A stretch of DNA of 64,000 bases from Gammaproteobacteria bacterium (GTDB taxonomy: Bacteria; Pseudomonadota; Gammaproteobacteria; Steroidobacterales; PWYM01): the NCBI GenBank assembly GCA_007693855.1, contig RECU01000091.1, positions 1,955 to 65,954 of the forward strand, read 5' to 3'. The notes under the pieces were generated by a model. The model saw only the letters and a program-made list of their open reading frames with translations. It searched no databases and had not been told where the DNA came from. Positions 1 to 64,000 of this stretch are shown here, in pieces; positions within the stretch are counted from its first letter, which is position 1; the number at the start of each line of letters is the position of its first letter. Both the position numbers and the translations under genes were made by a program.

Positions 1-919
1 TCGTTGAGTGCGCCCTGGCCAGTGGCGACCGCGCCGCGCAGCAGCTCGAAGACATCGGGGTTGCGCTTCTGCGGCATGATCGACGAGCCGGTCGTCATGC
101 TTTCGGGCAGGCTGACGAAACCGAACTCGTGGGTGTAGTAGAGCAGCAGGTCGGCGGCCAGGCGTGCCAGGTCGTTGAGCGTCAGCGTGAGCTGGAACAG
201 CAGCTCGCTCTCGGCCTTGCCGCGCGAGAGCTGCACGGCGGTCACCGGGGTGTGCACGGCGTCGAAGCCGAGGGCTGCGGTGGTCATCTCCCGGTCGAGC
301 GGCAGGCCCGGCACGCCGTAACCGGCGGCGGAGCCGAGCGGGTTCAGGCCGGCGCGATGGCGGACCCTGCGCAGGGCGGCGGCGTCGTCACGGAATTCGG
401 TGGCGAAGCCGCCGGCCCACAGGGCCACGCTCGAGGGCATCGCCGGTTGCATGTGGGTATAGCCGGGCAGGGCGACCTCGCCCTGGCGACCGGCGAGCCG
501 GTCGAGGGCAGCGGCGACGTCGTCGGCCTGGCCCGCCAGCCCCTCCAGTACGTCCAGCAGATAAAGCCGCAGCGCTGTGAGCACCTGGTCATTGCGCGAA
601 CGCCCGAGGTGGACCCGGCCGCCGGCCTCGCCGATGCGCGCGGTCAGCCGTGTCTCCAGTGCGGTATGGCAGTCCTCGTCTTCCAGGCCGATCTGCCACT
701 CACCTGCTGCATGCGCGGCCCCGAGCGCCTGCAGTCCGGCGACGATGGCCTCGCAGTCGGGCGCGCTCAGCAGCTCACGGGCAGCGAGCATGCGGGCATG
801 GGCGATGGATGCGGTGACGTCGTAGCCGACCAGGCGCGCGTCGAGCAGGTGGTCCTCGCCGGCGCAGTAGCGGAGGATCCGCGCATCCAGGGGCTCGCCC
901 TTGTCCCACAGCCGGCTCA
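1..919 (-). CDS. argH: argininosuccinate lyase (3' end runs off the left edge of the window)
   Basis: Own translation of the minus strand from the ATG at 917-919: MSRLWDKGEPLDARILRY...HLGRSRNDQV...GYTHMQPAMP...GSSIMPQKRNPDVFELLRG. These are fumarate-lyase/ArgH signatures. ATGA start/stop overlap with argB. Absent from the ORF track because no stop lies inside the window. Confidence 0.9.
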
Positions 920-1852
920 TGCCGTGCCATCTCCCTGTTCCTCGGGTGTCAGCGCCTCGATGTCGTTCACCACCAGCGTTCCGGTGCCCTCGTTGGTGAA
1001 CACCTCGAGCAGCAGGGACTCGGGCGCCTTCCAGGAAATCACGTGGACGCGGTTGACCCCACCCCGGAGCGCCTGTTGGATGGCGACGGCCTTCGGCAGC
1101 ATGCCATCGGCGAGACTGCCGGCCTGCAGCAGCTCCTGGAGATCCTCGAGATCCATATACGACACCAGCGAGCCCGGATCCTCGCGATCGCGCAGGATGC
1201 CCGGCGCCGCGGTGGCCAGCATCAGTTTCTCAGCGTTCAGCGCAATGGCCAGCGCCGAGGCGACGGTGTCGGCATTGATGTTCAGCAGGGTGCCGTTTTC
1301 ATCAGCCGACAGGGGGCTGACCACCGGCATCAGGCCGTTGTCGAGCTGCTTCTGGATGATGTCGGCATCCACGGCGTCGATGTCTCCGACGAAGCCATAG
1401 TCCACCGGCGCCTCGTTACCGGCCACTCTGACCGGTGGCCGCTTGTGCGCCCGGATGAGCCCGGCGTCCACGCCAGAGATACCGACCGCGGGCACGTCCA
1501 GATCGCGACAGGCCGCGAGGATGCGGGTATTGATCAGGCCGTTCAATACCATGGTGGCGACTTCCAGCGCGGGCTGATCGGTGACCCGACGACCCTCGAC
1601 GAACTGGGTCGCCAGCCCCAGGGACTTGGCAAGCTCGGTGGACTGGGGGCCACCGCCGTGGACCAGCACCACGCGGATGCCCACCTGGTGCAGCAGCCCG
1701 ACCTGGGTCATCAGCGCATGGGTGTCCTCCGGGGTGGCGAAGACCTCGCCCCCGGCCTTGAGCACGAAGACCTTGCCCTTGTACATGCGGATGTAAGGCG
1801 CGGCGTGTTTGAGCGCACTGACGACAATGGCGCGTTCCTGGTTGGTTCTCAT
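917..1852 (-). CDS. argB: acetylglutamate kinase
   Basis: Within ORF 917..2071. The internal ATG at 1850-1852 gives MRTNQERAIVVSALKHAAPYIRMYKGKVFVLKAGGE...VLVHGGGPQ...NINAD, typical ArgB. The upstream 73 codons are Arg/Pro-rich and overlap the argF' 3' end. Confidence 0.9.
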   Translation of the reverse strand: MRTNQERAIVVSALKHAAPYIRMYKGKVFVLKAGGEVFATPEDTHALMTQVGLLHQVGIRVVLVHGGGPQSTELAKSLGLATQFVEGRRVTDQPALEVATMVLNGLINTRILAACRDLDVPAVGISGVDAGLIRAHKRPPVRVAGNEAPVDYGFVGDIDAVDADIIQKQLDNGLMPVVSPLSADENGTLLNINADTVASALAIALNAEKLMLATAAPGILRDREDPGSLVSYMDLEDLQELLQAGSLADGMLPKAVAIQQALRGGVNRVHVISWKAPESLLLEVFTNEGTGTLVVNDIEALTPEEQGDGTA

Positions 1853-1881
1853 CTGCTCGGGTCCTTTGTTGTGTGCTTCGC

Positions 1882-2886
1882 TCAGCTGCCGCGCAGCATG
1901 CGGTAAACCACCGCCATCTGCGCGACCATGCGGTTGCGCGCCTCCTGGATGACCACGCTGCGCGGGCCATCGAGCACCCGATCGCTGACCGCCACACCGC
2001 GGCGGACCGGCAGGCAGTGCATCAGCCGGCAGTCCTCGCGGGCCGGCTCGAACCACGGGTCGTCGACGCACCAGTCGACCAGTTCGCGGCGAAGCTTCTC
2101 GTCGCCCAGGCGATCACCATAGTGACGGGTCGACGACCACTCCTTGGCGTACACCACGTGGGCGCCCTCGATGGCCTCGTGGCGATCCGCCGACTCCCGC
2201 AGGCTGCCTCCATTGGCCTCGGCGGCCGCGCGGGCCTTGTCCATGATCGGTGTCGGCAGCTCGAAGCCTTCGGGGCGCAGGACCGTCACGTCCATGCCGC
2301 GGTGGCAAGCCATGTGCACCACGGCAGAGGGCACGGCCAGCGGCAGCGCCTTGGGGTGATAGGCCCAGGAGAGTACGAACTTGCCGCCCTGGCGCGGCAC
2401 GCCGAGCTCGTCCATGGTTTTCCAGTCGGCCAGGGCCTGGCAGGGATGGTTGATGGCCGACTCCATGTTGATCATCGGCTTGTCGATCAGCGAGCGGAAG
2501 GTCTGGAACTCGCTGTCGGCGAGGTCATCCTCGATCCGCTGGCGCTGTGCAAAGGCGCGGATGCCGATGGCGTCGCCGTAGGAGGCGATGACCGGCACGG
2601 CCTCGCGGATATGCTCGGCGGCGGCACCGTCCATCACGATGCCCGGCCGGGTCTCCAGACCGTGGATCGACATCTCGGGAGAGATGACGAAGGCGCTGCC
2701 CCCCAGTCGGATCATGGCCGCCTGGAACGAGGACATGGTCCGCAACGAGGGGTTGAGGAACAGCAGTGCCAGCACCCGCCCGGCCAGTGCCTGGGGCTCG
2801 GGATGCTCGTCGAGCCGGCGGGCCAGCGCCAGCAGGTCGTCGATCTCCTCGACGCTGAAATCGGCGAGGTCGTTGAACAGCTTCAT
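1882..2886 (-). CDS. argF': N-acetylornithine (or N-succinylornithine) carbamoyltransferase, ArgF' type
   Basis: 334 aa with NPSLRT, VMDGAAAEHI, INMESAINHPCQALAD, SWAYHPKALP and HCLPVRRG. These match the Xanthomonas/Bacteroides AOTCase/SOTCase family (recalled from memory) rather than classical OTCase. Confidence 0.8.
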   Translation of the reverse strand: MKLFNDLADFSVEEIDDLLALARRLDEHPEPQALAGRVLALLFLNPSLRTMSSFQAAMIRLGGSAFVISPEMSIHGLETRPGIVMDGAAAEHIREAVPVIASYGDAIGIRAFAQRQRIEDDLADSEFQTFRSLIDKPMINMESAINHPCQALADWKTMDELGVPRQGGKFVLSWAYHPKALPLAVPSAVVHMACHRGMDVTVLRPEGFELPTPIMDKARAAAEANGGSLRESADRHEAIEGAHVVYAKEWSSTRHYGDRLGDEKLRRELVDWCVDDPWFEPAREDCRLMHCLPVRRGVAVSDRVLDGPRSVVIQEARNRMVAQMAVVYRMLRGS

Positions 2887-4043
2887 GCGGAAATCTCCTC
2901 CAGGGCGGCGGCCAGCCGCAGGACGTGGTCTTCTTCGAGAACATAGGGGGGCAGCAGTCGCACGATATGCGGATCGGCGCTGCCGCCGGCCATGATGTCG
3001 CGGGCCAGGAGCTCGCGATTGATGTCGCGTGCCGGGCGGGTGGTGCGCAGGCCGAGCAGCAGGCCGGCGCCCTGCACGGCGGTCACCGGACCGACCTGGC
3101 AGTGCTCGCGGATGAGGCGCTCCAGTGTGCCGATGCGCGCGAGCAGATCGGTCTCCTCGATCACCGCGAGCACCGTCTCGACGATGGCGCAGGCCAGCGG
3201 CCCGCCACCGAAGGTCGTGCCGAGATCGCCCACCTGCAGCCCCTCGGCCACGCCGGCGCGGGTCACCAGGGCGCCGACCGGGAAGCCGCCGCCGAGCGAC
3301 TTGGCGAGCGTGGCGACATCCGGGGTGACGCCGGCCCGGCTGATCGCAAGCGCCATGCCACTGCGGCCCATGCCACTCTGCACCTCGTCGCTGATCAGCC
3401 AGGCGCCCGCCGCATCGCAGGCCTCGCGGGCCGCTCGCAACACCGCCAGGGGCAGATCGTAGGCGCCGGCCACACCCTGCACCGGCTCCAGGATCACCGC
3501 GGCGGTGCGCTCATCGACGGCTGCACGCAGCGCCGCCGGGTCATCTCGGGGCACGAACACCGTCTCGAACGGGCGCTGTGGGAAGCCGTACCACTTGTCC
3601 GCCCCCCAGGTCGCGGCGGCCGCCGCTGCGGTGCGGCCGTGGAAGCCGTGTTCGAGCGCGACGATCCGCGGCCGGCCGGTCGCCTTCAGCGCCAGGCGCA
3701 GGGCGTTTTCATTGGCCTCGGCACCCGAGTTGACGAAAAACACATGGCTGAGTCCTGCGGGCATGAACCCGGCGAGGCGCCGCGCGGCCCGGGCGCGAAT
3801 ATCCAGCGCCACGGCATTGCTCTGGAACATCAGCGTCGCGGCCTGGTGGGCGAGCGTGTCGATCAGCCGCGGGTGGCCATAGCCGAGCGCGGTGACGGCG
3901 TGGCCACCATAGAAATCCAGGATCCGGCGCCCATCGGCGGTGTGGATCCAGACGCCTTCGGCGCGGACCGGTTCGATGTCCAGCTGCGCGTAGACCGGCA
4001 GCAGATGCTCGGCTTCGCGGGCGATGACGGTGAGGGCGTGCAT
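2883..4043 (-). CDS. argD: acetylornithine aminotransferase (class III PLP aminotransferase)
   Basis: 386 aa with GGHAVTALGYGHP, NSGAEANE and DEVQSGMGRSG. 4-nt overlap with the argF' start. Sits inside the arg operon. Confidence 0.85.
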   Translation of the reverse strand: MHALTVIAREAEHLLPVYAQLDIEPVRAEGVWIHTADGRRILDFYGGHAVTALGYGHPRLIDTLAHQAATLMFQSNAVALDIRARAARRLAGFMPAGLSHVFFVNSGAEANENALRLALKATGRPRIVALEHGFHGRTAAAAAATWGADKWYGFPQRPFETVFVPRDDPAALRAAVDERTAAVILEPVQGVAGAYDLPLAVLRAAREACDAAGAWLISDEVQSGMGRSGMALAISRAGVTPDVATLAKSLGGGFPVGALVTRAGVAEGLQVGDLGTTFGGGPLACAIVETVLAVIEETDLLARIGTLERLIREHCQVGPVTAVQGAGLLLGLRTTRPARDINRELLARDIMAGGSADPHIVRLLPPYVLEEDHVLRLAAALEEISA

Positions 4044-4088
4044 GGCTAAGGGGTCTCCGGGCGATCGATAGGGCAGGGGTGGCGCGGC

Positions 4089-5150
4089 TCAGGTCCAGCC
4101 GGTGCCCGGCGCGGTCAGGCCGGTGTGCTCGGGCCAGCCGAGCATGCGGTTCAGCCACTGCACACTGCCGCCGGCAGCGCCCTTCAGCAGATTGTCGATG
4201 ACCGAGAACACCGCCACGCTCTCGCCATCGGTGGCGATGCCGAGCTGGGCATAGTTGCTGCCCACCACGTCCTTGAGCTTCGGCGTGCCCTCGACCACGC
4301 TGACAAAGGGCGAGGCCGCATAGAAACGGCGCAGCGCCTCGCGCAGCTCGTTCACCGGCACCGGTTCGCGCAGGCGCGCCTGGAGGGTGGCCTGAATGCC
4401 CCGGGCAAATGGTCCTGAATGGGGGACGAAGTGCAGGCGGGGTCGATGGCCGGTGGCGGCCTCGATCAGCCCGGTCACCTCCGGCGCATGCCGGTGACCC
4501 AGCGGGGAGTAGGCATAGAGGTTGGCATGGCGCACCGGATGATGGGTGGTGGCCAGCGGCGTGCGCCCGGAACCGGTGGACCCGGTGATGGCGGCGACGA
4601 ACAGGTCCTCTTCGACCAGCCCGAGACTGACCAGCGGCACCGCGGCGAGCAGCATCGCGGTGGCGAAGCATCCCGGGTGACCGACATGCTTCGCCGGCAC
4701 GCCGGCAACATGCTCGGGCAGGCCGCTGGCGAATTCGGCCAGTCGGTGCGGCGCGCCATGCGGGTGGCCGTAGATGCCGGCGTACGTCTCGGCCTCGCGG
4801 AAGCGAAAGTCGGCGGAGACGTCGACCAGGCGGATATCGGTGTCGACCTGTGCGGCTGTGGTCAGCAGCTGGTCGATCATCGCCGCAGCCGCCCCATGCG
4901 GGGCCGCGCAGAACACCGCCATGCGTGGCACGACCGCCAGCAGCTCCGGGAGACTGTCGGGCGCACTGAAGCGGGTATCGCGATACAGCGGCGCCAGGTG
5001 GCCGAAGGTCTCCGCGATCGCCGCCCCCGCCTGACTCTCCGAGACTGCCGCGGCGAGGTCGAGGTGCGGGTGGCCGGCCACCAGGCGCAGCAACTCGCCG
5101 GCGACATAGCCGGTTGCGCCCAGGACGGTCACGGGCCAGGTCTCGTTCAC
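4089..5150 (-). CDS. argC: N-acetyl-gamma-glutamyl-phosphate reductase
   Basis: 353 aa. N-terminal VTVLGATGYVAGELLRLVAGHP NAD-binding motif and the GCFATA active-site Cys region. GTG start forms a GTGA overlap with the upstream gene stop. Confidence 0.9.
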   Translation of the reverse strand: MNETWPVTVLGATGYVAGELLRLVAGHPHLDLAAAVSESQAGAAIAETFGHLAPLYRDTRFSAPDSLPELLAVVPRMAVFCAAPHGAAAAMIDQLLTTAAQVDTDIRLVDVSADFRFREAETYAGIYGHPHGAPHRLAEFASGLPEHVAGVPAKHVGHPGCFATAMLLAAVPLVSLGLVEEDLFVAAITGSTGSGRTPLATTHHPVRHANLYAYSPLGHRHAPEVTGLIEAATGHRPRLHFVPHSGPFARGIQATLQARLREPVPVNELREALRRFYAASPFVSVVEGTPKLKDVVGSNYAQLGIATDGESVAVFSVIDNLLKGAAGGSVQWLNRMLGWPEHTGLTAPGTGWT

Positions 5151-6226
5151 GCCAGCGCCTCCTGGTTGCTGCGGCGGATCGGCAGGCCGAGTTGCGTCTG
5201 CAGGAGATCGCCAAGCTCCGCGCCATTGGCCAGTGCATTGACGGCGGCAACGCCGAGGCGGTCGCGAATGATGTCGATACCCACCTGGTTGTCGGTGGCC
5301 GGGCCGGTGACCACGGCAGGCTCGATGTCGAACTCCTCACGCAGCAGCTTCACCCCTCCCCAGGCCGCCACCGGGTCGTTCGCGCAGAGTACCGTGCAGG
5401 TCAGGGCCTGGCGGATGGCCGGGTCGCGCAGGATGGCATCGACGCCATAGGCGCCCAGCAGCCCGTCGCCGAGTTCGAAGACGATCACGTCGGGCTTCTC
5501 GCCGGCCAGGCGCGTGAGCAGCGTGCGTGTCAGGGCAGGGCCATTGGCGGCGGTGGTGGCGACGATGCCGAAATCCGAGAACAGCAGGGTATTGCGGGCG
5601 CCGGCGTCCTCCATGGCCAGGACGTCGCGGCGCAGTGCCACGCCCGTGGCCTTGAAGCCGTCGACCACCAGGCCATAGTGGCGGAAGCGGCCGATGATCG
5701 CCGAGGCGGCCGCGGTCTTGCCGGCGTCCATGCTGGTGCCGGCGAGCGCGACCACGGGGATCCCGTGGGTCTCCAGCGGTGGTGCCTCGGCGAGCTTGCC
5801 GATGCCCATGCGTGCGGGCACGCCGATGCGCTCGCCGAGATAGGGAAAGTGCAGCACCGTGCCGAGCACCCGGCAGTCGAACGGCTGGCCATAATCGGGA
5901 TTCGCGGAATCACACACGCCGAGCACGCCGCCGAGGTTGAGGATCTGGACGACATCGCCGGGTGTCAGCTGTGTCGGCAGGTGCCCCGAGTAGCCGAACA
6001 GGGCCTTGCGGTGGCCCAGTGCGCCAACGATCACGTCACCGCGGCGGATTTTGGCCATGCGACCGCTGGTGAGCTCGAGCGTGTTGTACGTGGTCTTGGA
6101 GTTCAGCACCTCGACCGCGACCAGTACGCCTTCTTCACAGGGGATACGGTCGCTCACACGGATTTCGCGCGAGAGATTCAGGTGATGGGCGACGGAGGCG
6201 ATCTTGTCGACGATAACGGTACGCAT
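5147..6226 (-). CDS. uncharacterised two-domain protein with a SIMIBI-like P-loop (AGTSMDAGKT), embedded in the arg operon
   Basis: ORF 5147..6331. ATG at 6224-6226 (MRTVIVDKIAS...) lies 20 nt after the argG stop. Beta-rich N-terminal half; C-terminal half has GTSMDAGKT, FKATG and VIVFELGDGLLG. Its stop overlaps the argC GTG start. Confidence 0.7.
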   Translation of the reverse strand: MRTVIVDKIASVAHHLNLSREIRVSDRIPCEEGVLVAVEVLNSKTTYNTLELTSGRMAKIRRGDVIVGALGHRKALFGYSGHLPTQLTPGDVVQILNLGGVLGVCDSANPDYGQPFDCRVLGTVLHFPYLGERIGVPARMGIGKLAEAPPLETHGIPVVALAGTSMDAGKTAAASAIIGRFRHYGLVVDGFKATGVALRRDVLAMEDAGARNTLLFSDFGIVATTAANGPALTRTLLTRLAGEKPDVIVFELGDGLLGAYGVDAILRDPAIRQALTCTVLCANDPVAAWGGVKLLREEFDIEPAVVTGPATDNQVGIDIIRDRLGVAAVNALANGAELGDLLQTQLGLPIRRSNQEALA

Positions 6227-6246
6227 GGTGGAGTCCTCGGGCGCGC

Positions 6247-7458
6247 TCAGGCGCCACCGCCGGCGCGGGTTTGCAGGATGCCTGGCAGGCTGAGCACCCG
6301 CGAATAGCCCAGGGCGTCGGCCGGGGTCCACTCGCCCGCGGCTTCGCCGTACACGCCGCGAGTGGCCTTGAGCAGCGAGTGCGGGGAGACCACACCCTCG
6401 ACGAATACACTGCCTGGACGCAGCAGCAGATGCGCTTCTCCAGTCACCCGCCGCTGCGAGGAGCCGAGCAGCGCTTCGATGTCCGCGCAGACCAGATCGA
6501 GCTGCTTGCCCTCGTGCACGAGATCGCCATAGATCGCGGCGACCTGCTCCTTGACCCGCTGCTGCAGCGACGAGAGCACGAGCTTCTCGAGTTCGCGGTG
6601 GGCGGTGATCAGCAGTTCGGCCGCAGGCGCTTCAAACGCCACCCGGCCCTTGGTGCCGAGGATGGTGTCGCCGAGGTGGATGCCGCGACCGATGGCATGG
6701 GCCGCGCCAATGCTTTCCAGCCGCTCGATCAGGGCCACAGGCGCCAGCCGCTCGCCATCGAGACTGACCGGTACCCCCGCCTCGAAGCCGATCACCAGCC
6801 GGCGCGGTGGGCGATTGGCCTCGAATGCGCCGGCCGACAGCACCCAGGCGTCTTCCGGGATGCTCGCGCGCGAGTCCAGCGTCTCGGTGCCGCCGATGGT
6901 GACGCCCCAGAGGCCGCGATTGATCGAATAGGCCGAGCTCTTGGCCGGCACCGGCAGTCCGCGCACCTCGAGGTAGCGGACCTGTTCGGCGCGGATGAAA
7001 CCCTCGTCACGCACGGGCGCGAGAATCTCCAGCGTAGGGTCGAGAGTCTTCAGGGCGACTTCGAAGCGGACCTGGTCGTTGCCGGCCGCGGTGCAGCCGT
7101 GGGCGACCGTGGTGGAGCCGAGCTCACGCGCCGCCTGCGCCAGCCGCGAGGCCTGGATGCCGCGTTCGGCGCCGACGCACAGCGGGTAGAGCTGGCCCCG
7201 GCGGACGTTGCCGAAGATCAGGTGGCGAAGCACCTCGTTGAAGAATGCCTCCCGCGCCTCGACCAGCAGGTGCTCGCGGGCCCCGAGCGCGCGTGAGCGT
7301 TCCTCCAGCCGCCGGATATCGGCGGCATCCAGGCCGCCGGTGTTGACGGTGACCGTGACCACCGGACGCTGATGGCGTTCGGTCAGCCAGGGGATGCACA
7401 TGGAGGTGTCGAGACCGCCGGAGAAGGCGAGCACGATGGGGCTGTCGGTGTTGGCCAT
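6247..7458 (-). CDS. argG: argininosuccinate synthase
   Basis: 403 aa. SPIVLAFSGGLDTS ATP-PPase motif and an overall ArgG-like sequence. Confidence 0.95.
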   Translation of the reverse strand: MANTDSPIVLAFSGGLDTSMCIPWLTERHQRPVVTVTVNTGGLDAADIRRLEERSRALGAREHLLVEAREAFFNEVLRHLIFGNVRRGQLYPLCVGAERGIQASRLAQAARELGSTTVAHGCTAAGNDQVRFEVALKTLDPTLEILAPVRDEGFIRAEQVRYLEVRGLPVPAKSSAYSINRGLWGVTIGGTETLDSRASIPEDAWVLSAGAFEANRPPRRLVIGFEAGVPVSLDGERLAPVALIERLESIGAAHAIGRGIHLGDTILGTKGRVAFEAPAAELLITAHRELEKLVLSSLQQRVKEQVAAIYGDLVHEGKQLDLVCADIEALLGSSQRRVTGEAHLLLRPGSVFVEGVVSPHSLLKATRGVYGEAAGEWTPADALGYSRVLSLPGILQTRAGGGA

Positions 7459-7478
7459 GAAACGGGAGTCCTTCGAGG

Positions 7479-7949
7479 TCAGGGTGTGGGGCGAATGCCG
7501 AACACGGCGTTGAGCCGCGCCAGCAGCAGTTTCTGGCGGGCACGGTCGGCCGTCGCCACGAAGATCGTATCGTCGCCGGAGAGCGTACCGGCGATCTCGG
7601 GCCAGCCGCTGCGATCCAGCGACAGCGCCACCCGCTGCGCGGCGCCCACCGCCGTGGTGACAATGGTGAGGTTCGGCCCTGCTGCGCGCAGTGCGCGCAC
7701 GAAACCGGCCACGGAGTCGAAATCCGCGTCGGCCGCGGTGCTCGCCTGCGGCAGGGCGTAACCGGTTTTATGCTTGATCACGCCCATGTCGCGCAGGTCC
7801 CGGCTGACGCTGGACTGCGTTGCTTCGATCCCGGCTGCCTGCAGCAGCGCCACGAGCTCGGCCTGCCGGGTCACGGTCTGCGAGGCAATGATGGTGGCGA
7901 TGGCCTCGCGGCGGCGGACCTGGTGTTCGACTTGGGCGGGCATGGGCAT
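7479..7949 (-). CDS. argR: arginine repressor
   Basis: ORF 7479..8000 (the 8000 start is TTG). Winged-helix region QAELVALLQAAGIEATQSSVSRDLRDMGV and C-terminal GTLSGDDTIFV. ATG at 7949 gives 156 aa and lies downstream of a good promoter. ATG at 7970 is an alternative. Confidence 0.85.
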   Translation of the reverse strand: MPMPAQVEHQVRRREAIATIIASQTVTRQAELVALLQAAGIEATQSSVSRDLRDMGVIKHKTGYALPQASTAADADFDSVAGFVRALRAAGPNLTIVTTAVGAAQRVALSLDRSGWPEIAGTLSGDDTIFVATADRARQKLLLARLNAVFGIRPTP

Positions 7950-7971
7950 GGGTTCCAGCGAATTGCGCATA

Positions 7972-8010
7972 AGAATAAACTGATGCGCATGACTATGCAA
8001 TGCGGATTCA
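7972..8010 (-). promoter_or_regulatory. candidate argR/arg-operon promoter with operator-like palindromes
   Basis: Minus strand: TTGCAT (8000-7995), 17 nt spacer, TATTCT (7977-7972). The palindrome ATGCGCAT (7983-7990) lies in the spacer, TTGCGCAT is at 7963-7970 and TGAAT at 8010-8006. The sites are phased about 20-21 bp apart, like ARG boxes. Confidence 0.35.
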
Positions 8011-8081
8011 CGTTACCATCGCCGCCGGCAATGTGTCATCGGCTGCGGTGGATGACGTTCACGTCAGTAGGGGATCAGGGA

Positions 8082-8750
8082 ATGAGTGATACGGAAGTGC
8101 TGCCTGCCGTCGAGGTGACCACCGGACCCGCGCCGGAGCGCGCGGTGATCTGGCTGCATGGCCTGGGTGCGGACGGGCACGATTTCGAGCCGCTGGTGCC
8201 GGAGCTCGGTCTCGAGCTTGCGGTGCGCTTCGTTTTCCCGCATGCGCCGGAACGCCCGGTGACCCTCAACCAGGGCTATCGCATGCGTGCCTGGTACGAC
8301 ATCACCGGGCTGGATCGACGCGCGCTGCAGGACGAGGCGGGTATTCGCCAGAGCGCCGACCAGGTCGAGGCGTTGATCGCGCGCGAGATCGCCCGGGGTG
8401 TCCCCGCCGAGCGGATCGTGCTCGCCGGATTCTCGCAGGGTGGCGCCATCGCGTTGTATGCCGGGCTGCGACGCCGCGAGCCGCTGGCCGGCGTGATGGC
8501 GCTGTCGACCTACCTGCCGCTGGAACAGGCGTTCCTGCAGGAGCGCGCGCCCGGGAGCGCGGCTGTGCCGGTGTTCATGGCGCACGGGTCGGCCGACCCC
8601 GTGCTGGCCGTATCGCTCGGCGAACACTCGCGGGACCTGCTCCAGACGCTGGGCTATCCGGTCGAATGGCGGGCCTATCCGATGGGTCACCAGGTGTGCC
8701 TGGAGGAAGTCCGCGCCATCGCCGAGTGGCTGGCCCGGGTGCTGACCTGA
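8082..8750 (+). CDS. carboxylesterase/phospholipase family alpha/beta hydrolase
   Basis: Within ORF 7770..8750. ATG at 8082 gives MSDTEVLPAVEV...VIWLHGLGADGHDF...GFSQGGAIAL...AHGSADPV...GHQV (Ser-Asp-His triad context). Confidence 0.85.
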   Translation: MSDTEVLPAVEVTTGPAPERAVIWLHGLGADGHDFEPLVPELGLELAVRFVFPHAPERPVTLNQGYRMRAWYDITGLDRRALQDEAGIRQSADQVEALIAREIARGVPAERIVLAGFSQGGAIALYAGLRRREPLAGVMALSTYLPLEQAFLQERAPGSAAVPVFMAHGSADPVLAVSLGEHSRDLLQTLGYPVEWRAYPMGHQVCLEEVRAIAEWLARVLT

Positions 8751-8757
8751 GGCGCCG

Positions 8758-9060
8758 GTGGACGAGCCTTCCGGAGCGCCGGCACAGATCGACCCGCGGG
8801 CGCGGCGCGCGCTGCGCCGGCAGGCGGTGGTGTCGCTGGTGGTGCTGCTGGCCTGTATCCCGGCTTTCGCCTGGGTCATACTGACGCGCGAACTGTCGTT
8901 CGCCGGTTCCTTCGGCCTGTTCGGTGGGCATTGGATGTTGGGTGTGCTGATGCCCATCGCAGTGCTGGCGCTGGTGTCGCTGGTACATGCGCTGCAGCGG
9001 CTCGGCGTGAGTGGCGTCCAGTCCCCGCCAGATCACCCTACGGATGGAGATGCCCCGTGA
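8758..9060 (+). CDS. small membrane protein, two predicted TM helices
   Basis: 100 aa, GTG start. Strong GC3 bias in this frame, two hydrophobic stretches, GTGA overlap with the next gene. Confidence 0.5.
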   Translation: MDEPSGAPAQIDPRARRALRRQAVVSLVVLLACIPAFAWVILTRELSFAGSFGLFGGHWMLGVLMPIAVLALVSLVHALQRLGVSGVQSPPDHPTDGDAP

Positions 9061-9551
9061 ATATTCGCCTCGTCGCACCAGCTTTGCTGATGACCTTCGC
9101 GCTGGGCGCCTGTGCGCCTGCACCCGATCCGGACGAGCCGCGCCCTGGCGCGGAGCCACCCGCACCGGGCCTCCAGTCGATGCCCGCGGTCGGTGATCCG
9201 GTAATGGTGCAGGTCCCGGAGCGCCATCCCTGGGAAATCAGCCGTATCGCCGGCTTCGAGTTGCCGCCGGAGGCCAGGCGTCCGACCTTGGTGCTGGAGG
9301 CCGAGACAGCCGAGGTCTCGGGCTTCGCCGGCGTCAATCGCTTTACCGGCTCCTACGAACTAGGTGCGGACCGCCTGGCGTTCGGCCCGCTTGCGAGCAC
9401 CCGCATGGCCGGGTCGCCGGAGGCCATGGCGATGGAGCAGATCTACCTCGAGGCCCTGTCGCGCATCGACGGCTGGCGGCTGCGTGACGAGCGGCTGGAG
9501 TTGCTGGTGGACGGCCAGCCGGTCCTGGTCTTCCGGCCCATGGCCGACTAG
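9057..9551 (+). CDS. META-domain (HslJ-like) lipoprotein
   Basis: In frame within ORF 8931..9551. GTG at 9057 gives VNIRLVAPALLMTFALGAC (lipobox), then GFAGVNRFTGSYELGADRLAFGPLASTRMAG, the META-domain pattern. Confidence 0.75.
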   Translation: MNIRLVAPALLMTFALGACAPAPDPDEPRPGAEPPAPGLQSMPAVGDPVMVQVPERHPWEISRIAGFELPPEARRPTLVLEAETAEVSGFAGVNRFTGSYELGADRLAFGPLASTRMAGSPEAMAMEQIYLEALSRIDGWRLRDERLELLVDGQPVLVFRPMAD

Positions 9552-9569
9552 CGGCGGCGGTCCAACGCC

Positions 9570-12500
9570 TCAGCGCTCGACGGTGAAGATGACATCCGCG
9601 GAAGACTGCTCACCCGAGGCGGCCTCGAGCGTCCAGCGGTTGCTCAGGCGGTAGCGCAGACGCAGCTCGTTGACGGCCTCGAACAGGCCCACACCGTAGC
9701 TGACGAACAGCCTCGGTCCGAGGTACTTGCCCACCACCAGGGAGGCCGAGCCGGGTTCCGCGCCGGCGGCGACACCGACCTCATCGAAGCCCAGGCGCCC
9801 GCCGATCTCCCGAGCCAGCAGATTGCCGCCGGAGAGCGCCAGCGAGTTGGCGGCGCTGTTCAGTGCATCCTGTTCGCCGCTGTCGAGGTCGTTGATGCTC
9901 TTGCCGATGGTCAGGTAGGACAGCGCCTCGGCGCGGGGCATTGGTGGATCCGAGAATACGCTGATTTCCGGTTCGAACAGATTGCCGCGCACCTGCGCGC
10001 CGGCCGTGATGTTGTCTACCCGCCGTACCGCGCGGATGTCGAGACCGGGGTTGTCGATGGCCCCGCCAGTAAACAGCAGGCGGCCCTGCTCGATGGTCAG
10101 TCGCTGGCCGAAGGCACCAAAGCTGCCGTCCACCACCCGCACCTCGCCACGTCCGGTGGCCACGCCATCGTCGCCCTGCAGTGCCAGCAGGCTGCCCTCG
10201 ACGCGACCGCGAAGGCCTGCGACATCAAGACGGACCTCCGGCCCGACGTTCACCCGCACGGCGTAGCCGACGGTGAGTCGCTCCGCATCGCGGGCGCGCT
10301 CGCCCACGATGACCGTGTCCGGGCTCTCCGAGACCGCGCCCGTGCCCTGTACCAGCCCGGTGATGCGGGCCTGTGGAATCTCGACTGCGCCGTTGATCTG
10401 CAGGTGTCTGTCCCGGAATGTCAGACCAAGATCGGGGCTGGCGAGGACGCGGGCCTCGGGCAGGTCCACCAGCAGGAGCTGCTGGCCGCTGAGGCTGGCC
10501 ACGCCGGCGAATCCTTCCATAAAGCTGAACCGGCCCTGGCTTTCCAGCCTGCCCTCGCCGGTCTGTGCACTCAGTTCGAAGCGCAGGTCATCAGGGGCAA
10601 GCTCGACGCGGGCGTTGATCTCGCGCGGTGCGATCCCGAGTACGGGCAACTGCGCGGCACCGTCGCGCCAGTTCAGCTCCCCCCGCGTGACGGGTGCGCG
10701 CAGGCTGCCACCGACGTCCAGTCGCGCTGACAGGCTGCCCTGCAACGCCGCGAGGTCTGGCACCAGCTCGGCGACCAGTGCCAGCTGCCCGAGCTCTGCG
10801 GTCAGGGTTGCCTGCAGCGGCAGCTCTGGATCGTTCCAGCCTACGCTGAACTCGCCCTCCACGAGATCGTCGCCTGCGAGTGCGACGGCCACGCGGCCGC
10901 GCGCCTCCTCGCGGTCGCCGCGCAGCGATACTGCCGCAGAGGCCCAGCCCAGCAGCTCCTCTTCAGGCCGTTCCTCGAGGAACAGCACACCGTCGTTCAC
11001 GGCCAGGCCGCCGCCCAGGCTGGCGAAACCCGCCTCGTCGGCATCCACGACGACATTGCCGGCCACCATGCCCGTGGCCACCAGGCCGTTGCCCAGCCAG
11101 CGGGTCAGCCCCTCGAGGTCCAGCGCGGAGATACCGAGCTCGCCCCGCCAGGCGGCCCCGCCGCGCCAGTCCCCGGCCAGACATACCCGGCCGAGGGTGC
11201 CGTCCATGCAGGTGGTCTCCACCCGACCGGCGTCCCGGCCAAGGAGGAGGGCGCTGGGCGTCTCCAGGGCCCAGACGATTTCCTCGGCCAGCACCAGCGT
11301 GAGGTCCTCCAGGCGCCCCGCCCACTGCCCGGCGCCCTGGTCGAGCCCGCCATCGATCTCGAGCACGAGGCTCGACTCGCCGCGGCGGGCGTCAAGGGTG
11401 GCCGTGTGGCTCCCGGGGGTGCCTGAGCCCTCGAGACTGAGCGTATCGATCAGGGTGTCCTCGCTCCGGAGCTCCGTGAGCCGAATGGCGAGCGCCGAGC
11501 GGTTGGCGGCGTCCAGGTCGACATCGATGTATGCCTCCAGGGCGCCGAGGAACCATTGCGCATAGCGCAAACGGGCAGCCTCGAGGTCCAGCGCCAGCGC
11601 GGGCAGGTCGCGCTGGCCGTGCAGCCGACCCGCCAGCGCGACCCGGCCGCCGGCACCCGGCATCAGGTCGTTGAGGTTGTCGGCATCCAGCGCGAAGCCA
11701 AGATCGAGCGTCTCGCCGAGCCCACCCTCCGCGGAGAGCTGTGCACCTCCGACGGCCACCCGCAGCGTGTCGACCTGCAGCGTGTCGCCGCGCAGCGCCA
11801 CCCGGACTTCCCCGGCGACATCCCGATTGCGCAGCTGCCCCCCAAGGGGCGCGAGCTCGACGACCAGATCCGCCTCGTCACCGAGTTGGCCGCGCAAGGC
11901 CAGCTCTGCGGCCAGTCGCCCTGTCCAGCCGGGGTAGTGGCTGCCTGGATCGATCTCGCGAAAGGCCAGGGTGAAGTCCATGTCCGCCCCTTCGGCCCAG
12001 GCGATGCGGCCACCACCCTCGGCAGTGCCATCCAGCAGCGCCAGCCGCAGGCGGCTGAACTCGGCGTGTCCAGCATCTCCGCGAGCCTCGAGATCGAGGG
12101 CCAACGGAGGTTGCTCGGGGAGCTGCACTGCGGCGTCGAGCGTCGCCGTCCAGGTCAGTGCGTCGGCAGCAAGCAGGGCCTGCCCGTTCCCGCGCAACCG
12201 CACCTGGCCGTCCTCGTCATCGGCGGCCAGTCGATCGACCCAGAGTGTCCGCTCCCGCAGGCGACCCTCGAGCGACAGCTCGACCGCAGGCAGGTCGCCC
12301 GTGCGACCGCGCGCGGCCAGCGCGAAGTCGTAGGCTTCGGCGCCGCCACGTGCATCGACGGCCAGGCGCTCGAGGTCGAACTGGCGGGGGCTGCCGTCCA
12401 GTGGCCAGCCGAGATTCTCGGCTTCCACGACCAACTCCGCCGCAAGCTCATCGGCAGGGGTGAGTTGGCCGCGGGCCCGCAGCACACCGCCGTCGGCGGT

Positions 12501-13502
12501 TTCGACCCGGGCGGTCTCGACCCGCGCCACGCCGTCCTGCCAACCAGCGATGAGGTCGATCTCCACCGGGCCGGCCACCCACCCTGGTGCAGCCACCTCG
12601 CCCTGCAGCCGGCTGCGGGCCACCTCGCCACGCACCACCAGGTCGGCGCGGGTCCCGCCAAGGGTCTCGGGCCAGAGGCCACCGTCGGGTGCGAGGGGCG
12701 CCAGGGTCAGCTGCAGCGACCAGGCAGGTGCGTCCGGCAGCCCCTGGAGTTGGCCGGCAAGCCGGGCCTCGAGCAGCCCGGCGAGGCGCTGGTCGAGGGT
12801 GAGATCCGCAAGCGGGCCGCGCAGTTGCGTAGTGCCCGTGAGCGTCGAGGTGGCGTCGGGCAGCTCGATCTGCCACTGCAGATCCAGCGACTGCGGCTCG
12901 GCCAACGCGGTCGCCACTCTGCCCTCGGCGTCGAGCTGGACGCGGAGGTCACCGCGACGCAGATCGAGCTTGAGTTCGCGCAGCGACGCCCGCCGTCCGC
13001 GCCAGCCTGCGGCCAGATCCAGCGACAGGTCTTCGATCTGGACACTCTCCCCCGTCAACAGCCGACCGCCACGGACCTGGAGTTTCTCGATCTCGACGCG
13101 TACCGGCAGCTCGAGCGCTTCCGGCCAGTCCTTGCGCCCCTCGGGTGGGGGCTCCGGCGGCGGCGTCCCCCCTTCGCGCAGGACCACCGTGGGGGACTCG
13201 ACCGACAGCGCCAGCACACGGATTTCGCGCCGGTAGACCAGCCGCCAGGGTCGCCAGTCCAGGCTCAGGGCGGGGATGTCGACCTCGACAGCATCGAGTT
13301 CCACCCGCAGACCCTCGAGCTGCAGGGGGCCTGCGAGACGCCCGTGCGCGGCGTCGATCTGCACAGGCACCGCGTCGAGTGCGGTGATGCGCGCCAGCGC
13401 GAAGCGCAGCCCCGCCTCGGTGCTGAGCAGCCACGCCAGCACTGCGCTCAGGGCGACGAGCACCAGGGGCAGCGACCACAAGAGCAACCGTCGCAGGATC
13501 AC
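9570..13502 (-). CDS. tamB: translocation and assembly module subunit TamB
   Basis: 1310 aa. N-terminal signal-anchor and DUF490-type C-terminus (...VGKYLGPRLFVSYGVGLFE...LRLRYRLSNRWTLEA). 4-nt overlap with tamA. Confidence 0.9.
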   Translation of the reverse strand: MILRRLLLWSLPLVLVALSAVLAWLLSTEAGLRFALARITALDAVPVQIDAAHGRLAGPLQLEGLRVELDAVEVDIPALSLDWRPWRLVYRREIRVLALSVESPTVVLREGGTPPPEPPPEGRKDWPEALELPVRVEIEKLQVRGGRLLTGESVQIEDLSLDLAAGWRGRRASLRELKLDLRRGDLRVQLDAEGRVATALAEPQSLDLQWQIELPDATSTLTGTTQLRGPLADLTLDQRLAGLLEARLAGQLQGLPDAPAWSLQLTLAPLAPDGGLWPETLGGTRADLVVRGEVARSRLQGEVAAPGWVAGPVEIDLIAGWQDGVARVETARVETADGGVLRARGQLTPADELAAELVVEAENLGWPLDGSPRQFDLERLAVDARGGAEAYDFALAARGRTGDLPAVELSLEGRLRERTLWVDRLAADDEDGQVRLRGNGQALLAADALTWTATLDAAVQLPEQPPLALDLEARGDAGHAEFSRLRLALLDGTAEGGGRIAWAEGADMDFTLAFREIDPGSHYPGWTGRLAAELALRGQLGDEADLVVELAPLGGQLRNRDVAGEVRVALRGDTLQVDTLRVAVGGAQLSAEGGLGETLDLGFALDADNLNDLMPGAGGRVALAGRLHGQRDLPALALDLEAARLRYAQWFLGALEAYIDVDLDAANRSALAIRLTELRSEDTLIDTLSLEGSGTPGSHTATLDARRGESSLVLEIDGGLDQGAGQWAGRLEDLTLVLAEEIVWALETPSALLLGRDAGRVETTCMDGTLGRVCLAGDWRGGAAWRGELGISALDLEGLTRWLGNGLVATGMVAGNVVVDADEAGFASLGGGLAVNDGVLFLEERPEEELLGWASAAVSLRGDREEARGRVAVALAGDDLVEGEFSVGWNDPELPLQATLTAELGQLALVAELVPDLAALQGSLSARLDVGGSLRAPVTRGELNWRDGAAQLPVLGIAPREINARVELAPDDLRFELSAQTGEGRLESQGRFSFMEGFAGVASLSGQQLLLVDLPEARVLASPDLGLTFRDRHLQINGAVEIPQARITGLVQGTGAVSESPDTVIVGERARDAERLTVGYAVRVNVGPEVRLDVAGLRGRVEGSLLALQGDDGVATGRGEVRVVDGSFGAFGQRLTIEQGRLLFTGGAIDNPGLDIRAVRRVDNITAGAQVRGNLFEPEISVFSDPPMPRAEALSYLTIGKSINDLDSGEQDALNSAANSLALSGGNLLAREIGGRLGFDEVGVAAGAEPGSASLVVGKYLGPRLFVSYGVGLFEAVNELRLRYRLSNRWTLEAASGEQSSADVIFTVER

Positions 13503-15295
13503 AGGTCCGGCCTGATGCTGATGTGCAGCCGCGGTGAGCGGCTTTCGGTGAGCGATTGGGCGACCTCCACGCGAATGCGGCCGATCGGTGTGAGAAAGTG
13601 GAGCCCGACACCGGCAGAGACTTCCGGTGTGTCATCCAGGCGGGCGAGCGCGCCGCCGCTGTCGATGAAGGCGGCGACATGCCAGGGCCCCTGGATGCGC
13701 CGCTGGGCCTCGACGCTGCCGAAGACCAGGTGGCGACCGCCGATGCTCCGGCCTTCGTCGTCCGTCGGACCGAGCTTGTTGAAGCCATAGCCGCGCACGC
13801 TCTGGTCACCGCCGGCGAAAAATCGCTGTGACGCCGGCAGCTCGTCGAAGCCGTCGACGATGCCAATGCCGAGTTCCGCGCGCAGGGCCAGGCGCCAGTC
13901 ATCGCTGGGTGAAAGGATCCGGCTCGCGCCGAGATGGAGGCGCAGAAAGTCGGTCTTGGCGGCCAGCAGCCCGTGCGAGCCGCGGACCTCGGCCCGCAGA
14001 CGATGCCCCTCCGTGGGCACGAGCGGATCATCGGCGATCAGCCGCTCGAAGCCGATTCCCGGCACGATCAGGGTGTCGGCAAAGCGCGCACCGTCGGGCA
14101 GACGGGTACGTTCATCCACCACGTCGGCGAACAGGTTGCGCTGCCAGTTGCCGAGCACGCGTCGATGGTTGACGCCGATGGTCGCGCGTTGACTGCGCAC
14201 GTCCGCCAGATCCTCGGCCGCCAGGCTGCTGCGGAAAGACAGGCGTTCGCGCAGCGGATCGCCGAAGGGGACGATGTACTGGGTGGTGAGTTCGGTCAGT
14301 GGCTGGGAGACCTGCAATTGCATATTGGCGCGGTGGCCGCGCTGGTTGATGCGCCGCCAGTCCCAGCCGATGCTGCCGCGGGCCCGCGTGTCGCTGCCGT
14401 AGCCGATGCCGAGCCGAATGCGCTGGCGCCGTGAAGGGACGGTCTCGATATTCACGGGGATGGACCGGGTCAGCGGATTGCGCTCGCCGGTTTCGACGAC
14501 CACGTTGGCAAAGTACTGGCTGTCGGTCAGCGCGTACTGGGTCCGCAGCAAGCGCTCGGTGTCGAAAGGCTCACCCTCGCGGGTGAACACCATGCGCTCG
14601 ATCAGCGCCTGGTTGAGGATGTCCTGGTCGATCACCACCTCACCGAAGCGATAGCGGGGGCCGGTGTCCATCACCAGCACGGCGTTGGCCGACAGCGCCG
14701 CAGGATCGATCTCCAGTCGCCGTTCGGGGAAGCTTCGGTCGAAGAAGCCGTAGGTGCTTGCGGCGCGCTCCAGGCGGGCGCGCAACTGATCGAAGTCCGG
14801 GTGGCGGAGCTGCGCCCCTGCGACCAGCGGCGTCTCGGCCAGCAGTGTCTGGAACCCGGGGTGGTCGTGCCCTTCGCCGATCACCTCCAGGCGCACCGAG
14901 TTCAGCCGCACAGGCTCCCCTCGGATGATCTCGAATCGTGCGATCCAATCGTTACCCTCGCGGGTGAGGCTGCGCGAGACCACCCGTGCGTCGTAGTACC
15001 CGAAAGGCCGCAGCGCCTCGCGGATCTGGCGTGGTGCACGGTCGTAGAGCCGCCGGACTGCGGTCTCCGAGAGGTCCTCGCGTTCGGCGAAACGGACCAG
15101 GTCAAGCCACGCGCGGACATTGGCGGCAGTCTCTCCCTCCACGCCGGTCAGCTGCACGCGGATGCTGGCATCCGCGCTGAGCGAAGCGAACGCGAGCGCA
15201 AGCGTCACCAGTGCAGTCAGGATCCGAGAGCGACGTGGCGGTCGGGGGCATGAGGCCTCGCCCATGAGTGCTGCTCCGGAATCGGTGTGCCCCAT
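13499..15295 (-). CDS. tamA: outer-membrane protein assembly factor TamA (Omp85 family)
   Basis: 598 aa. Signal peptide (LALAFASLSADA), POTRA-like repeats and a C-terminal beta-barrel ending ...PRLHISIRPDL. The start may be the ATG at 15265. Confidence 0.9.
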   Translation of the reverse strand: MGHTDSGAALMGEASCPRPPRRSRILTALVTLALAFASLSADASIRVQLTGVEGETAANVRAWLDLVRFAEREDLSETAVRRLYDRAPRQIREALRPFGYYDARVVSRSLTREGNDWIARFEIIRGEPVRLNSVRLEVIGEGHDHPGFQTLLAETPLVAGAQLRHPDFDQLRARLERAASTYGFFDRSFPERRLEIDPAALSANAVLVMDTGPRYRFGEVVIDQDILNQALIERMVFTREGEPFDTERLLRTQYALTDSQYFANVVVETGERNPLTRSIPVNIETVPSRRQRIRLGIGYGSDTRARGSIGWDWRRINQRGHRANMQLQVSQPLTELTTQYIVPFGDPLRERLSFRSSLAAEDLADVRSQRATIGVNHRRVLGNWQRNLFADVVDERTRLPDGARFADTLIVPGIGFERLIADDPLVPTEGHRLRAEVRGSHGLLAAKTDFLRLHLGASRILSPSDDWRLALRAELGIGIVDGFDELPASQRFFAGGDQSVRGYGFNKLGPTDDEGRSIGGRHLVFGSVEAQRRIQGPWHVAAFIDSGGALARLDDTPEVSAGVGLHFLTPIGRIRVEVAQSLTESRSPRLHISIRPDL

Positions 15296-15304
15296 AGACC
15301 CGAC

Positions 15305-17230
15305 TCAGCGCGGCAGGTTGTCGATTGACAACGGCGGCAGCGGATCCGCCGGCGTCAGACCGAGAATGCGGGCGTAGAAACTGTATTCCGCGGCGATGCA
15401 GCGCGACAGCGTCTCCGCCTGTCGAAACCCGTGGCCTTCCTCCGCGAAAGTGATGAGGCACACAGGCACACCCTGGGTGCGCAGGGCATCGGCCATGCGC
15501 CGCGATTGCTCCGGCGGGACGACTCGATCGCGCAAGCCCTGGAAAAACACCACCGGCCGCCGCAGCCGGCTGGCGTGATGCAGTGGCGAGCGCGCGCGCA
15601 TCAGCGCGCGCCGGTGCTCGCCATTACCCACCAGCGCCCGGTCGTAGCCGGCCTCGAAGCGGTGGGTGATGGCAAAGAGTGATTCAAGATCCGCGACTCC
15701 GTAGTAGCTGGCCCCGGCGGCGAAGGTCTCATGGAAGGTGAGGGCGCAGAGGACCGTGAAGCCGCCGGCACTCGAGCCCGAGATGAGCAGCCGTCGCCGG
15801 TCGGCGAGGCCCTGGTCGGCCAGCCACTGGGCACCCCGGCAACAGTCCTCGGTGTCTGAGACCCCCCAGTGACCGTAAAGTTTGCGCCGGTAGTCCCTGC
15901 CGAAGCCGGTACTGCCACGGTAGTTGACATCCAGGACGGCGAAACCACGGCTGGTCCAGAACTGGATCCGCGCGTCGAAACCGGGGTCGGCCGCGCCTGT
16001 CGGTCCCCCATGGCAGCGTACCAGCAACGGTGGGCGCTCGCCGGCAGGGGCCGCCACGGCCGGATTGACCGGGGGATAGTACAGGCCATGCGCGGTGTCG
16101 CCGTCGCCGGTCGGGAAGCTGACCGCCCGCGCCGCCGACACCTGGTCCGGGTCCAGTTCGCCCATGCCGGTCTGGCGCAGCGCCCGGATCGCGCCATCAC
16201 GCCAGCGCAGCACGGCATTGCCGCGTGTGGGCGAGGCGGCCAGCCAGGTGGCGCCCTCCCCCGGACGCGCCGAGAGGTGGTCGATGGCCACCCAGTCGCC
16301 GGTGACCACCTCGCAGCGTCCGGTGGCGAGGTAAATCCGCTCGACTTGCCAGAAGCCTTCGCGGCACACGGCACATAGCACGCTTGCCCGGTCGGCGAAC
16401 CCGTAGGTGGACATGCCGAACACCCATTGCGGTAGCCCCAGTTCGGCCTTCGGCCGGTATACGGGCGCGATCGCCTGGCCGTCGAGGCGGTAGAGCTGCC
16501 ACCAGTCCTCGCGGTCGCTGACGAAGTAGAGTCGACCGTCAGGCCCCCACTGCGGCTGGAACACCGACTCGTGCTGGCCACCGGCGACCACCCTTGGATG
16601 CCGGGTCTGCCCGCTGGCGTCCACCTCGGCCAGCCACAGCCGGGTCGCGTCCCAAGGCATGTCAGGACTGTTCCAGCTGAGCCAGGCGAGCTGCCTGCCG
16701 TCGGGCGACGGGCAGGGGCTCGAGTAAAAGTCCTCTCCCTCGGCGAGCACCGTCACGTCCCGGTCCGCGAGGTTGATGGCGACCAGCGCCTGGCGGATGC
16801 CGGCCTCACCCTGGCGCTCGCGCACGGCGAGCAGGCGTGAGTGGACCGGATCGACGACGAGGTCGGCAAAATCGTCGCCCTCTGCCCCGTGCACCAGCGT
16901 GGGTGGGCCGTTATCGATGACGTAGATCGAATGGTCGGTGGCGTTCACGAACCACAGACAGGCACCCTGGACGGCCCACGCGCCGCCCCCATACTCGTTG
17001 ACGGCGCTGCGGACGCTGTATCCGGCCGGGATGAGATCACGCAGCTGGCCATCAGGCTCCGCGGCGACCACGACACCGCGGCCCTGTTCAGCCGGGCGCC
17101 CCTCGAGCCAGAGTGTGCGCTGGCCCTGCACCCTCGGCGCAGACAGGCGCAGGCCCGCGCGCGCCACCATCGCCGGAGAGATGGGCGAGGGCCAGCTGCC
17201 GTGCGCCAGCGTGGGGTGGGCCGAGCTCAT
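15305..17230 (-). CDS. S9 family (prolyl oligopeptidase/dipeptidyl aminopeptidase-like) serine peptidase
   Basis: 641 aa. Beta-propeller-like N-terminal half; C-terminal GSSAGGFTV nucleophile elbow and ...EGHGF. Confidence 0.85.
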   Translation of the reverse strand: MSSAHPTLAHGSWPSPISPAMVARAGLRLSAPRVQGQRTLWLEGRPAEQGRGVVVAAEPDGQLRDLIPAGYSVRSAVNEYGGGAWAVQGACLWFVNATDHSIYVIDNGPPTLVHGAEGDDFADLVVDPVHSRLLAVRERQGEAGIRQALVAINLADRDVTVLAEGEDFYSSPCPSPDGRQLAWLSWNSPDMPWDATRLWLAEVDASGQTRHPRVVAGGQHESVFQPQWGPDGRLYFVSDREDWWQLYRLDGQAIAPVYRPKAELGLPQWVFGMSTYGFADRASVLCAVCREGFWQVERIYLATGRCEVVTGDWVAIDHLSARPGEGATWLAASPTRGNAVLRWRDGAIRALRQTGMGELDPDQVSAARAVSFPTGDGDTAHGLYYPPVNPAVAAPAGERPPLLVRCHGGPTGAADPGFDARIQFWTSRGFAVLDVNYRGSTGFGRDYRRKLYGHWGVSDTEDCCRGAQWLADQGLADRRRLLISGSSAGGFTVLCALTFHETFAAGASYYGVADLESLFAITHRFEAGYDRALVGNGEHRRALMRARSPLHHASRLRRPVVFFQGLRDRVVPPEQSRRMADALRTQGVPVCLITFAEEGHGFRQAETLSRCIAAEYSFYARILGLTPADPLPPLSIDNLPR

Positions 17231-17233
17231 CGG

Positions 17234-18016
17234 TCAGCCGCCGTAAGCCAGTTGCAGCCGGCTGCTGCCGGTGGGCCGGGTGTCGGGGCCAAACCGCCGC
17301 TCATGCCAGTGCAGTGTCCTCTCATGATCGACGACGAGGACGCTGGAGCAGCGTGTCCCGTAGTCACTGCCGGCCACGAAAATCGCCGACAGCTGGCGCT
17401 CGCGGTCAGTGGGCAGTCCGCTCTCGGGCAGTTCGAAGTCCTCGGCGGGGGCCGGGTCGGCGAGCAGCCCGAAAGCCGCATCGACCAGAGCCTCCAGCGT
17501 ATCGCCGTTATCCGCCAGCGCGCTGCCCAGGATGTCCCGCGCCCGCCGCGTCTTTGGCCAGTCGACGCCGGGCGGGGCATTGCTGAGTGCATGAACGCCC
17601 GGACCCGGGGTGACCGGTCCGGCGGTGCGATTGGAAGTCACCAGCAGCGCCTCGCCGGTGAGCAGCAGCAGATTGAACCCCCGATACCGGGCTGCCGTGT
17701 CCGCCAGGTCCTGTGCGAAGGCGGCCGGTGGGCGGGTATCGGCGAGAAACGCTACCGGCAGTTCACCGCGCGAAGGAGCCGCTGCCAGCGTGCCTGAAGC
17801 AGGCTCGCGGACGTTGGTCAGCGCTGCGATCCGGCCGCCGGGACTCGCGCCCAGCCAGGTCCCGCCGGCCTCGAGATCGCGTCCGGCGATGATGCCGACC
17901 GGCGAATTCCAGCGGTGCACAGCGGCGGTCGGTCGCGCATGGAATTCGTCACGATTGGCGGCGAGCACCAACGGAAAGCGGGGATGGCACTGCCAGGCAA
18001 TGGCGATCAGGCACAT
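17234..18016 (-). CDS. NRDE family protein (TANGO2/DUF833-like)
   Basis: 260 aa. MCLIAIAW... start and the LAANRDEF motif. Confidence 0.8.
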   Translation of the reverse strand: MCLIAIAWQCHPRFPLVLAANRDEFHARPTAAVHRWNSPVGIIAGRDLEAGGTWLGASPGGRIAALTNVREPASGTLAAAPSRGELPVAFLADTRPPAAFAQDLADTAARYRGFNLLLLTGEALLVTSNRTAGPVTPGPGVHALSNAPPGVDWPKTRRARDILGSALADNGDTLEALVDAAFGLLADPAPAEDFELPESGLPTDRERQLSAIFVAGSDYGTRCSSVLVVDHERTLHWHERRFGPDTRPTGSSRLQLAYGG

Positions 18017-18062
18017 GCCCCCATTATAGGACGCTCGGCCGGAACACCGGGCTGGCGGGTCT

Positions 18063-19553
18063 TCAGCTCATGGCGCGCTGCGGGTCAGCCGCGGTCGTCT
18101 CCGCTTCGGGCTGCGAGTCGCGCAGGTGTGCGATGGCGTTGGCGTAGTAGGCGATGAGTTTCGCTTCGTCCGGGTTGGCCCGGAAACAACCCGCGTCTTC
18201 AAGCACGATCCGTCGCAGCCGGAGCATCCGCAGGCCGACGTCCACCGCGTAATCGTCACTTTGCCGGGGCAGGTAAACCTGGGCGTTGCGGCTCATCAGT
18301 GTCTGCTGGCGCGCGCGCGCGGATGCCCGGATCTCCTCGACGCTGAAGCTCTCGTCCGGACGCTCGTCGAACAGCGAGGCAATCAGGCTGACCGGCAGCA
18401 CCGGCATCAGCATGCCCACCTCGCGCATGAGATGCTCGGCGAGCTCGACCAGTCGCGTGGCTCTGCCGGGGGCCTGGAGGTCCCGAGGGTCCCAGTCGCG
18501 CTCCGCCAGGTAGGCGCGCAGCGACACGGGTCGGCCGAAGTTCGCGCAGGCATAGCCGTAGCGATACCAGCGCTTGCGCAGTCCGAGCCGCAGGTTGTGC
18601 AGAAGGAAACCGCTGGCCTTGCGGATCGCGGCCCAGCCACTGCGCCGTGGTGCGCCGGGCTGGAGTTCGCCGATGAGCGTGCGATCTTCCAGCACCCGGT
18701 CGTAGTTGATCGCAATGGGCAGGAAGACGATATCCCGCTGCCCCCGTGGATCGAAATCGCGCAGCATGTAGTCGATGAGCCCGACCCGGGGCTCGCGCAG
18801 GGCCCCGTCCCGGCTCAAGCCTCCCTCGGGGAAGACGACCTGTGTCACGCCGCCTTCCACGGCCATCTGGACATACCGTTCCAGCACGCGCCGATACAGT
18901 GGGTTGCCAGAGCCGCGGCGCACGAAATAGGCGCCGACGGACCGGATGATCTGCTGCAGGGGCCAGACCCGCGCCCATTCACCGACCGCGTAGGAGAGCA
19001 CCGTGCGGGTCATGGCCAGGTAGGCGACCAGCACGTAGTCCATGTTGCTGCGGTGGTTGACGACCAGCACCAGGCTGTCATCGTCGCCAACGTTGGAGAT
19101 CGCCTGCTCGTCGAGAAAGCCCAGTCGCACGCGATAGAGTGCGCGGACCAGCTTGCGCGCGAGCCAGCCGCCGAAGCGGAAATACACGTAGGCGTTGAAA
19201 GCCGGGACGATCTCGCGCGCGTACCGCTCGACCCGGTCCATGGCCACGCCGCGGGGCTCTCCAGTGGTCTCACAGTGCTCGGCTACGGTTCGGGCAATTC
19301 GCGGATCGTAGACGAGCCGGTCGATGAGCACCTGCCGCCGGGTGAGCGACAGGGACGGGATCTGCAGATTCAGGCTGCGGTTGACGCTGTCGATCAGCTG
19401 GTTGGCCTGGCGGCGAAAATACCAGCGCACGGTCGGCAGCAGCAGCCGGGACACCAGCAGCCACAGGGCTATCGCGCCGAAGATCAGCGCCAGCCACAGT
19501 GGGATCACGACCGGTTGATTCAACGCTGGGCCTCCCCGGGTGTCACGCCGCAA
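18063..19553 (-). CDS. glycerol-3-phosphate/lysophospholipid acyltransferase family protein
   Basis: 496 aa. N-terminal TM helix, VVNHRSNMDY (HX4D) and VFPEGGLSRDG motifs. Confidence 0.8.
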   Translation of the reverse strand: MRRDTRGGPALNQPVVIPLWLALIFGAIALWLLVSRLLLPTVRWYFRRQANQLIDSVNRSLNLQIPSLSLTRRQVLIDRLVYDPRIARTVAEHCETTGEPRGVAMDRVERYAREIVPAFNAYVYFRFGGWLARKLVRALYRVRLGFLDEQAISNVGDDDSLVLVVNHRSNMDYVLVAYLAMTRTVLSYAVGEWARVWPLQQIIRSVGAYFVRRGSGNPLYRRVLERYVQMAVEGGVTQVVFPEGGLSRDGALREPRVGLIDYMLRDFDPRGQRDIVFLPIAINYDRVLEDRTLIGELQPGAPRRSGWAAIRKASGFLLHNLRLGLRKRWYRYGYACANFGRPVSLRAYLAERDWDPRDLQAPGRATRLVELAEHLMREVGMLMPVLPVSLIASLFDERPDESFSVEEIRASARARQQTLMSRNAQVYLPRQSDDYAVDVGLRMLRLRRIVLEDAGCFRANPDEAKLIAYYANAIAHLRDSQPEAETTAADPQRAMS

Positions 19554-19563
19554 GCCAACCTTA

Positions 19564-20499
19564 CTACCGGCTTGCGTGCGCGCCCAGCAGCGTGACCAGC
19601 GACGGACCGTCCCAGCGGTCGAACCAGGTGGCGATCAGGCGCCGGGAAATGGACAGGGCCGGGGGCAGTCGGACCTCGCCCTCGGCGATCTCCGCTCGGC
19701 TGAACCATCGCGCATCGGCAAGCTCGCCGTCATTCAGGTGAATCGCCGTGCTTGCGGCCTCGGCGTGGAAACCCAACATCAGCGACGAGGGAAACGGCCA
19801 GGGCTGAGAACTGTGATAGCGCGGGTCACGGATCCGCACGTCGGTCTCCTCCTCGACCTCGCGGGCAACGGCATCCTCGAGGCTCTCACCCGGCTCGACG
19901 AAACCGGCGATGGTCGAGTAGCGGCCGGGTGGCCACTTGGCCTGGCGGCCGAGCAGGCAGCGGTCGCCGTCGCTGACCAGCACGATGATCGCCGGGTCCA
20001 CCCGCGGAAACAGCCGCCGCCCGTCGGGCGCAGCCAGGACATGCCCGCCGGCCGTCGCCGCCAGCGGCTCGCCGGTTTCGCTGCAGTAACGATGTCGGCT
20101 GCGCCAGCCGACCATGGCCTTGGCATAGGCGAGGATGGCGGCCTCGACCGGCGCCAGCCGTTGACCCACCTGCCAGAGGTCGACGAACTCGCCCTCCAGC
20201 GTGTCAGGGCTCTGCGGGAGTGCGAGCGCAAACACTGCGCGCGTCTCGTGCAGCCCCAGGAAGACTGCGTCCTCGACGTCGATGTCGGCGTCCAGAGCGG
20301 CGAGTTGGGTCCGTGTCAGAAAGCGCGCACGCGGGGCTTCGAGGCTGGCCACCAGGCAGCGCTCGGCGTGGACCGGCACGAACAGCGTGTCCTCCGCTGC
20401 CAGCGCTGCCGTCAGCCAGGCGGGATCCTGGCGCAGCCGGCTGGCACGGTCGAGCCAGGGCCCCGCGAAGTGGTTGGCGACTTCGGCGCCGTAACCCAT
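19564..20499 (-). CDS. nudC: NudC-like Nudix hydrolase (NADH pyrophosphatase family)
   Basis: Within ORF 19564..20586. ATG at 20499 lies 1 nt after the rraA stop. Nudix box GFVEPGESLEDAVAREVEEETDV and the NudC-specific SQPWPFPSS. Confidence 0.8.
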   Translation of the reverse strand: MGYGAEVANHFAGPWLDRASRLRQDPAWLTAALAAEDTLFVPVHAERCLVASLEAPRARFLTRTQLAALDADIDVEDAVFLGLHETRAVFALALPQSPDTLEGEFVDLWQVGQRLAPVEAAILAYAKAMVGWRSRHRYCSETGEPLAATAGGHVLAAPDGRRLFPRVDPAIIVLVSDGDRCLLGRQAKWPPGRYSTIAGFVEPGESLEDAVAREVEEETDVRIRDPRYHSSQPWPFPSSLMLGFHAEAASTAIHLNDGELADARWFSRAEIAEGEVRLPPALSISRRLIATWFDRWDGPSLVTLLGAHASR

Positions 20500-20500
20500 G

Positions 20501-21001
20501 TCAGTCGACGAGCCGGCGGTCGCAGAGCACCACGCCATCGTCATCGGCGTACAGCCAGTGGCCAGGCACGAAGCTTGCGCCGGCAAAGCGCAGCGGCACG
20601 TCTACCTGCCCCTGGTTCTGTTTGCGGCTCTTGGCGGGATTGGTGGCCAGGGCCAGCACCCCGATCGGCATCTGCGCGAGCACCGCACTGTCGCGTACGC
20701 AGCCATGGACGAGCAGGCCCGCCCAGTGGTTGTCGATCGCCAGCTGGCCCAGCTGATCTCCGACCAGTGCGACGCGTAGCGAGCCGACGCCGTCGACGAC
20801 CAGCACATGCCCATCACCCGGCGTCTCCAGCGTGGCGCGCACCTGGGTATTGTCCTCCAGGGTCGAGACCGTACGGATCGGCCCGCAGAACCGGCGCTGT
20901 CCGCCGAAGTGGCGGAACAGAGGGTCAGGGACCTCGAGCTCGTCGCCGAATTCGTCGTAGAGGTCTGCGGTGGCGAAATGGGGGGGGGCGGCGGCGCTCA
21001 T
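20501..21001 (-). CDS. rraA: RraA family protein (RNase E regulator / HMG aldolase fold)
   Basis: Within ORF 20501..21187. ATG at 21001 gives MSAAAPPHFATADLYDEFGDELEV...VLVVDG...GDQLG...NGWAG-like HWAGLLVHGCVRD. Confidence 0.85.
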   Translation of the reverse strand: MSAAAPPHFATADLYDEFGDELEVPDPLFRHFGGQRRFCGPIRTVSTLEDNTQVRATLETPGDGHVLVVDGVGSLRVALVGDQLGQLAIDNHWAGLLVHGCVRDSAVLAQMPIGVLALATNPAKSRKQNQGQVDVPLRFAGASFVPGHWLYADDDGVVLCDRRLVD

Positions 21002-21093
21002 GGCGGCTCCTCTATGGGGCACAGGTGAAGCGCCACAGTATGGCAAAAAATGCTGCAGTTTGATGGCTGTCGCCAGGCCCCCAAGGGGCAAGG

Positions 21094-21708
21094 TCAGCCG
21101 AAGCCTGCCCCGAGGTGCTCGCCGGCGATCTCGTGATCTTGGGGTTTTCGGCAGGGGCCTGTTGGCGTCACCAGGCAGCTTGGGCACTGTTGCGGCTCGA
21201 TGCTGAGCAGATCTCGCACATAGTGCGCATCGCAGTGCTCACAGACCTCCAGGGCCAGTTCGTCTCCCGCCTGCAGGCTGCCCAGCAGCGCCCAGGCCCA
21301 CTCGATCGTCAACAGTGCGCCATCCTTGCCGCCGTGCAGGACCAGATAACGCTCATAGGCCAGGCAGAGCCGATCACCCGTGTCGAGCTGGCAGTCACCG
21401 CATACCGCACGGGTCTCCGGATCAAACAGGCCACCGGCCACGAAGGCGGCCGCCAGCGACGCCGCATGACGCCGATGGCGCGGCGTCTTCAGGAACATCG
21501 AGACCTGGGAGGGCGTGCGGCCGCGGCGCCGGCGCACGGCATTGCCAGGCTGGTGCTTGAAGTAGCTGCCGTAGAGGCGGCGGATACGGTCGTCGGACAG
21601 GCCGGTGAGCTGACGGATGGTGCCCGTACGCGCCTCATGAGCGATCAGGCGCAGCGCCAGATCATGTCGTGCCTGTTCGCTACGGTAGCGGTCATCGGTA
21701 CTGCGCAT
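21094..21708 (-). CDS. FlhC-like transcriptional activator subunit
   Basis: 204 aa. Colinear with E. coli FlhC (from memory): ARxxxIxxLTGLSxxRIRRLY, HAS, AYERYL, LLTIEWAWAL and a CxxC-x17-CxxC zinc site (CEHC...CPSC). Confidence 0.7.
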   Translation of the reverse strand: MRSTDDRYRSEQARHDLALRLIAHEARTGTIRQLTGLSDDRIRRLYGSYFKHQPGNAVRRRRGRTPSQVSMFLKTPRHRRHAASLAAAFVAGGLFDPETRAVCGDCQLDTGDRLCLAYERYLVLHGGKDGALLTIEWAWALLGSLQAGDELALEVCEHCDAHYVRDLLSIEPQQCPSCLVTPTGPCRKPQDHEIAGEHLGAGFG

Positions 21709-21841
21709 GGGCCCTCCCCGCTCGCGCGTCTACTTATAGCCAAAAAGCATAGATACTCTACTAGACCCTCCTGGTGAAAAAAAATAAACATATTTGCCGG
21801 TTAAGGTCAAAAAAACGACCGCTATGCGGACAGGAGGCGCT

Positions 21842-22432
21842 ATGCACGGGACCCTGTCGGACCCCTCCCCGATGGTCCAGCTCGCCGAGCTGAATCGGCT
21901 TTTTCTCCGAATCATCGGTCCCCTGGTGCAGTCCGGGGCTGCCCAGCCGGCGTTTCACCGGATTGGCCTGGAGGGCGCCCCCTACCGTGCCCTGCGGGCC
22001 TTGGGGCCCCAGGCACGGGAGCAACTGGCGAGCACCCCGGTGGCGCTGTTCCGGCTGCACCTGGCGCCCGGTGGCGTCGGCGATCGGGTGGCCGCGGATG
22101 CCTGGCTGGCAGTCGAGAGTCAGGATGCCCGGTTGGCCTTCACGGTCAGTGCGTTGCTGACCGCCTGGCACATGCTGCGCAGTGCGCCGGACTGGGCGCG
22201 TCTGGGCTTCGGGCTCACACCACGGGAGCTGGTCTGGCTGGCCGAACTGCCGCTGTCCGAGCTGCCGGCGCTGGCGGTCCCTGCGGCCGAAGCGCTGCGG
22301 CTGCGCTTCCTCCGCCGCGGCCTGTTCTGGGATCGGCTTGCGGACTGCGCCGCCGCCGGTGAGGATCGGGAGAGCCTGCGGCTGACGCTGTACACGGCCG
22401 TGTACCTTGCGAGTGCCGAACAGCATGTCTGA
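21842..22432 (+). CDS. protein with two tandem FlhD-like repeats (hypothetical)
   Basis: In ORF 21794..22432. AGGAGG sits 5 nt before the ATG at 21842. Two internal segments (FHRIGLEGAPYRALRALGPQAREQLASTPVALFRLHL and WARLGFGLTPRELVWLAELPLSELPALAVPAAEALRLRF) resemble the FlhD core [37 protein letters not shown]. Confidence 0.55.
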   Translation: MHGTLSDPSPMVQLAELNRLFLRIIGPLVQSGAAQPAFHRIGLEGAPYRALRALGPQAREQLASTPVALFRLHLAPGGVGDRVAADAWLAVESQDARLAFTVSALLTAWHMLRSAPDWARLGFGLTPRELVWLAELPLSELPALAVPAAEALRLRFLRRGLFWDRLADCAAAGEDRESLRLTLYTAVYLASAEQHV

Positions 22433-22539
22433 GGGCTGCGGCGTTACAATGGCAGATTGGTTGTGCGCTGGCGCCCGCCCGCAACTCTCGGGGTGGACGG
22501 TCGCCGGTGCGGATTCGTTGAAGGACATTCCCGGCAGTC

Positions 22540-23472
22540 ATGGACGCATTGCGGCTCGAGCACCTGCGCAAGACCTACCCGAATGGCGTGCAGGCCCTGC
22601 GCGGTATAGATCTTGTGGTCGAGGAGGGGGATTTCTTCGCGCTGCTGGGTCCCAATGGCGCGGGCAAGACCACCACCATCGGGATCATCACGTCGCTGGT
22701 CAACAAGACCGCGGGCCGGGTAGTCGTCTTCGGGCACGACATGGACCGCCATCGCGAGGCTGCCAAAGCCTGCATCGGTGTGGTGCCGCAGGAGGTCAAT
22801 CTGGCGATGTTCGAGAAGCTCATCGACATCGTCATCAACCAGGCGGGGTATTACGGTGTCCGCCCACGGCTTGCCCGCCAGCGGGCCGAGAAATATCTCA
22901 AGGCCCTGCACCTGTGGGACCGCCGCCACGACATCGCCCGCAATCTCTCCGGTGGCATGAAGCGCCGGCTGATGATCGCGCGGGCATTGATGCACGAGCC
23001 GCGCCTGCTGATCCTCGATGAGCCCACCGCTGGTGTGGATATCGAGATCCGCCGTTCCATGTGGGCGTTCATGCGGGCGATCAACGACGCCGGCGTGACC
23101 ATCATCCTCACCACGCATTATCTCGAGGAGGCCGAGAGCCTCTGTCGTCACGTGGCCATCATCGATCGCGGCACCATCGTGGAGAACGATCGCATGTCGC
23201 GGGTGCTGCGCAAGCTGCAGTACGAGACCTTCGTGCTCTCGCTCGAGCAGACGGTCGAGGCCGCGCCGGTGCTCGACGGTTATACGGTGCGGCTGCGCAA
23301 CGAGCATGAGATCGAGGTCGAGGTCTCGCGGGAGCAGAACGTCAATCGGCTGTTCGCCCTGCTGAGTGACCAGGGCATCGGCGTGCACAGCATGCGTAAC
23401 AAGGCGAATCGCCTGGAAGAGCTTTTCATGCGCCTGACCGAGCGCTCTGGCTCGCCGGAAGACCGCCCGTGA
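22540..23472 (+). CDS. ABC transporter ATP-binding protein (ABC-2/YadG-like)
   Basis: 310 aa. Walker A GPNGAGKTT, signature LSGGMKRR, Walker B LLILDEPT. Confidence 0.9.
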   Translation: MDALRLEHLRKTYPNGVQALRGIDLVVEEGDFFALLGPNGAGKTTTIGIITSLVNKTAGRVVVFGHDMDRHREAAKACIGVVPQEVNLAMFEKLIDIVINQAGYYGVRPRLARQRAEKYLKALHLWDRRHDIARNLSGGMKRRLMIARALMHEPRLLILDEPTAGVDIEIRRSMWAFMRAINDAGVTIILTTHYLEEAESLCRHVAIIDRGTIVENDRMSRVLRKLQYETFVLSLEQTVEAAPVLDGYTVRLRNEHEIEVEVSREQNVNRLFALLSDQGIGVHSMRNKANRLEELFMRLTERSGSPEDRP

Positions 23473-23579
23473 GTGTCGGCCGCGGAGATGTCGATCGCGA
23501 CGCCGCCCGGCCGGAGATCGACGTGGCGCGCGAAGCGGCGCGGGCCGACGACTTCGAACGCGTGTCAGGGCCGGCACCG

Positions 23580-24359
23580 ATGCAGGGCCTGCTGGCGGTC
23601 AACCTGGTCGGTCTGCGCACCATCATGCGTCGCGAGATCAGGCGCGTCACCCGTATCTGGGTGCAGACCATCGTGCCGCCGGCGATCACCATGACGCTGT
23701 ATTTCGTGATTTTCGGCAGCCTGATCGGCCGGCGTATCGGCGAGATGGACGGTCTGCCCTACATCACCTATATCGCCCCGGGCCTGATCATGATGGCCGT
23801 GATCACCAATTCGTTCTCGAACGTAGTCTCGTCATTCTTCAGCGCCAAGCTGCAGCTGTATCTCGAGGAGTTGCTGGTCTCGCCGCTGTCCACGGCAACC
23901 ATCGTGGTGGGCTACATGATTGGCGGTATCTTCCGCGGGCTGGCGGTCGGTCTGCTGGTGACGGTGGTCGCGCTGCTGTTCACCCGCATCAGCGTCGAGC
24001 ATCCCTTCATAACGCTGTCGGTGGTGGTGCTGGTGGCCGCGATTTTCTCGCTCGCGGGGCTGCTGAATGCCATTTTCGCCAAGACCTTCGATGACATCTC
24101 CATCGTGCCGACCTTCGTGCTCACGCCGCTGACCTATCTCGGGGGCGTATTCTTCTCGATCTCTCTGCTCGCACCTGCGTGGCAAGCCGCAGCGATGGTC
24201 AACCCGATCCTCTACATGGTCAATGCGTTTCGTTATGGCATGCTGGGCGTGTCGGACATCCCCATCGGGGTGGCCTACGCGCTGATTCTGTCGCTGCTGG
24301 TGATCCTGTTCGTGGCCAATATGTGGCTGTTGGCGAAGGGACGGGGAATTCGCAGCTGA
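23580..24359 (+). CDS. ABC-2 type transporter permease (YadH-like)
   Basis: In ORF 23469..24359. ATG at 23580 gives a 259-aa, six-TM protein (MQGLLAVNLVGLRTIMRREIRR...). The upstream 37 codons are charged and unlike a permease. Confidence 0.85.
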   Translation: MQGLLAVNLVGLRTIMRREIRRVTRIWVQTIVPPAITMTLYFVIFGSLIGRRIGEMDGLPYITYIAPGLIMMAVITNSFSNVVSSFFSAKLQLYLEELLVSPLSTATIVVGYMIGGIFRGLAVGLLVTVVALLFTRISVEHPFITLSVVVLVAAIFSLAGLLNAIFAKTFDDISIVPTFVLTPLTYLGGVFFSISLLAPAWQAAAMVNPILYMVNAFRYGMLGVSDIPIGVAYALILSLLVILFVANMWLLAKGRGIRS

Positions 24360-24389
24360 GTCACTGACATTTCGGGGTAAAGTATCGCG

Positions 24390-24776
24390 ATGACCAGCGA
24401 CCACGCCGCCGTTCGCGCCCTGATCGAGGCCTATGCCGACGCCGTGTTCCGGCGTGATGCCGAGGCGTGGCAGGCCAACTGGGCGGTAGATGCCCACTGG
24501 GATCTGATGGGCACGCTCATCGAAGGGCGCAAGGCCATCGTCGCCGCCTGGCAGCAGGCGATGGCCGGCTTTCCATTCGTCGGCTTCATGTGCCAGCCCG
24601 GGCCGATCGAGGTCGACGGTGACACCGCACGCGCGCGGGTCTGGGTGCGCGAGACCCTGATCGACACCGAGGGGCACCGGCGCGAGCTGTTCGGCCGTTA
24701 CGACGACGAGTATCGTCGCACCGCCGAGGGTTGGCGCATCGCCCGACGCAGCTACCGCATCATCCAGGCATTGTGA
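24390..24776 (+). CDS. SnoaL/NTF2-like domain protein
   Basis: 128 aa. AVRALIEAYADAVFRRDAEAW... pattern typical of the NTF2-like fold. Confidence 0.65.
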   Translation: MTSDHAAVRALIEAYADAVFRRDAEAWQANWAVDAHWDLMGTLIEGRKAIVAAWQQAMAGFPFVGFMCQPGPIEVDGDTARARVWVRETLIDTEGHRRELFGRYDDEYRRTAEGWRIARRSYRIIQAL

Positions 24777-24791
24777 AAGGGGAGATAGAGG

Positions 24792-25136
24792 ATGGCCATC
24801 ATCATCGCCGGCACCGTGGACGTGGCCCCTGAGGCGCGCGAGAACACCTTGCTCGAAGCCCGGCCGCTGATCGAGGCTGCGCGTGCCGAGCCGGGCTGCA
24901 TCGCCTACGCCTGGACGGCGGACCTCAGCGAACCCGGGCGGATTCATGTGTTCGAAGAGTGGGCCTCGGAGGCCGATCTCGCCTATCACTTCACCGCCGA
25001 GCCCTACCAGCAGATGCTCAGCCATCTGCACGGGGCGGGTATCGTCTCGGCGGTCACCCAGAAGTACCGCATCGACCACGCCGAACCGGTTTACGATCCG
25101 GAAGGTCGGCCGCGGGCGGATTTCTTCACCGCGTGA
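24792..25136 (+). CDS. antibiotic-biosynthesis-monooxygenase (ABM) domain protein
   Basis: 114 aa. EPGCIAYAWTADLSEPGRIHVFEEWASEADLAYH ferredoxin-like ABM pattern. Confidence 0.65.
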   Translation: MAIIIAGTVDVAPEARENTLLEARPLIEAARAEPGCIAYAWTADLSEPGRIHVFEEWASEADLAYHFTAEPYQQMLSHLHGAGIVSAVTQKYRIDHAEPVYDPEGRPRADFFTA

Positions 25137-26434
25137 TCCATGTGGGGGGTGTCGGTGCCCTCACCGGCCTCCCCGAAGTGCCATACCACGCGGGTGCCTC
25201 CCGGCGAGTCGCTTCGTAACATCAGCCGCCAGCCATAGCGCGTACACAACTGATGCACCAGCGCCAGGCCCAGACCGCTGCCGTCGCCGGTTGCGCTGCT
25301 GCCTCTGATGCCGCGCTCCATCACTCGGGGAAGCTCCTCCGCATTGATGCCGACACCGTCGTCCCTGACTTCGAGCCTATGGTCGTACACGGCGATGTCG
25401 ATTCTGCTGGCCCCGGCATGTTGCAGCGCGTTATGCAGTAGATTCTGCGAGATGGCTTCCACCACGATTGGCGGCGCCAATACGCTTGGCCGGGCGTGCA
25501 CCTCACACTGCACATGCCGCGTGGTCTCAGGGTCTGCCTTCCTGAGCTCATCGAGCATCGCCGCCACGACGTCGCTCACATCGACCTGTTCATCCGCTCG
25601 CCGGTCAGCAGGATCCCTCGCCAGCATCATGAGTACCGTCACGGTATCTGCGAGTCTACGGGTAGCCGACACAATCCGCGTTGCGGCGTCGCGGGTCTTC
25701 GTCGATGCGTTCCGATCGAGTTCGATCAGCTCCGCGGCGTTCTGGATGATCGTAATCGGCGTGCGCAGTTCATGGCTGACGTTGGCCGAGAACTCACGCT
25801 CCCGGGTCAATGCCTGATGCATCAGACGCGCATAACGATCAAGGGCGTGGCCCAGGGTGCCTACCTCGTCCGGCGCGAGCGCTGCGACTGGCGGCCGTGG
25901 CATATGCGGGCCGGTCGCATGTGTCGCCCACTGCGAGAGCTCCCGTAACGGCGCGAGAAGACGACGGGACATGTAGAATCCCAGCCACGCGGCGATCATG
26001 ATCGCCAGCAGGGTGCCTGCCCCCAGCGTGATGGCAATTAGATCCTCACGCTTGTCCAGTGCAGTGATGTCGGAAACCACCGCATAGCGTGCGCCCTCTC
26101 TGCTCTCGAGGGCGACCATCCAGGCACCCTGCTCCGTGTGGTGCTCATGGATGCCATCGGGCAGCATCAGGATATCGTCGGCCAGGCCGGAGGCATCTGT
26201 GCTCACGAGCACCTGTACGCCCGGAGGGATACCCCGGGTCTCGAGTTGATACGCATCAGGATTCCGGATGACAGCGTCGAGTCGATCGGCCGTCATGCGC
26301 ATCACGGCACGTTCCTCGAGCTGGTGCGTAACCCACAGCAGGCTGCCGGCGACCAGAGGGCCAAGCACCGCGCCGATGACGATGAACGACATCAGAATCC
26401 GGAAACGAAGGCTGTCGCGGAAACGGGTGATCAT
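25091..26434 (-). CDS. sensor histidine kinase (two TM helices, HAMP, HisKA, HATPase)
   Basis: 447 aa. H-box FSANVSHELRTPIT, N-box LLHNALQH, G-boxes DDGVGI and GSGLGLALV. 4-nt overlap with the regulator gene. Confidence 0.9.
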   Translation of the reverse strand: MITRFRDSLRFRILMSFIVIGAVLGPLVAGSLLWVTHQLEERAVMRMTADRLDAVIRNPDAYQLETRGIPPGVQVLVSTDASGLADDILMLPDGIHEHHTEQGAWMVALESREGARYAVVSDITALDKREDLIAITLGAGTLLAIMIAAWLGFYMSRRLLAPLRELSQWATHATGPHMPRPPVAALAPDEVGTLGHALDRYARLMHQALTREREFSANVSHELRTPITIIQNAAELIELDRNASTKTRDAATRIVSATRRLADTVTVLMMLARDPADRRADEQVDVSDVVAAMLDELRKADPETTRHVQCEVHARPSVLAPPIVVEAISQNLLHNALQHAGASRIDIAVYDHRLEVRDDGVGINAEELPRVMERGIRGSSATGDGSGLGLALVHQLCTRYGWRLMLRSDSPGGTRVVWHFGEAGEGTDTPHMDHAVKKSARGRPSGS

Positions 26435-27105
26435 TCGGGAGCGGCCAGACGATAGCCTATGCCATGAACGGTCTGCAGCAGCGGCACGCCGAAAGGCCGG
26501 TCGACCAGGCGCCGCAGAACATGAATGTGGTTTCGCAGCGCGTCGCTGCGTGGCGGCTGATCGCCCCAGAGCTCATGTTCGAGCCGGGCGCGCGTCACCA
26601 CTGCTGGTGACGCCCGCATCAGGATTTTCAGGAGCTCGAAGTCGAGCCTGGCCAGCAGGATGGGTTGTCCGGCGCGAGTGACGCGGACGCCGCGTTCGTC
26701 CAGCTCCAGGTCCTCCACGGCCAGGACTCTTCCGTCCAGTCCGCCGCGTGCCCTGCGATCCTGGGCGCGCAGCCGCGCCTCGAGCTCGCGCAAAGCGACC
26801 GGTTTGACCAGGTAATCATCCGCGCCGATCTCGAGGCCGCCAATCCGGTCATCGAGGTCGGCGCGACCGGTCAGCATGATGACTGGCGTCGAGCGTCCGG
26901 CGGAGCGCAGCTGCCGGCAGAGTTGCGTGCCATCCAGGCGTGGCAAACCAAGATCGAGCACGATGGCGTCGAAGTGGTCCGTCAGCGCCTGGCGCAACCC
27001 GCTCTTGCCATCCATCGCCACGTCTACCGTGTGCCCGCAGGCCTCCAGGTACTCGACCAGATTGATGGCGAGGTCGCGATTGTCTTCGATGATCAGGATC
27101 TGGAT
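26431..27105 (-). CDS. OmpR-family response regulator (non-canonical start codon)
   Basis: ORF 26431..27021 starts at a GTG inside the receiver domain. The same frame is open upstream to a TGA at 27121-27123 and encodes IQILIIEDNRDLAINLVEYLEACGHTVD (beta1 and the acidic pocket). The only upstream start candidates are ATC/CTG; the first ATC (27103-27105) lies 7 nt after GAGGG. C-terminal winged helix ...LLQTVHGIGYRL. Confidence 0.8.
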   Translation of the reverse strand: MQILIIEDNRDLAINLVEYLEACGHTVDVAMDGKSGLRQALTDHFDAIVLDLGLPRLDGTQLCRQLRSAGRSTPVIMLTGRADLDDRIGGLEIGADDYLVKPVALRELEARLRAQDRRARGGLDGRVLAVEDLELDERGVRVTRAGQPILLARLDFELLKILMRASPAVVTRARLEHELWGDQPPRSDALRNHIHVLRRLVDRPFGVPLLQTVHGIGYRLAAPE

Positions 27106-27136
27106 GGCTTCACCCTCGTTTCACGCAGTTTTCATG

Positions 27137-27158
27137 TTTACACGACATTTACGTGACA
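27137..27158 (-). promoter_or_regulatory. tandem 11-bp direct repeat, pho-box-like (candidate OmpR/PhoB-family binding site)
   Basis: Plus strand: TTTACACGACA|TTTACGTGACA, 9/11 identical. Minus strand reads TGTCACGTAAA TGTCGTGTAAA, i.e. TGTCA-type hexamers at 11-bp spacing pointing towards the regulator/kinase operon. Confidence 0.35.
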
Positions 27159-27212
27159 TGTCGACGGTAATACTCAGAGGTTGGTATTGGCTGCCCAAGA
27201 CGGTCGGAGATC

Positions 27213-28151
27213 ATGAGCGAAACCCGTGGGGTTATAGGCGCAGCTCGGCTTGCTGCCTGGCGGGCCATGGCCAAGGGCCTTGTTCCCGCGCGTTGGATTG
27301 AGCCCGATCTGCCACGGCCGGAGGCCAGGGCGGCGCGTGTTGGTCAGCTGTCCATCGAGATTGTTTCCCATTGCTGGAACTACTCACATCTCCTGATCTA
27401 CCAACTCGGTTCACTGGTCCGGAATCCGCCGCGCGATTGCACAGTCACCATGACGGTGCTGTATTCTTCCAGCGATACCGACACGTTACAGGTCCTCGAC
27501 TATTTCTCGTCCCTCAAGGTGTCAAACGTCACCTGGCACTGGTGTGAGTATCCACCCGAAGTGCTCTTCAGGCGGGGTATTGGCCGTAATGCCGCGGCCT
27601 TGGCATCGATGGCGGATTGGGTCTGGTTTACGGATTGTGACGTGCTCTTCGAAGCCGGTTGTCTTGACACGCTGGCGGCAGCACTACAGGGTCGCCGCGA
27701 TGCGCTGGTCCATCCGCTGGAGGAGCACTGCACGCCGCTGCTTCCCGACGATGCGCCCTTGCTGGCTGCCGGCCGCAACGCACCAACGGTGCTCGACCTG
27801 GGCGATATGCCCCTGCAGGTGCGGCCCCGAAAGCATGCCACAGGACCGTTGCAGATTACCCATGGCGACGTGTGTCGCGCGATAGGCTATTGCAGAAACA
27901 TTCCGATTTATCAGACGCCCTCGCCTGTCTGGACCAAGGCGCACGAGGACGGCGCCTACCGCTGGTTGGTCCGCAGCAAGGGCGTGGGGCTGGTGATCCC
28001 CGGAGTGGTGCGAATCCGCCACCTCTCCAAGGGCCGCTACACAGGCAGTGCATTCAACACTCGCCTGAGGGCGCGGATCCGCGAGTCGCAGATGCGTCTG
28101 CGAGAGCCCGAGGCACTTGCCGCGGTACGCCTGCGCGACGAGGCGAAGTAG
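27213..28151 (+). CDS. glycosyltransferase-like protein (GT-A/GT2-like, DxD)
   Basis: 312 aa. SIEIVSHCWNY start of the fold and WVWFTDCDVLF (DxD). The 5' half is visibly lower in GC than flanking genes. Confidence 0.55.
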   Translation: MSETRGVIGAARLAAWRAMAKGLVPARWIEPDLPRPEARAARVGQLSIEIVSHCWNYSHLLIYQLGSLVRNPPRDCTVTMTVLYSSSDTDTLQVLDYFSSLKVSNVTWHWCEYPPEVLFRRGIGRNAAALASMADWVWFTDCDVLFEAGCLDTLAAALQGRRDALVHPLEEHCTPLLPDDAPLLAAGRNAPTVLDLGDMPLQVRPRKHATGPLQITHGDVCRAIGYCRNIPIYQTPSPVWTKAHEDGAYRWLVRSKGVGLVIPGVVRIRHLSKGRYTGSAFNTRLRARIRESQMRLREPEALAAVRLRDEAK

Positions 28152-28241
28152 GCGGCTTCGGCACCGAGGCGGTCGGCTCTCAGGCGTGTACTGCGCCACC
28201 GGCGCCGACGATGGGGCAGATCGCCGCAGCATATCCCCGGC

Positions 28242-28889
28242 TTAGCGCCAGTCCAGCCTGAACTGTCTCGCCTGCAATTTCTCCAGCCGCTCACGCAGCT
28301 GTTGCGTGGGTGCCCGAAGTGCCGCCACTCGGCGGTCGTGCACCTCGACAAATGCAGCATCGATGCGGCTATGCAGGCCGCGCTCGAGCAGCTGGTTCAG
28401 GACATCGACCTCCGCCCCCTCGATATCCATCTTGAGGAGTTTGACCCGTCCTTCGAGGCCTTCGATGAACTCGGCAAGCATCACGGCCTCGACCTCGATG
28501 TAGCGGTCTTTGCGGATGTTGTTCTTGCTCTCGAGCAGTGACGATCCGGTAGACCAGTACACGGGATCCTGCTCCGCCCATTTGTGCAGATAGAGTTTCA
28601 CTGGCCCAGGTTGCGTGGTGACTGCGGCCTGGTAAACGGTGACGTTGGGGTATTCCCGGGTCGCTTGCACCAGCTTGGCATACGCCGCGGGATCCGGTTC
28701 AAAAGCGAAGACCCGCGCGCCGCTGGCTGCCATCTTCACCGTATAGAGCCCGACGTTCGCCCCGCAGTCGATTGCAATATCGCCCGCTTCAAGTGCCGCC
28801 GCGGCCAGGATGAAGTCATTGACTTCAGGCCGACGGCGCCGGTCTCGTCGCGCTTTGGCTAGGCGGCTCAGACTCGCGAGCAGGTTCAT
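28242..28889 (-). CDS. FkbM family methyltransferase
   Basis: 215 aa. IDCGANVGLYT, VFAFEPDP and LLKMDIEGAE motifs. Confidence 0.8.
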   Translation of the reverse strand: MNLLASLSRLAKARRDRRRRPEVNDFILAAAALEAGDIAIDCGANVGLYTVKMAASGARVFAFEPDPAAYAKLVQATREYPNVTVYQAAVTTQPGPVKLYLHKWAEQDPVYWSTGSSLLESKNNIRKDRYIEVEAVMLAEFIEGLEGRVKLLKMDIEGAEVDVLNQLLERGLHSRIDAAFVEVHDRRVAALRAPTQQLRERLEKLQARQFRLDWR

Positions 28890-28960
28890 ATGTGCGTCTC
28901 CGTACGCGATGCGGTCAGTGTTGGCAGACCGCGCATGCCTGATGGTAGCTCAGTCTTGTC

Positions 28961-29284
28961 TTATATGGTGCTACCGCTCAGCAGCGCCGCCGCCAGCAGG
29001 CCGACCAGCCAGGCCAGGCACAACCTGAGCAGCCGCAGGCAGGTGGCGCCATAGGCCTTGAGCAGTGGATCCTCCACCCGCATCCAGTGTCCAGCGATCA
29101 ACCACTGCAGTACGGCGGGCACGGGCGGCGGACCATCAGGGCTGCCACCGAGCTCTCTGGCCAGTTCGGGATGGTGGTCCGCGATCAGCGCCCGTAGCGA
29201 CGCAAAACGGCGCTGCAGAGCAAGTCCGGTGACGATCAGTCCTGCCAGCGCGATGATCCACAGGTTGGCGATCAGGGCATCCAT
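28961..29284 (-). CDS. small membrane protein (hypothetical)
   Basis: 107 aa. N- and C-terminal hydrophobic helices. Coding assignment rests only on ORF length and GC3 bias. Confidence 0.45.
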   Translation of the reverse strand: MDALIANLWIIALAGLIVTGLALQRRFASLRALIADHHPELARELGGSPDGPPPVPAVLQWLIAGHWMRVEDPLLKAYGATCLRLLRLCLAWLVGLLAAALLSGSTI

Positions 29285-29341
29285 GCCGCCCTCCGGGCCG
29301 GGACGGTGACGCGACGCCTGTCCGCGGCTCCGGACATCCGT

Positions 29342-31240
29342 TCAGGCATCCGTGGCATCCAGTTCCGCCGGATCGCCGTCGGCCGCCTGAAAGGCCACGA
29401 CCAGCGTCCCTGGTCCACCGTGAACGCCGAAAGCCGTCCCCAGCGGGGCGCGGTAGAGGTGCGCGAGCTTCGGCAGTCGTTGCGCGAGCGCTTCGGCGAG
29501 GAAAGCTGCTCCGACCGGATCCTGGGCATCACCCACCGAGACCCGCCACGCACGCGTGGTGTCTATGCGCTTCAGCACGTAGTCGACGAATTTCGGCAGC
29601 GCCCTGCGTCGGCCGAGGATGACACCGTTGGCGACCACCATCCCCTCCGGCGTGGTGGAGAGCACTGGCGTGATGCGCAGGAGATCGGCGACGACCTTGC
29701 GCGAGCGTGGGACCCGACCGCCGCGCACGGCGTAGTCGAGATTGCGCAGCAGGCCGAAGGAGAAGGTTTCCCCGGCCACACGCTCGGTCTCACGGATCAC
29801 CGCAGCCGCGTCCATGCCGGCCTGCGCGCAACGGGCGGCGTGCATCACCACCAGGCCCTGCCCGAGCGAGACGTTGCGCGAGTCGACTACGCTGACACGA
29901 CCCCGGGGTTCGACGCGGCTGGCGGCGGACTTCGCGGCCTGCAGCGTGCCACTGACGCGCGTGCTGAGATTCACCGATACCACGTGCTCATAGTGGGAAG
30001 CGAGAAAGCCATAGAGCCTGCGGAAATCGCCCGGGGCAGGTTGCGAGGTGGTCGGATGATGGGGGTTGGTGGTGAGTTCCTGGAAGAACTCGGCGTTCGA
30101 CAGGCTGATCTTGTCGAGGTAGCTGCGGTCGCCGAACATCACCCGCACGGGCACCATCTGCAGGTTGAGACGCTCGAATTCCTCGTCGGGAATGTCGGCG
30201 GCGGAGTCGGTGATGACCGCCACGCGCTGGGCCGACTGGTGATGGGCGCTCGCCTGCTGGCGGAACATGTCGTCGGCCTTCTCTCCGGAGACCGTACCGA
30301 ACTGTGCTGCCAGCCGGAACACCGCCTGGGGCTCGTCGACGTGGATGTGGATCTTGCATTTGGCGTGAGTGCCGGCGAGCACCAGGCTGCTGCCGAGCCT
30401 GGTCAGTTCCTCGCGCAGCCGTCGACGGTCGATCTCGCTGCCGGTGACCATGCACTCGGTACAGTAGCGATGGGTTTCCTCGCCGTGATCGATGGCGAGT
30501 TCCTCTTCGCTGGTGAGCAGCACGGCGTGCGGCAGCTCGGGCCGCTCACGCAACGAGCCGGCGGTCAGAAAGCGATGCATCCCGGCCAGCAGCAGCACGA
30601 AGCCCTCCGCGCCAGCATCGACCACGCCAGCGCGCCGCAGAGCCTCCAGCCGCTCCGGCGTGCGTGCGAGTGAATCGCGCGCGCGCTCGAGGCCGCGCCC
30701 CAGCAGGTCGCCGAAGTCCCGGGCGCCGTCGCCGACCCGCGCCTGCATCTCGTGGGCGAAATCGGCCAGCACCGAGAGGACCGTGCCGTCGCGAGGCTCG
30801 GACAGCGCTTCCCGCGCATATTGGGCGCCGGTGGCCACCGCGGCAGAGAAGTCGCTCGGGCGCAGCCGCGACAGGTCCACGGTGGCATCCGAGAGCCCCT
30901 GGAAGAACTGCGCGAGGATGGCCCCGGAATTGCCCCGAGCGCCATCGAGCGCGGCATCGGCAATGGTGCTCAGTGTGCGCCCGGCATGGCTTTCCCGAGA
31001 GCTTTCAAGCGCCTGCAGGACCGACTGCATGGTCAGGGCCATATTGGTCCCGGTGTCGCCATCGGGAATCGGGAAGACGTTGATCTTGTTGAGATGCTCC
31101 TGCCCGGCCATCAGGCGTGCGATCCCGGCGCGCAGCGCGCGGCGGAGCCTGGCGCCGTCGAGGTAGGCAATCCCGTCCACGCCGCGGGCGCCGAAGTCGT
31201 CGAGATCAAGAGAGTCTGCAGTCGTGCTCATGGTTACCAA
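29342..31240 (-). CDS. Dak2 (FakA-like) domain fused to a DegV (FakB-like) fatty-acid-binding domain
   Basis: 632 aa. N-terminal INVFPIPDGDTGTNMALT (Dak2), a middle YCTECMV...GSSLVLAG...IHIHVDEP region (YloV/FakA-like) and a C-terminal VAVITDSAADIP...TTSQPAPGDF...GVHGGPGTLVVAF region (DegV). Confidence 0.8.
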   Translation of the reverse strand: MVTMSTTADSLDLDDFGARGVDGIAYLDGARLRRALRAGIARLMAGQEHLNKINVFPIPDGDTGTNMALTMQSVLQALESSRESHAGRTLSTIADAALDGARGNSGAILAQFFQGLSDATVDLSRLRPSDFSAAVATGAQYAREALSEPRDGTVLSVLADFAHEMQARVGDGARDFGDLLGRGLERARDSLARTPERLEALRRAGVVDAGAEGFVLLLAGMHRFLTAGSLRERPELPHAVLLTSEEELAIDHGEETHRYCTECMVTGSEIDRRRLREELTRLGSSLVLAGTHAKCKIHIHVDEPQAVFRLAAQFGTVSGEKADDMFRQQASAHHQSAQRVAVITDSAADIPDEEFERLNLQMVPVRVMFGDRSYLDKISLSNAEFFQELTTNPHHPTTSQPAPGDFRRLYGFLASHYEHVVSVNLSTRVSGTLQAAKSAASRVEPRGRVSVVDSRNVSLGQGLVVMHAARCAQAGMDAAAVIRETERVAGETFSFGLLRNLDYAVRGGRVPRSRKVVADLLRITPVLSTTPEGMVVANGVILGRRRALPKFVDYVLKRIDTTRAWRVSVGDAQDPVGAAFLAEALAQRLPKLAHLYRAPLGTAFGVHGGPGTLVVAFQAADGDPAELDATDA

Positions 31241-31278
31241 TTGTCAGTTGAATCGATGGTGGACAACCGATGTCGGGC

Positions 31279-31998
31279 TCAGTCGCGCGGGAGAACGAAG
31301 CGTCTGCCGTCGTACTGCAGAATGACGCCGTCAGCCAGGATCTCCACGATCCGCACGCCACCGGCGAGTTCATCGCCGTGACGCAGCCGTCGGCCGTTGA
31401 TGAAGACGAACCGCTGCGCAGGATCGGTGGCATAGACATGCAGGTCCATGTGCAGACCTGGCAGGTTGAGCTCTCCCCTGGAAATCAATTCGTCGAGTGA
31501 GGGCAGATCGGATGCGGTATCCGCGGGCGGGGTCGCGGTGGTGGTGGGCGCTGGCGAGGATACCGCCGGCGACGTGGAGCGCTCACCTTGCCTTGGCGGT
31601 GCTGTCGCTGGGGCGGGCGGAATCTCGCGCGCCAGCGGGCGCGTAGTGGCGGGCACGGCTGGCGTCATGTGCTCTTGGCGCGATTGCCCGGCGGCCGACC
31701 GCTCGGCGGTGCCCCCGGCTGGGTCTGCACGCCGTGCCTGGACGGCCGTCACGGGACTGTCGGCCTCGCCGCCCGCCAGGCGTGCAGTCGCGGACGGCCC
31801 GTCGCCTGCCGGGCCCGCGAACCGCCAGAAGGCGACCGCCAGGACGACGACCAGGGTCGCCAGTACGCCGAGCGCGACGAACACCCAGCCGGGCATCGTC
31901 GGGCTGGGCGCTGCCGGCGGCAGCTGGCTGATGCCGGGGCGCTCCTGGCGACGTCGCTCGTTGTCGGACTTGCGCAGGGCGTCGAGGATGATGGACAT
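31279..31998 (-). CDS. gspB: general secretion pathway protein B-like (GspB/ExeB)
   Basis: In ORF 31279..32028. ATG at 31998 gives MSIILDALRKSDNERRRQ, one TM helix, a Pro/Ala-rich linker and a conserved C-terminus. Immediately follows gspA. Confidence 0.65.
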   Translation of the reverse strand: MSIILDALRKSDNERRRQERPGISQLPPAAPSPTMPGWVFVALGVLATLVVVLAVAFWRFAGPAGDGPSATARLAGGEADSPVTAVQARRADPAGGTAERSAAGQSRQEHMTPAVPATTRPLAREIPPAPATAPPRQGERSTSPAVSSPAPTTTATPPADTASDLPSLDELISRGELNLPGLHMDLHVYATDPAQRFVFINGRRLRHGDELAGGVRIVEILADGVILQYDGRRFVLPRD

Positions 31999-31999
31999 C

Positions 32000-33625
32000 T
32001 CAGCCCCCTCCGGCGAGGCGCGGCGCACCGCCGTCGTCGAGTTCGCTCTGGAGGATGATCAGGGTCCGGGGGCCGACCAGGCCGTCCACGGCCAGCCTGC
32101 GGCTGCGCTGGTACTCGCGCACGCGCGCCTCGACCGACTCGTCGAACAGCGGGGACTCTTCCGGCGGCAGGGGTTCTCCGGTCAGCGCTGCCAGCGCGCC
32201 GCGCAGCCAGACGACTCGCGGATCCCGCATGCCGGCCCTGAGCGTCTGGTTTGCATCGCCATCGGGCCGCCAGAGCAGCAGGTAGTCGCCAAACCAGTAG
32301 TCGGAGAGCTCGGGGACGCTGATCCAGAAGCGCTCACCCTCGATACCGACTTCCGCGGCATCGCCATCGACCGCGGTCAGCACGACCTGATGCGCGGTGC
32401 CGTCGCCGTCCACGAGATTGAGAATCGAGGGTCGTCCAAGTTTCATCAGGTGACTCAAGGAACCCCGCTGGAACAGGCAGGCGAGCCCATGTCGGTCGGC
32501 CTGTTCGCAGGCCAGGCCCTCGCCGCGGCGATAGGGCGTCTCCCACAGCCCGAACAAGGTCGCGAAGGCCCCGTCGGTACTGGTGTCCATGCCGAGCGAC
32601 AGCAGCTGCTCGAGGGTGACGAGATCGATGCCCGGCGGGGGCATCGGCGCTGCCGCCTGCGTCATCCCAGCGAGGCGGATGGGATGGGTCGTCACTGACT
32701 CGGGCGTCTCGTCCGGGGCGGCGGGACGCTCCAGCACCTGCCACGCGGCCACGGCGACGAGGACCGCCGCCAGGGCGGCTGGGGCGGCGAGCCAGCGTCG
32801 CCGATTGCGTCTGCCCTCGCGATCGAAGACCTCTCGAGCCGCCTGGCGCACCAGCCGCCGGTCGACCTGCGGCAATTCGCGGCTGTAGGCGCCGAGCAGC
32901 GCCCGGTCGGCGAGAATATTGATCAGTCGCGGGACCCCGCCTGAGCGCGTATACAGCTCGCGCAAGCCCGGTGCCGTGAACAACTGGGCGGGTGCGCCGG
33001 CGACCCTCAGCCGATGCTCGACATAACGTGCGGTGTCGTCACGGTCCAGAGGCTCGAGGTGATAACGCCCGGTGATCCGCTGGGCCAGCTGGCGGAGGTC
33101 GTGGCGGTCGAGCAGTTCGCGGAGTTCCGGTTGCCCGATGAGGATGATCTGCAAAAGCTTCTGCCGCGCCGTCTCCAGATTGGTCAGCAGCCGCACCTGC
33201 TCGAGGACCTCCGGGCGCAGGTTCTGCGCTTCGTCGACCACCAGAACGGTGCGCCGCCCGCGCGCGTGGGCGGCCAGCAGATGGGTGTTCAGGGCGTCGA
33301 CCAGCGCCTTGGTGCTGCCCGGCGCCTCAGGCGGTGCGATACCGAGTTCGTCGCAGATCCCTTGCAGGAATTCGGTGGCCGTCACCTGGGGGTTCAGGAT
33401 CAGCGCGATGTCGGCGTTCTCCGGAGCCTGCTCCAGCATGCTCCGGACCAGGGTGGTCTTGCCGGTGCCGATCTCGCCCGTCAGCTGGATGAAGCCGCCG
33501 CTCTCGGAGATCCCGTACAAGAGGTGCGCGAGCGCGTCGGCATGCCGCGCACTCATGTAAAGGTAGCGCGGATCCGGGGTGATTGCGAACGGCTTCTCGT
33601 TGAGCCCGAAGAACTGTAAGTACAT
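32000..33625 (-). CDS. gspA: ExeA/GspA AAA ATPase with C-terminal peptidoglycan-binding domain
   Basis: 541 aa. MYLQFFGLNEKPFAITPDPRYLY, Walker A GEIGTGKTT, Walker B VLVVDEAQ and a C-terminal ...YQRSRRLAVDGLVGPRT PG-binding repeat. Confidence 0.85.
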   Translation of the reverse strand: MYLQFFGLNEKPFAITPDPRYLYMSARHADALAHLLYGISESGGFIQLTGEIGTGKTTLVRSMLEQAPENADIALILNPQVTATEFLQGICDELGIAPPEAPGSTKALVDALNTHLLAAHARGRRTVLVVDEAQNLRPEVLEQVRLLTNLETARQKLLQIILIGQPELRELLDRHDLRQLAQRITGRYHLEPLDRDDTARYVEHRLRVAGAPAQLFTAPGLRELYTRSGGVPRLINILADRALLGAYSRELPQVDRRLVRQAAREVFDREGRRNRRRWLAAPAALAAVLVAVAAWQVLERPAAPDETPESVTTHPIRLAGMTQAAAPMPPPGIDLVTLEQLLSLGMDTSTDGAFATLFGLWETPYRRGEGLACEQADRHGLACLFQRGSLSHLMKLGRPSILNLVDGDGTAHQVVLTAVDGDAAEVGIEGERFWISVPELSDYWFGDYLLLWRPDGDANQTLRAGMRDPRVVWLRGALAALTGEPLPPEESPLFDESVEARVREYQRSRRLAVDGLVGPRTLIILQSELDDGGAPRLAGGG

Positions 33626-33661
33626 GATGGGCGTTACATTAGCATGCGTCTGCGTAGGGGG

Positions 33662-34858
33662 TCATCGGAGCGTCCGTGCGCGGGTCAGCGCCGCGTCGCC
33701 GAAGCGCTCGCGGATGCTGTCGGTGGCCGCGTCCACGCCCCCGCGCGAGTGCTCACCGAACAGTCCGAGCTGACTGGTCGGGACGAGCCCGGTGACCCCG
33801 ACGCCGAGCAGACGAACGCGCACCTGTGGCTGCGACCGGCCCCAGGCTTCAAGCAGTGCCCGTGCGGTGGCGCTGATCACGGCAGTCTCGCAGCTGGGAA
33901 CGCCGAGGCCCTGTTGCCGGGTGCTGGTGGTGAAGTCGGCGCGGCGGACCTTGAGGACGACGGTGCCAGCGAGCAGGCGCTTGCCGCGGAGCCGGCTGGC
34001 GGTGCGGTCGGCGAGGCGCGCGAGTTCGCGGGCCAGCGCCGGGCCGAGGGGCAGATCCTGGTCGAAGGTCTCCTCGCTGCTGATGGATTTCTCTGCGCGA
34101 CACACCATGACGGGTCGGTCATCTTCCCCGGCGGCACGGCGCTGCAACGCCTCCGTCTGTCGACCAAGAACCGCGTGCAGATGATCGGGGGCGGCGCGGC
34201 GCAACTCGCCGAGGGTGTGGATGCCCAGGCGGGCGAGGCCGGTCTGGCTGCGCGGTCCAAGGCCGGGCAGCACGGCGACCGGCAGCGGGTCGAGCACGGC
34301 GTGCAGCCGCTGGGGTGTCACTTCGCACAGGCCATCGGGTTTCTCCAGGTCCGAGGCGATCTTGGCCACCAGTTTGTTGGGCGCGATGCCCACCGAGGCG
34401 GTCAGCCCGGTTTCGCGCTGAATGTCGGTCTTGAGCCGCTCGGCCAGGACCACGGGCGAGCGGAACAGCGACAGGCTGGCCGTGACGTCGAGAAAGGCCT
34501 CGTCCAGCGAGAGCCCCTCGATCTCAGGGGTGTAGCGCGCAAAGATCTCGAAAATCTGCGCCGACTCCTGGCGGTAGAGGGCCATGCGCGGCGCCACCCT
34601 CACGAGTTCGGGGCAGCGGCGCAGCGCCTCGCCCACCGGCATTGCTGAGCGCACGCCGTAACGCCTGGCTTCGTAGCTGGCCGCCGCCACCACGCCGCGC
34701 TGCCCGGTGCCGCCTACGGCGACTGGCCAGCCGCGCAGACCAGGTTCGTCGCGCTGCTCGATGCTCGCGTAGAAGGCGTCCATATCGACGTGCAGGATGC
34801 AGCGGACGCGGCGCGGCGGCGTCGACGGCGCCGGGGTCAGACCCTCGGACGCGCCCAT
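33662..34858 (-). CDS. dinB: DNA polymerase IV
   Basis: In ORF 33662..34996. ATG at 34858 lies just after the fadE stop (34869). ILHVDMDAFYASIEQRD and SIDEAFLDV-like SLDEAFLDV motifs. Confidence 0.9.
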   Translation of the reverse strand: MGASEGLTPAPSTPPRRVRCILHVDMDAFYASIEQRDEPGLRGWPVAVGGTGQRGVVAAASYEARRYGVRSAMPVGEALRRCPELVRVAPRMALYRQESAQIFEIFARYTPEIEGLSLDEAFLDVTASLSLFRSPVVLAERLKTDIQRETGLTASVGIAPNKLVAKIASDLEKPDGLCEVTPQRLHAVLDPLPVAVLPGLGPRSQTGLARLGIHTLGELRRAAPDHLHAVLGRQTEALQRRAAGEDDRPVMVCRAEKSISSEETFDQDLPLGPALARELARLADRTASRLRGKRLLAGTVVLKVRRADFTTSTRQQGLGVPSCETAVISATARALLEAWGRSQPQVRVRLLGVGVTGLVPTSQLGLFGEHSRGGVDAATDSIRERFGDAALTRARTLR

Positions 34859-34868
34859 GCAGTCGGCC

Positions 34869-37394
34869 TCAGTGCACGCTGCCTGCAGCGCTCTGTCGTG
34901 CGGCTGCGCGCTCGACGGCTGAAGGCTTGTCCGTCGCGCCCTGCGGCCCCGGCCGACTGGCGGGACGGGTGCCGAGCGCAGCGGGCGGGAAGTCATCGAC
35001 GCCGATCAGTTCCAGTACCTTGCGGTCGAACTCGCGGACCCGCGCGGCCTCGTCGGCGGTCAACACCCCGAGGTGCTCCGCCTGATCGATCTGTGAGGGC
35101 ACCTCCTCGGCGGTGATCCGGCCGTCGCGGATGGCGTCGAAGACCTTGCGTTCCAGGTCTCGCACCGAATAGGCCAGCTCCAGGGCCTCCTGCAGCAGGC
35201 CAAGCGGATTGCCCGGCTCGACCGTGTTGTAGATCCCCGAGCACAGCCGATCGCGCGTCTCGCTCGGACTGATGATCAGCTCGACGATGTCCTGGCCAAG
35301 CTCGTCCGCTGGCGAGGAATAGGTGCGTCCGCGCGGGAACACCAGCGCCCTCAGGATCCAGGCAACCCAGCGCACCGGGAAGTTACGCAGGAAGCCATGG
35401 AGCTGCTCCTGCGCGCGATACAGCAGGTGACGGCAGGCCCACTCGACCAGCGGCAGGTCAGCGGCGCGCCGGCCCTGGTTGTCGTAGTGCTTGAGGACCA
35501 TAGAGGCCATGTAGATGCTGGCCAGCACGTCACCGAGCCGCGCGGAAAGCAGTTCCTTGCGCTTCAGCGCGCCGCCCAGGGTCAGCATGGCGGCATCGGC
35601 GGTAAGCGCAAAGGAGGCGCTGTAACGGGTGATGTGCTGATAGTAGCGGCGCACCGGCCCGTGGGCCGGGACATCGGCGAAGCGCGCGATGGTCAGCGCC
35701 ATCACCAGCGACCGGGCGGCGTTGCTGATGGCATAGCCGACGTGGCCGAACAGGGCGCGATCGAAATCCACCAGGCCCTGCTCGGCGTCGGGGTTGGACG
35801 CCGCCTGCATCTCGTCGAACACCCATGGATGACAGCGGATCGCCCCCTGACCGAAGATGATCAGACAGCGGGTCAGGATGTTCGCGCCTTCGACCGTGAT
35901 GCCGATCGGGACGCCCTGATAGCCGCGCCCGAGATAATTCTTCGGGCCCATCATGATGCCCTTGCCACCATGGACGTCCATGGCGTCATTGGCGATCTGA
36001 CGCGCCATTTCGGTGTTGTGATACTTGAGGATCGCCCCCGGCACCGAGGGTTTCTCGCCACGGTCGATGGCGCCGGCGGTGACCTCGGTATTGGCGTTCA
36101 GGATGTAGGTCATCCCTGCCATTCGGGCGATGGCCTCACCCACGCCGTGGAACTTGCCGACCGGCAGGCCGAACTGGCGGCGAATGCGCGAATAGGCGCC
36201 CGAGGCATACACCGCGGCGCGGGCGCCGCCCATGGCCGAGGCCGGCAGGGTGATGGCGCGCCCCACGGAGAGCTGCTCGACCAGCATCTTCCAGCCCTGG
36301 CCAGCCATTTTCGGCCCACCGATGATGGCATCAAGCGGCACGAACACGTCATGACCCTGGGTCGGCCCGTTCTGGAAGGGGACGTTGAGGGGGAAATGCC
36401 GGCGGCCGATGGTGATGCCTGGCGTGTGTGCGGGTACCAGTGCGGCGGTAATGCCGTACTCGTCGCTGTCGCCGATCAGGTGATCGGGATCATACAGCTT
36501 GAAGGCCAAGCCGATGACCGTGGCGACCGGGGCCAGCGTGATGTAGCGCTTGTCCCAGTTCAGCCGCACGCCGATCACCTCTTCGCCCTGCCACTCGCCG
36601 CGGCAGACGACGCCGGTGTCGGTGATCGCCGTGGCATCCGAGCCGACGCGCACGGAGGTCAGCGCGAAACAGGGGATTTCCTCGCCGGACGCCAGGCGCG
36701 GCAGGTAAAAATCCTTCTGTGCGTCGGTGCCGTAGTGCAGCAGCAGTTCCGCCGGCCCGAGCGAGTTCGGTACGCCGACCGTCGAGCCGAGCACCATGCT
36801 GCGGCTGGAGAGCTTGGCGAGCACCATGGCGTTGGCCAGGGCGGAGAACTCGAGGCCACCATACTTCTTCGGGATGATCATCGCGAAGAAGCGCTTCTCT
36901 ATCAGGTAATCCCAGGCCTCTTTCGGCAGGTCCGCAAGCTCGTGGGTGACCTGCCAGTCGTCGACCATACGGCAGACCTCCTCGACCGGGCCGTCCAGGA
37001 AGGCCTGTTCCTCCTCGGTGAGCCGTGGCGCGGGCTGGTCGACGAGTTTTTCCCAGCGCGGGTTGCCCGAGAACAGCTCGCCTTCCCACCAGACCGTGCC
37101 GGCTTCCAGGGCCTCGCGCTCGGTACGCGACATCTGCGGCAGCATGCGACGGTAAATCTCGAGCAGGCGGCGCGTCACGTGTTCGCGCCGCTGATCCTCG
37201 AAGTTGAGAAAGACCATGCCGCCGAACAGGACCCAGAGGACCAGCGTCCACAGGACACCGCCGGTGCCGAATACAGTGTAGGCCAGCAGCGTCGCGCCGA
37301 TGACGATGGTCGAGGACCGCAGATCCACCCGGTTATAGGCCAGGGTGGTGGCGACAATGACGAAGGCGAACAGCCAGAAAAGACTGTAAAGCAT
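34869..37394 (-). CDS. fadE: large membrane-anchored acyl-CoA dehydrogenase
   Basis: In ORF 34869..37448. ATG at 37394 gives MLYSLFWLFAFVIV... (TM helices) followed by ACAD domains. About 840 aa, like E. coli FadE. Confidence 0.9.
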   Translation of the reverse strand: MLYSLFWLFAFVIVATTLAYNRVDLRSSTIVIGATLLAYTVFGTGGVLWTLVLWVLFGGMVFLNFEDQRREHVTRRLLEIYRRMLPQMSRTEREALEAGTVWWEGELFSGNPRWEKLVDQPAPRLTEEEQAFLDGPVEEVCRMVDDWQVTHELADLPKEAWDYLIEKRFFAMIIPKKYGGLEFSALANAMVLAKLSSRSMVLGSTVGVPNSLGPAELLLHYGTDAQKDFYLPRLASGEEIPCFALTSVRVGSDATAITDTGVVCRGEWQGEEVIGVRLNWDKRYITLAPVATVIGLAFKLYDPDHLIGDSDEYGITAALVPAHTPGITIGRRHFPLNVPFQNGPTQGHDVFVPLDAIIGGPKMAGQGWKMLVEQLSVGRAITLPASAMGGARAAVYASGAYSRIRRQFGLPVGKFHGVGEAIARMAGMTYILNANTEVTAGAIDRGEKPSVPGAILKYHNTEMARQIANDAMDVHGGKGIMMGPKNYLGRGYQGVPIGITVEGANILTRCLIIFGQGAIRCHPWVFDEMQAASNPDAEQGLVDFDRALFGHVGYAISNAARSLVMALTIARFADVPAHGPVRRYYQHITRYSASFALTADAAMLTLGGALKRKELLSARLGDVLASIYMASMVLKHYDNQGRRAADLPLVEWACRHLLYRAQEQLHGFLRNFPVRWVAWILRALVFPRGRTYSSPADELGQDIVELIISPSETRDRLCSGIYNTVEPGNPLGLLQEALELAYSVRDLERKVFDAIRDGRITAEEVPSQIDQAEHLGVLTADEAARVREFDRKVLELIGVDDFPPAALGTRPASRPGPQGATDKPSAVERAAARQSAAGSVH

Positions 37395-37504
37395 GGGATT
37401 CCCCGCGGAATTCAGAGGGCGCCAGTGTACGTCAGGACCGCGGGGCAAGCATCCCGAGTGACCGCCTGCAGGATACCTTGCGGCGCCTGCAGACGGTCGG
37501 GAGC

Positions 37505-38482
37505 TCAGAGCAGGTGGGCCACGCCCTCGCGTTCCTCGCGCAGTTCGGCGTCGGTGGCCGCCATCTTGGTGCGGCTGAACTCGTCGATCTCCAGTCCCTG
37601 CACGATCTCGTAGCCGCCGTCTCGGCAGATCACGGGGTAGGAGTAGACCACGCCCTCGGCGATGCCGTAGCTGCCATCAGAGGCCACTGCCATGCTCACC
37701 CAGTCACCCTCGGGCGTGCCCAGCACCCAGTCGTGGATGTGGTCGATGGCGGCCGAGGCGGCCGAGGCTGCCGACGAGGCGCCGCGGGCCTTGATGATGG
37801 CCGCCCCGCGCTGCTGCACGGTGGGGATGAATTCGTCGCGATACCAGGTTTGCTCGACCAGGCTGGTGGCGGGTTTGCCGGCCACCGTCGCCTGCGAGAT
37901 GTCGGGGTACTGCGTGGCTGAATGGTTGCCCCAGATGGTCAGCCGGCGGATGTCCTGGGCATGGCTGCCAGTCTTGGCGGCGAGCTGGGCCAGCGCACGG
38001 TTGTGGTCGAGCCGGGTCATGGCGGTGAAGTTTCGCGGGTCGATGTCCGGTGCGTTCTCGCGGGCGATCAGCGCGTTGGTGTTGGCGGGATTGCCCACCA
38101 CCAGGACCCGTACGTCGCGGCTCGCCCTGGCGTTCAGGGCCTTGCCCTGGGCGGAGAAGATCTTGGCGTTCTCGGTCAGCAGGTCCTTGCGCTCCATGCC
38201 CGGGCCGCGCGGCTTGGCGCCGACCAGCAGTGCGACGTCGGCATCCGCGAACGCGACCTCGGGATCGTCGGAGAGCACCAGGCCGGACAGGGTCGGGAAG
38301 GCACAGTCGTCGAGCTCCATGGCCACGCCGGACAGTGCCCCCAGGGCCGGGGTGATTTCCAGCAGCTGCAGGATCACCGGCTGGTCCGCGCCCAGCATCT
38401 GGCCGGAGGCGATACGGAACGCCAGCGAGTAACCGATCTGGCCTGCGGCGCCGGTAATGGCGACTCGGACGGGTTTTTTCAT
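37505..38482 (-). CDS. mdh: malate dehydrogenase
   Basis: 325 aa. [20 protein letters not shown] and IWGNHS motifs of the LDH-like MDH family. Confidence 0.95.
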
Positions 38483-38613
38483 GTCGTCTTTCCTTGCAGA
38501 GAGCGTGAGCCGGGTGCCGTGTTGTCCCCACGACGGGCGCGGATTGTATCACCCGGTCGCCGGCCCTGGCGGGGCGCGCGCCAGTCGGGCCTGGCGGTTT
38601 TTCCGCGCGGCGC

Positions 38614-38655
38614 TTGCAATCTGGGGATTTGGTGTTATAGTTGACTACAACACCA
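38614..38655 (+). promoter_or_regulatory. sigma70-like promoter overlapped by a 12-bp-arm inverted repeat (candidate YtrA-type GntR operator)
   Basis: TTGCAA (38614-38619), 16 nt spacer, TATAGT (38636-38641). Inverted repeat TGGTGTTATAGT (38630-38641) / ACTACAACACCA (38644-38655), 11/12 complementary with a 2-nt spacer. TGACTACA recurs at 38681-38688. Confidence 0.5.
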
Positions 38656-38698
38656 GTTCAGATAACCCCGATCGCAACAGTGACTACAGGAGAATGAC

Positions 38699-39106
38699 AT
38701 GAACACCCGCACTCTTCCGCACGTTCCCCGTCCCCTGCGTGCTGCGCTGTTCGCCGCGCTGGCGGCGGCCGCGGCCCTGATGCTCGTGACCGGTGGCCCG
38801 GCCCATGCGGCCGGACCGATGGCCGCACATGCCGAGCCGGCCAGGATTGCTGCCGAATACGCGGCGTTGCGCGCCGATACACTCGCGCGGCTGGAGATCG
38901 AGCCGGCCGAGATGCCGCTGGCAGGTGACCTCGTGACCCACGCGCTCACGGGTAACCTCCTGGCCAGCGCCGGACATCTCTCGCGCCTCGAGACGCGTGA
39001 CAGTCTCGCGAGTGCGGTAGTCTTACGCGAGCGCGAGATCGTGCTGGCCGCACCTGCCGGCCGCCCGGGCACCGTGGATGCAGCGGCAACCTGGGTGACG
39101 CTCTGA
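38699..39106 (+). CDS. secreted hypothetical protein
   Basis: 135 aa. AGGAG precedes the ATG. Signal peptide ...LMLVTGGPAHAAGP. First gene of the GntR/ABC operon. Confidence 0.55.
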   Translation: MNTRTLPHVPRPLRAALFAALAAAAALMLVTGGPAHAAGPMAAHAEPARIAAEYAALRADTLARLEIEPAEMPLAGDLVTHALTGNLLASAGHLSRLETRDSLASAVVLREREIVLAAPAGRPGTVDAAATWVTL

Positions 39107-39141
39107 CACTCGCGCCCGCCTGCGCAAGGACAAGGTGACGG

Positions 39142-39510
39142 ATGGACCCCGAGTGGAATGACCAACAGCCGATCTACCGGCAGCTGCGCGACAGGGTGGT
39201 CGCCATGCTGCTGGAAGGGGTGCTCAGCGAGGGCGACGCGCTGCCATCGGTGCGCAACGTCGCCGCTGAGTACCGCGTCAACCCGCTCACGGTGCTCAAG
39301 GGCTACCAGGAGCTGGTCGACGAGGGCCTGGTCGAGAAACGCCGCGGGCGTGGGATGTTCGTCATCGAGGGTGCGCGCAAGCGCCTGTTGCGTGCGGAGC
39401 GGGAACGGTTTCTCGCCGAGGAATGGCCCCAGGTGGCGGCCACCATCGAGCGCCTGGGCCTGGATGCCGAGAGCCTGCTCGCCGCTATCGACAAGGAGAA
39501 TTCGCAGTGA
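39142..39510 (+). CDS. GntR family transcriptional regulator, YtrA subfamily
   Basis: 122 aa. PIYRQLRDRVVAMLLEGVLSEGDALPSVRNVAAEYRVNPLTVLKGYQELVDEGLVEKRRGRGMFV and a short C-terminal helical domain. Confidence 0.85.
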   Translation: MDPEWNDQQPIYRQLRDRVVAMLLEGVLSEGDALPSVRNVAAEYRVNPLTVLKGYQELVDEGLVEKRRGRGMFVIEGARKRLLRAERERFLAEEWPQVAATIERLGLDAESLLAAIDKENSQ

Positions 39511-40364
39511 ACGAGCTCGTGCATGCCCGCGGGCTGGTCAAGCGCTATGGCCGCAAGCGGGCGCTGGATGGTTTTGACCTGTCGATCGGCGAGGGCCGCA
39601 TCGTCGGCCTGATCGGTCCGAATGGCGCCGGCAAGACCACGGCACTGAAGGCCCTGCTCGGCCTCACCGCCTACGAGGGCGAGTTGCAGGTGCTGGGGCT
39701 GGATCCGGTGCGCCAGCGAAAGCAGCTGATGCAGGATGTCTGCTTCATCGCCGACGTCGCCGTCCTGCCGCGCTGGCTGCGGGTCAACCAGGCGCTGGAT
39801 TACGTGGCCACAGTGCATCCGCGCTTCCGGCGCGAGCGCGCTGAGGCTTTTCTTGCGACCACTGAAATTCCTGCCCGCGCGAGGGTCAAGACGCTGTCCA
39901 AGGGCATGATCACGCAGCTGCATCTGGCCCTGATCATGGCCATCGATGCCCGACTGCTGGTGCTCGACGAGCCGACGCTCGGACTCGACATCCTGTTCCG
40001 CAAGGCGTTCTACACCACGCTGTTGAACGACTACTTCGACGACCACCGCACCATTCTGGTGACCACCCATCAGGTGGAGGAAATCGAGTACATCCTCACC
40101 GACGTGGTGTTTATCGATCACGGCCGCGCCGTGCTGGCCGAGGCCATGGATACGCTTGGTGAGCGCTACCGTCAGCTGATCCCCCGGCGCGAACACCTGG
40201 AGGCCGCCCGGGCGCTCGGGCCGCTGAGCGAGGAGACGAGTTTCGGCCGTCACGCGCTGATTTTCGAGGATGTCCCGCAGGAACGTCTCGCCCCGCTGGG
40301 CGAGCTGCGGACGCCGTCGATCAGCGACCTGTTCGTCGCCAAGGTCGGGGGGGCGCGCAAATGA
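39507..40364 (+). CDS. ABC transporter ATP-binding protein
   Basis: In ORF 39423..40364. GTG at 39507 (GTGA overlap with the GntR stop) gives VNELVHARGLVKRYG...GPNGAGKTT...LSKGM...LLVLDEPT. Confidence 0.85.
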   Translation: MNELVHARGLVKRYGRKRALDGFDLSIGEGRIVGLIGPNGAGKTTALKALLGLTAYEGELQVLGLDPVRQRKQLMQDVCFIADVAVLPRWLRVNQALDYVATVHPRFRRERAEAFLATTEIPARARVKTLSKGMITQLHLALIMAIDARLLVLDEPTLGLDILFRKAFYTTLLNDYFDDHRTILVTTHQVEEIEYILTDVVFIDHGRAVLAEAMDTLGERYRQLIPRREHLEAARALGPLSEETSFGRHALIFEDVPQERLAPLGELRTPSISDLFVAKVGGARK

Positions 40365-41296
40365 GTGCTGTCATGACTTTCCTGATGTTGCTGCGACGCG
40401 AGACCTGGGAGCATCGGGCCATCGTGCTCGCCCCCGCCATCGTGGCTGGCCTCACCACGCTGCTGATGCTCGCCGGGCTGGTGCAGGGGCGTGGTCTGAG
40501 CCGGGACGGCGCCGGACTGTATCTTGTCCAGGGCCTCGGCCTGATGTCGCCCGAACGGCGCGAGGCTTCGCTGACCGTGCTGCTGACCGGTGTGGTGCCG
40601 CTGTTCCTGCTGACGATGGTGATCGTCATCCTGTTTTATGCCGTCGATGCGCTGTACTCGGAGCGACGCGACCGCAGCATCCTGTTCTGGAAGTCGTTGC
40701 CGGTGACAGACCTCGCCACCGTGCTCTCCAAGCTGTGCACGGCGCTCCTGATCATCCCGTTGGTCACCCTGGTATTCATTGGGCTGACCCAGGTCCTCAC
40801 CCTGCTGCTCGCGACCCTGATGGTCTGGGGTGCGGAGGGGGACGCCTGGTCGCTGGTCTGGCGGCCGGCGCCACTGATGAGTCTGTGGACCCTCGCGTTG
40901 TACTTCATGGTTGCCGCTGCGGTGTGGTGCGCCCCGCTGATCGGCTGGTTGCTGCTGGCCTCGGCGTGGGCCCGTAAGGCCCCCCTGCTGTGGGCGACCT
41001 TGCCGGTGGTGATCGGTGGTCAGCTGGAACTCCTGGCCTTCGGTACGACCGCGGTCTACAGTCTGGTCGCAGACCGGGTGATCGGGGTGTTCCGGGTGGC
41101 CTTCCGGCCTGACATCAAGACCCTGATGCAGGTCGACGGTGACGGCGAGCTCCAGGCCGTGGCCACGGATCGCCTGCTCGCGCTGATCGACCTCCCGGGA
41201 CTGCTCACCGCCCCCGGATTGTGGCTCGGGCTGGCGGTGGCGGCGGTTTTCGTGATGTTGGCGATCTGGCTCAGGCGCTACCGCGACGAGGGTTGA
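40361..41296 (+). CDS. ABC-2-like multi-pass membrane protein (transporter permease candidate)
   Basis: 311 aa, at least 6 hydrophobic helices, ATGA overlap with the ATPase gene. Confidence 0.7.
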   Translation: MSAVMTFLMLLRRETWEHRAIVLAPAIVAGLTTLLMLAGLVQGRGLSRDGAGLYLVQGLGLMSPERREASLTVLLTGVVPLFLLTMVIVILFYAVDALYSERRDRSILFWKSLPVTDLATVLSKLCTALLIIPLVTLVFIGLTQVLTLLLATLMVWGAEGDAWSLVWRPAPLMSLWTLALYFMVAAAVWCAPLIGWLLLASAWARKAPLLWATLPVVIGGQLELLAFGTTAVYSLVADRVIGVFRVAFRPDIKTLMQVDGDGELQAVATDRLLALIDLPGLLTAPGLWLGLAVAAVFVMLAIWLRRYRDEG

Positions 41297-42783
41297 GTCG
41301 TGTCCTCCAGGGCCAGGTGGGTTGCCAGGCGCGCGCGAAAGCGCGCCCGCCTTGCGGCCAGCGCGGCGGCAGGACGCGGCATGAAGCATGTCTCCGGCGT
41401 TGTGGGTGGGCAGGCGGTACCCGTCAGCAGATAGGCCAGGCCCGCTGCGGTGGCCTCTGTCTCGCCGGGACGGACCACCGGGAGGCCGGACAGGTCAGCC
41501 AGCCGCTGACACAGCCCGTCCAGCCGGGACAGCCCGCCACTGACGACGATCCGGCCTGCCGGGCCGAGCGCGCGGTCCATCGTGTCCATGTTCTCCAGCA
41601 GCAGGAACACGATGCTCTCCAGTACCGCCACCGTACAGGCCGCGATGCTCGCAACTGTACGTCCATCCTCGGCGTCGCCCTCAAAGAGCACCGGACAGTT
41701 CGGCGCCCAGTAGGGCGCGCCCAGACCACCCACCCCGTTGATGAACAGCGGGGGGGCGCGCTCATGCTGCAGCCAGGTTTCCGCGTGGGCAATGAGCTGG
41801 GCGGTCTCGGTGTCGCGCGAGCAGGCCAGCCAGTCCAGCGCGGCGCCGGCACCGTTGACTGTGCCCTCCAGTACATCGAGCCGGCCGGACTCATCCTGCC
41901 AGGTAACACTTGTCAGGATGCCGGGCGGCGGGGACGTCGGTGCCGTGTTCGCCGGGCGTTGCACGAAGGCCCCGGTGCCGAGGTTCATGTAACAGCTGTC
42001 TGGTCGCGGCCAGCCGTGGGCGAACAGTGCCGCCGACTGGTCACCGGTACACACGGTCAGCGGTACGCTTGCACCCGCCAGCGGCAGCGTGCCGAAGAGG
42101 TGGCGACTGGGTACGGTGGTCGGCAGCGCCGTCTGCGGAATCCCGAACTGCGCGAGCAGCGGTGCCGACCAGTCCCCGCGCTGGAGATCCCAGAGCAGGG
42201 TGCGCGCGGCGTTGGCGGGATCGACCTTGCAGGGATACCCGACGAGCAGCCGGGCCAGCAGGAAACTTGCGATCGGGCCCATGCACAGGTTTCCCTGCCC
42301 CTGTGCGGCGCGCACTTCGGGCAGATGATCCAGGCACCAGCGCAGTTTGCTGGCGCCGTAGTGGGCGCTCGGCACCAGGCCGGTGATACGGCGCAGGGTG
42401 TCAGGGTCCGGGGCCAGCGCGGCGAGCCAGTCCGCTGCGCGGCGGTCCTGCCAGGACAGCATCGGCCCGAGCGCTACGCCATCGCTGCGCCGCCAGCAGG
42501 CGATGCTGGAACGTTGGGTTGCCAGCGCAGCGGCGACGAGCCGCGACGCGTGGACGCCGCTCTCGGCCAGTGCGCCGCTGATCGCCTGCTGCAGCGCTGC
42601 GATGATCTCGTCGGGCGACTGCTCGACCCGTACGCCGTCGGCATGGGTGCCGACTGGCACCAGGCAGCGGCCGAGCAGGCGGCCGTGGGTATCGGCGATC
42701 AGTGCGCGGCAGGCGTGGGATCCCTGGTCGAGCAGCAGCGTGCAGGCGTCGGTCGCAAGGGGGCTGAGGGAGGGTTTGGCCAT
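41278..42783 (-). CDS. FGGY family carbohydrate kinase
   Basis: 501 aa. LLLDQGSHACRA N-terminal sugar-kinase motif and C-terminal ...IVVSGGLSRLDGLCQRLADLSGLPV. Confidence 0.8.
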   Translation of the reverse strand: MAKPSLSPLATDACTLLLDQGSHACRALIADTHGRLLGRCLVPVGTHADGVRVEQSPDEIIAALQQAISGALAESGVHASRLVAAALATQRSSIACWRRSDGVALGPMLSWQDRRAADWLAALAPDPDTLRRITGLVPSAHYGASKLRWCLDHLPEVRAAQGQGNLCMGPIASFLLARLLVGYPCKVDPANAARTLLWDLQRGDWSAPLLAQFGIPQTALPTTVPSRHLFGTLPLAGASVPLTVCTGDQSAALFAHGWPRPDSCYMNLGTGAFVQRPANTAPTSPPPGILTSVTWQDESGRLDVLEGTVNGAGAALDWLACSRDTETAQLIAHAETWLQHERAPPLFINGVGGLGAPYWAPNCPVLFEGDAEDGRTVASIAACTVAVLESIVFLLLENMDTMDRALGPAGRIVVSGGLSRLDGLCQRLADLSGLPVVRPGETEATAAGLAYLLTGTACPPTTPETCFMPRPAAALAARRARFRARLATHLALEDTTQPSSR

Positions 42784-42844
42784 GCCTGGAGCATAGCGGT
42801 GATTACTGATGGAGTCGTCCCCGGGCTGCCGCTAAGGTGGCGGC

Positions 42845-43453
42845 ATGAATACGGTTTTCGTCATCGCGGCACTGGCGTTATGCATCGGCCTGGCGGTTGT
42901 GCTGCTGGCGGGCGCGGAGCGGTTGCTGGCCAGTACGGCCGGGAAACTGGTGCTGCTCGCGGGGATTGGTGTGCTGCCGCTGGCCGTCTCGGTCGGCGGC
43001 CTGACCGCGGGGGTGGTCAGCTCGAGCCAGACCTCGTTCTGTCTCAGCTGCCACGAAATGACGCCGTATGGCCAGAGCCTGTTCGTCGACGGGGATTCGC
43101 TGGTCGCGGTGCACTTCCAGGACCGTCTGGTCGATCGTGACTATGCCTGTTATGTGTGTCACAAGGACTACGCCATGTTCGGTGACGTGCGTACCAAGCT
43201 CCACGGGCTGAACCATCTGCTGGTGCATTACTTCGGTGAAGCCTCGGATCCGATCGAGCTCTACGCCCCCTACCCGAATGCGAACTGCCTGCACTGTCAC
43301 GACGACTCCCGACGCTATCTGGACGTCGAGGTGCATGTCAGGTTCGCTGCGGACATGGCCCGTGATGAGCGCTCCTGTCTGGATTGCCACCGCAGCAGCC
43401 ATGATCTTGACGCCGTGCACGCCGGACAGTTCTGGCAGGCCGTGGCGCGATGA
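42845..43453 (+). CDS. NapC/NirT-like membrane-anchored tetraheme cytochrome c
   Basis: 202 aa. AAGGTGG precedes the ATG. Two N-terminal hydrophobic helices. Four CxxCH motifs (CLSCH, CYVCH, CLHCH, CLDCH); FCLSCHEM resembles NapC FCISCHEM. Confidence 0.8.
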   Translation: MNTVFVIAALALCIGLAVVLLAGAERLLASTAGKLVLLAGIGVLPLAVSVGGLTAGVVSSSQTSFCLSCHEMTPYGQSLFVDGDSLVAVHFQDRLVDRDYACYVCHKDYAMFGDVRTKLHGLNHLLVHYFGEASDPIELYAPYPNANCLHCHDDSRRYLDVEVHVRFAADMARDERSCLDCHRSSHDLDAVHAGQFWQAVAR

Positions 43454-43647
43454 GTACGCTGCGCGCAGTCCAGATCGCCCTGGTCCTGTGTATTGCAGGT
43501 CTGGCGGTACAGTTGTTGACCAGCCTGTTCTGGTCGCCGATCAGTTTCATCCTCTTCGCCTCGGTCGGCGTGACGCTGGTGGTGTGCGGTACGCTCGTAT
43601 TTATCTGGACGGTGCTGCGTGAACTGCGCCACACCGGAGCGCTGTAA
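43450..43647 (+). CDS. small two-TM membrane protein
   Basis: 65 aa, ATGA overlap with the cytochrome gene, two clear hydrophobic helices. Confidence 0.55.
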   Translation: MSTLRAVQIALVLCIAGLAVQLLTSLFWSPISFILFASVGVTLVVCGTLVFIWTVLRELRHTGAL

Positions 43648-43655
43648 GGAGGACG

Positions 43656-44156
43656 TTGTCTATGCGGATTCCCTGTCTTGCGTTAACTCTGGTCTTGCTC
43701 ATGCCGCTGGCCGCCTGCGGCGGTCCGCAGGATGAAGAGGCCCGGCGCCACGAGCTGATGGCCCGTGCCGACCTGGTGCCGTCCGATCACGAGAATGCCG
43801 CCGGGCAGACCGACAACGCGGCGACGGAAGCGACATCCGAAGAGGGTGGCGACAGTGAGGTGGTGTTCGCGCCCGAGGTCCACACTCTGCTCGTCGCGCG
43901 CTGCCAGGGGTGCCATGACGGCGGCCGCAATCCTGACAGCGGTTTCCCTGTCCATGGCGATGCCGCGCAGGACTTCGAGACGGCGCGTGCGATGGTCGAT
44001 ACCGATGACCCCGCGGCCAGCCCGTTGTTGGCGGTAAGCGTCGGGGAGGGCCATCCGGCGGGCCCGGTGTTCGACCGCGATTCCGACGACTACGCGACGC
44101 TGCTTGCCTGGGCCGAGGCTGGCGCGCGCTTCGACGAAGGGCGCGCTGCGCCCTGA
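43656..44156 (+). CDS. lipoprotein with a single CxxCH (PSCyt1-like monoheme domain)
   Basis: 166 aa. Lipobox LMPLAAC; VHTLLVARCQGCHDGG heme motif. Confidence 0.65.
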   Translation: MSMRIPCLALTLVLLMPLAACGGPQDEEARRHELMARADLVPSDHENAAGQTDNAATEATSEEGGDSEVVFAPEVHTLLVARCQGCHDGGRNPDSGFPVHGDAAQDFETARAMVDTDDPAASPLLAVSVGEGHPAGPVFDRDSDDYATLLAWAEAGARFDEGRAAP

Positions 44157-44296
44157 GGCGCTGCACGGTCGTGCGGGCAGGACAGCCAGGCAGGCATGGA
44201 TCGGCACGGCACGCCGGGTAGAATCCCCGGAACAACAACAGGCGTCGCCTGTCTCGAGGCAGGCGGCTCGCACGGCATCGTGGGGAGTCAGCACGC

Positions 44297-45700
44297 GTGA
44301 ACGCCAGAACTGACCGTCTGCCGGGGCAGTCGGCCGATCGCATGGCACGCTTGGCCATGCGCGTTTACGCGCGCATGGCAGCACGCATCGATCAGGCCTT
44401 CGGCGAGCAGCAGGCCGCCTCGCGGGTAGGCCCCATGTTGCGTCTGGAAGTGGCGGCGGAGGGCCTCGAACCACTGGCCTGGCTGGCCGCACAGCACAAG
44501 CTGCCCCGGCTCTACTGGGCCGATCGCGAGCAGCGCCGCGGTGTCGCCGGTGTCGGGCTGGCCGATCGGCTGGCGCTCGCCGAGGGCATGACACCCGCCG
44601 AGCTGGTCGAGCGCACGGCCTCGCGTCTGCAGGATGCCTCGCCCGGGGTCCGGTACTACGGGGGCTTTCGGTTCGACGCTGCCGCTGCAGTGTCGGCGGA
44701 GTGGCAACCGTTTGGTCTTGGCTGGCTGGCGCTGCCGCGGTTCGAACTGGTGAGCGAAGGCGGACGGGTCCGCTTCGCCTGTAATGCCTTCCCCGGGCGC
44801 GATTCGCGCGCCCGGTTGCTGGAGGAGCTCGGTGGGCTGGTCTGCGACATCGAGCCGCTGTCGCCGGTGGCCCCTCCCGTGCGCAAGCTGGATTCGCCTT
44901 CGCGGGGCGCCTGGGCCGGGATGGTCCGCGCGGTCACCGACAGCCTGGGCCGGGGCGAGCTCTGCAAGCTGGTGCTGGCGCGGCGCACCGACATGGTATT
45001 CGCCGAGCGCCCGGATGCACTGGCGCTGCTGGCGGCGCTGTCCCGACGGAGTGGCCCCTGTTTTCACTTCTACTTCAATCCCGGCGGGGATACGGCCTTT
45101 CTCGGGGCGAGCCCGGAACGGCTGTTTCACCGTCGCGGCCGCCACGTCGGCACCGAAGCGCTGGCCGGCACCCGCGCCCGCGGCGCCACCGGGGCGGAGG
45201 ATGACGCATTGCGCGCGGAGCTGCTGAACTGCGGCAAGGACGGGCGCGAGCATGCCTGTGTGGTGCGTTACCTCGAACACAGGCTCGCACCGCTGACGAC
45301 AGGGGCCACCGAGGCCAAGGCGCTGCAGGTGCTGGGCCTGCCGCATGTGCAGCATCTCCATGTTGGGCTCAGCGGGGCCCTGGGGCCAGGCGTGAGCGAT
45401 GCCGCGCTGCTTGACAGCCTGCATCCCACCCCCGCGGTGGCCGGCGATCCGCCGCCGCAGGCTCTGCATCGCATCGCGGCGCTCGAGCCGTTCGATCGCG
45501 GCTGGTATGCCGGCCCGGTCGGCTACGTCGGTGCCGAGGAGAGCGAGTTCGCCGTCGCCATCCGCTCCGGTCTGCTGCACGATCGTGAATTGGCGCTGTT
45601 CGTCGGCGCCGGCATCGTCCAGGGTTCGGATGCCGCCGCGGAGTGGCAGGAGCTGGAGAGCAAGATGGCCAGCCTGCGGGCCGCCTGGGCCGATGAATGA
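44297..45700 (+). CDS. menF: isochorismate synthase
   Basis: 467 aa (GTG start, exact start uncertain). Chorismate-binding C-terminus ...HPTPAVAG...GWYAGPVGY...AIRS...GAGIV. First gene of the men operon. Confidence 0.85.
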   Translation: MNARTDRLPGQSADRMARLAMRVYARMAARIDQAFGEQQAASRVGPMLRLEVAAEGLEPLAWLAAQHKLPRLYWADREQRRGVAGVGLADRLALAEGMTPAELVERTASRLQDASPGVRYYGGFRFDAAAAVSAEWQPFGLGWLALPRFELVSEGGRVRFACNAFPGRDSRARLLEELGGLVCDIEPLSPVAPPVRKLDSPSRGAWAGMVRAVTDSLGRGELCKLVLARRTDMVFAERPDALALLAALSRRSGPCFHFYFNPGGDTAFLGASPERLFHRRGRHVGTEALAGTRARGATGAEDDALRAELLNCGKDGREHACVVRYLEHRLAPLTTGATEAKALQVLGLPHVQHLHVGLSGALGPGVSDAALLDSLHPTPAVAGDPPPQALHRIAALEPFDRGWYAGPVGYVGAEESEFAVAIRSGLLHDRELALFVGAGIVQGSDAAAEWQELESKMASLRAAWADE

Positions 45701-47502
45701 CTGCCGCGACGGCAGCGCTGAACGGCCGCTGGGCCGCGCTGGTCATTGAGGAACTTGTCCGGCTCGGCGTCCGTCACGTCTGCATCGCCCCCGGTTCGCG
45801 GTCGACCCCCCTGACCCTGGCGGCTGCCGGCCATCCCGCGCTGGCCTGCACGGTGCACTTCGACGAGCGCGCGCTGGCGTTCCACGCGCTCGGCCTGGCG
45901 CGCGGCAGTGGCCGTGCCGTGGTGGTGATCTGCACCTCGGGCAGCGCGGTGGCCAATCTGTATCCCGCAGTGGTCGAGGCCGCCATGGACGGCGTGCCGC
46001 TGGTGCTGCTCACCGCGGACCGCCCGCCCGAGCTGCGCGACACGGGCGCCAACCAGGCCATCGACCAGGTGGGCCTGTTCGGTGGCCACGCCCGCATGAG
46101 TGTCGACCTGCCGGTCCCGGCCGAGGACTACCCCGCCGAAGCGCTGCTGACCACGCTCGACCAGGCGCTGTACCGCTGCCGCCATCCCCTGCCAGGCCCC
46201 GTTCAGATCAATGTGCCGTTCCGGGAACCCCTGATTGCTCCCGGGGCGTCTCCGTCTCCGCCGTCGCCAACGCCAACGCTCTGGCCCGCATCGGACAAGC
46301 CCTACACCGAGTATCCGCCGCCACGGCATGCGCTGGCTCCCGACGCGCTGGGCGCCTTGCGGGCGGCGCTCGACGGCATCGAGCGTGGCCTGCTGGTGAT
46401 CGGTCGTCTGCGCGACGACAGCGAGCGTGCGGCCGCCGAGCGGCTGGCCGGCTGGCTGGGTTGGCCGGTGTGTGCCGACATCACCTCCGGGGTGCGGGCC
46501 AGCCGGGTGCCGGCGCCGTGGCTGCGCCACTACGACCTGCTGCTCGGGGCCGACCCTGAAGCGCTGGAGAGGCCGGACGGCATCCTGCATCTCGGTGGCG
46601 AGCTGGTCTCGAAACGGCTGCTCGGCCGCATCGACGCCTGGCGCGTGCCGCTGGTCCGGGTGGCCGATGATCCCCGGCGGCTCGACCCCGCACATCGGGT
46701 CCGCCTGCGTCTGCAGGTCTCGTTGGCCGCACTGGCCGAGGCGTTGGTGCCGGCAGCAGCGGGTGCGCCGAGCGCTGGGGCACGCCCGCCAGCGCCTCCC
46801 GCAGGCGCTGCCTCCGCCTGGCGCGATCGCCTGCTGGCCGCCGATGCCCGCCTCGGAACGGCGGTGGCCCGGGCGCTGGATGGGGCAGGGGAGCTCGATG
46901 AGCCGACGGTCTGCCGGCTGGTCTCGCGCGGGCTGCCAGAGGACGCCGTGCTGTGTCTTGCCGCGAGCATGCCGGTGCGGGACATGGACATGTTCGCTGC
47001 CGCGGACGGCGCCTGTGTGCCGGTCTACAGCAATCGCGGCGCCAGCGGGATCGACGGTACCCTGGCCACGGCCTGTGGGGTGGCTGCCGGCAGCGGGCGC
47101 CGGGTGGTGCTGGTGTGCGGCGATCTCGCTTTCCTGCATGATCTCAATGCCCTGGCACTGCTGGCCCGCCAGCGTCCCGCAGTGACCGTCGTGCTGCTGA
47201 ACAACGACGGCGGGGGCATCTTCTCCTTCCTGCCGGTGGCCGACGTCGGCGAGCCGTTCGAGGCCTATTTCGGCACACCGCACGGCCTGCCACTGGGCGA
47301 CCTCGCCCGCGGTTTCGGCCTCGCCTGCCGCGCACCTGACACGCGCGCGACGTTCCGCGTGGCGCTGGCCGAGGCGCTGGCCTCGGGGGCCCCCTCGGTG
47401 ATCGAAGTGCGAACCGATCGCGCGGCCAATCTGCGCCGCCACCGCGAACTGCTCGCGGACTTTACCGCCGCCCTGGGGTCTGACGCTGCTCCCGGGGCAT
47501 GA
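45697..47502 (+). CDS. menD: SEPHCHC synthase (ThDP enzyme)
   Basis: 601 aa, ATGA overlap with menF. IAPGSRSTPL, a ThDP motif region GDLAFLHDLN...NNDGGGIF. Confidence 0.9.
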   Translation: MTAATAALNGRWAALVIEELVRLGVRHVCIAPGSRSTPLTLAAAGHPALACTVHFDERALAFHALGLARGSGRAVVVICTSGSAVANLYPAVVEAAMDGVPLVLLTADRPPELRDTGANQAIDQVGLFGGHARMSVDLPVPAEDYPAEALLTTLDQALYRCRHPLPGPVQINVPFREPLIAPGASPSPPSPTPTLWPASDKPYTEYPPPRHALAPDALGALRAALDGIERGLLVIGRLRDDSERAAAERLAGWLGWPVCADITSGVRASRVPAPWLRHYDLLLGADPEALERPDGILHLGGELVSKRLLGRIDAWRVPLVRVADDPRRLDPAHRVRLRLQVSLAALAEALVPAAAGAPSAGARPPAPPAGAASAWRDRLLAADARLGTAVARALDGAGELDEPTVCRLVSRGLPEDAVLCLAASMPVRDMDMFAAADGACVPVYSNRGASGIDGTLATACGVAAGSGRRVVLVCGDLAFLHDLNALALLARQRPAVTVVLLNNDGGGIFSFLPVADVGEPFEAYFGTPHGLPLGDLARGFGLACRAPDTRATFRVALAEALASGAPSVIEVRTDRAANLRRHRELLADFTAALGSDAAPGA

Positions 47503-47512
47503 AGATCAGCCC

Positions 47513-48316
47513 ATGAGCGGCGGGTTCCACGTCCGCACCGCAGGCGATCCGGCACTGCCGCCACTGCTGTGCCTGCATGGGTTCCTCGGCAGTGGCGAGG
47601 ACTTTACCGGTCTCATGCCCGCACTGGCTGAGCGCTTCCACGTGCTTGCCCCGGATTTGCCTGGGCATGGTCGCAGCCGCCTGCCCGCGGAGGCCTGCAC
47701 CATGGCCGGCTGTGCGGCGGCGCTGATGGCGTGGCTCGGGCAGCAGGTAAACAGTCCGGTCTGCCTGTATGGCTATTCCATGGGCGGCCGGCTGGCGCTG
47801 TATCTCGCGCTGCACTACCCGGAGCGCTTTCAGGCGCTGGCGCTCGAGTCCGCTTCGCCGGGACTTGACGATGAGCGCGCGCGCGCAGCGCGGCGACAGC
47901 ACGACGAGGCGCTGGCCGCGCGGCTTGAGGCCGAGGGCACGCCGGCATTCGTCGCGGCCTGGTACGCGCAGCCGATGTTCCAGAGTCTGCGCGGACAACC
48001 GGGGTTCGCGGCGCTGCTGGCGCGTCGGCAGCGTCAGGCCGCGGCGGGCCTGGCGGCATCGCTGCGCGGCATGGGGACCGGCAGCCAGCCCTCGTTGTGG
48101 TCGGCACTCCCGTCGCTGTCGCCGCCTGTTATGGCGATCGTCGGCGAACACGACGCCAAGTTCCGCGAGATCGCGGCGCAGATGTCGGCATGTCACCCGC
48201 GCATGGAGCTACGCGTGGTTCCCGGCGCCGGGCATAATGTGCACATGGAGCAGGGCGCGACGGTGATCGCCTGCCTGCAGGGGTTTTTTTCACAGGGACG
48301 GCATCGGGACCCATGA
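47513..48316 (+). CDS. menH: SHCHC synthase (alpha/beta hydrolase)
   Basis: 267 aa. [14 protein letters not shown] and [10 protein letters not shown]. Position between menD and menB. Confidence 0.8.
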
Positions 48317-49146
48317 GCGATTACGGCTGGCGCAGCGCCGGGGACTACCATGACATCCGCTACGAGAAGGGCGAACGTGGCGCCCGGGGGATCGCCAGGA
48401 TCACTATCAACCGACCGGAGGTGCGCAATGCGTTCCGGCCACTGACCGTGCGCGAGATGATCGCTGCGCTGGCCGATGCCCGCGAGGACCCGGATGTCGG
48501 CGTGGTGATTCTCACCGGCGAGGGGGAGCTCGCCTTCTGCTCCGGCGGCGATCAGCGCATCCGCGGCGATGCGGGGTATCGTGACGACGGCGACGTGATG
48601 CGCCTGAACGTCCTCGACTTCCAGCGCCAGATCCGCACCTGCCCGAAACCGATCATCGCCATGGTGGCCGGCTATGCCATCGGCGGTGGCCACGTGCTGC
48701 ATCTGATGTGCGATCTCACGATCGCCGCCGACAATGCGCGCTTTGGTCAGACCGGGCCGCGCGTCGGCTCCTTCGACGGCGGCTATGGCGCGAGCTATAT
48801 GGCGCGGATCGTCGGTCAGAAGAAGGCCCGCGAGATCTGGTTTCTGTGTCGTCAGTACGACGCGCAGCAGGCGCTGGATATGGGCCTGGTGAACACGGTG
48901 GTGCCGCTGGATCGCCTCGAGGCCGAGACCGTACAGTGGTGCCAGGAGATCCTCGCCAACTCGCCCATGGCGCTGCGCTGCCTCAAGGCGGCGCTGAACG
49001 CCGACTGTGATGGTCAGGCCGGCCTGCAGGAGCTCGCCGGCAACGCCACCATGCTGTTCTACATGACCGAGGAAGGGCAGGAAGGACGCAATGCCTACGT
49101 CGAGAAGCGCAAGCCCGACTTCAGTCGCTTCCGCCGCCAGCCCTGA
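48313..49146 (+). CDS. menB: 1,4-dihydroxy-2-naphthoyl-CoA synthase
   Basis: 277 aa. Crotonase fold with [16 protein letters not shown] and [13 protein letters not shown]. Confidence 0.95.
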
Positions 49147-49170
49147 CCGTCCGGCCGCGGGCGTGAGCCG

Positions 49171-50055
49171 ATGAACGCCTCCCCCGTGGTGCTCTGGCTG
49201 CTCGCCGCGCGGCCAAAAACCCTGCCGGCAGCGCTCGCGCCGGTGCTCGTCGGCACCGTGATGGCCGCGTCGGCGGGACTGGCGCACTGGCCGGCGGCTG
49301 TGGCGGCACTGCTCGGCGCGCTGTTGATCCAGGTCGGCACCAATTTCGCCAACGACTACTTTGATTTCCTCAAGGGCGCCGACACGGCAGCGCGGGTCGG
49401 GCCCAGGCGCATGGTGCAGTCCGGCCTGATCAGCCCCGCAGCCATGCGTCGGGCCGCGGTGATCGCCTTCGCGCTGGCCGTGCTCGTGGGGGCCTATCTG
49501 GTCTGGCGTGGCGGCCTGCCCATCCTGGCCGTGGGGCTGGTGTCGATCGCCAGCGGTGTGCTCTACACCGGGGGACCCTGGCCGCTGGCGTACAAGGGGC
49601 TTGGGGATCTGTTCGTGCTGGTGTTCTTCGGACCGGTTGCGGTGGGGGGCACGTATTACGTCCAGGCCCTGACGATCGATGGCTGGGTGCTGCTGGCCGG
49701 TCTCGGACCAGGGCTGGTGTCGGTCGCCATCCTCACGGTCAACAACCTGCGCGACATCGATACCGACGCGCGCGCCGACAAGCGCACGCTGGCCGTGCGC
49801 CTTGGGCCGGACTTCGCCCGCTGGGAGTATCTGCTGGCCCTGCTGGCGGCCGCGGCGCTGCCGCTGGTGTTTCTTGCCGCCGGGCGTGCCGGGCCGGCGA
49901 TCGCCCTGACCCTGCTGGTGCCGCTGGCGGCGATCCCCGCCATCCGGCGGGTCTTCGCCGCGCACGACGCCCTGGCCCTCAACCGCACGCTCGCGACCAC
50001 GGGGCAGCTGCTGTTGCTGCACGCGGTCCTGTTCTCCATCGGCTGGACGCTGTGA
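49171..50055 (+). CDS. menA: 1,4-dihydroxy-2-naphthoate polyprenyltransferase
   Basis: 294 aa. UbiA-family membrane protein with NDYFD and NNLRDIDTD motifs. Confidence 0.9.
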   Translation: MNASPVVLWLLAARPKTLPAALAPVLVGTVMAASAGLAHWPAAVAALLGALLIQVGTNFANDYFDFLKGADTAARVGPRRMVQSGLISPAAMRRAAVIAFALAVLVGAYLVWRGGLPILAVGLVSIASGVLYTGGPWPLAYKGLGDLFVLVFFGPVAVGGTYYVQALTIDGWVLLAGLGPGLVSVAILTVNNLRDIDTDARADKRTLAVRLGPDFARWEYLLALLAAAALPLVFLAAGRAGPAIALTLLVPLAAIPAIRRVFAAHDALALNRTLATTGQLLLLHAVLFSIGWTL

Positions 50056-51128
50056 CCCGGGCGCTGGCGGCGATCCGGCGCCAGGCCTACCGCGTGCCCC
50101 TCACACGTCCCTGGCGGGATGCCCGAGGGACGGTGAGCACCCGCGAGGGTTGGCTGGTCTGTGTCGAGGCGGCGGACGGCCAGCGTGGCTGGGGTGAGGC
50201 GGCCTGCCTGCCGACCCTGGGCACCGGCACCGCGACCGACATCGATGCGGCCCTGGCCTGGGCGGCGGACAGCCTGGTCGGGCTGGAGGCGGCCGAGGCC
50301 CTCGAGCGACTCGAGGGACTTGAGGCGCTTGAGGGTGCCAGTATCCTGGCCGGCGCACCGGCAGCGCGCTGCGCGCTGGAGTTCGCGCTGCTGGATCTGT
50401 CAGCCCGCCAAGCCGGCATGCCGCTATACCTCTGGTTGCGCGCTGACGCCGCGCCTGAGGTGGTCGTGAACGCCGCCATCGGCGGCCTGGACGACGGAAC
50501 GCCGCAGCGTCTGGCCACCGCCGCTGCGGCCGGCTACCCGGTGGCCAAGCTGAAGCTCGGGCTGGCCGCCGCCGAACGGGAATGGCCCGCGCTCGAACGG
50601 CTCCTTGCGGGCCGGCCGCCCGGCTGTGCGCTGCGCCTGGACGTCAATGGGGCCTGGCCGGTCGAAGTGGCCGCGCAGTTACTGCCACGCCTGTGTGGGC
50701 ACGGGATCGAGGCGCTGGAAGAGCCGGCCACGGCGGCCGGCGATGCCGTGCTGGCACGCTGGCAGGCGGCGCTCGACTATCCACTGGCAGTCGATGAATC
50801 CCTGCCCGCCCGCGCCGATACCGACCCGCTGCCCGTGCAACGCCAGGTACTCAAACCGATGCTGCTCGGCGGCCCGCGGCGGGCGCTGCGCCTGGCCCAG
50901 CGTCGCGCGGTCTCCAGCGTGGTCAGTTCAACGCTGGAGACGGCAGTCGGGCTCTGGGGGTGTGCGCACCTTGCCGCCGCCGTGCCTGTCGCCGGCGGTC
51001 GTCCGCTGGCGCATGGTCTCGATACTGGAGGGTGGCTGGCCCGGCTGCTGGGCCCTGCGTTGCCCGCCGACGGCGGGGTTACGTTGAGCGACGCGCCCGG
51101 CCTGGGGTTCGAGCCTGACATGGGCTGA
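50052..51128 (+). CDS. menC: o-succinylbenzoate synthase (enolase superfamily)
   Basis: 358 aa, 4-nt overlap with menA. KLKLG, LDVNGAW and VDESL metal-ligand contexts. Confidence 0.8.
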   Translation: MTRALAAIRRQAYRVPLTRPWRDARGTVSTREGWLVCVEAADGQRGWGEAACLPTLGTGTATDIDAALAWAADSLVGLEAAEALERLEGLEALEGASILAGAPAARCALEFALLDLSARQAGMPLYLWLRADAAPEVVVNAAIGGLDDGTPQRLATAAAAGYPVAKLKLGLAAAEREWPALERLLAGRPPGCALRLDVNGAWPVEVAAQLLPRLCGHGIEALEEPATAAGDAVLARWQAALDYPLAVDESLPARADTDPLPVQRQVLKPMLLGGPRRALRLAQRRAVSSVVSSTLETAVGLWGCAHLAAAVPVAGGRPLAHGLDTGGWLARLLGPALPADGGVTLSDAPGLGFEPDMG

Positions 51129-51316
51129 CCCGCACTGAATGAGTGATGTCACCATCACCGAGCGCCTACCGTACTGCTTCGATGATGGGGTTCCATCCCG
51201 TTTCCGCGGACGGTTTGGCAAAGGCTTCGACTTTTCAGATCGGTCGCATCGGTGGCCTATGTGAGGAAACTGCGAAAGATTGTTGACACTACCGCACGCA
51301 GGAGGCGGGAGGGGGA

Positions 51317-51385
51317 ATCTAACGTTCGAGCTCAGCTGCGAGCCGCGTGACAGGCCGGATCGTCGGCTGCAGCGGCAAGTTGGAT
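51317..51385 (-). repeat. attC-like site of cassette 2
   Basis: Minus strand: ATCCAAC (RYYYAAC) ... imperfect palindrome ... GTTAGAT (GTTRRRY), 69 bp, beginning 16 nt after the higA-2 stop. The 3' part (GCTGAnCTCGnnCGTTAGAT) is shared with the other site. Confidence 0.5.
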
Positions 51386-51401
51386 TCCGGGTCTTGGGCG
51401 T

Positions 51402-51674
51402 TCACGCCACATCCAGCAAGGCTCGCGGATTGTGGTCTGCAACAAGGAGCAACGTGCGAGCGGCTCCGCTAGGCGCACGCCGACCTTGCTCCCAATCTTG
51501 CAAGGTCCGCACAGAGACCCCCAGAAGCTCGGCAAATCGTGCCTGGGAGAGGCCGGTCTTCTCTCGAATCTGCCCGACGTCGGGAACGTTGATCACGCGC
51601 CCATGTTCACCGCGCTTGAGTTCGCGAAGCCCCTCAAGAATCTCGGCACCGATGTCACGTTTAAGCTTAGCCAT
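51402..51674 (-). CDS. higA: HigA-2-type HTH (XRE) antitoxin
   Basis: In ORF 51402..51731. ATG at 51674 gives MAKLKRDIGAEILEGLRELKRGEHGRV...IREKTGLSQARFAELLGVSVRTLQDWEQGRRAPSGAARTLL. Overlaps the toxin stop by 8 nt. Confidence 0.8.
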   Translation of the reverse strand: MAKLKRDIGAEILEGLRELKRGEHGRVINVPDVGQIREKTGLSQARFAELLGVSVRTLQDWEQGRRAPSGAARTLLLVADHNPRALLDVA

Positions 51675-51981
51675 CTTCCGTCTCCTCGCGAATCTTCCTA
51701 AGTACGTCCGTCGGTATCGATTCCGCGACACTCTTGGGATAGATCGTCAACATCCAGATCAAGTGTTTGGGGCGGCGCACAAAATAGATCAGCCGGTAGC
51801 CGCCCCGCTTACCTCTCCCGGGCGCTGCCACGCGGAGTTGCCGTATACCGCCTGAGCCTCGGATCACCGACCCTGCATCGGGATCAGCAATCAACTCCCG
51901 CTGCGCTGCAGCGTATTCATCGTCGGTGAGGCACTCCCGAACTAAGCGGGTAAAGAGCTTCGTCTCAACGAAGCTAAACAT
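51667..51981 (-). CDS. higB: HigB-2/RelE-family toxin
   Basis: 104 aa. MFSFVETKLFTRL...GSGGIRQLRVAAPGRGKRGGYRLIYF...WMLTIYPK resembles V. cholerae superintegron HigB-2 (from memory). Confidence 0.8.
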   Translation of the reverse strand: MFSFVETKLFTRLVRECLTDDEYAAAQRELIADPDAGSVIRGSGGIRQLRVAAPGRGKRGGYRLIYFVRRPKHLIWMLTIYPKSVAESIPTDVLRKIREETEDG

Positions 51982-51987
51982 TATCTG

Positions 51988-52015
51988 AGTATACGGCTTT
52001 GCCGTAGCTCGTCAA
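51988..52015 (-). promoter_or_regulatory. cassette-internal sigma70-like promoter of the higBA-2 cassette
   Basis: Minus strand: TTGACG (52015-52010), 16 nt spacer, TATACT (51993-51988). The ATG begins 7 nt after the -10 (6 intervening nt), implying a leaderless or near-leaderless mRNA. Palindrome ACGGCAAAGCCGT (52005-51993) abuts the -10. Confidence 0.5.
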
Positions 52016-52053
52016 GACCCCTGTATCGGCGGACGCGGGAGGCGGGAAAGGGA

Positions 52054-52152
52054 ATCTAACGACCGAGATCAGCGACAAAGCCAAGTGGCGCGGTATTTGC
52101 GCATGCAAAGGGCGTGACACTTGGCTTTGCCCGCTGCATCGACCTGTTATGC
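52054..52152 (-). repeat. attC-like site of cassette 1
   Basis: Minus strand: GCATAAC (52152-52146, contains the higA stop) ... 14-bp arms 52118-52131 / 52074-52087 (13/14 complementary) ... GTTAGAT (52060-52054), 99 bp. Confidence 0.5.
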
Positions 52153-52458
52153 GGCATCCAGTGGTTTGATTCGGGCCACATCCTTCTTTATCACCTGCGC
52201 CGCATCCCACAGGTCTACTGCTCGCTGAGCGTTCAACCAAAACTCCGGCGAGTTTCCGAACAGCCGTCCCAGGCGCAGCGCCATCTCCGGACTTACCGCA
52301 CGACGCTCCCGCAGCAGTTCGTTCACCGACTGACGCGAAACGCCCAGCGCCTCCGCCAGCCCCGAAACACTTAGTTCGTAGTCGGGAAAAAAGTCCTCGC
52401 GAAGCATCTCGCCCGGGTGCGTGGGCCTGCGCTTCATACCTGTATTGGGAATACTCAT
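52147..52458 (-). CDS. higA: HigA (VapI-type) HTH antitoxin
   Basis: 103 aa. RRPTHPGEMLREDFF...GLAEALGVSRQSVNELLRERRAVSPEMALRLGRLFGNSPEFWLNAQ. Confidence 0.85.
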   Translation of the reverse strand: MSIPNTGMKRRPTHPGEMLREDFFPDYELSVSGLAEALGVSRQSVNELLRERRAVSPEMALRLGRLFGNSPEFWLNAQRAVDLWDAAQVIKKDVARIKPLDAA

Positions 52459-52471
52459 GCCTCACACCTAC

Positions 52472-52753
52472 TCAGTGGTAGTCGCAGATCTCGACATCGT
52501 AAGCGTCACCGTCTTTGAACTGAAAACAGATCCGCCACTGGTCGTTAATCGAGATGGAATGCTGGCCCCGCCGGTCGCCCGAGAGAGCGTGGAGTCTGTT
52601 TCCTCGCGGAACCTTCAGGTCCTCCAGGCGGATCGCAAGGTCCAGATACTCAAGCTTACGAACAGCCCGCCTCCTGATGTCCGGCGGCCAGCGGGTCGAT
52701 TTTCCCGTAACGTAAAGCTCACGGGTGGCGCGATCCGCAAAAGTTTTGAGCAT
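52472..52753 (-). CDS. higB: HigB (plasmid maintenance killer, RelE superfamily) toxin
   Basis: 93 aa. MLKTFADRATRELY...LKVPRGNRLHALSGDRRGQHSISINDQWRICFQF..GDAYDVEICDYH. Confidence 0.85.
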   Translation of the reverse strand: MLKTFADRATRELYVTGKSTRWPPDIRRRAVRKLEYLDLAIRLEDLKVPRGNRLHALSGDRRGQHSISINDQWRICFQFKDGDAYDVEICDYH

Positions 52754-52760
52754 GCGCTCG

Positions 52761-52789
52761 AGCGTATGCTGTCACGTGACGCGTGTCAA
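52761..52789 (-). promoter_or_regulatory. cassette-internal sigma70-like promoter of the higBA cassette, with a palindromic operator candidate
   Basis: Minus strand: TTGACA (52789-52784), 17 nt spacer, TACGCT (52766-52761). Perfect palindrome GTCACGTGAC (52771-52780) lies in the spacer. The ATG begins 8 nt after the -10 (7 intervening nt). Confidence 0.55.
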
Positions 52790-52805
52790 GGCGTCCTCTT
52801 AGACC

Positions 52806-52925
52806 GCATAACTTTGATTTGGACCCCAAAAACGCGCCTTTTCAATAGAACGTTTTCGGTTTGATATACGGGAACTGGGAACGTAACCCCCTGTTCGAAT
52901 ACGTTGCGGCTGCTGGATCGGGGGG
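52806..52925 (-). other. attI-like region and attI/cassette-1 junction
   Basis: Located between the intI remnant start and cassette 1. The minus strand reads ...AAATCAAAG|TTATGCGG with the G at 52812. TTATGC is complementary to the GCATAAC core of cassette 1's own attC. Confidence 0.4.
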
Positions 52926-53190
52926 GTGACAAATCGAGGGGTAAAGCGAGAGGTGGACGCAGGGAATCGTCCGCGGCGACTGCTTGATCAGGTGCGAGAC
53001 GTGTTGCGCAGGCGGCATTATGCCTACCGGGCCGAGAAAAGCTACGTAGGGTGGATACGCAAATTCATCTTGTTCCATGGCCAGCACTGGGAGGAGTATG
53101 CCCAGCGGCTGGCACACAAGAGCAGGGAGGGAGATGTCATGATCCTGGGATTGCGTACCGCGATGTGTCACGCCAAAGACCTGGACGCTG
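52926..53190 (+). pseudogene. intI: integron integrase remnant (internally deleted and frameshifted)
   Basis: Translation RPRRLLDQVRDVLRRRHYAYRAEKSYVGWIRKFILFHGQ matches the IntI N-terminus. After about 20 unrelated codons, GLRTAMCHAKDLD resembles the GLRxxECLRLRVKDxDF box. About 80 aa between these are missing and nothing IntI-like follows in frame up to 53428. Confidence 0.65.
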
Positions 53191-53428
53191 CCGGCGCGGC
53201 AAGTCCCTGCCTCGAGGCCAGCTGGCTGCGCCCCATCGAGGCGCGGGATCTGGTCCGCCTGCTGCGTCAGTACACGATGACCCTGGGGATCGCCAGTCCG
53301 GCGATGGTGGCCGGCCTGGCCGGGGCGACGGCAGGTACTTGGCGGCACCGTCCATATCCAGGTCGCATACTTCGCGGAGGACGGCCCCCGCGATCGAACG
53401 GTGCTCGCTCACGCCCAGGCTCGGCCGC

Positions 53429-54421
53429 TCAAGACTCCCCTGGTTGCGCCATGACGCCTTTGATCAGCGCCAGCACGCGTTCGGGGCGCGCATGCGCCAC
53501 CATATGGCCGACGCCTGGCAATCGCTCGATGCTCACCATCGGCACGTTCTGCAATGCGCCGAGGTGGACCTCGGGCTCGAGGATGGCGTCCTCCTTGCCA
53601 TAGATCACGCGGACCGGCACCCCGAGCTGCGCGTAGCGCGACCGATAGTGTTCCAGGCCAGCGTTGAGCGCCAGCAGGTCGCCGATGGTGGACAGGATCT
53701 GTCCCGGGCGACGGGCCAGCAGGCCACCATCGGTGGTCGCAAAATCCTCTGGCACAGGCTGCGGCTGGAATACCCTGGCCAGCGTGTCGTCGGCGAAGTG
53801 CCGTGATGCCGGCACGGCGATGGTCCAGGCCAGCAGCTGCTGGAACCAGCGGCGCTCGAGCATCGGACTGTCCAGCGGAGCCTCCAGTTCGACCGGTGTC
53901 GTTGCCGGTGCCAGCAGCACCAGGCGAGAGACCGTGCGCGGATGATCCAGCGCCAGTGCCAGGGCGACCGCCCCGCCCAGCGAGTGCCCGACGACGATCG
54001 CCGATTCTATGTCGAGCTGATCGAGCAGCGTGGCGATGACGCTGGCCTGGTCGGCAAGTGCCCTTGAGCGCGCAGGCGGACGGCTACTGTATCCCGAGCC
54101 TGGTCGATCGATGGCGATGACGCGATGACTGTGGGCAAGTTCGTCGGCGATGGGGCTGAAGTTCCGGCTGCTGCCGCCCAGCCCGTGAATCAGCACCACC
54201 ACCGGGCCGCGCCCCTGGTCGACGTAGTGCATCCGCGCGCCCTCGACGTCGATGAAGATCCCGGGCGGCGGCAGCTGTCGCGCGACGTCTCTCATCGTCA
54301 CTACGGTATATGCGCTCAGTACGCCCAGCAGGACGAGCAGCGCCACGCCGCCCAGGACCACGCACTGCCGGATCGCCCTCATGCCGGTCGAGAAAGCGCC
54401 GGCACTGTCATCGACTGCCAT
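53429..54421 (-). CDS. alpha/beta hydrolase with N-terminal TM anchor
   Basis: 330 aa. VVLIHGLGGSSRNF and VVGHSLGGAVAL nucleophile elbow; C-terminal GVGHMV. Confidence 0.8.
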   Translation of the reverse strand: MAVDDSAGAFSTGMRAIRQCVVLGGVALLVLLGVLSAYTVVTMRDVARQLPPPGIFIDVEGARMHYVDQGRGPVVVLIHGLGGSSRNFSPIADELAHSHRVIAIDRPGSGYSSRPPARSRALADQASVIATLLDQLDIESAIVVGHSLGGAVALALALDHPRTVSRLVLLAPATTPVELEAPLDSPMLERRWFQQLLAWTIAVPASRHFADDTLARVFQPQPVPEDFATTDGGLLARRPGQILSTIGDLLALNAGLEHYRSRYAQLGVPVRVIYGKEDAILEPEVHLGALQNVPMVSIERLPGVGHMVAHARPERVLALIKGVMAQPGES

Positions 54422-54457
54422 GGTTCAGTCCCGAACCCGGTGAGTCCGACCGCCCGC

Positions 54458-55345
54458 TTAGTGATCCCGCAGGTCGTCCAGGTCGATCTCGCCTTCCAGC
54501 AGCTTCCGGAAGAATGTCCAGCTGGTCTCGGAGGGCTCTGACCAGGCCTCGGGCGCACTCAGGTATTGCGGATGGTGACGCTCGATGTAGTCGTGAATAT
54601 GCGCTGGCAGCCCCGCGACGCTGTCCAGCTTGACGCCCCGGCCGTGATAGACCAGCCAGCCCGGGTGGTCGGCCATCTCCATCCACGGCAGCCACGGTCC
54701 TATCCGGCTCCAGGACACCGTCGACGGGGCCGAGGCCAGCGCCGGGTTTTCCAGGTCGGACCGCCGCACGAAGTGGTTGAACAGTTCCATGGCCTCGTAC
54801 CACTCGCCACTGGAATGCCGCGGGTGATCCTGCGGTGACAGCGGGTTCGGATAGCGCAGCGGGATCTCGCGATAGAACATCACCTCGTCGCCGGATTCCA
54901 TGACACCGATGCCCCAGCCGCCGCCCTGGCCGTCGATCACGTGCCGGCGGTTCACCGGATCGTTCAAGACCGGAATCACCCGGACCCGCTCGCCGGTCCA
55001 GGGATTGTCCCAGTGCGCCAGCACCTCGCCGGTCTCGCGGTCGGTATACAGGGCGATTTCACGCTGGATGCGCTGCCAGCCGCCCTCGATGCGTTCGTAG
55101 CGCTTCACGCCGATGACCTCGAGGTCGAACAGTGCCTGGCCGCGGCTGCCCGGTACGAACGCATAGACCGTGCTCTGCGCATAGATGACCACCTCCTCGC
55201 CGTCGAGACTGCCGGTGGTCTTGACGAATGCATCGAGCAGTTGCCGCTGATCGCTGAGATCGACGGGCTCGGCCAGGCTGGCGCCAGTGCCAAGGGTCAG
55301 AACGAGTGCCAGCGCGCCGTGGCGGACGAGATCAAGGGTCTTCAT
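54458..55345 (-). CDS. secreted DUF1838-like protein
   Basis: In ORF 54458..55426. ATG at 55345 gives MKTLDLVRHGALALVLTLGTGASLA (signal peptide). Family name recalled from sequence style only. Confidence 0.6.
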   Translation of the reverse strand: MKTLDLVRHGALALVLTLGTGASLAEPVDLSDQRQLLDAFVKTTGSLDGEEVVIYAQSTVYAFVPGSRGQALFDLEVIGVKRYERIEGGWQRIQREIALYTDRETGEVLAHWDNPWTGERVRVIPVLNDPVNRRHVIDGQGGGWGIGVMESGDEVMFYREIPLRYPNPLSPQDHPRHSSGEWYEAMELFNHFVRRSDLENPALASAPSTVSWSRIGPWLPWMEMADHPGWLVYHGRGVKLDSVAGLPAHIHDYIERHHPQYLSAPEAWSEPSETSWTFFRKLLEGEIDLDDLRDH

Positions 55346-56807
55346 GGTTCGGTGCTCCTCGCGAGTTGGCTGCGTCTGCCGCGACCGCTGCCGGAGGGTC
55401 GGCGGGCGTCGCGGTGGTGTTGCCATTATGGGTCATCTGCAGCGCCGTCAGCGCCGCGCGCTGTAACTTGCCCATGGCGTTGCGGGGCAGGGCCGGCACC
55501 CGCGTGAACTCGCGCGGACGCCAGCTGCCTGGCAGCGCCGCCCGCGCCCATGCGGCCAGCTGCTCTGGCGCGGCCGGCCCGGTATACAGCGCCACCAGCA
55601 CGTGCCCCCAGCGGGCATCCGGCCGACCGGTGATCGCCACCTCGCCGGCCTCGGGACACTGCGCGAAGCGCGCCTCGATGCCCTCCGGATGCACGTTGAC
55701 CCCGCCGGTGACGATCACATCGTCAGCACGCCCGAGGATGCGCAGCTGGCCGTCCGGGAGCCACTCGCCCGTATCGCCGGTCACGACGCGGCCGTGATCA
55801 TCGAGGCCTGTGCCCGGCACCAGGCCCGGATGGGCATACCCGGACATCAGCATCGGCCCGCCGATCCGCAGCCGCGCATCGGCGCCCGACTGAGCCACTG
55901 TCACGCCCGGCAGCGGGTGTCCGACCACGCCGGGGGTCCAGTGCTCGTCCACCGGTCCGGCGGCGACATGCGAGGCGCTTTCGGTCATGCCCCAGCCCTG
56001 CCACAGTGGCCAGCCAAGGCCGCGGATACGCACCGCCTGGACGGTCGACAACGGCCCGCCCCCGCTCAGCAGGCAGCGCAGGCCGCGCGGGGGGGCGACG
56101 TCCGCCACGGCGGCGACGGCATCGAGCATCGCCGGCACCAGCGACACGTGGCTCGCCCCTTCGGCCATCAGTACCCGTACCGCCCGGGCGTCAAAGCCAT
56201 GCTCGAGCACCGCCAGGCTGCCACCTCTGGAATACACCCGCCACATCGCCGCCAGCGCACCGATGCTGGTCATCGGCAGGCAGACCAGCCAGCGGTCTAC
56301 GGCGGTGAACTCGGGCAGCCGGCGGCTGCTGGCGGCCACATGGGCATCCAGGGCGGCGGCCGTGAGCATGGCAATCCGCGCCTGGCCGCCCGTGCCGCTG
56401 GTGGGGGCCAGCAGGGCAGGGGCGTTGGCGCGCAGGAGAGGCTTGTTCGCCTGCGGCCAGGCTGCCGGCGTCTCGATACCCCCCACAACTGCCAGCCCGG
56501 CGGAGGGCAGGGCCTGCGGTAAATTGACGTCCGCGTCCGCCAGCGCGCCGGCCGGCGGGCAGGCAGCGAGCAGGGTCGCCAGATCAGTTCGGGTCGGATC
56601 GAGCGGCAGCGCGGGCCGGCCGAGCGCGAGTGCTGCGAGCACGCCGATGGCCATGCGTGGCCGGGACGCCGAGACGATGGCGAGCGGGCGATCGTCCTCG
56701 GGCGCAAGCGCCGCGGCGCGCGCCGCGAGCACACCGATCTCGTGACGGAGACTGGCGGCAGTGCGACCTCCGCCCGGCCACGCCAGCGCCCACTGGTCCG
56801 GCGGCAT
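55332..56807 (-). CDS. menE: o-succinylbenzoate-CoA ligase
   Basis: C-terminal 490 aa of ORF 55332..57413. AMP-binding motifs LLAPTSGTGGQARIAML, GWGMTE, TGDTGEW and the terminal ...PRNAMGKLQR. The start is uncertain (ATG 56807, GTG 56870 or ATG 56924). The upstream 160-200 codons of the ORF are antisense to the DUF2058 gene. Confidence 0.8.
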   Translation of the reverse strand: MPPDQWALAWPGGGRTAASLRHEIGVLAARAAALAPEDDRPLAIVSASRPRMAIGVLAALALGRPALPLDPTRTDLATLLAACPPAGALADADVNLPQALPSAGLAVVGGIETPAAWPQANKPLLRANAPALLAPTSGTGGQARIAMLTAAALDAHVAASSRRLPEFTAVDRWLVCLPMTSIGALAAMWRVYSRGGSLAVLEHGFDARAVRVLMAEGASHVSLVPAMLDAVAAVADVAPPRGLRCLLSGGGPLSTVQAVRIRGLGWPLWQGWGMTESASHVAAGPVDEHWTPGVVGHPLPGVTVAQSGADARLRIGGPMLMSGYAHPGLVPGTGLDDHGRVVTGDTGEWLPDGQLRILGRADDVIVTGGVNVHPEGIEARFAQCPEAGEVAITGRPDARWGHVLVALYTGPAAPEQLAAWARAALPGSWRPREFTRVPALPRNAMGKLQRAALTALQMTHNGNTTATPADPPAAVAADAANSRGAPNHEDP

Positions 56808-56957
56808 GTTCGCCAGTCCGGCGATAGGGCCGGCGAGGTGGGCGGCGGTCTGTGGGCTTGATGACGACACCCGGCCATTATGAAACACCCGCGACTGCGA
56901 CGGTGTCAGATGCGGGGTTACCATAGGCGTCTTGCCGAACCATTCGCGGAGCCCGTC

Positions 56958-57494
56958 ATGCCCACGTCCCTGCAGGAACAGCTGCTCAAGGCCGGTCTGG
57001 TGAAGAAGGACCAGGTCCAGAAGACCGCCCGCCAGCAGGCGAAAAAGCGCAAGGGCCGCGCCGCGCCGGACGGGGCCGAGGCCAAGGCGGCTGCCGCGAA
57101 GCGTCGCGCCGAGCAGGCCGCGCGCGATCGCGCCCTGGCGGCCGAACGCAATGCCGCCGCCAAGGCCAGGGAGCGCCGTGACCAGGCCCGCCAGTTGATC
57201 GAGGCGCACCGCATCGCCCGTACTGGCGAGCTCGAGTACGCCTTCCCCGACGGGGGCCGGGTCAAGCGTCTCCTGGTCGATGCCCAGCAGCGCGCGCAGC
57301 TCGCCAGTGGCGCCCTGGTGATCGTGCGTCTGGGCAGAGGCTATGAGCTGCTGCCGCAGGCCGCCGCGGCACGGCTGCGCGAACGCGATGCCGCGCTGAT
57401 CGTGGTCGACCATGCCCAGGGGGGCGACGCCGCCGCCTCGTCGACCGTGCCCGGCTACGAGGGGTTCGAGGTGCCGGACGATCTGGTCTGGTAG
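56958..57494 (+). CDS. DUF2058 (YaiL-like) protein
   Basis: In ORF 56880..57494. ATG at 56958 gives MPTSLQEQLLKAGLVKKDQV, a Lys/Ala/Arg-rich middle and a ...VPDDLVW end. Confidence 0.7.
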   Translation: MPTSLQEQLLKAGLVKKDQVQKTARQQAKKRKGRAAPDGAEAKAAAAKRRAEQAARDRALAAERNAAAKARERRDQARQLIEAHRIARTGELEYAFPDGGRVKRLLVDAQQRAQLASGALVIVRLGRGYELLPQAAAARLRERDAALIVVDHAQGGDAAASSTVPGYEGFEVPDDLVW

Positions 57495-57501
57495 CGGTCG
57501 T

Positions 57502-58998
57502 ATGGACCTCGTGTTCGGCGCCAGTGGCTATATCGGCGGTCAGCTCGTCCCGCGACTGGTGGCGGCCGGGCGGTCGGTTCGCGCGGCGGCGCGCAATCCC
57601 GCCGCTTTCGCCGAGCGACCGGGTTGGGAGGGCGTCGAGACCATCGCTGCCGATGCGCTGGCTCCGGAGAGTCTGCCCGCCGCGCTTGCCGGTATCGACG
57701 TCGCCTACTACCTGGTGCATTCGATGGGTGCCGGACGCGAGTTCGGCAAGCTCGATCTCGAGTGCGCCGAAAACTTCGCCGCGGCCGCCGCCGCCGCAGG
57801 TGTGCGGCGCATCGTTTATCTCGGCGGCCTGGTGCCGGAAGAGGCGCGCTCCGAACATCTGCGCTCCCGGGCGCAGACCGGCGAGCGCCTGCGTGCCGGC
57901 GGCGTGCCGGTCACGGAGATCCGTGCAGGCATCATCGTCGGCCCGGGCTCAGCAGCCTTCGAGGTCATCCGCGACCTGGTGAACGTGTTGCCGGTCATGC
58001 TCACTCCGCGCTGGGTGCGTGCGCGCACGCCACCGATCGCGCTCGACAATCTGCTGGAATACCTCCTGCGGGTGCCGGAGCACGCGGAGACCGCGGGCGG
58101 TGTCTATGACGTCGCCGGTCCGGAGGAGCTCAGCTATGCTGATCTCATGAGGGGCTATGGCGAGCTCGTCGGCCGCCGGCCGTGGATCATCCCCGTGCCC
58201 GTACTCACCCCCACGCTGTCATCCTACTGGCTCGGTCTGGTGACGGCCGTGCCGACGCCCGTCGCCCGGGCCCTGATCGAGGGACTCTCGCATGACATCA
58301 CCGCTCACCCCGAGGCACTGCGTGAGCTCATCCCGCAGCCGCTGCTGGATTACCGGGAGGCCGTCGCCGCGGCGCTCGAGGCAGAGCGCCGGCACGCCGT
58401 CCCCTCCCGCTGGACTGAAGGTGCCCTGATGTATCGCGACTATCGGCAGGACTACGCGTTCTACGCCAAGCGCGCGTCGGGCAGCGCCGTGGCCCGCGCG
58501 CCGGCGTGGGCGGTGTGGCAGGTGGTCACGGCGATCGGGGGCAAGAACCGCTACTACGCGCTGGACCTGCTCTGGACGTTGCGCGAACTGGCCGACTGGT
58601 TCGTGGGCGGTCCAGGCCTGAGTCGCGGGCGGCGTGATCCCCAGGCCCTGCGCGTGGGCGACACCATCGATTCCTGGGAGGTGATCGGGCTCGAGCCCGA
58701 GCGTCGGCTGACGCTGCGGTTTGGCATGAAGGCCCCGGGGGCCGGCGTGCTGGAGTTCGAGCTGGTGCCGGTCAAGGAAGGCACGCGGGTGACCGCCACC
58801 GCCTACTGGCATCCGCACGGGGCCCTGGGCCTGATGTACTGGTATCCGCTGGTGCCCTTCCACGGGCTGATCTTCAGCCGCATGACCGAGGCCATTGCCC
58901 ACCATGCCGAGACCGCGGCCCACCAGGCACCGGCAGCACACGCACAGCCCGGTGCGGAGGATGAGCCGCCGCCTGCGGTGGACCGATCGGATGGCTGA
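57502..58998 (+). CDS. NAD(P)-binding SDR/NmrA-like domain fused to a DUF2867-like domain
   Basis: In ORF 57412..58998. ATG at 57502 gives MDLVFGASGYIGGQLVPRLV (Rossmann GxxGxxG). The C-terminal about 170 aa (...WEVIGLEPERRLTLRFGMKAPGAGVLEFEL) is a SRPBCC/DUF2867-style domain. Confidence 0.7.
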   Translation: MDLVFGASGYIGGQLVPRLVAAGRSVRAAARNPAAFAERPGWEGVETIAADALAPESLPAALAGIDVAYYLVHSMGAGREFGKLDLECAENFAAAAAAAGVRRIVYLGGLVPEEARSEHLRSRAQTGERLRAGGVPVTEIRAGIIVGPGSAAFEVIRDLVNVLPVMLTPRWVRARTPPIALDNLLEYLLRVPEHAETAGGVYDVAGPEELSYADLMRGYGELVGRRPWIIPVPVLTPTLSSYWLGLVTAVPTPVARALIEGLSHDITAHPEALRELIPQPLLDYREAVAAALEAERRHAVPSRWTEGALMYRDYRQDYAFYAKRASGSAVARAPAWAVWQVVTAIGGKNRYYALDLLWTLRELADWFVGGPGLSRGRRDPQALRVGDTIDSWEVIGLEPERRLTLRFGMKAPGAGVLEFELVPVKEGTRVTATAYWHPHGALGLMYWYPLVPFHGLIFSRMTEAIAHHAETAAHQAPAAHAQPGAEDEPPPAVDRSDG

Positions 58999-59431
58999 GC
59001 TGCGACGACTCGATATGCGTCGTACCCTGCCGTTTCCGCGGGAGGATGTCTTCGATCTCGTCGCGGATGTCGAGCGCTACCCCGACTACCTGCCGGGCTG
59101 GCAGGCCGCGCGCATCCTCGAGCGCGACGGTACCTCGCTGGTGGTCGAGCAGGAGCTCGGCGGCTTCGGCATCCGGCAGCGCTTCAATACCCGCGCGCAG
59201 CTGGAGCGGCCCACGCTGATCACCATCGAAGGCGACCAGGCGCCGTTTCGCAGTCTGCACCAGACCTGGACCTTCAACGCGTTGGGCGAGCGCAGCACCG
59301 AACTGCGCTTCCAGGTGGAATACGCCCTGCGCGGCCGGCTGTTGAGCCGCCTTGTCGACAGGCTCTGTCAGCATGTCTTTCGCGAAACCATGGAGGCGTT
59401 CGCACAGCGCGCCCGGACCCGACTTCGCTGA
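58991..59431 (+). CDS. SRPBCC (RatA/COQ10-like) family protein
   Basis: In ORF 58895..59431. The ATG at 58991 overlaps the upstream stop. VFDLVADVERYPDYLPGW... START/polyketide-cyclase-like pattern. Confidence 0.7.
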   Translation: MAELRRLDMRRTLPFPREDVFDLVADVERYPDYLPGWQAARILERDGTSLVVEQELGGFGIRQRFNTRAQLERPTLITIEGDQAPFRSLHQTWTFNALGERSTELRFQVEYALRGRLLSRLVDRLCQHVFRETMEAFAQRARTRLR

Positions 59432-59523
59432 GTGGCGCATCCCGAACGGCCTGCCGGGCGTAAAGATGGGATAGGCGAGAAGACGCAACGAACGGACGAG
59501 GGCCGGTGGCCCGGGAGGACGGT

Positions 59524-60456
59524 ATGAAGGTTGCGCTGTTCGGTGGCACCGGCTTTGTCGGCAGCCATCTGGTCGACGGGCTGATCGCCGCCGGGCACAC
59601 GCCACGCCTGCTGGTTCGCCCCGGCAGCGAGGCGCGGGTGACCCGGCGCGATGTCAGCGAGGTGGTGCAGGGCGAGATCGGCTCGGCCGAGGCGGTGGCC
59701 GAGTGCCTGGCCGGCTGCGATGCAGCGATCTACAACATCGGACTGCTGCGGGAGTTCCCGGCCCAGGGGGTCACTTTCGAGGCCATGCACTACGAGGGCT
59801 GCGTGCGCGCAATCGCCGCCGCCCGCGCGGCGGGCGTGCAGCGCTTCCTGCTGATGAGCGCGAATGGCGCGGGCCCGGAGGGGACGCCCTACCAGACCAC
59901 CAAGTATCGCGCCGAGCAGTCTCTGGCCGAGAGCGGGCTGGACTGGACCGTGTTCCGGCCCTCGGTGGTGTTCGGTGATCCGCAAGGCCGGATGGAGTTC
60001 TGCACCCAGCTGCGCGATGAGATGATCGAGATGCCCATTCCCGCGCCGCTGTTCCACGAGGGCCTGCTGCCGCTGCAGGCGGGGCGGTTCCAGCTCTCGC
60101 CGGTGGCGATCGAGGATGTGACCCAGGCCTTCGTGCAGGCGCTGGAGACCCCGGAGAGTATCGGGCAGATCTTCCCGCTTGGCGGCCCCGAGGCACTCGA
60201 GTGGCGCGAGATCATCCGCACCATTGCCGAGGCCTGCGGGCGGCGCAAGCTGATGCTGCCGGCACCCGCCTGGGCGGTGCGGGCGGTGGCCACGCTGCTG
60301 GATGGCCAGCCCTGGTTTCCGATTACCCGGGATCAGCTGGACATGCTGCTGGCCGGCAATGTCTGCGACGGCCGCGAGGCCTGGACGCTGTTCGACATCA
60401 CGCCGCGGCGCTTCGAGACTGCAGCGCTCAGTTACCTGGGGACGCGGCGCGGCTAG
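59524..60456 (+). CDS. NAD-dependent epimerase/dehydratase family SDR (NDUFA9-like)
   Basis: In ORF 59506..60456. GGAGGA precedes the ATG at 59524. MKVALFGGTGFVGSHLV and YQTTKYRAE (YxxxK). Confidence 0.75.
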   Translation: MKVALFGGTGFVGSHLVDGLIAAGHTPRLLVRPGSEARVTRRDVSEVVQGEIGSAEAVAECLAGCDAAIYNIGLLREFPAQGVTFEAMHYEGCVRAIAAARAAGVQRFLLMSANGAGPEGTPYQTTKYRAEQSLAESGLDWTVFRPSVVFGDPQGRMEFCTQLRDEMIEMPIPAPLFHEGLLPLQAGRFQLSPVAIEDVTQAFVQALETPESIGQIFPLGGPEALEWREIIRTIAEACGRRKLMLPAPAWAVRAVATLLDGQPWFPITRDQLDMLLAGNVCDGREAWTLFDITPRRFETAALSYLGTRRG

Positions 60457-60958
60457 CCAGGGCAGACGACGATCGGGAGGCTGCGGACGCGCGACGAAAG
60501 CGCGGCCGCCAGATCGCCAGTACGATGTTGGCGATGCAGGTGACCAGGGTGACCCACAGCATTCCCCATTCGATCGCGCTGGCGCCTTCGATCACCACCT
60601 CGGCGGCGGGGTTGGCCAGCAAGGCCCGTGCGGCGTCGGCTTCGCGCTGTGCCGGTCCGTGGATCCACATCAGGATCGGCTGGAAAATCGACAGCGTCAG
60701 CGCGAATTTAAGCCAGACCCAGGCGAAATTGCCGAAGGCGTTGTGTGCTGCGATCGCCAGCAGCCCCGAGAGCAGCATCAGCGTCAGCGAGGGCAGCAGC
60801 ACCCAGGTGGTGACGCCGGCGATGCCCTCGCGGAGGGCGGCGTAGGCGACAAGCTCCTCGGGAGCCGGCAGGAAGGCCAGCAGCACGAGGTGTACGAGCA
60901 CTGCACCGGTGATGCCGGCGGCGCCGATCGAGTGGAGAATCTTGAGTGTCTTGCGCAT
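60428..60958 (-). CDS. four-TM membrane protein (DUF2269-like)
   Basis: In ORF 60428..61144. ATG at 60958 gives MRKTLKILHSIGAAGITGAVLVHLV.... Family assignment tentative. Confidence 0.5.
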   Translation of the reverse strand: MRKTLKILHSIGAAGITGAVLVHLVLLAFLPAPEELVAYAALREGIAGVTTWVLLPSLTLMLLSGLLAIAAHNAFGNFAWVWLKFALTLSIFQPILMWIHGPAQREADAARALLANPAAEVVIEGASAIEWGMLWVTLVTCIANIVLAIWRPRFRRASAASRSSSALASRAASPGN

Positions 60959-61018
60959 GGTGTTGCGAGCCTCGCATGCTGATTCGCTGGGGGCAATGGT
61001 CTGGATGTCCGGGAAGCG

Positions 61019-61435
61019 GTGATGGTCGAGAGGGTATTCGTGTATGGCAGCCTCCGCCGGGGCGCGCCCGGGGGCATGGCGCGGCTGTTGCGCCCGGGCA
61101 GCCAGCCGTTGGGGGGTGCCCGGCTGCGCGGGCGGCTGTTGCATCTCGGTGCATATCCCGGGCTGTTGCCGGGCGGGTCAGGCTGGGTGCGTGGTGAGTT
61201 GCACCGGTTGACCGATCCGTTGGCTGTGCTCCAGCGCCTCGACCGCTATGAGGGGTGCGCCTCCGCACAGCCGGCGGCCGAGTTCCGCCGCGTCGAACTT
61301 GAGGTGCTCGGCCCGGCTGGCCAGAGACTGACAGCGTGGGTGTACCTCTATACGGGGTGTGTCGGCGGCCGGTCGTCAGTGCCTTCCGGCGACTGGCTCA
61401 GCGCATGCCGGACCGCGGTCGGGCCGCGGCACTAG
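61019..61435 (+). CDS. gamma-glutamylcyclotransferase (AIG2/GGACT-like) family protein
   Basis: 138 aa. VFVYGSLRRG ... LDRYEG ... YxR pattern. Confidence 0.7.
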   Translation: MMVERVFVYGSLRRGAPGGMARLLRPGSQPLGGARLRGRLLHLGAYPGLLPGGSGWVRGELHRLTDPLAVLQRLDRYEGCASAQPAAEFRRVELEVLGPAGQRLTAWVYLYTGCVGGRSSVPSGDWLSACRTAVGPRH

Positions 61436-61878
61436 GGGGGCTCGTCATCGGTGCGGCCGTTCGGGAAGCCGAGACACCTGAGAAACCCCTCGCGATCGGC
61501 CGGAGAGACCAGCAGGCACTGGCCGTTGCCGTAGCGGATTTCCAGGCGATTCAGGGACAGGGCGGGGGCGGCCATCGTCGAGCGGCTGGCGCGCACCGAC
61601 GTGATCTGACGGCGCATGATTCGCCATTGGCAGGGCCCGGAGCGGACTTCCAGTACCGCGCCATCCACGATATAGCGGGTGGTGAGCAGCAGCCAGAGCG
61701 GCAGCCCCAGCCCGAGGCCGGTGGCCAGCAGCGCGACCAGCATCTGCTCTGGATGACCGGTATGCAGCAGGGGCAGCACGCTCACGAAGATGATCGCGCC
61801 ACTGCCGAGGAGGACCAAATAGAACCAGTGATCCACCGCCGAGCGGAAGACGACCGGCTGCAGTGTGACCTGTGGCAC
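61432..61878 (-). CDS. membrane-anchored bacterial PH-domain protein
   Basis: 148 aa. Two TM helices followed by YIVDGAVLEVRSGPCQWRI...LEIRYGNGQCLLVSPADREGFL. Confidence 0.55.
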   Translation of the reverse strand: MPQVTLQPVVFRSAVDHWFYLVLLGSGAIIFVSVLPLLHTGHPEQMLVALLATGLGLGLPLWLLLTTRYIVDGAVLEVRSGPCQWRIMRRQITSVRASRSTMAAPALSLNRLEIRYGNGQCLLVSPADREGFLRCLGFPNGRTDDEPP

Positions 61879-61887
61879 GAGCGCGGT

Positions 61888-62358
61888 TCAGTGGACGATC
61901 GTGACCGGGCAGGTGGCATGGTGCAGCACCTTGCTGCTCACCCCGCCAATCAACAGTTCCCGCACCTCGGAGAGGCCGCGGTTACCCATCACGATCACCG
62001 CATTCCCCAGCTTGTCGACCTGTTCGAGAATGACCTGCGCCGGATCACCGGCGACCATCATCTGGCGGACCTCCAGGCCCTCGGGCAGGCGCTCGCGGGC
62101 CGCCTGGAACACGTGTTCGGCAAGCTCTCGGCGGACCTCTTCCTGCTCGCTTGTCCGCTTCGCTGCATCCTCCCTCGCCGCCGCCGGGTAGCCGAGTGCC
62201 TTCATCAGCTCCACCGGCCCCATCTGCGCCACGTGTAGCAGCAGAATCTGCAGATGGGCCGCCTGGGCGAGACTCGCCGCATAGTCCAGCGCCCGCAGCG
62301 CGTTCTCGGAACCGTCCACCGGGACGAGGATGTTGTGGTAGTGCTGCAGTGCCATCAC
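61888..62358 (-). CDS. universal stress protein
   Basis: 156 aa. NILVPVDGSENALRAL ... VIVMGNRGLSEVRELLIGGVSSKVLHHATCPVTIV. Confidence 0.85.
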   Translation of the reverse strand: MMALQHYHNILVPVDGSENALRALDYAASLAQAAHLQILLLHVAQMGPVELMKALGYPAAAREDAAKRTSEQEEVRRELAEHVFQAARERLPEGLEVRQMMVAGDPAQVILEQVDKLGNAVIVMGNRGLSEVRELLIGGVSSKVLHHATCPVTIVH

Positions 62359-62532
62359 GTGCCCTCCTGTGTCATCTCCTCCATGGTCGCGCGTGGGGCG
62401 CGGCCGTCAAGGTCGGAGATTGCGTATGGCGGCTCGGCTTTTCGCAGTTCCTCTCCAGCCCGGACGCAGGCGCTGCGCGCGCAACGGGCTATACTCCCAA
62501 GGCAGTCTGAGTGCGCGTTGGAGGGTAAAGTG

Positions 62533-62967
62533 ATGAAGTCCCGTATCTCGCTTTCCGCAGTGGTGCTGTTGGTGCTGTCGTTGACCATCACTGGGGTGCA
62601 CGCACAGCCGGCGGCAGACACCGCGGCCGCTCATGGCATCGAGTTGCCCGGGGAAACTGCAGCGCTGCTGCCGTTTCCTGCCGGCGTGACCGTGGGCGGG
62701 CAACGCACGATTCTGAATACGCGCTACGTCAACTTCACTTTTTCGGCACCCTGGCCTGAAGTGCTTGAGTTTTTCTCCACGCGCCTGGCGCGGGATGGTT
62801 GGGAGATCGTCAGCGAGGAACTGCCCGAACAGACCACCGGTGCGCGGCAGGCGGCGTGGCGGGTCAGCGGACACGGCGTTGATGTTTCGCTCTCGCTGGA
62901 GACTTTCGGCAGGCCTGAGGGTCAAAACAGCGTGGGTGTGCTACAGGTCCGACCGACGCGCGACTGA
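62533..62967 (+). CDS. secreted hypothetical protein
   Basis: In ORF 62254..62967. ATG at 62533 gives MKSRISLSAVVLLVLSLTITGVHAQP (signal peptide). Confidence 0.55.
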   Translation: MKSRISLSAVVLLVLSLTITGVHAQPAADTAAAHGIELPGETAALLPFPAGVTVGGQRTILNTRYVNFTFSAPWPEVLEFFSTRLARDGWEIVSEELPEQTTGARQAAWRVSGHGVDVSLSLETFGRPEGQNSVGVLQVRPTRD

Positions 62968-63004
62968 GCCTGCCTAGGCCCTGGCAGCGGGCGAGCAGCC
63001 GATA

Positions 63005-63490
63005 ATGACCGATGCACTCGAATATTTCTCTCCCCCGGCGCGTGACCGCCTCGGTCTCCTGAGTATCAATGCTCAGGACGGTTGCATCACAGCGATCGCA
63101 TTCGTGGCGCGAGAGGAACTTCCGGCCTGCCCCGATGCCGCGACGGCCCTCGCCTGTCGTCAGCTGGCGGAGTACTTCAATGGCTCGCGCACGGGCTTCG
63201 AGCTGCCGCTCTCGCCGCAGGGTACCGACTTCCAGCGCAGCGTCTGGTCAGTGCTAGCGACGATTCCTCACGGTGAGACCCGCAGCTATGGCGAGGTGGC
63301 CCGGCGGTTGGGTCGATCCGGTGCCCAGCGCGCGGTGGGCGCGGCGAATGGCCGGAATCCGATCGCCATCGTCATTCCGTGTCATCGCGTGATCGCGAGT
63401 GACGGCAGTCCAGGGGGGTACTCGGCGGGCGTGTGGCGCAAGCAATGGCTGCTGGCACACGAGGCTCAGGTGTCCGAGGTGCGCGCGTGA
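63005..63490 (+). CDS. ogt: methylated-DNA-protein-cysteine methyltransferase
   Basis: 161 aa. Active site IVIPCHRVI and the preceding HTH region TRSYGEVARRLG. Confidence 0.9.
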   Translation: MTDALEYFSPPARDRLGLLSINAQDGCITAIAFVAREELPACPDAATALACRQLAEYFNGSRTGFELPLSPQGTDFQRSVWSVLATIPHGETRSYGEVARRLGRSGAQRAVGAANGRNPIAIVIPCHRVIASDGSPGGYSAGVWRKQWLLAHEAQVSEVRA

Positions 63491-63517
63491 TCAGGCCATG
63501 TAGTGGCGCCAAAAAGC

Positions 63518-64000
63518 TCAGGACGCGGTGTACACCAGCGCCACGGCGGCCTCTGGGGCGTTGTTCAGAAACGTGAAGCTCGATTCGATGTACAGCTGCA
63601 CGCTGCGCGCATCGTGCTCGAGGTAACCTATCGAGAAGTCGCGACCCACGGTCAACTCGAAGTCGCCGCCGCGCATGGATAACGCAACGCTGCCGTTCAC
63701 GGCCGGCGCATAGACCAGCGGACCATCGACCAACTGACGCAGGTGTTCGAGCACCGGATAGCCCCCAACGTGCGTAGTACGACTTAGGCCGGCATAGCAG
63801 CGGGGCCCGAGGGCGATGGCGTAGGGTCCGTCGACCCCCTCGTCGCGCATCAGGCGGATGGCCTCGGCCGCAGCCTCGGGATAGCTGGTGTAATCGGCAG
63901 ACAGTGAGATGGGGGCGTGCGCTGAAGCGCTCCCGATGCCCGCAATCCCTGCGGGTTCGAAGCCGCTGAAGATCGCGCTGTCCTCTACCATGGCGGCTTG
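63518..64000 (-). CDS. family 1 encapsulin (linocin M18-like) shell protein, C-terminal about 160 aa (5' part beyond the window)
   Basis: The frame is open to the window edge. ...EDSAIFSGFEPAGIAGI...GVDGPYAIAL...MRGGDFELTVGRDFSIGYLEHDARSVQLYIESSFTFLNNAPEAAVAL is colinear with T. maritima encapsulin ([43 protein letters not shown], from memory). Confidence 0.8.
   Translation of the reverse strand, partial: QAAMVEDSAIFSGFEPAGIAGIGSASAHAPISLSADYTSYPEAAAEAIRLMRDEGVDGPYAIALGPRCYAGLSRTTHVGGYPVLEHLRQLVDGPLVYAPAVNGSVALSMRGGDFELTVGRDFSIGYLEHDARSVQLYIESSFTFLNNAPEAAVALVYTAS

Follow-up and report, generated by a model that had tools for sequence, protein, structure and literature searches.

The locus described here probably encodes a chromosomal, vertically inherited two-subunit transcription factor of the FlhDC family with a new layout, in which an FlhC-like protein of 204 aa (the C subunit) is encoded head-to-head with a protein of 196 aa (the D subunit) that consists of two FlhD-like domains fused in tandem. 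The pair lies in a window of 64,000 nucleotides, which is the whole stretch of DNA that was analysed, and both open reading frames are present at the coordinates listed in Table 1. An earlier, sequence-only reading of this DNA had described an orphan FlhC-like/FlhD-like regulator pair with divergent genes in a non-flagellar context, and most of that description has held, apart from the word orphan and the nature of the FlhD-like partner.

Table 1. Coordinates, strands and supporting evidence for the paired genes, their control region and their neighbours in the window
Feature	Position	Strand	Basis
C subunit gene, FlhC-like	21094..21708	(-)	204 aa; profile, fold, pN/pS
Zinc-site codons C156, C159, C175, C178 (C subunit)	21175..21243	(-)	Cysteine conservation
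Shared head-to-head control region, 133 bp, AT-rich	21709..21841	.	Spacer conservation, GC dip
Candidate sigma-70-like promoter facing the FlhC-like gene: TTGACC, 18-nt spacer, TATTTT	21781..21810	(-)	Consensus match only
Degenerate remnant GCAAATATGT of the CCATATATGG box, within the promoter spacer	21788..21797	(-)	Alignment with L010, L011
D subunit, first FlhD-like domain, residues 1-88	21842..22105	(+)	Profile, hhalign, Foldseek
D subunit, second FlhD-like domain, residues 89-196	22106..22432	(+)	C-half profile, hhalign
TANGO2	17234-18016	(-)	Pfam
PlsB-like acyltransferase	18063-19553	(-)	Pfam
NudC-like NUDIX	19564-20586	(-)	Pfam
RraA-like	20501-20992	(-)	Pfam
ABC-2 exporter ATPase	22540-23472	(+)	Pfam ABC_tran
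ABC-2 exporter permease	23469-24359	(+)	Pfam ABC2_membrane

The C subunit is a distant homologue of FlhC. Its residues 13-178 align colinearly with positions 11-160 of the 173-position Pfam profile PF05280 (E 2e-4), at 21.6 bits against a cut-off of 27 bits, and the NCBIfam FlhC equivalog NF009365 scores it at 23 bits against a cut-off of 216 bits. Many of its relatives carry a precomputed PF05280 match, and in some MAGs automatic annotation labels the protein 'FlhC family'. When the PDB was searched with a profile of 36 family members, FlhC was the only protein matched (8j56_C, E 6.8e-12; 2avu_E, E 2.5e-7), with colinearity near full length, as profile positions 6-187 correspond to chain residues 4-171 of 2avu_E. 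The AF2 model (pLDDT 89.9) tells the same story in structure: the top three Foldseek matches, 8j56_F, 8j56_C and 2avu_E, are all FlhC (E 2e-5, probability 1.0, target-normalised TM 0.74-0.76), and with the next match at E 0.48 the significant fold matches are those to FlhC only. The colinearity with FlhC that the sequence-only reading had asserted for the minus-strand product is confirmed.

The CxxC...CxxC zinc site noticed in that reading is confirmed as well. It forms a zinc ribbon near the C terminus, and its four cysteines, C156, C159, C175 and C178, are conserved without exception among 36 relatives with identities down to 35% and align with the cysteine pairs of the FlhC proteins of E. 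coli and C. necator. Also invariant is an N-terminal motif, EARTgTIrxxTGLSDDRIRRLY ... RRRRGxxP, the RRRRGxxP loop of which follows a helix-turn-helix-like segment; this basic loop might be imagined as an AT-hook-like reader of the A/T core of the boxes described below, but it shows no more than a resemblance to that motif. Both genes of the pair are under purifying selection, with a pN/pS of 0.12 for the C subunit gene and of 0.17 for the whole D subunit gene, each against a 90%-identical relative. In addition, the C subunit matches AcaC of plasmid pRA1 with an hhalign probability of 95%.

The divergently transcribed partner (21842-22432, plus strand) is likewise FlhD-like, but it is not a simple FlhD: the 196 aa comprise two FlhD-like domains in tandem, whereas FlhD has one domain, is about 116 aa long and forms homodimers. 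Translation starts at the ATG at 21842, with AGGAGG 6 nt upstream; the TTG at 21794 has no support from homologues. No Pfam family, PF05247 included, matches the D subunit of the window, and PF05247 weakly matches 5 of 19 relatives (best E 9e-5), so that of the two Pfam families proposed for the pair in the sequence-only reading, the FlhC family was found below its cut-off and the FlhD family was not found. Two of the same 19 relatives touch DUF2857 (E 0.018), and the named D-subunit entries among the database matches are all called 'hypothetical protein'. The D-family profile matched FlhD alone in the PDB, positions 4-97 corresponding to residues 6-99 of 8j56_A (E 4.3e-6), and a separate profile of the C-terminal half (A4), searched against the whole PDB, gave one significant match, again FlhD 8j56_A (E 3.1e-6), of which it covers residues 5-106. 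In hhalign comparisons with FlhD the N-terminal half reached a probability of 95% (P 4.5e-8) and the C-terminal half 89% (P 2.5e-6); the similarity of the two halves to each other is weak (probability 37-59%; hhalign 59%, P 9e-5). The AF2 model is confident (pLDDT 83.9, pTM 0.83) and has one order of helices occurring twice, and its top Foldseek matches are to FlhD (probability 0.94-0.98, TM 0.69 by target, E about 1). Length is uniform in this family: nearly all of its 743 representatives are 185-240 aa long and are matched over their full length.

The pair is widespread, and the term orphan does not apply to it: relatives of the C subunit occur in at least 587 species genomes, mostly of Woeseiaceae, Steroidobacteraceae and unclassified gammaproteobacterial MAGs, and the C subunit makes up at least 2861 protein clusters. 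Both genes were present in 90 of 92 fetched loci, the other two being cut by contig ends, and in all 90 they stand head-to-head about 130 bp apart. We found no description of this protein family in the literature on FlhC- and FlhD-like proteins, and the supplements of a comparative paper on Woeseiaceae do not list flhC, flhD or fleQ.

The surroundings are those of housekeeping genes. On the C-subunit side, the RraA-like, NudC-like, PlsB-like and TANGO2 genes lie downstream of the C subunit gene and are co-directional with it; on the other side, the ABC-2 exporter starts 108 bp past the D subunit gene on the same strand, and because of this arrangement the exporter and the D subunit gene are probably co-transcribed. 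Pfam confirms the RraA-like and NudC-like neighbours and the ABC-2 exporter (ATPase and permease) named in the sequence-only reading. No terminator-like site was found between the D subunit gene and the exporter, nor between the pair and its downstream genes in general. The order FlhC-like gene, NudC, TANGO2 is conserved across Woeseiales and Steroidobacteraceae, and NudC is missing in loci of the L006 type; the spacing to the downstream genes is operon-like, the gap behind the FlhC-like gene being 5-88 bp where genes were called, and 12-13 bp to NudC in three loci (L005, L087, L092). The exporter keeps its place after the D subunit gene in nearly all Woeseiales-type loci and is missing from Steroidobacteraceae-type loci. 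The conserved partners of the pair are nudC, TANGO2, tamAB and the ABC exporter. Conserved synteny among related orders may, of course, reflect inherited gene order and not a functional link.

The non-flagellar, non-conjugative setting is confirmed as well. Among approximately 47 genes in the window that were judged by scan or by syntenic annotation, there is no flagellar, chemotaxis, conjugation or island gene, and the flanks of about 10 kb at some 90 loci hold no flagellar or chemotaxis gene. The window also lacks integrase, tra and rep genes, tRNAs and Rfam matches; a tblastn search of 72,556 plasmids was empty, PHROGs and PADLOC gave no phage or defence match, and base composition is native, with no break apart from the AT-rich spacer. 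Given this synteny across Woeseiales and Steroidobacteraceae and the absence of plasmid, phage or defence matches, tRNAs and a composition break, the pair is probably chromosomal and vertically inherited.

The shared spacer anticipated from the divergent layout is indeed AT-rich for its surroundings (GC 0.61 versus about 0.68), and its length is conserved, with a median of 130 bp over 75 loci. A search of 20400-23000 for promoter-like sites gave the candidate in this spacer and no other, with 0.2 expected from shuffles. In Woeseiaceae relatives the control region carries tandem CCATATATGG boxes: allowing one mismatch at most, 102 boxes fall in the ~130-bp spacers versus 6 in the other 808 kb of the fetched loci, and a relaxed box pair is found in 32 of 75 spacers versus 9 in 820 kb of background. 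These conserved boxes can also be written ACCATATATGGT, and the tandem pattern is C-N-A-N-A-T-N-T-N-G. At the same stringency no CCATATATGG box occurs anywhere in the 64-kb window, and neither the lineage of the window nor Steroidobacteraceae carry the boxes; the degenerate remnant in the window aligns with the perfect boxes of L010 and L011. Since no box stands upstream of the ABC or nudC genes in the fetched loci, no additional local targets were found. A metagenome scan for the tandem boxes listed at least 120 matches, mostly on unrelated and AT-rich contigs; among those listed, eight are the same locus as the pair, one is the promoter of a class II ribonucleotide reductase (L128, a metagenomic contig), and others adjoin GGDEF, TetR or YbjN genes. 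These matches define no regulon.

Taken together, the pair would most likely act as a heteromeric transcription factor of the FlhDC type, with the fused double FlhD in place of the FlhD homodimer of FlhD4C2. By analogy with FlhD4C2 and AcaCD, on which we base both the heteromer and its stoichiometry, the active complex might be (DD)C or (DD)2C2, and it would regulate transcription through DNA binding; the adjacency of the genes in 90 of 90 testable loci lends a complex indirect support. The two subunits would be made from back-to-back promoters within the one control region, an arrangement that could couple their expression. The most accessible candidate targets would be the two units that start there, namely the flhC-like gene with (rraA) nudC and TANGO2 behind it, and the double-flhD gene with the ABC-2 exporter behind it.

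Several other explanations have to be weighed against this one. FlhDC acts on distant operons in enterobacteria, and the pair might be the true flagellar master regulator of its lineage, functionally FlhDC and acting on distant class II promoters, a reading that we regard as unlikely. In its favour, the pair is truly homologous to FlhC and FlhD, some members bear the NCBI name 'flagellar transcriptional regulator FlhC', and complete sets of flagellar genes occur in most Woeseiaceae MAGs from sediment (PMC12175321), so that a distal flagellar regulon may exist. However, the FlhC equivalog score falls far below its cut-off, subunit architecture and gene layout are unlike those of FlhDC, and the conserved partners, in the window as in the flanks of the other loci, are not flagellar or chemotaxis genes. 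Moreover, FleQ/FlrA is the usual regulator in Gammaproteobacteria with polar flagella other than the enterics. A resident or domesticated activator of a mobile element, of the SetCD/AcaCD/BisDC type, would account for the C subunit aligning equally well with AcaC and with FlhC, and AcaD, at about 200 aa, is near the D subunit in size; yet the D-subunit profile matches AcaD with a probability of 1.5%, acaD and acaC are co-directional and overlapping and not divergent, and the synteny with housekeeping genes extends across two orders. With plasmids, PHROGs and PADLOC all negative and no tRNAs or Rfam matches, a mobile-element origin was rejected as highly improbable. That the genes merely lie side by side without any relationship, and that the partner resembles FlhD by chance, is barely credible. 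The lack of a Pfam match for the window's D subunit and its Foldseek E-values might suggest so, but two independent half-profiles each have FlhD as their sole significant PDB match, and the genes are together and divergent in every testable locus.

A different kind of alternative concerns the boxes, and it bears on the control of the pair and not on its identity. The pair might be a target of NrdR and not the controller of its own region, with the flhC-like/nudC/TANGO2 unit belonging to an expanded NrdR regulon in Woeseiaceae; we consider this possible, though tentative. An NrdR operator is taken here as two 16-bp boxes with six fixed positions and a 15-16 bp linker. The CCATATATGG boxes satisfy all six highly conserved positions of the NrdR box, C4, A6, A8, T9, T11 and G13 (PMC13584703), and the distance of 31 bp between the boxes at -67 and -36 corresponds to a box length of 16 bp plus the canonical 15-bp linker. 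They overlap the expected place of the FlhC-like promoter, the same tandem stands upstream of the class II ribonucleotide reductase of L128, and the boxes vary among clades while the N-terminal motif of the C subunit, its presumed DNA-reading segment, does not. On the other hand, ribonucleotide reductase genes are regarded as the specific targets of NrdR, and no nrd gene lies near the pair's boxes; a reductase neighbour, from one class II query, was seen for 1 of the at least 120 metagenomic matches listed. The -67 box mostly has a base other than A at position 8, the conservation of C5 and G12 is stronger than in the general NrdR logo, an extra box at 20-bp spacing in relatives' spacers is not a standard NrdR arrangement, and the boxes are missing from the window's own lineage and from Steroidobacteraceae. 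A more ambitious combination appears quite doubtful to us as a whole, namely that the pair is a third branch of the FlhDC family, a chromosomal one beside the flagellar FlhDC and the SetCD/AcaCD/BisDC of mobile elements, with a fused FlhD dimer and head-to-head genes, fixed in the core genome of Woeseiales/Steroidobacterales, serving a non-flagellar programme (for example nudC, TANGO2, tamAB and the ABC-2 exporter; nucleotide and envelope housekeeping) and gated by NrdR in Woeseiaceae. If it were true, the dATP/ATP sensor NrdR would reach beyond ribonucleotide reductase genes.

A vertically inherited FlhDC-family factor of the kind that we favour would matter for several reasons. FlhD4C2 is a textbook example of a heteromeric transcription factor in bacteria, and the only characterised relatives that we know of activate the conjugation of resistance plasmids and ICEs. 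A large vertical chromosomal branch, with its double FlhD and its constant divergent layout, would show the FlhD dimer hard-wired into one chain, which would provide structural studies of the docking of FlhD dimers on FlhC with a single-chain form that occurs in nature, and it would open the question of what this class of regulator did before, or beside, flagella and conjugation. Woeseiaceae are reportedly abundant core members of marine sediment communities, and to our knowledge no regulator of the FlhDC-like kind has been studied in this widespread family.

Finally, the pair should be set beside the known systems. BisDC is an FlhDC-like activator, and the link to it is weak, coming only from DUF2857 touching D-subunit relatives; it acts in the transfer-competence cascade of ICEclc-type elements and is encoded co-directionally, whereas the present locus has no ICE genes. 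AcaCD of IncA/IncC plasmids, SetCD of SXT/R391 ICEs and SgaCD of SGI1 are also distant FlhDC-family heteromers outside flagellar control, and their D subunits of about 200 aa are close in length to the present one. However, they belong to mobile elements and form co-directional, overlapping D-C operons beside transfer genes, none of which applies here; the sequence-only reading had this layout right for the characterised relatives, as acaD and acaC of pRA1 share a strand and overlap by 4 bp. The long D subunit cannot be modelled on AcaD, which was rejected for this purpose because the profile match is negligible overall, with a weak alignment to the FlhD-like core that is confined to AcaD residues 109-169. 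In Enterobacteriaceae and Betaproteobacteria the class I master regulator of flagella is FlhD4C2, which is known in structure from E. coli (2AVU) and Cupriavidus necator (8J56). The present pair shares with it the fold, colinearity and four-cysteine zinc site of the C subunit, the FlhD-type helical domains of the D subunit and the location of the subunits on two separate genes. It differs in scoring below the curated FlhC and FlhD thresholds and in its synteny with nudC, TANGO2, tamAB and the ABC-2 exporter in place of flagellar genes. Where FlhD4C2 has an flhD-flhC operon and an FlhD of about 116 aa, the present pair has divergent genes with a spacer of about 130 bp and two FlhD domains in one chain.

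The locus encodes a zinc-binding protein of FlhC fold together with a protein of two FlhD domains, and the two genes are inherited jointly as an invariably divergent pair at a site in the core genome. In the window, both open reading frames were found at the coordinates assigned to them by the sequence-only reading. ATG 21842 is the preferred start of the FlhD-like gene (D gene), being preceded by AGGAGG six bases upstream and agreeing with the N termini of all homologues; these termini leave a longer form starting at TTG 21794 unsupported. Against a relative of ~90% identity, pN/pS is 0.12 for the FlhC-like gene (C gene) and 0.17 for the D gene, indicating purifying selection on both.

Coordinates of the gene pair, its control region and the CCATATATGG boxes of relatives (L-numbers denote fetched loci)
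Feature	Position	Strand	Remarks
C subunit gene	21094-21708	-	encodes 204 aa
D subunit gene	21842-22432	+	196 aa from the preferred start
Shared spacer	21709-21841		133 bp between the two start codons
Sigma-70-like promoter match facing C gene	21810-21781		TTGACC, 18 nt, TATTTT; only such match in 20400-23000
Box remnant, GCAAATATGT	21788-21797		inside the promoter spacer
CCATATATGG boxes, Woeseiaceae	-87, -67, -36 from C-gene ATG		e.g. L024
CCATATATGG boxes, L010 and L011	-91, -71 from C-gene ATG		
CCATATATGG boxes, L006-type loci	-80, -60 from C-gene ATG		
Tandem CCATATATGG palindromes, example	L003:5934-5974		

Sequence profiles and structure prediction agree in identifying the C subunit as a distant FlhC, and bear out the colinearity and CxxC...CxxC site that had been read from the sequence. 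Residues 13-178 are colinear with positions 11-160 of the 173-position Pfam FlhC profile, but because the scores fall below the cut-offs of Pfam (21.6 bits, cut-off 27) and of the NCBIfam FlhC equivalog (23 bits, cut-off 216), the curated models do not call it a member. With a profile of 36 relatives, FlhC provided the only strong matches in the PDB, namely C. necator 8j56_C (E 6.8e-12) and, over its whole length, E. coli 2avu_E (E 2.5e-7). Invariant in this alignment are C156, C159, C175 and C178 and also, at the N-terminal end, the motif EARTgTIrxxTGLSDDRIRRLY with RRRRGxxP after it. Furthermore, the confident AF2 model (pLDDT 89.9) gave three FlhC chains as its sole significant Foldseek matches (E 2e-5, probability 1.0, TM 0.74-0.76 by target), with the next match at E 0.48.

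The FlhD-like helices noted in the plus-strand product are likewise upheld as FlhD homology by profile comparison, but that picture was incomplete, as half-profiles indicate a single chain with two FlhD domains. The D subunit of the window has no match in Pfam, and a 19-relative profile matched only FlhD in the PDB (8j56_A, E 4.3e-6; 5hxg_B, 3e-3; 1g8e_A, 0.09), these matches spanning profile positions 4-97 only. In the AF2 model (pLDDT 83.9, pTM 0.83), the order long helix, three short helices, short strand is seen twice, in residues 10-71 and 91-154. When a 215-sequence alignment was cut at residue 88/89 and the halves were compared by hhalign, the N half matched FlhD with a probability of 95% (P 4.5e-8), the C half matched FlhD with 89% (P 2.5e-6), and the two halves matched each other with 59% (P 9e-5; 37% in a smaller alignment). 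As an independent test of the second domain, all PDB sequences were searched with a profile built from the C half only (36 sequences), which gave one significant match, FlhD 8j56_A (E 3.1e-6), spanning its residues 5-106. FlhD chains also head the Foldseek results for the whole model (probability 0.94-0.98, TM 0.69 by target); since their E value is ~1, the fold evidence alone is weak, and the claim is carried by the sequence profiles. The two-domain form appears to be the rule, given that nearly all of the 743 family representatives (E up to 1e-3) are 185-240 aa long and are matched end to end.

The pair had been described as an orphan, a view that is no longer tenable. At least 587 genomes encode a C-subunit relative in a scan with one genome per species, the best 80 of these being for the most part Woeseiaceae or Woeseia, along with unclassified gammaproteobacterial MAGs. 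A profile search yielded at least 2861 C-subunit protein clusters, some of which, from Woeseiaceae and Steroidobacteraceae, are named 'FlhC family transcriptional regulator' by NCBI. When the six-frame ORFs of 92 fetched loci were all searched with HMMs, 90 loci proved to have both genes, head-to-head in every case; in the other two, the C gene lies within ~130 bp of a contig end. The divergent layout proposed from the sequence thus recurs in these relatives, with a median spacer of 130 bp; in the window the shared region is AT-rich, as had been noted, its GC being ~0.61 versus ~0.68 in the surrounding DNA.

Downstream of the C gene, on the same strand, a NudC-like NUDIX gene precedes TANGO2. 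Where genes were called, 5-88 bp separate the C gene from the next one (12-13 bp to NudC in L005, L087 and L092), and tamA-tamB follow further on in L001, L005, L087, L092 and the window. On the other side, Woeseiales-type loci have an ABC-2 exporter after the D gene. The exporter is absent from the Steroidobacteraceae-type loci examined and NudC from the L006-type loci examined, and the pair is kept throughout. The nudC, TANGO2 and tamAB backbone is common to Woeseiales-type and Steroidobacteraceae-type loci. The window follows this order apart from the insertion of rraA and a plsB-like gene: rraA, nudC, plsB-like acyltransferase, TANGO2, S9 peptidase, tamA and tamB are co-directional at 17234-20992(-) and 9570-15295(-).

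The window is ordinary chromosome, including genes for arginine biosynthesis, tamAB, an S9 peptidase, fakA/degV, fadE, mdh, a menaquinone operon and a two-component system. As had been claimed for the neighbourhood, the ~47 window genes checked include no flagellar, chemotaxis or conjugation gene. A mobile-element origin of the pair is rejected, given this lack of conjugation genes together with the absence of tRNAs and of plasmid, PHROG and PADLOC matches; no Rfam match was found in the window either. By Pfam domains, the menaquinone cluster looks near-complete (44297-51128(+) and 55332-57413(-)), with a chorismate-binding enzyme, a TPP enzyme, an alpha/beta hydrolase, an enoyl-CoA hydratase family member, a UbiA prenyltransferase, an MR/MLE enolase and, nearby on the opposite strand, an AMP-binding ligase. 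A small NapC/NirT-type multihaem cytochrome at 42845-43453(+) weakly matches MtrC/MtrF domains.

By analogy with E. coli FlhD4C2 (2AVU) and with AcaCD, whose subunits co-purify (PMC4207636), the C and D proteins would form a heteromeric DNA-binding regulator, in which the fused DD chain may substitute for the FlhD homodimer to give (DD)C or (DD)2C2. Back-to-back promoters in one 130-bp region would couple the supply of both subunits. No terminator-like site was found between either regulator gene and its downstream neighbour, and the layout suggests nudC plus TANGO2, and the ABC-2 exporter, probably transcribed with the pair, as first candidate targets. There may also be a distal regulon, possibly a flagellar one, given that most Woeseiaceae MAGs from sediment carry flagellar genes (PMC12175321).

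The spacers of relatives carry strongly conserved CCATATATGG palindromes in positions that are fixed relative to the C-gene ATG; allowing one mismatch at most, 102 boxes lie inside spacers versus 6 in the other 808 kb that was fetched. It is possible that they are read by the nucleotide-sensing repressor NrdR, which would then control a locus lacking a ribonucleotide reductase gene. The box conforms to the NrdR box at each of its six highly conserved positions (C4, A6, A8, T9, T11, G13) and the -67/-36 pair is separated by the canonical 15-bp linker (PMC13584703), but the -67 box departs from this pattern at position 8, an additional box stands at 20-bp spacing, no nrd gene is nearby and NrdR is considered specific to reductase genes. 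The same tandem boxes precede a class II reductase gene in L128, a 69%-GC metagenomic contig, where two perfect boxes (5794-5834, 21 nt between 10-mers) lie directly upstream of the gene (barrel and TSCPD domains, 3035-5746(-)). The boxes could also be an autoregulatory operator of the C/DD complex that resembles the NrdR box, but they are degenerate or missing in the window's lineage and missing in Steroidobacteraceae-type loci, yet the C-subunit N-terminal motif is invariant across these clades. The question bears more on the relatives than on the window, which keeps only the remnant GCAAATATGT.

Steroidobacteraceae-type spacers share another element, GTCAATTGCGGxGCACACTA (L092:6864-7000, L087:5775-6000, L005:5926-6000). 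Among the metagenome matches listed (L094-L213), perfect CCATATATGG pairs have gaps clustering at 10-11 and 20-21 bp, some at 30-32 bp, close to whole helical turns; they occur on many unrelated contigs, beside GGDEF, TetR and YbjN genes among others, and may reflect a widespread operator type.

Overall, the observation made from the sequence is confirmed and its interpretation partly supported; a literature search found no published description of this family. Both folds and the zinc site are FlhDC-like, but gene layout, D-subunit architecture, curated-model scores and neighbourhood set the pair apart. Like AcaCD and SetCD, activators of mobile elements, it is a distant relative in a non-flagellar context with a D subunit of ~200 aa, whereas the genes of those systems form co-directional operons carried by mobile elements (pRA1). 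The C subunit matches AcaC with an hhalign probability of 95%, and the D-subunit profile gives no match to whole AcaD (probability 1.5%). Only residues 109-169 of the pRA1 AcaD (L091:40679-41287) show a weak alignment with the FlhD-like core in that profile, so that the FlhD-like part of AcaD seems to lie in its C-terminal half. The pair appears to represent a large branch of the FlhDC family that is chromosomal, as yet unstudied, and equipped with a D subunit in which two FlhD domains are fused.

Follow-up and report, generated by a model that had tools for sequence, protein, structure and literature searches.

In an uncultured gammaproteobacterium, a stretch of lowered GC follows menC next to the menaquinone operon, and the question is whether it is the remnant of an integron, how it came to lie there and whether its cassettes can still move. 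The analysis covered a window of 64 kb, the whole stretch of DNA considered here. The locus is very probably an integron head without its integrase. It is a relic of an already familiar type, an integron that lacks its recombinase and has kept two toxin-antitoxin (TA) cassettes, and by rules of the IntegronFinder type it is probably to be classed as an orphan CALIN, an attC cluster without integrase. Read on the minus strand, an attI-like junction (AAAG|TTATGC) is followed by the HigB/HigA cassette (752 bp) with its 99-nt attC, by the HigB-2/HigA-2 cassette (737 bp) with its 69-nt attC and by a 194-bp third-cassette stub (Table 1). What survives is thus the attI-like junction, the first ~53-71 intI codons, the stub and two complete cassettes, each closed by a structurally intact attC hairpin.

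Table 1. Features of the integron relic and of the adjoining insert, in window coordinates.
Feature	Position	Strand	Basis and remarks
Third-cassette stub, 194 bp	51129..51322	-	begins TTAGAT after G of attC2 R'; ends 1 nt past menC stop codon
attC2, 69 nt	51385..51317	top strand = window minus	R'' ATCCAAC, R' GTTAGAT; recombinogenic bottom strand = window +
Cassette 2, 737 bp	52059..51323	-	boundaries re-derived from sequence
HigA-2-like HTH antitoxin, 90 aa from ATG 51674	51402..51674	-	PF01381 1.4e-10; MqsA/NadS-like
HigB-2-like RelE-fold toxin, 104 aa	51667..51981	-	PF06296 29.3 bits (cut-off 27); overlaps antitoxin start by 8 nt
Putative cassette 2 promoter, TTGACG-16-TATACT	51988..52015	-	10/12 matches
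attC1, 99 nt	52152..52054	-	R'' GCATAAC overlaps HigA stop codon; R' GTTAGAT
Cassette 1, 752 bp	52811..52060	-	boundaries re-derived from sequence
HigA antitoxin, 103 aa	52147..52458	-	TIGR02607 104.5 bits (cut-off 47.7)
HigB toxin, 93 aa, upstream of its antitoxin	52472..52753	-	PF05015 60.4 bits, full model
Promoter-like TTGACA-17-TACGCT, cassette 1	52761..52789	-	7 nt before HigB ATG; read from sequence
attI-like region, intI start to first cassette	52812..52925	-	candidate site; position and GTTRRRY core, read from sequence
intI pseudogene, N-terminal SAM-like domain only	52926..53139	+	profile and PDB matches; low-GC block ends here
GC-rich (0.70) non-coding spacer, intI stub to hydrolase stop codon	53140..53428		289 bp, no codon periodicity
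Alpha/beta-hydrolase gene, outside integron, inside 3.3-kb insert	53429..54421	-	PF00561 1.7e-34

GC drops from 0.69-0.76 to 0.54-0.63 between ~51130 and 53140 (300-nt windows), and the features of 51129-53139 have a GC of 0.57-0.62 against ~0.70 in the flanks. GC3 within the block is 0.59-0.78 (the four TA genes 0.59-0.75, the intI stub 0.64), while menC, the hydrolase and DUF1838 have 0.81-0.84. A sequence-only reading had described a lower-GC block of ~2.3 kb; the low GC was confirmed, but the block measures 2.0 kb, the last 289 bp having a GC of 0.70. This last spacer matched no Pfam family in six frames and has no homology in relatives, metagenomic arrays or the rest of the window. Since the intI stub is as low in GC as the cassettes, horizontal acquisition of the entire platform is probable, and a sedentary, long-resident integron, as first suggested, is not supported.

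In the closest relatives (MenA 92% identical), menC directly abuts a convergent DUF1838-menE pair, with a gap of 0-27 bp from menC to DUF1838 or menE. Comparison of the menC-to-hydrolase interval, which the sequence-only reading had proposed, therefore found an empty site in the relatives and a block not conserved in them. Because the gap is near zero, all of 51129-54457 (3.3 kb) is lineage-specific, the alpha/beta-hydrolase gene included. Insertion had been placed between menC and a convergent hydrolase/menE unit; the menC side holds, but the ancestral convergent unit is DUF1838-menE and the hydrolase belongs to the insert. The hydrolase is host-like in GC3 (0.81), and L084, L085 and L086 lack it at this position; orthologues with 80% and 72% identity occur in unrelated contexts (L010, L011). 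No relatives of intermediate distance were found.

The integrase remnant lies in a divergent + strand ORF (52926-53603) which contains LLDQVRDVLRRRHYAYRAEKSYVGWIRKFILFHG and of which ~53 codons match integron integrases. Profile searches with this ORF returned NCBIfam integron-integrase matches covering ORF residues 17-53 only (NF011946, E 5.7e-7; TIGR02249, E 1.5e-6) and a Pfam PF13495 match at residues 19-60 (E 1.7e-8), and the best PDB match of the fragment is 2A3V (VchIntIA, IntI4). Similarity is clear to 53084 and possibly extends weakly to ~53139 across a gap of ~8 codons. TIGR02249 is the top model for all ten of the nearest longer relatives (of 7704 matches), far above the XerC/D models, and the longer relative P0008 is a full-length IntI (496 bits). 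A tblastn search with the relatives' IntIs found nothing beyond 53084-53207, nor elsewhere in the window, and no catalytic-domain similarity is left anywhere in it, so that the IntI assignment draws on ~35-53 residues. Both the IntI N-terminus and the death of the integrase, claimed from the sequence alone, are borne out, and in the absence of the catalytic domain the locus has no means of rearranging its array in cis.

The attI-like region owes its name to just two features, its position and a GTTRRRY core, and it could not be aligned with the attI of a related locus, L002. Re-derivation of the attI junction, both cassettes and both attCs from the sequence agrees with the boundaries first drawn. 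Cassette 1 starts with (G)TTATGC, the exact complement (7/7) of its own R'' GCATAAC, as had been noticed before; the (G)TTAGAT start of cassette 2 is complementary to its own R'' ATCCAAC at 6 of 7 positions, and the R' now adjoining attC1 fits the R'' of attC1 at only 4 of 7 (GTT and one more). Such complementarity of R'' to the cassette's own 5' end is a signature of insertion. Circular cassettes would once have entered attI at the G|TT crossover (52812|52811) through the action of the + strand-encoded IntI recombinase, and successive insertions there would have built the array that is read on the minus strand.

Beyond attC2 a truncated third cassette (51322-51129) was observed, in addition to what had been described earlier; its GC is 0.57, it has no periodicity and no homology elsewhere. 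Its TTAGAT and the next 24 nt share homology with the beginning of cassette 2, within a 44-nt direct repeat (51293-51336 and 52030-52073, 84% identity). Two copies of the 24-nt junction repeat are present where 0.00 are expected, and the match is specific to this locus since the flanks of 60 metagenomic attCs are all different.

A pattern taken from the two window sites matches 60 metagenome contigs with unrelated flanks. One hairpin aligns 53 distinct sites, with 92.8% of cells paired against 26-44% in slid controls, and pairs altered at both positions account for 148 cells, compared with 43 after shuffling, indicating strong compensatory covariation. The family hairpin combines an R box of 7 bp, an unpaired 6/5-nt spacer and a terminal stem that varies, and its 3' arm carries two single-base bulges; these features match descriptions of folded attC bottom strands (PMC5371416). 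A covariance model, R1, built on the 53 metagenomic members without any window sequence, scored 55.4 bits at attC1 (E 6.8e-16) and 54.8 bits at attC2 (E 1.1e-15, full model covered), both on the + strand, part of these scores arising by construction because the family was gathered with a pattern from the window's own sites. Over 64 kb only the two proposed sites were matched, the next best score being 14.5 bits; the attC sites proposed earlier are thus recognised by an independent family model, on the strand predicted by the intI/attI geometry. The bottom strand of attC1 folds at -30.7 kcal/mol (z -6.15) and its top strand at -22.5, whereas attC2, folded without constraint, is only weakly stable (-15.3 kcal/mol, z -1.3), does not surpass shuffled sequence, and fits the hairpin under the family model only. 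At both sites the bottom strand is the stabler, by 8.2 and 1.9 kcal/mol, an excess also reported for non-Vibrio attCs (PMC5371416). The covarying L-box pair is A-T in attC1 and C-G in attC2, C-G being one of three family types, and the closest family members of attC1 are L074, L030 and L082. R1 also reveals same-strand arrays of up to 19 sites (L068), and it recovers three of four attCs found by eye beside the related intI stub in L002, with strand geometry as at the window locus. An intI is missing from all 60 metagenomic contigs, and the link between family and integrase is drawn from array architecture and the L002 cross-match.

Both cassettes hold intact toxin-first type II operons, HigB/HigA and HigB-2/HigA-2, in agreement with the two TA cassettes first read. 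The HigB of cassette 1 matches PDB entries 6F8S (5e-23) and Proteus HigB 4MCT (2e-11), and its HigA 7CSV/6F8S/3CEC (~1e-20); the toxin and antitoxin of cassette 2 match V. cholerae HigB-2 (5JA8/5JA9, 3e-20) and HigA-2 (5JAA/5J9I, 2e-11), the latter listed in public assemblies as a gene of 90 aa. The promoter-like stretch of cassette 1 carries the palindromes GTCACGTGAC and AGCATACGCTCGAGCGCATGCT, likely candidates for HigA operators, and a repeat search reported palindrome I15 in the same region. Its -10 hexamer matches at 3 of 6 positions only and so was missed by a sigma-70 promoter scan, whose sole call in 51000-53500 is the cassette 2 promoter. There a palindrome read from the sequence, TACGGC-AAA-GCCGTA, overlaps the -10 hexamer, and the distance of 6 nt from the promoter's end to the ATG makes a leaderless mRNA probable. 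For each operon a promoter of its own, operator palindromes and expression from leaderless mRNA are likely, and both modules are probably still active. The TA ORF pairs are identical across at least 7 public samples, and metagenomic arrays of the same attC family hold HigBA cassettes with 42-54% identity in the same geometry.

In the V. cholerae superintegron, TA cassettes stand among many others beside a working IntIA, while at the window locus no more than two remain. Cassette 2 is homologous to higBA-2, cassette 1 is likewise a HigB/HigA pair, and with the V. cholerae higBA-1 and higBA-2 cassettes both share the toxin-first order and, as predicted here, own promoters; the window attCs, however, belong to a different sequence family, in a high-GC host. 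Chromosomal integrons with an inactivated intI have been reported in Xanthomonas pathovars, where they are ancestral at a conserved locus and host-like in composition. The window locus is likewise chromosomal, with an integrase pseudogene and with cassettes and attCs kept, but it is compositionally foreign and missing in the closest relatives. Soil and rhizosphere arrays (L068, L077, L062, L033) have the same attC family (R box TCTAAC/GTTRRRY, covarying L-box pair, two bulged bases), some with HigBA cassettes oriented as in the window; they run to 19 or more cassettes at ~400-700 nt spacing on contigs of GC 0.5-0.7, against two here, and none of these four contigs carries an integrase. TA cassettes are enriched in sedentary chromosomal integrons (PMC13108822). 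CALINs, or degraded integrons, as delimited by IntegronFinder likewise lack a functional integron integrase and show two or more attC sites within 4 kb, and the origins proposed by Cury et al. 2016 include intI loss (PMC4889954); the window locus differs in that its head is still recognisable from the attI-like junction and N-terminal intI stub. An intI pseudogene was detectable in only 15 of 279 CALINs by a test that requires the intI_Cterm or PF00589 profile to be covered to >50% (PMC4889954), which an N-terminal-only stub would fail.

That the locus is no integron, and merely combines two ordinary chromosomal TA operons, terminator-like or REP-like hairpins and a chance recombinase-like ORF, can hardly be maintained. 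TA operons are indeed common outside integrons and attC2 folds poorly when unconstrained, but within 64 kb R1 matches exactly the predicted sites alone, on the predicted strand, the attC family forms long arrays, the cores complement the 5' ends of their own cassettes, no Rfam family matches and the hits to IntI-specific models speak against chance; by the IntI-model scores, attC covariation, R1 matches and arrays this explanation is effectively refuted. A trans-acting integrase could instead have placed the cassettes at a secondary, non-att site, the CALIN never having had its own intI and the IntI-like stub being unrelated. Insertion at secondary sites is documented (PMC4889954; bioRxiv 10.1101/2022.09.11.507474), yet such an origin is highly improbable here: the IntI N-terminus is divergent and separated by 113 bp from the junction of the first cassette, exactly as in canonical intI-attI-cassette geometry, the stub shares the cassettes' foreign composition, and L002 has the same geometry.

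For an integron head that lost its integrase, foreign GC (0.57-0.62 against a host value of ~0.70) and the lack of the insert in the closest relatives point to probable horizontal arrival, the integron part having decayed afterwards or come already truncated. The latter history, in which cassettes, attI, intI stub, spacer and hydrolase entered the menC/DUF1838 convergent gap by illegitimate recombination as one acquired or translocated 3.3-kb segment, is tenable if somewhat doubtful. It accords with the lineage-specificity of the whole of 51129-54457, with an intI stub as low in GC as the cassettes and with ends that show no transposase, inverted repeat or target duplication; but the hydrolase is host-like with orthologues in related MAGs and the integron part is foreign, so that two origins and at least two events are likelier than one. 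It is unlikely that the cassettes are still being excised and reshuffled by an IntI from another part of the genome. Given IntI in trans, both attC sites would remain substrates, their scores are those of ordinary members (55 bits against 28-95 in metagenomic arrays) and CALINs often reside in replicons encoding IntI elsewhere (PMC4889954); against this, the 64-kb window holds no other IntI similarity, and the same two cassettes stand in the same order in every public sample, the sole variant being an IS insertion. Addiction by the two TA modules would be a likely cause of their survival in the relic through the deletions that removed intI and the distal cassettes.

The block beside the men operon is a degraded integron, in which an N-terminal remnant of intI, an attI-like region, two toxin-antitoxin (TA) cassettes with their attC sites and a stub most readily interpreted as a truncated third cassette follow one another. 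In 300-nt windows, GC is 0.69-0.76 in the men genes and drops to 0.54-0.63 between about 51130 and 53140; feature-wise profiling gave 0.57-0.62 for the block. GC3 is 0.59-0.78 in the block (0.59-0.75 in the four TA genes and 0.64 in the intI stub) and 0.81-0.84 in menC, the alpha/beta-hydrolase gene and the DUF1838 gene. The lower-GC block proposed in the sequence-only reading is therefore present, with a length by this composition profile of 2.0 kb rather than about 2.3 kb; the 289 bp that precede the hydrolase stop codon have a GC of 0.70, and codon periodicity is absent from them. The cassette and attC boundaries of that reading proved exact, and all four small minus-strand genes are intact. 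An Rfam scan of 50900-53600 gave zero matches, and the inverted repeats close to the ends of the block (I7, 75%) were too weak to be those of a transposon.

Features of the integron relic and its flanks (cassettes and attC sites delimited by the G/TT boundaries at 52812/52811, 52060/52059 and 51323/51322; R1, covariance model of the attC family)
Feature	Position	Strand	Size or evidence
Low-GC block	51129-53139		2.0 kb
Orphan spacer	53140-53428		289 bp
Alpha/beta-hydrolase gene	53429-54421
Lineage-specific insert	51129-54457		3.3 kb
Cassette 1	52811-52060	minus	752 bp
HigB	52753-52472	minus	PF05015, 60.4 bits (cut-off 27)
HigA	52458-52147	minus	TIGR02607, 104.5 bits (cut-off 47.7)
attC1 (99 nt), R1 match	52054-52153	plus	55.4 bits, E 7e-16
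Cassette 2	52059-51323	minus	737 bp
RelE-fold toxin (HigB-2-like)	51981-51667	minus	PF06296, 29.3 bits (cut-off 27)
HTH antitoxin (HigA-2-like)	51674-51402	minus	PF01381, E 1.4e-10
attC2 (69 nt), R1 match	51317-51386	plus	54.8 bits, E 1e-15

The integron head was recognized in a plus-strand ORF starting at 52926. Its similarity to the NCBIfam integron-integrase models is confined to residues 17-53, which align with model positions 1-35 of 315 (NF011946, E 5.7e-7; TIGR02249, E 1.5e-6), while residues 19-60 match Pfam PF13495 (E 1.7e-8). A word-indexed homologue search with the 70-aa stub returned just two proteins, likewise truncated; searched exhaustively, 1.84 billion representatives yielded 7704 matches. 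TIGR02249 was the best-scoring model in all ten of the nearest longer relatives classified, far above the XerC and XerD models and with 496 bits for P0008, a full-length IntI; the closest solved structure is V. cholerae IntI4 (PDB 2A3V). The remnant had thus been rightly taken for an IntI N-terminus. In tblastn with seven IntI relatives, clear similarity ends at 53084, with a possible weak continuation to about 53139 past a gap of ~8 codons, and other IntI-like stretches were found nowhere in the 64-kb window. With full-length P0008 as the tblastn query nothing appeared beyond 53207, and no Pfam family matched the six frames of 53140-53470. Since similarity ends there and the downstream frames are empty, the integrase is a stub of about 53-71 of roughly 320 codons; it lacks both the catalytic domain and the IntI-specific insertion, which bears out the claim of a dead integrase. 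A complete integron, in the IntegronFinder definition, has an intI with the PF00589 catalytic domain and the IntI-specific C-terminal insertion, and the N-terminal stub places the locus outside that class.

In many of the nearest IntI relatives (P0005, P0007, P0008, P0010 and others) the N-terminal query aligns to two or three distinct segments, and in P0008 (459 aa) an extra segment of ~140 residues before the full-length IntI repeats the SAM-like N-terminal motif. By their sequences, these relatives appear to form an IntI subgroup in which the N-terminal domain is duplicated. A VOC-like N-terminus seen by eye from 53140 (MILGLRTAMCHAKDLDAAG) was dropped, as it had no family support.

An attI site is characterized by a simple site bound by the integrase and by direct repeats beside intI, with the crossover within GTTRRRY. 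Between the intI start and G/TTATGC lies a 113-bp attI-like region, whose position and GTTRRRY core fit. To our knowledge no sequence model for attI exists, and alignment with the attI region of L002, a locus with a related intI stub, gave no usable similarity. A G-rich stretch at 53112-53134 (78%), first a candidate third copy of the junction motif, was taken as a chance low-complexity match. The junction itself carries the signature of insertion. When a circular cassette is inserted, its 5' end (TTRRRY) is expected to complement the R'' of the attC that the cassette itself carries. The R'' of cassette 1, GCATAAC, overlaps the HigA stop codon and is perfectly complementary to GTTATGC at the attI junction 750 bp away (7/7), exactly as the sequence-only reading had noticed, and only 4/7 positions match against the R' that it now adjoins (GTTAGAT). 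For cassette 2 the agreement between the R'' (ATCCAAC) and the cassette's 5' end (GTTAGAT) is 6/7. Own-end complementarity is a prediction of circular-cassette insertion, and a terminator or REP-like hairpin, which could otherwise account for the palindromes, would lack such a match. The rule is obeyed by three of the four cassettes in L002; for the first cassette of that locus the expected start sequence was not located.

An attC site is an imperfect hairpin with R''/R' boxes of the form RYYYAAC...GTTRRRY, and folded attC bottom strands of 57-141 nt have extrahelical bases, an unpaired central spacer and a variable terminal structure (PMC5371416). Both window sites fit this description by the consensus and by a family model. 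R' is GTTAGAT in both; the R'' of attC2 fits the consensus and that of attC1 deviates once. The two sites share their R'-L' side and their L''-R'' side, and from the common bases a search pattern, TCTAACGNNCGAGNTCAGC N29-59 GCTGCANCG, was made for a metagenome collection. It matched 60 contigs, mostly with JGI metagenome (Ga0...) identifiers and with flanks all different, from which 53 distinct sites were aligned (alignment A1) and accommodated by one hairpin. Of the 16 pairs that RNAalifold found on these sites, 10 show compensatory changes. With the R box included, 92.8% of cells pair (26-44% in slid controls), and cells changed on both pair sides number 148 against 43 in shuffles. One position left free in the pattern covaries perfectly, being T-A in 46, A-T in 4 and C-G in 3 sites; the window sites carry A-T and C-G there. 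In the consensus hairpin, an unpaired spacer (6 and 5 nt) separates the 7-bp R box (RTCTAAC / GTTRRRY) from a stem of three and then six pairs, with a bulged C between the two runs and a bulged T/G/C after the second; a variable terminal stem-loop follows, and both single-base bulges lie on the 3' arm.

A covariance model built from the 53 sites with the window sequence excluded (R1) matches both palindromes on the same strand, and its next-best score in the window is 14.5 bits. The two palindromes named as attC sites in the sequence-only reading are thus recognized by R1, which is not IntegronFinder's own model. These scores are high partly by construction, because the pattern came from the window's own two sites; independent of the pattern are the covarying pair, the GTTRRRY spacing, the inner-stem fit, the strand and the cross-match in L002. 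Unconstrained folding of attC1 gave -30.7 kcal/mol for the bottom strand (z -6.15) and -22.5 for the top strand, and attC2 folds weakly (-15.3 kcal/mol, z -1.3). At both sites the bottom strand is the more stable one, an excess also reported for non-Vibrio attCs (PMC5371416).

The family to which these sites belong forms arrays, in which the sites bound single ORFs or short operons. The metagenomic contig L068 has up to 19 same-strand R1 matches along 10 kb (119-10061) at a spacing of about 400-700 nt, and comparable arrays are found in L077, L062 and L033. HigBA pairs lie between sites of the family in L025 and L045, at 42-54% identity and in the same orientation as in the window. None of the 60 metagenomic attC contigs was found to carry intI. 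In L002, R1 finds three of four attCs picked by eye, beside the related truncated intI, and the geometry is that of the window, with matches that share the strand of intI and lie upstream of it. The family, with its arrays of up to 19 sites in soil metagenomes, offers in R1 a ready model for detecting more such arrays.

Contigs L001-L003, which carry the IntI relative P0002, have an IntI cut at about 119 aa adjoining four normal cassettes. Beyond intI, contigs of the same population differ, with glycosyltransferases in L001 and a TfoX_C gene in L002. The P0002 locus is another decayed integron head, at an unrelated locus and in a different organism.

The array continues past attC2 into a 194-bp low-GC stub that reaches 1 nt beyond the stop codon of menC. 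The TTAGAT at its start and the next 24 nt are homologous to the start of cassette 2, so that the homology of the attC regions extends 24 nt beyond the R' core (51293-51316 and 52030-52053, TCCCYYYCCCGCCTCCYGCGTSCG on the minus strand). All 60 metagenomic family members lack this 24-nt stretch, which argues that the 5' ends of cassette 2 and of the truncated third cassette were related. The most fitting reading of the stub is a third cassette, cut short, whose 5' end was related to that of cassette 2. BLAST of the left stub (188 bp) against the relatives, the metagenomic arrays and the window found nothing.

The two TA cassettes that had been claimed hold intact pairs by Pfam, NCBIfam and PDB matches. 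Cassette 1 is a predicted type II HigB/HigA pair (PDB 6F8S at E 5e-23, also 4MCT and 7CSV), with the toxin gene first and a gap of 13 nt to the antitoxin gene. Cassette 2, likewise with the toxin gene in front and with an 8-nt overlap of the two genes, is a predicted HigB-2/HigA-2 pair homologous to that of V. cholerae (PDB 5JA8/5JAA, E 3e-20 and 2e-11); its HigA-2-like antitoxin scores under the NCBIfam cut-offs. The only promoter-like site called in the region is TTGACG-16-TATACT of cassette 2 (within 51979-52015, minus strand), and TTGACA-17-TACGCT, with a weak -10 hexamer, was seen by eye in cassette 1 (within 52751-52789, minus strand). In both operons only 6-7 nt separate the end of the -10 hexamer from the toxin ATG, and a Shine-Dalgarno sequence is absent; with so short a distance, leaderless mRNAs are likely from both. 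Palindromes (GTCACGTGAC, AGCATACGCTCGAGCGCATGCT and TACGGC-AAA-GCCGTA) overlap both predicted promoters and may be operator-like.

MAG GCA_020832015.1 and several public read-set assemblies contain this locus at 99.6-99.98% identity. Every near-identical sample, all of them from a single population, has the identical two cassettes, which agrees with the frozen array described before; an IS insertion is the sole variant. In at least two samples (L006 and L007) an IS1182-family element lies inside the attC1 R' core, after GTT, at L006:833-2614 and L007:2407-2429, corresponding to window 52058/52057; the window copy is free of it. Its transposase has 514 aa (288 bits), its terminal inverted repeats are GAGGCTGTAGAAAAACCC, and GTT appears duplicated on either side of the insertion. 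A further contig, L008, stops at the insertion point.

Upstream of the block stands a complete menF-menD-menH-menB-menA-menC operon, in which the genuine MenH is another hydrolase (L020). The exact MenC sequence is not on record, and relatives were reached by homology search (MenC 76%, 72% and 68% identical, MenA 92%, DUF1838 86-89%). L084 has 27 bp between menC and a convergent DUF1838-menE pair; in L085, menC and the DUF1838 gene overlap by 4 nt; in L086, menE comes directly after menC. These empty sites define a lineage-specific insert consisting of the integron relic, the orphan spacer and the hydrolase gene, the last of host-like composition. Insertion beside menC, as proposed, thus holds, but its other flank was not the convergent hydrolase/menE unit: the ancestral unit is DUF1838-menE, and the hydrolase gene, absent at this position in the closest relatives, belongs to the insert. 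BLAST of the spacer against relatives, arrays and window found no homology.

At least two same-strand attCs less than 4 kb apart define an integron in any state or a CALIN, a cluster of attC sites without integrase, and the two plus-strand R1 matches are 737 nt apart. A sedentary chromosomal integron, of which TA cassettes had been called a hallmark, is one present in all strains or with many cassettes (>10 or >19 attC) that has co-evolved with its host. Its enrichment in TA cassettes, and the penalty that these put on cassette excision, are established (PMC13108822). Sedentary status does not stand for this locus, as there are two attCs, the site is empty in the closest relatives and the GC is foreign. 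Because the intI stub shares the foreign composition of the cassettes, the platform was most probably acquired horizontally and is not an old resident. With these refinements (the ancestral DUF1838-menE unit, the foreign platform and the third-cassette stub), the overall interpretation of the sequence-only reading is supported. The cassettes would have entered by attI x attC recombination, and later deletions would have taken away the distal array and the greater part of intI. The TA pairs are probably active, and their addiction effect would explain their survival; the attCs would still be usable given IntI in trans.

Integrons that keep TA cassettes and lack an integrase are an already described kind, of which this is a small, well-preserved example; one locus offers an integron head, insertion signatures, a truncated third cassette, an empty site and an IS-in-attC variant as a worked case. 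The search for intI pseudogenes at CALINs needs more than 50% coverage of C-terminal profiles, and 15 of 279 CALINs passed (PMC4889954). IntegronFinder rules would probably class this locus as a CALIN without a recognisable intI pseudogene, and searches with C-terminal profiles, to which N-terminal-only stubs are unseen, probably label such relics orphan attC clusters. A second general point is that self-stabilising cassettes are the last ones remaining. A rather doubtful extension is that TA addiction picks the surviving cassettes of a dying integron and that many trace-less CALINs are dead heads with N-terminal-only intI stubs. Were it true, applying an N-terminal IntI profile and an attI-junction rule to CALIN flanks would show a considerable fraction of the 95% 'orphan' CALINs to stem from in-situ integrase loss, and TA cassettes would be over-represented beside such stubs.

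A synteny search through the hydrolase led to two related MAGs (L010, L011) in which the gene lies in unrelated contexts, with men genes and integron absent; it yielded no empty site and was the first hint of a non-ancestral hydrolase. Hydrolase orthologues of 80% and 72% identity were seen in three different genomic contexts. In L084 the stop codons of the convergent menC and DUF1838 genes lie 27 bp apart (L084:9066-9092), and this gap is almost wholly a GC-rich palindrome, CGAGCTCCGCGCGCGAGCTCG, which from its sequence is probably a shared bidirectional terminator, and the insert in the window took the place of such a palindrome.
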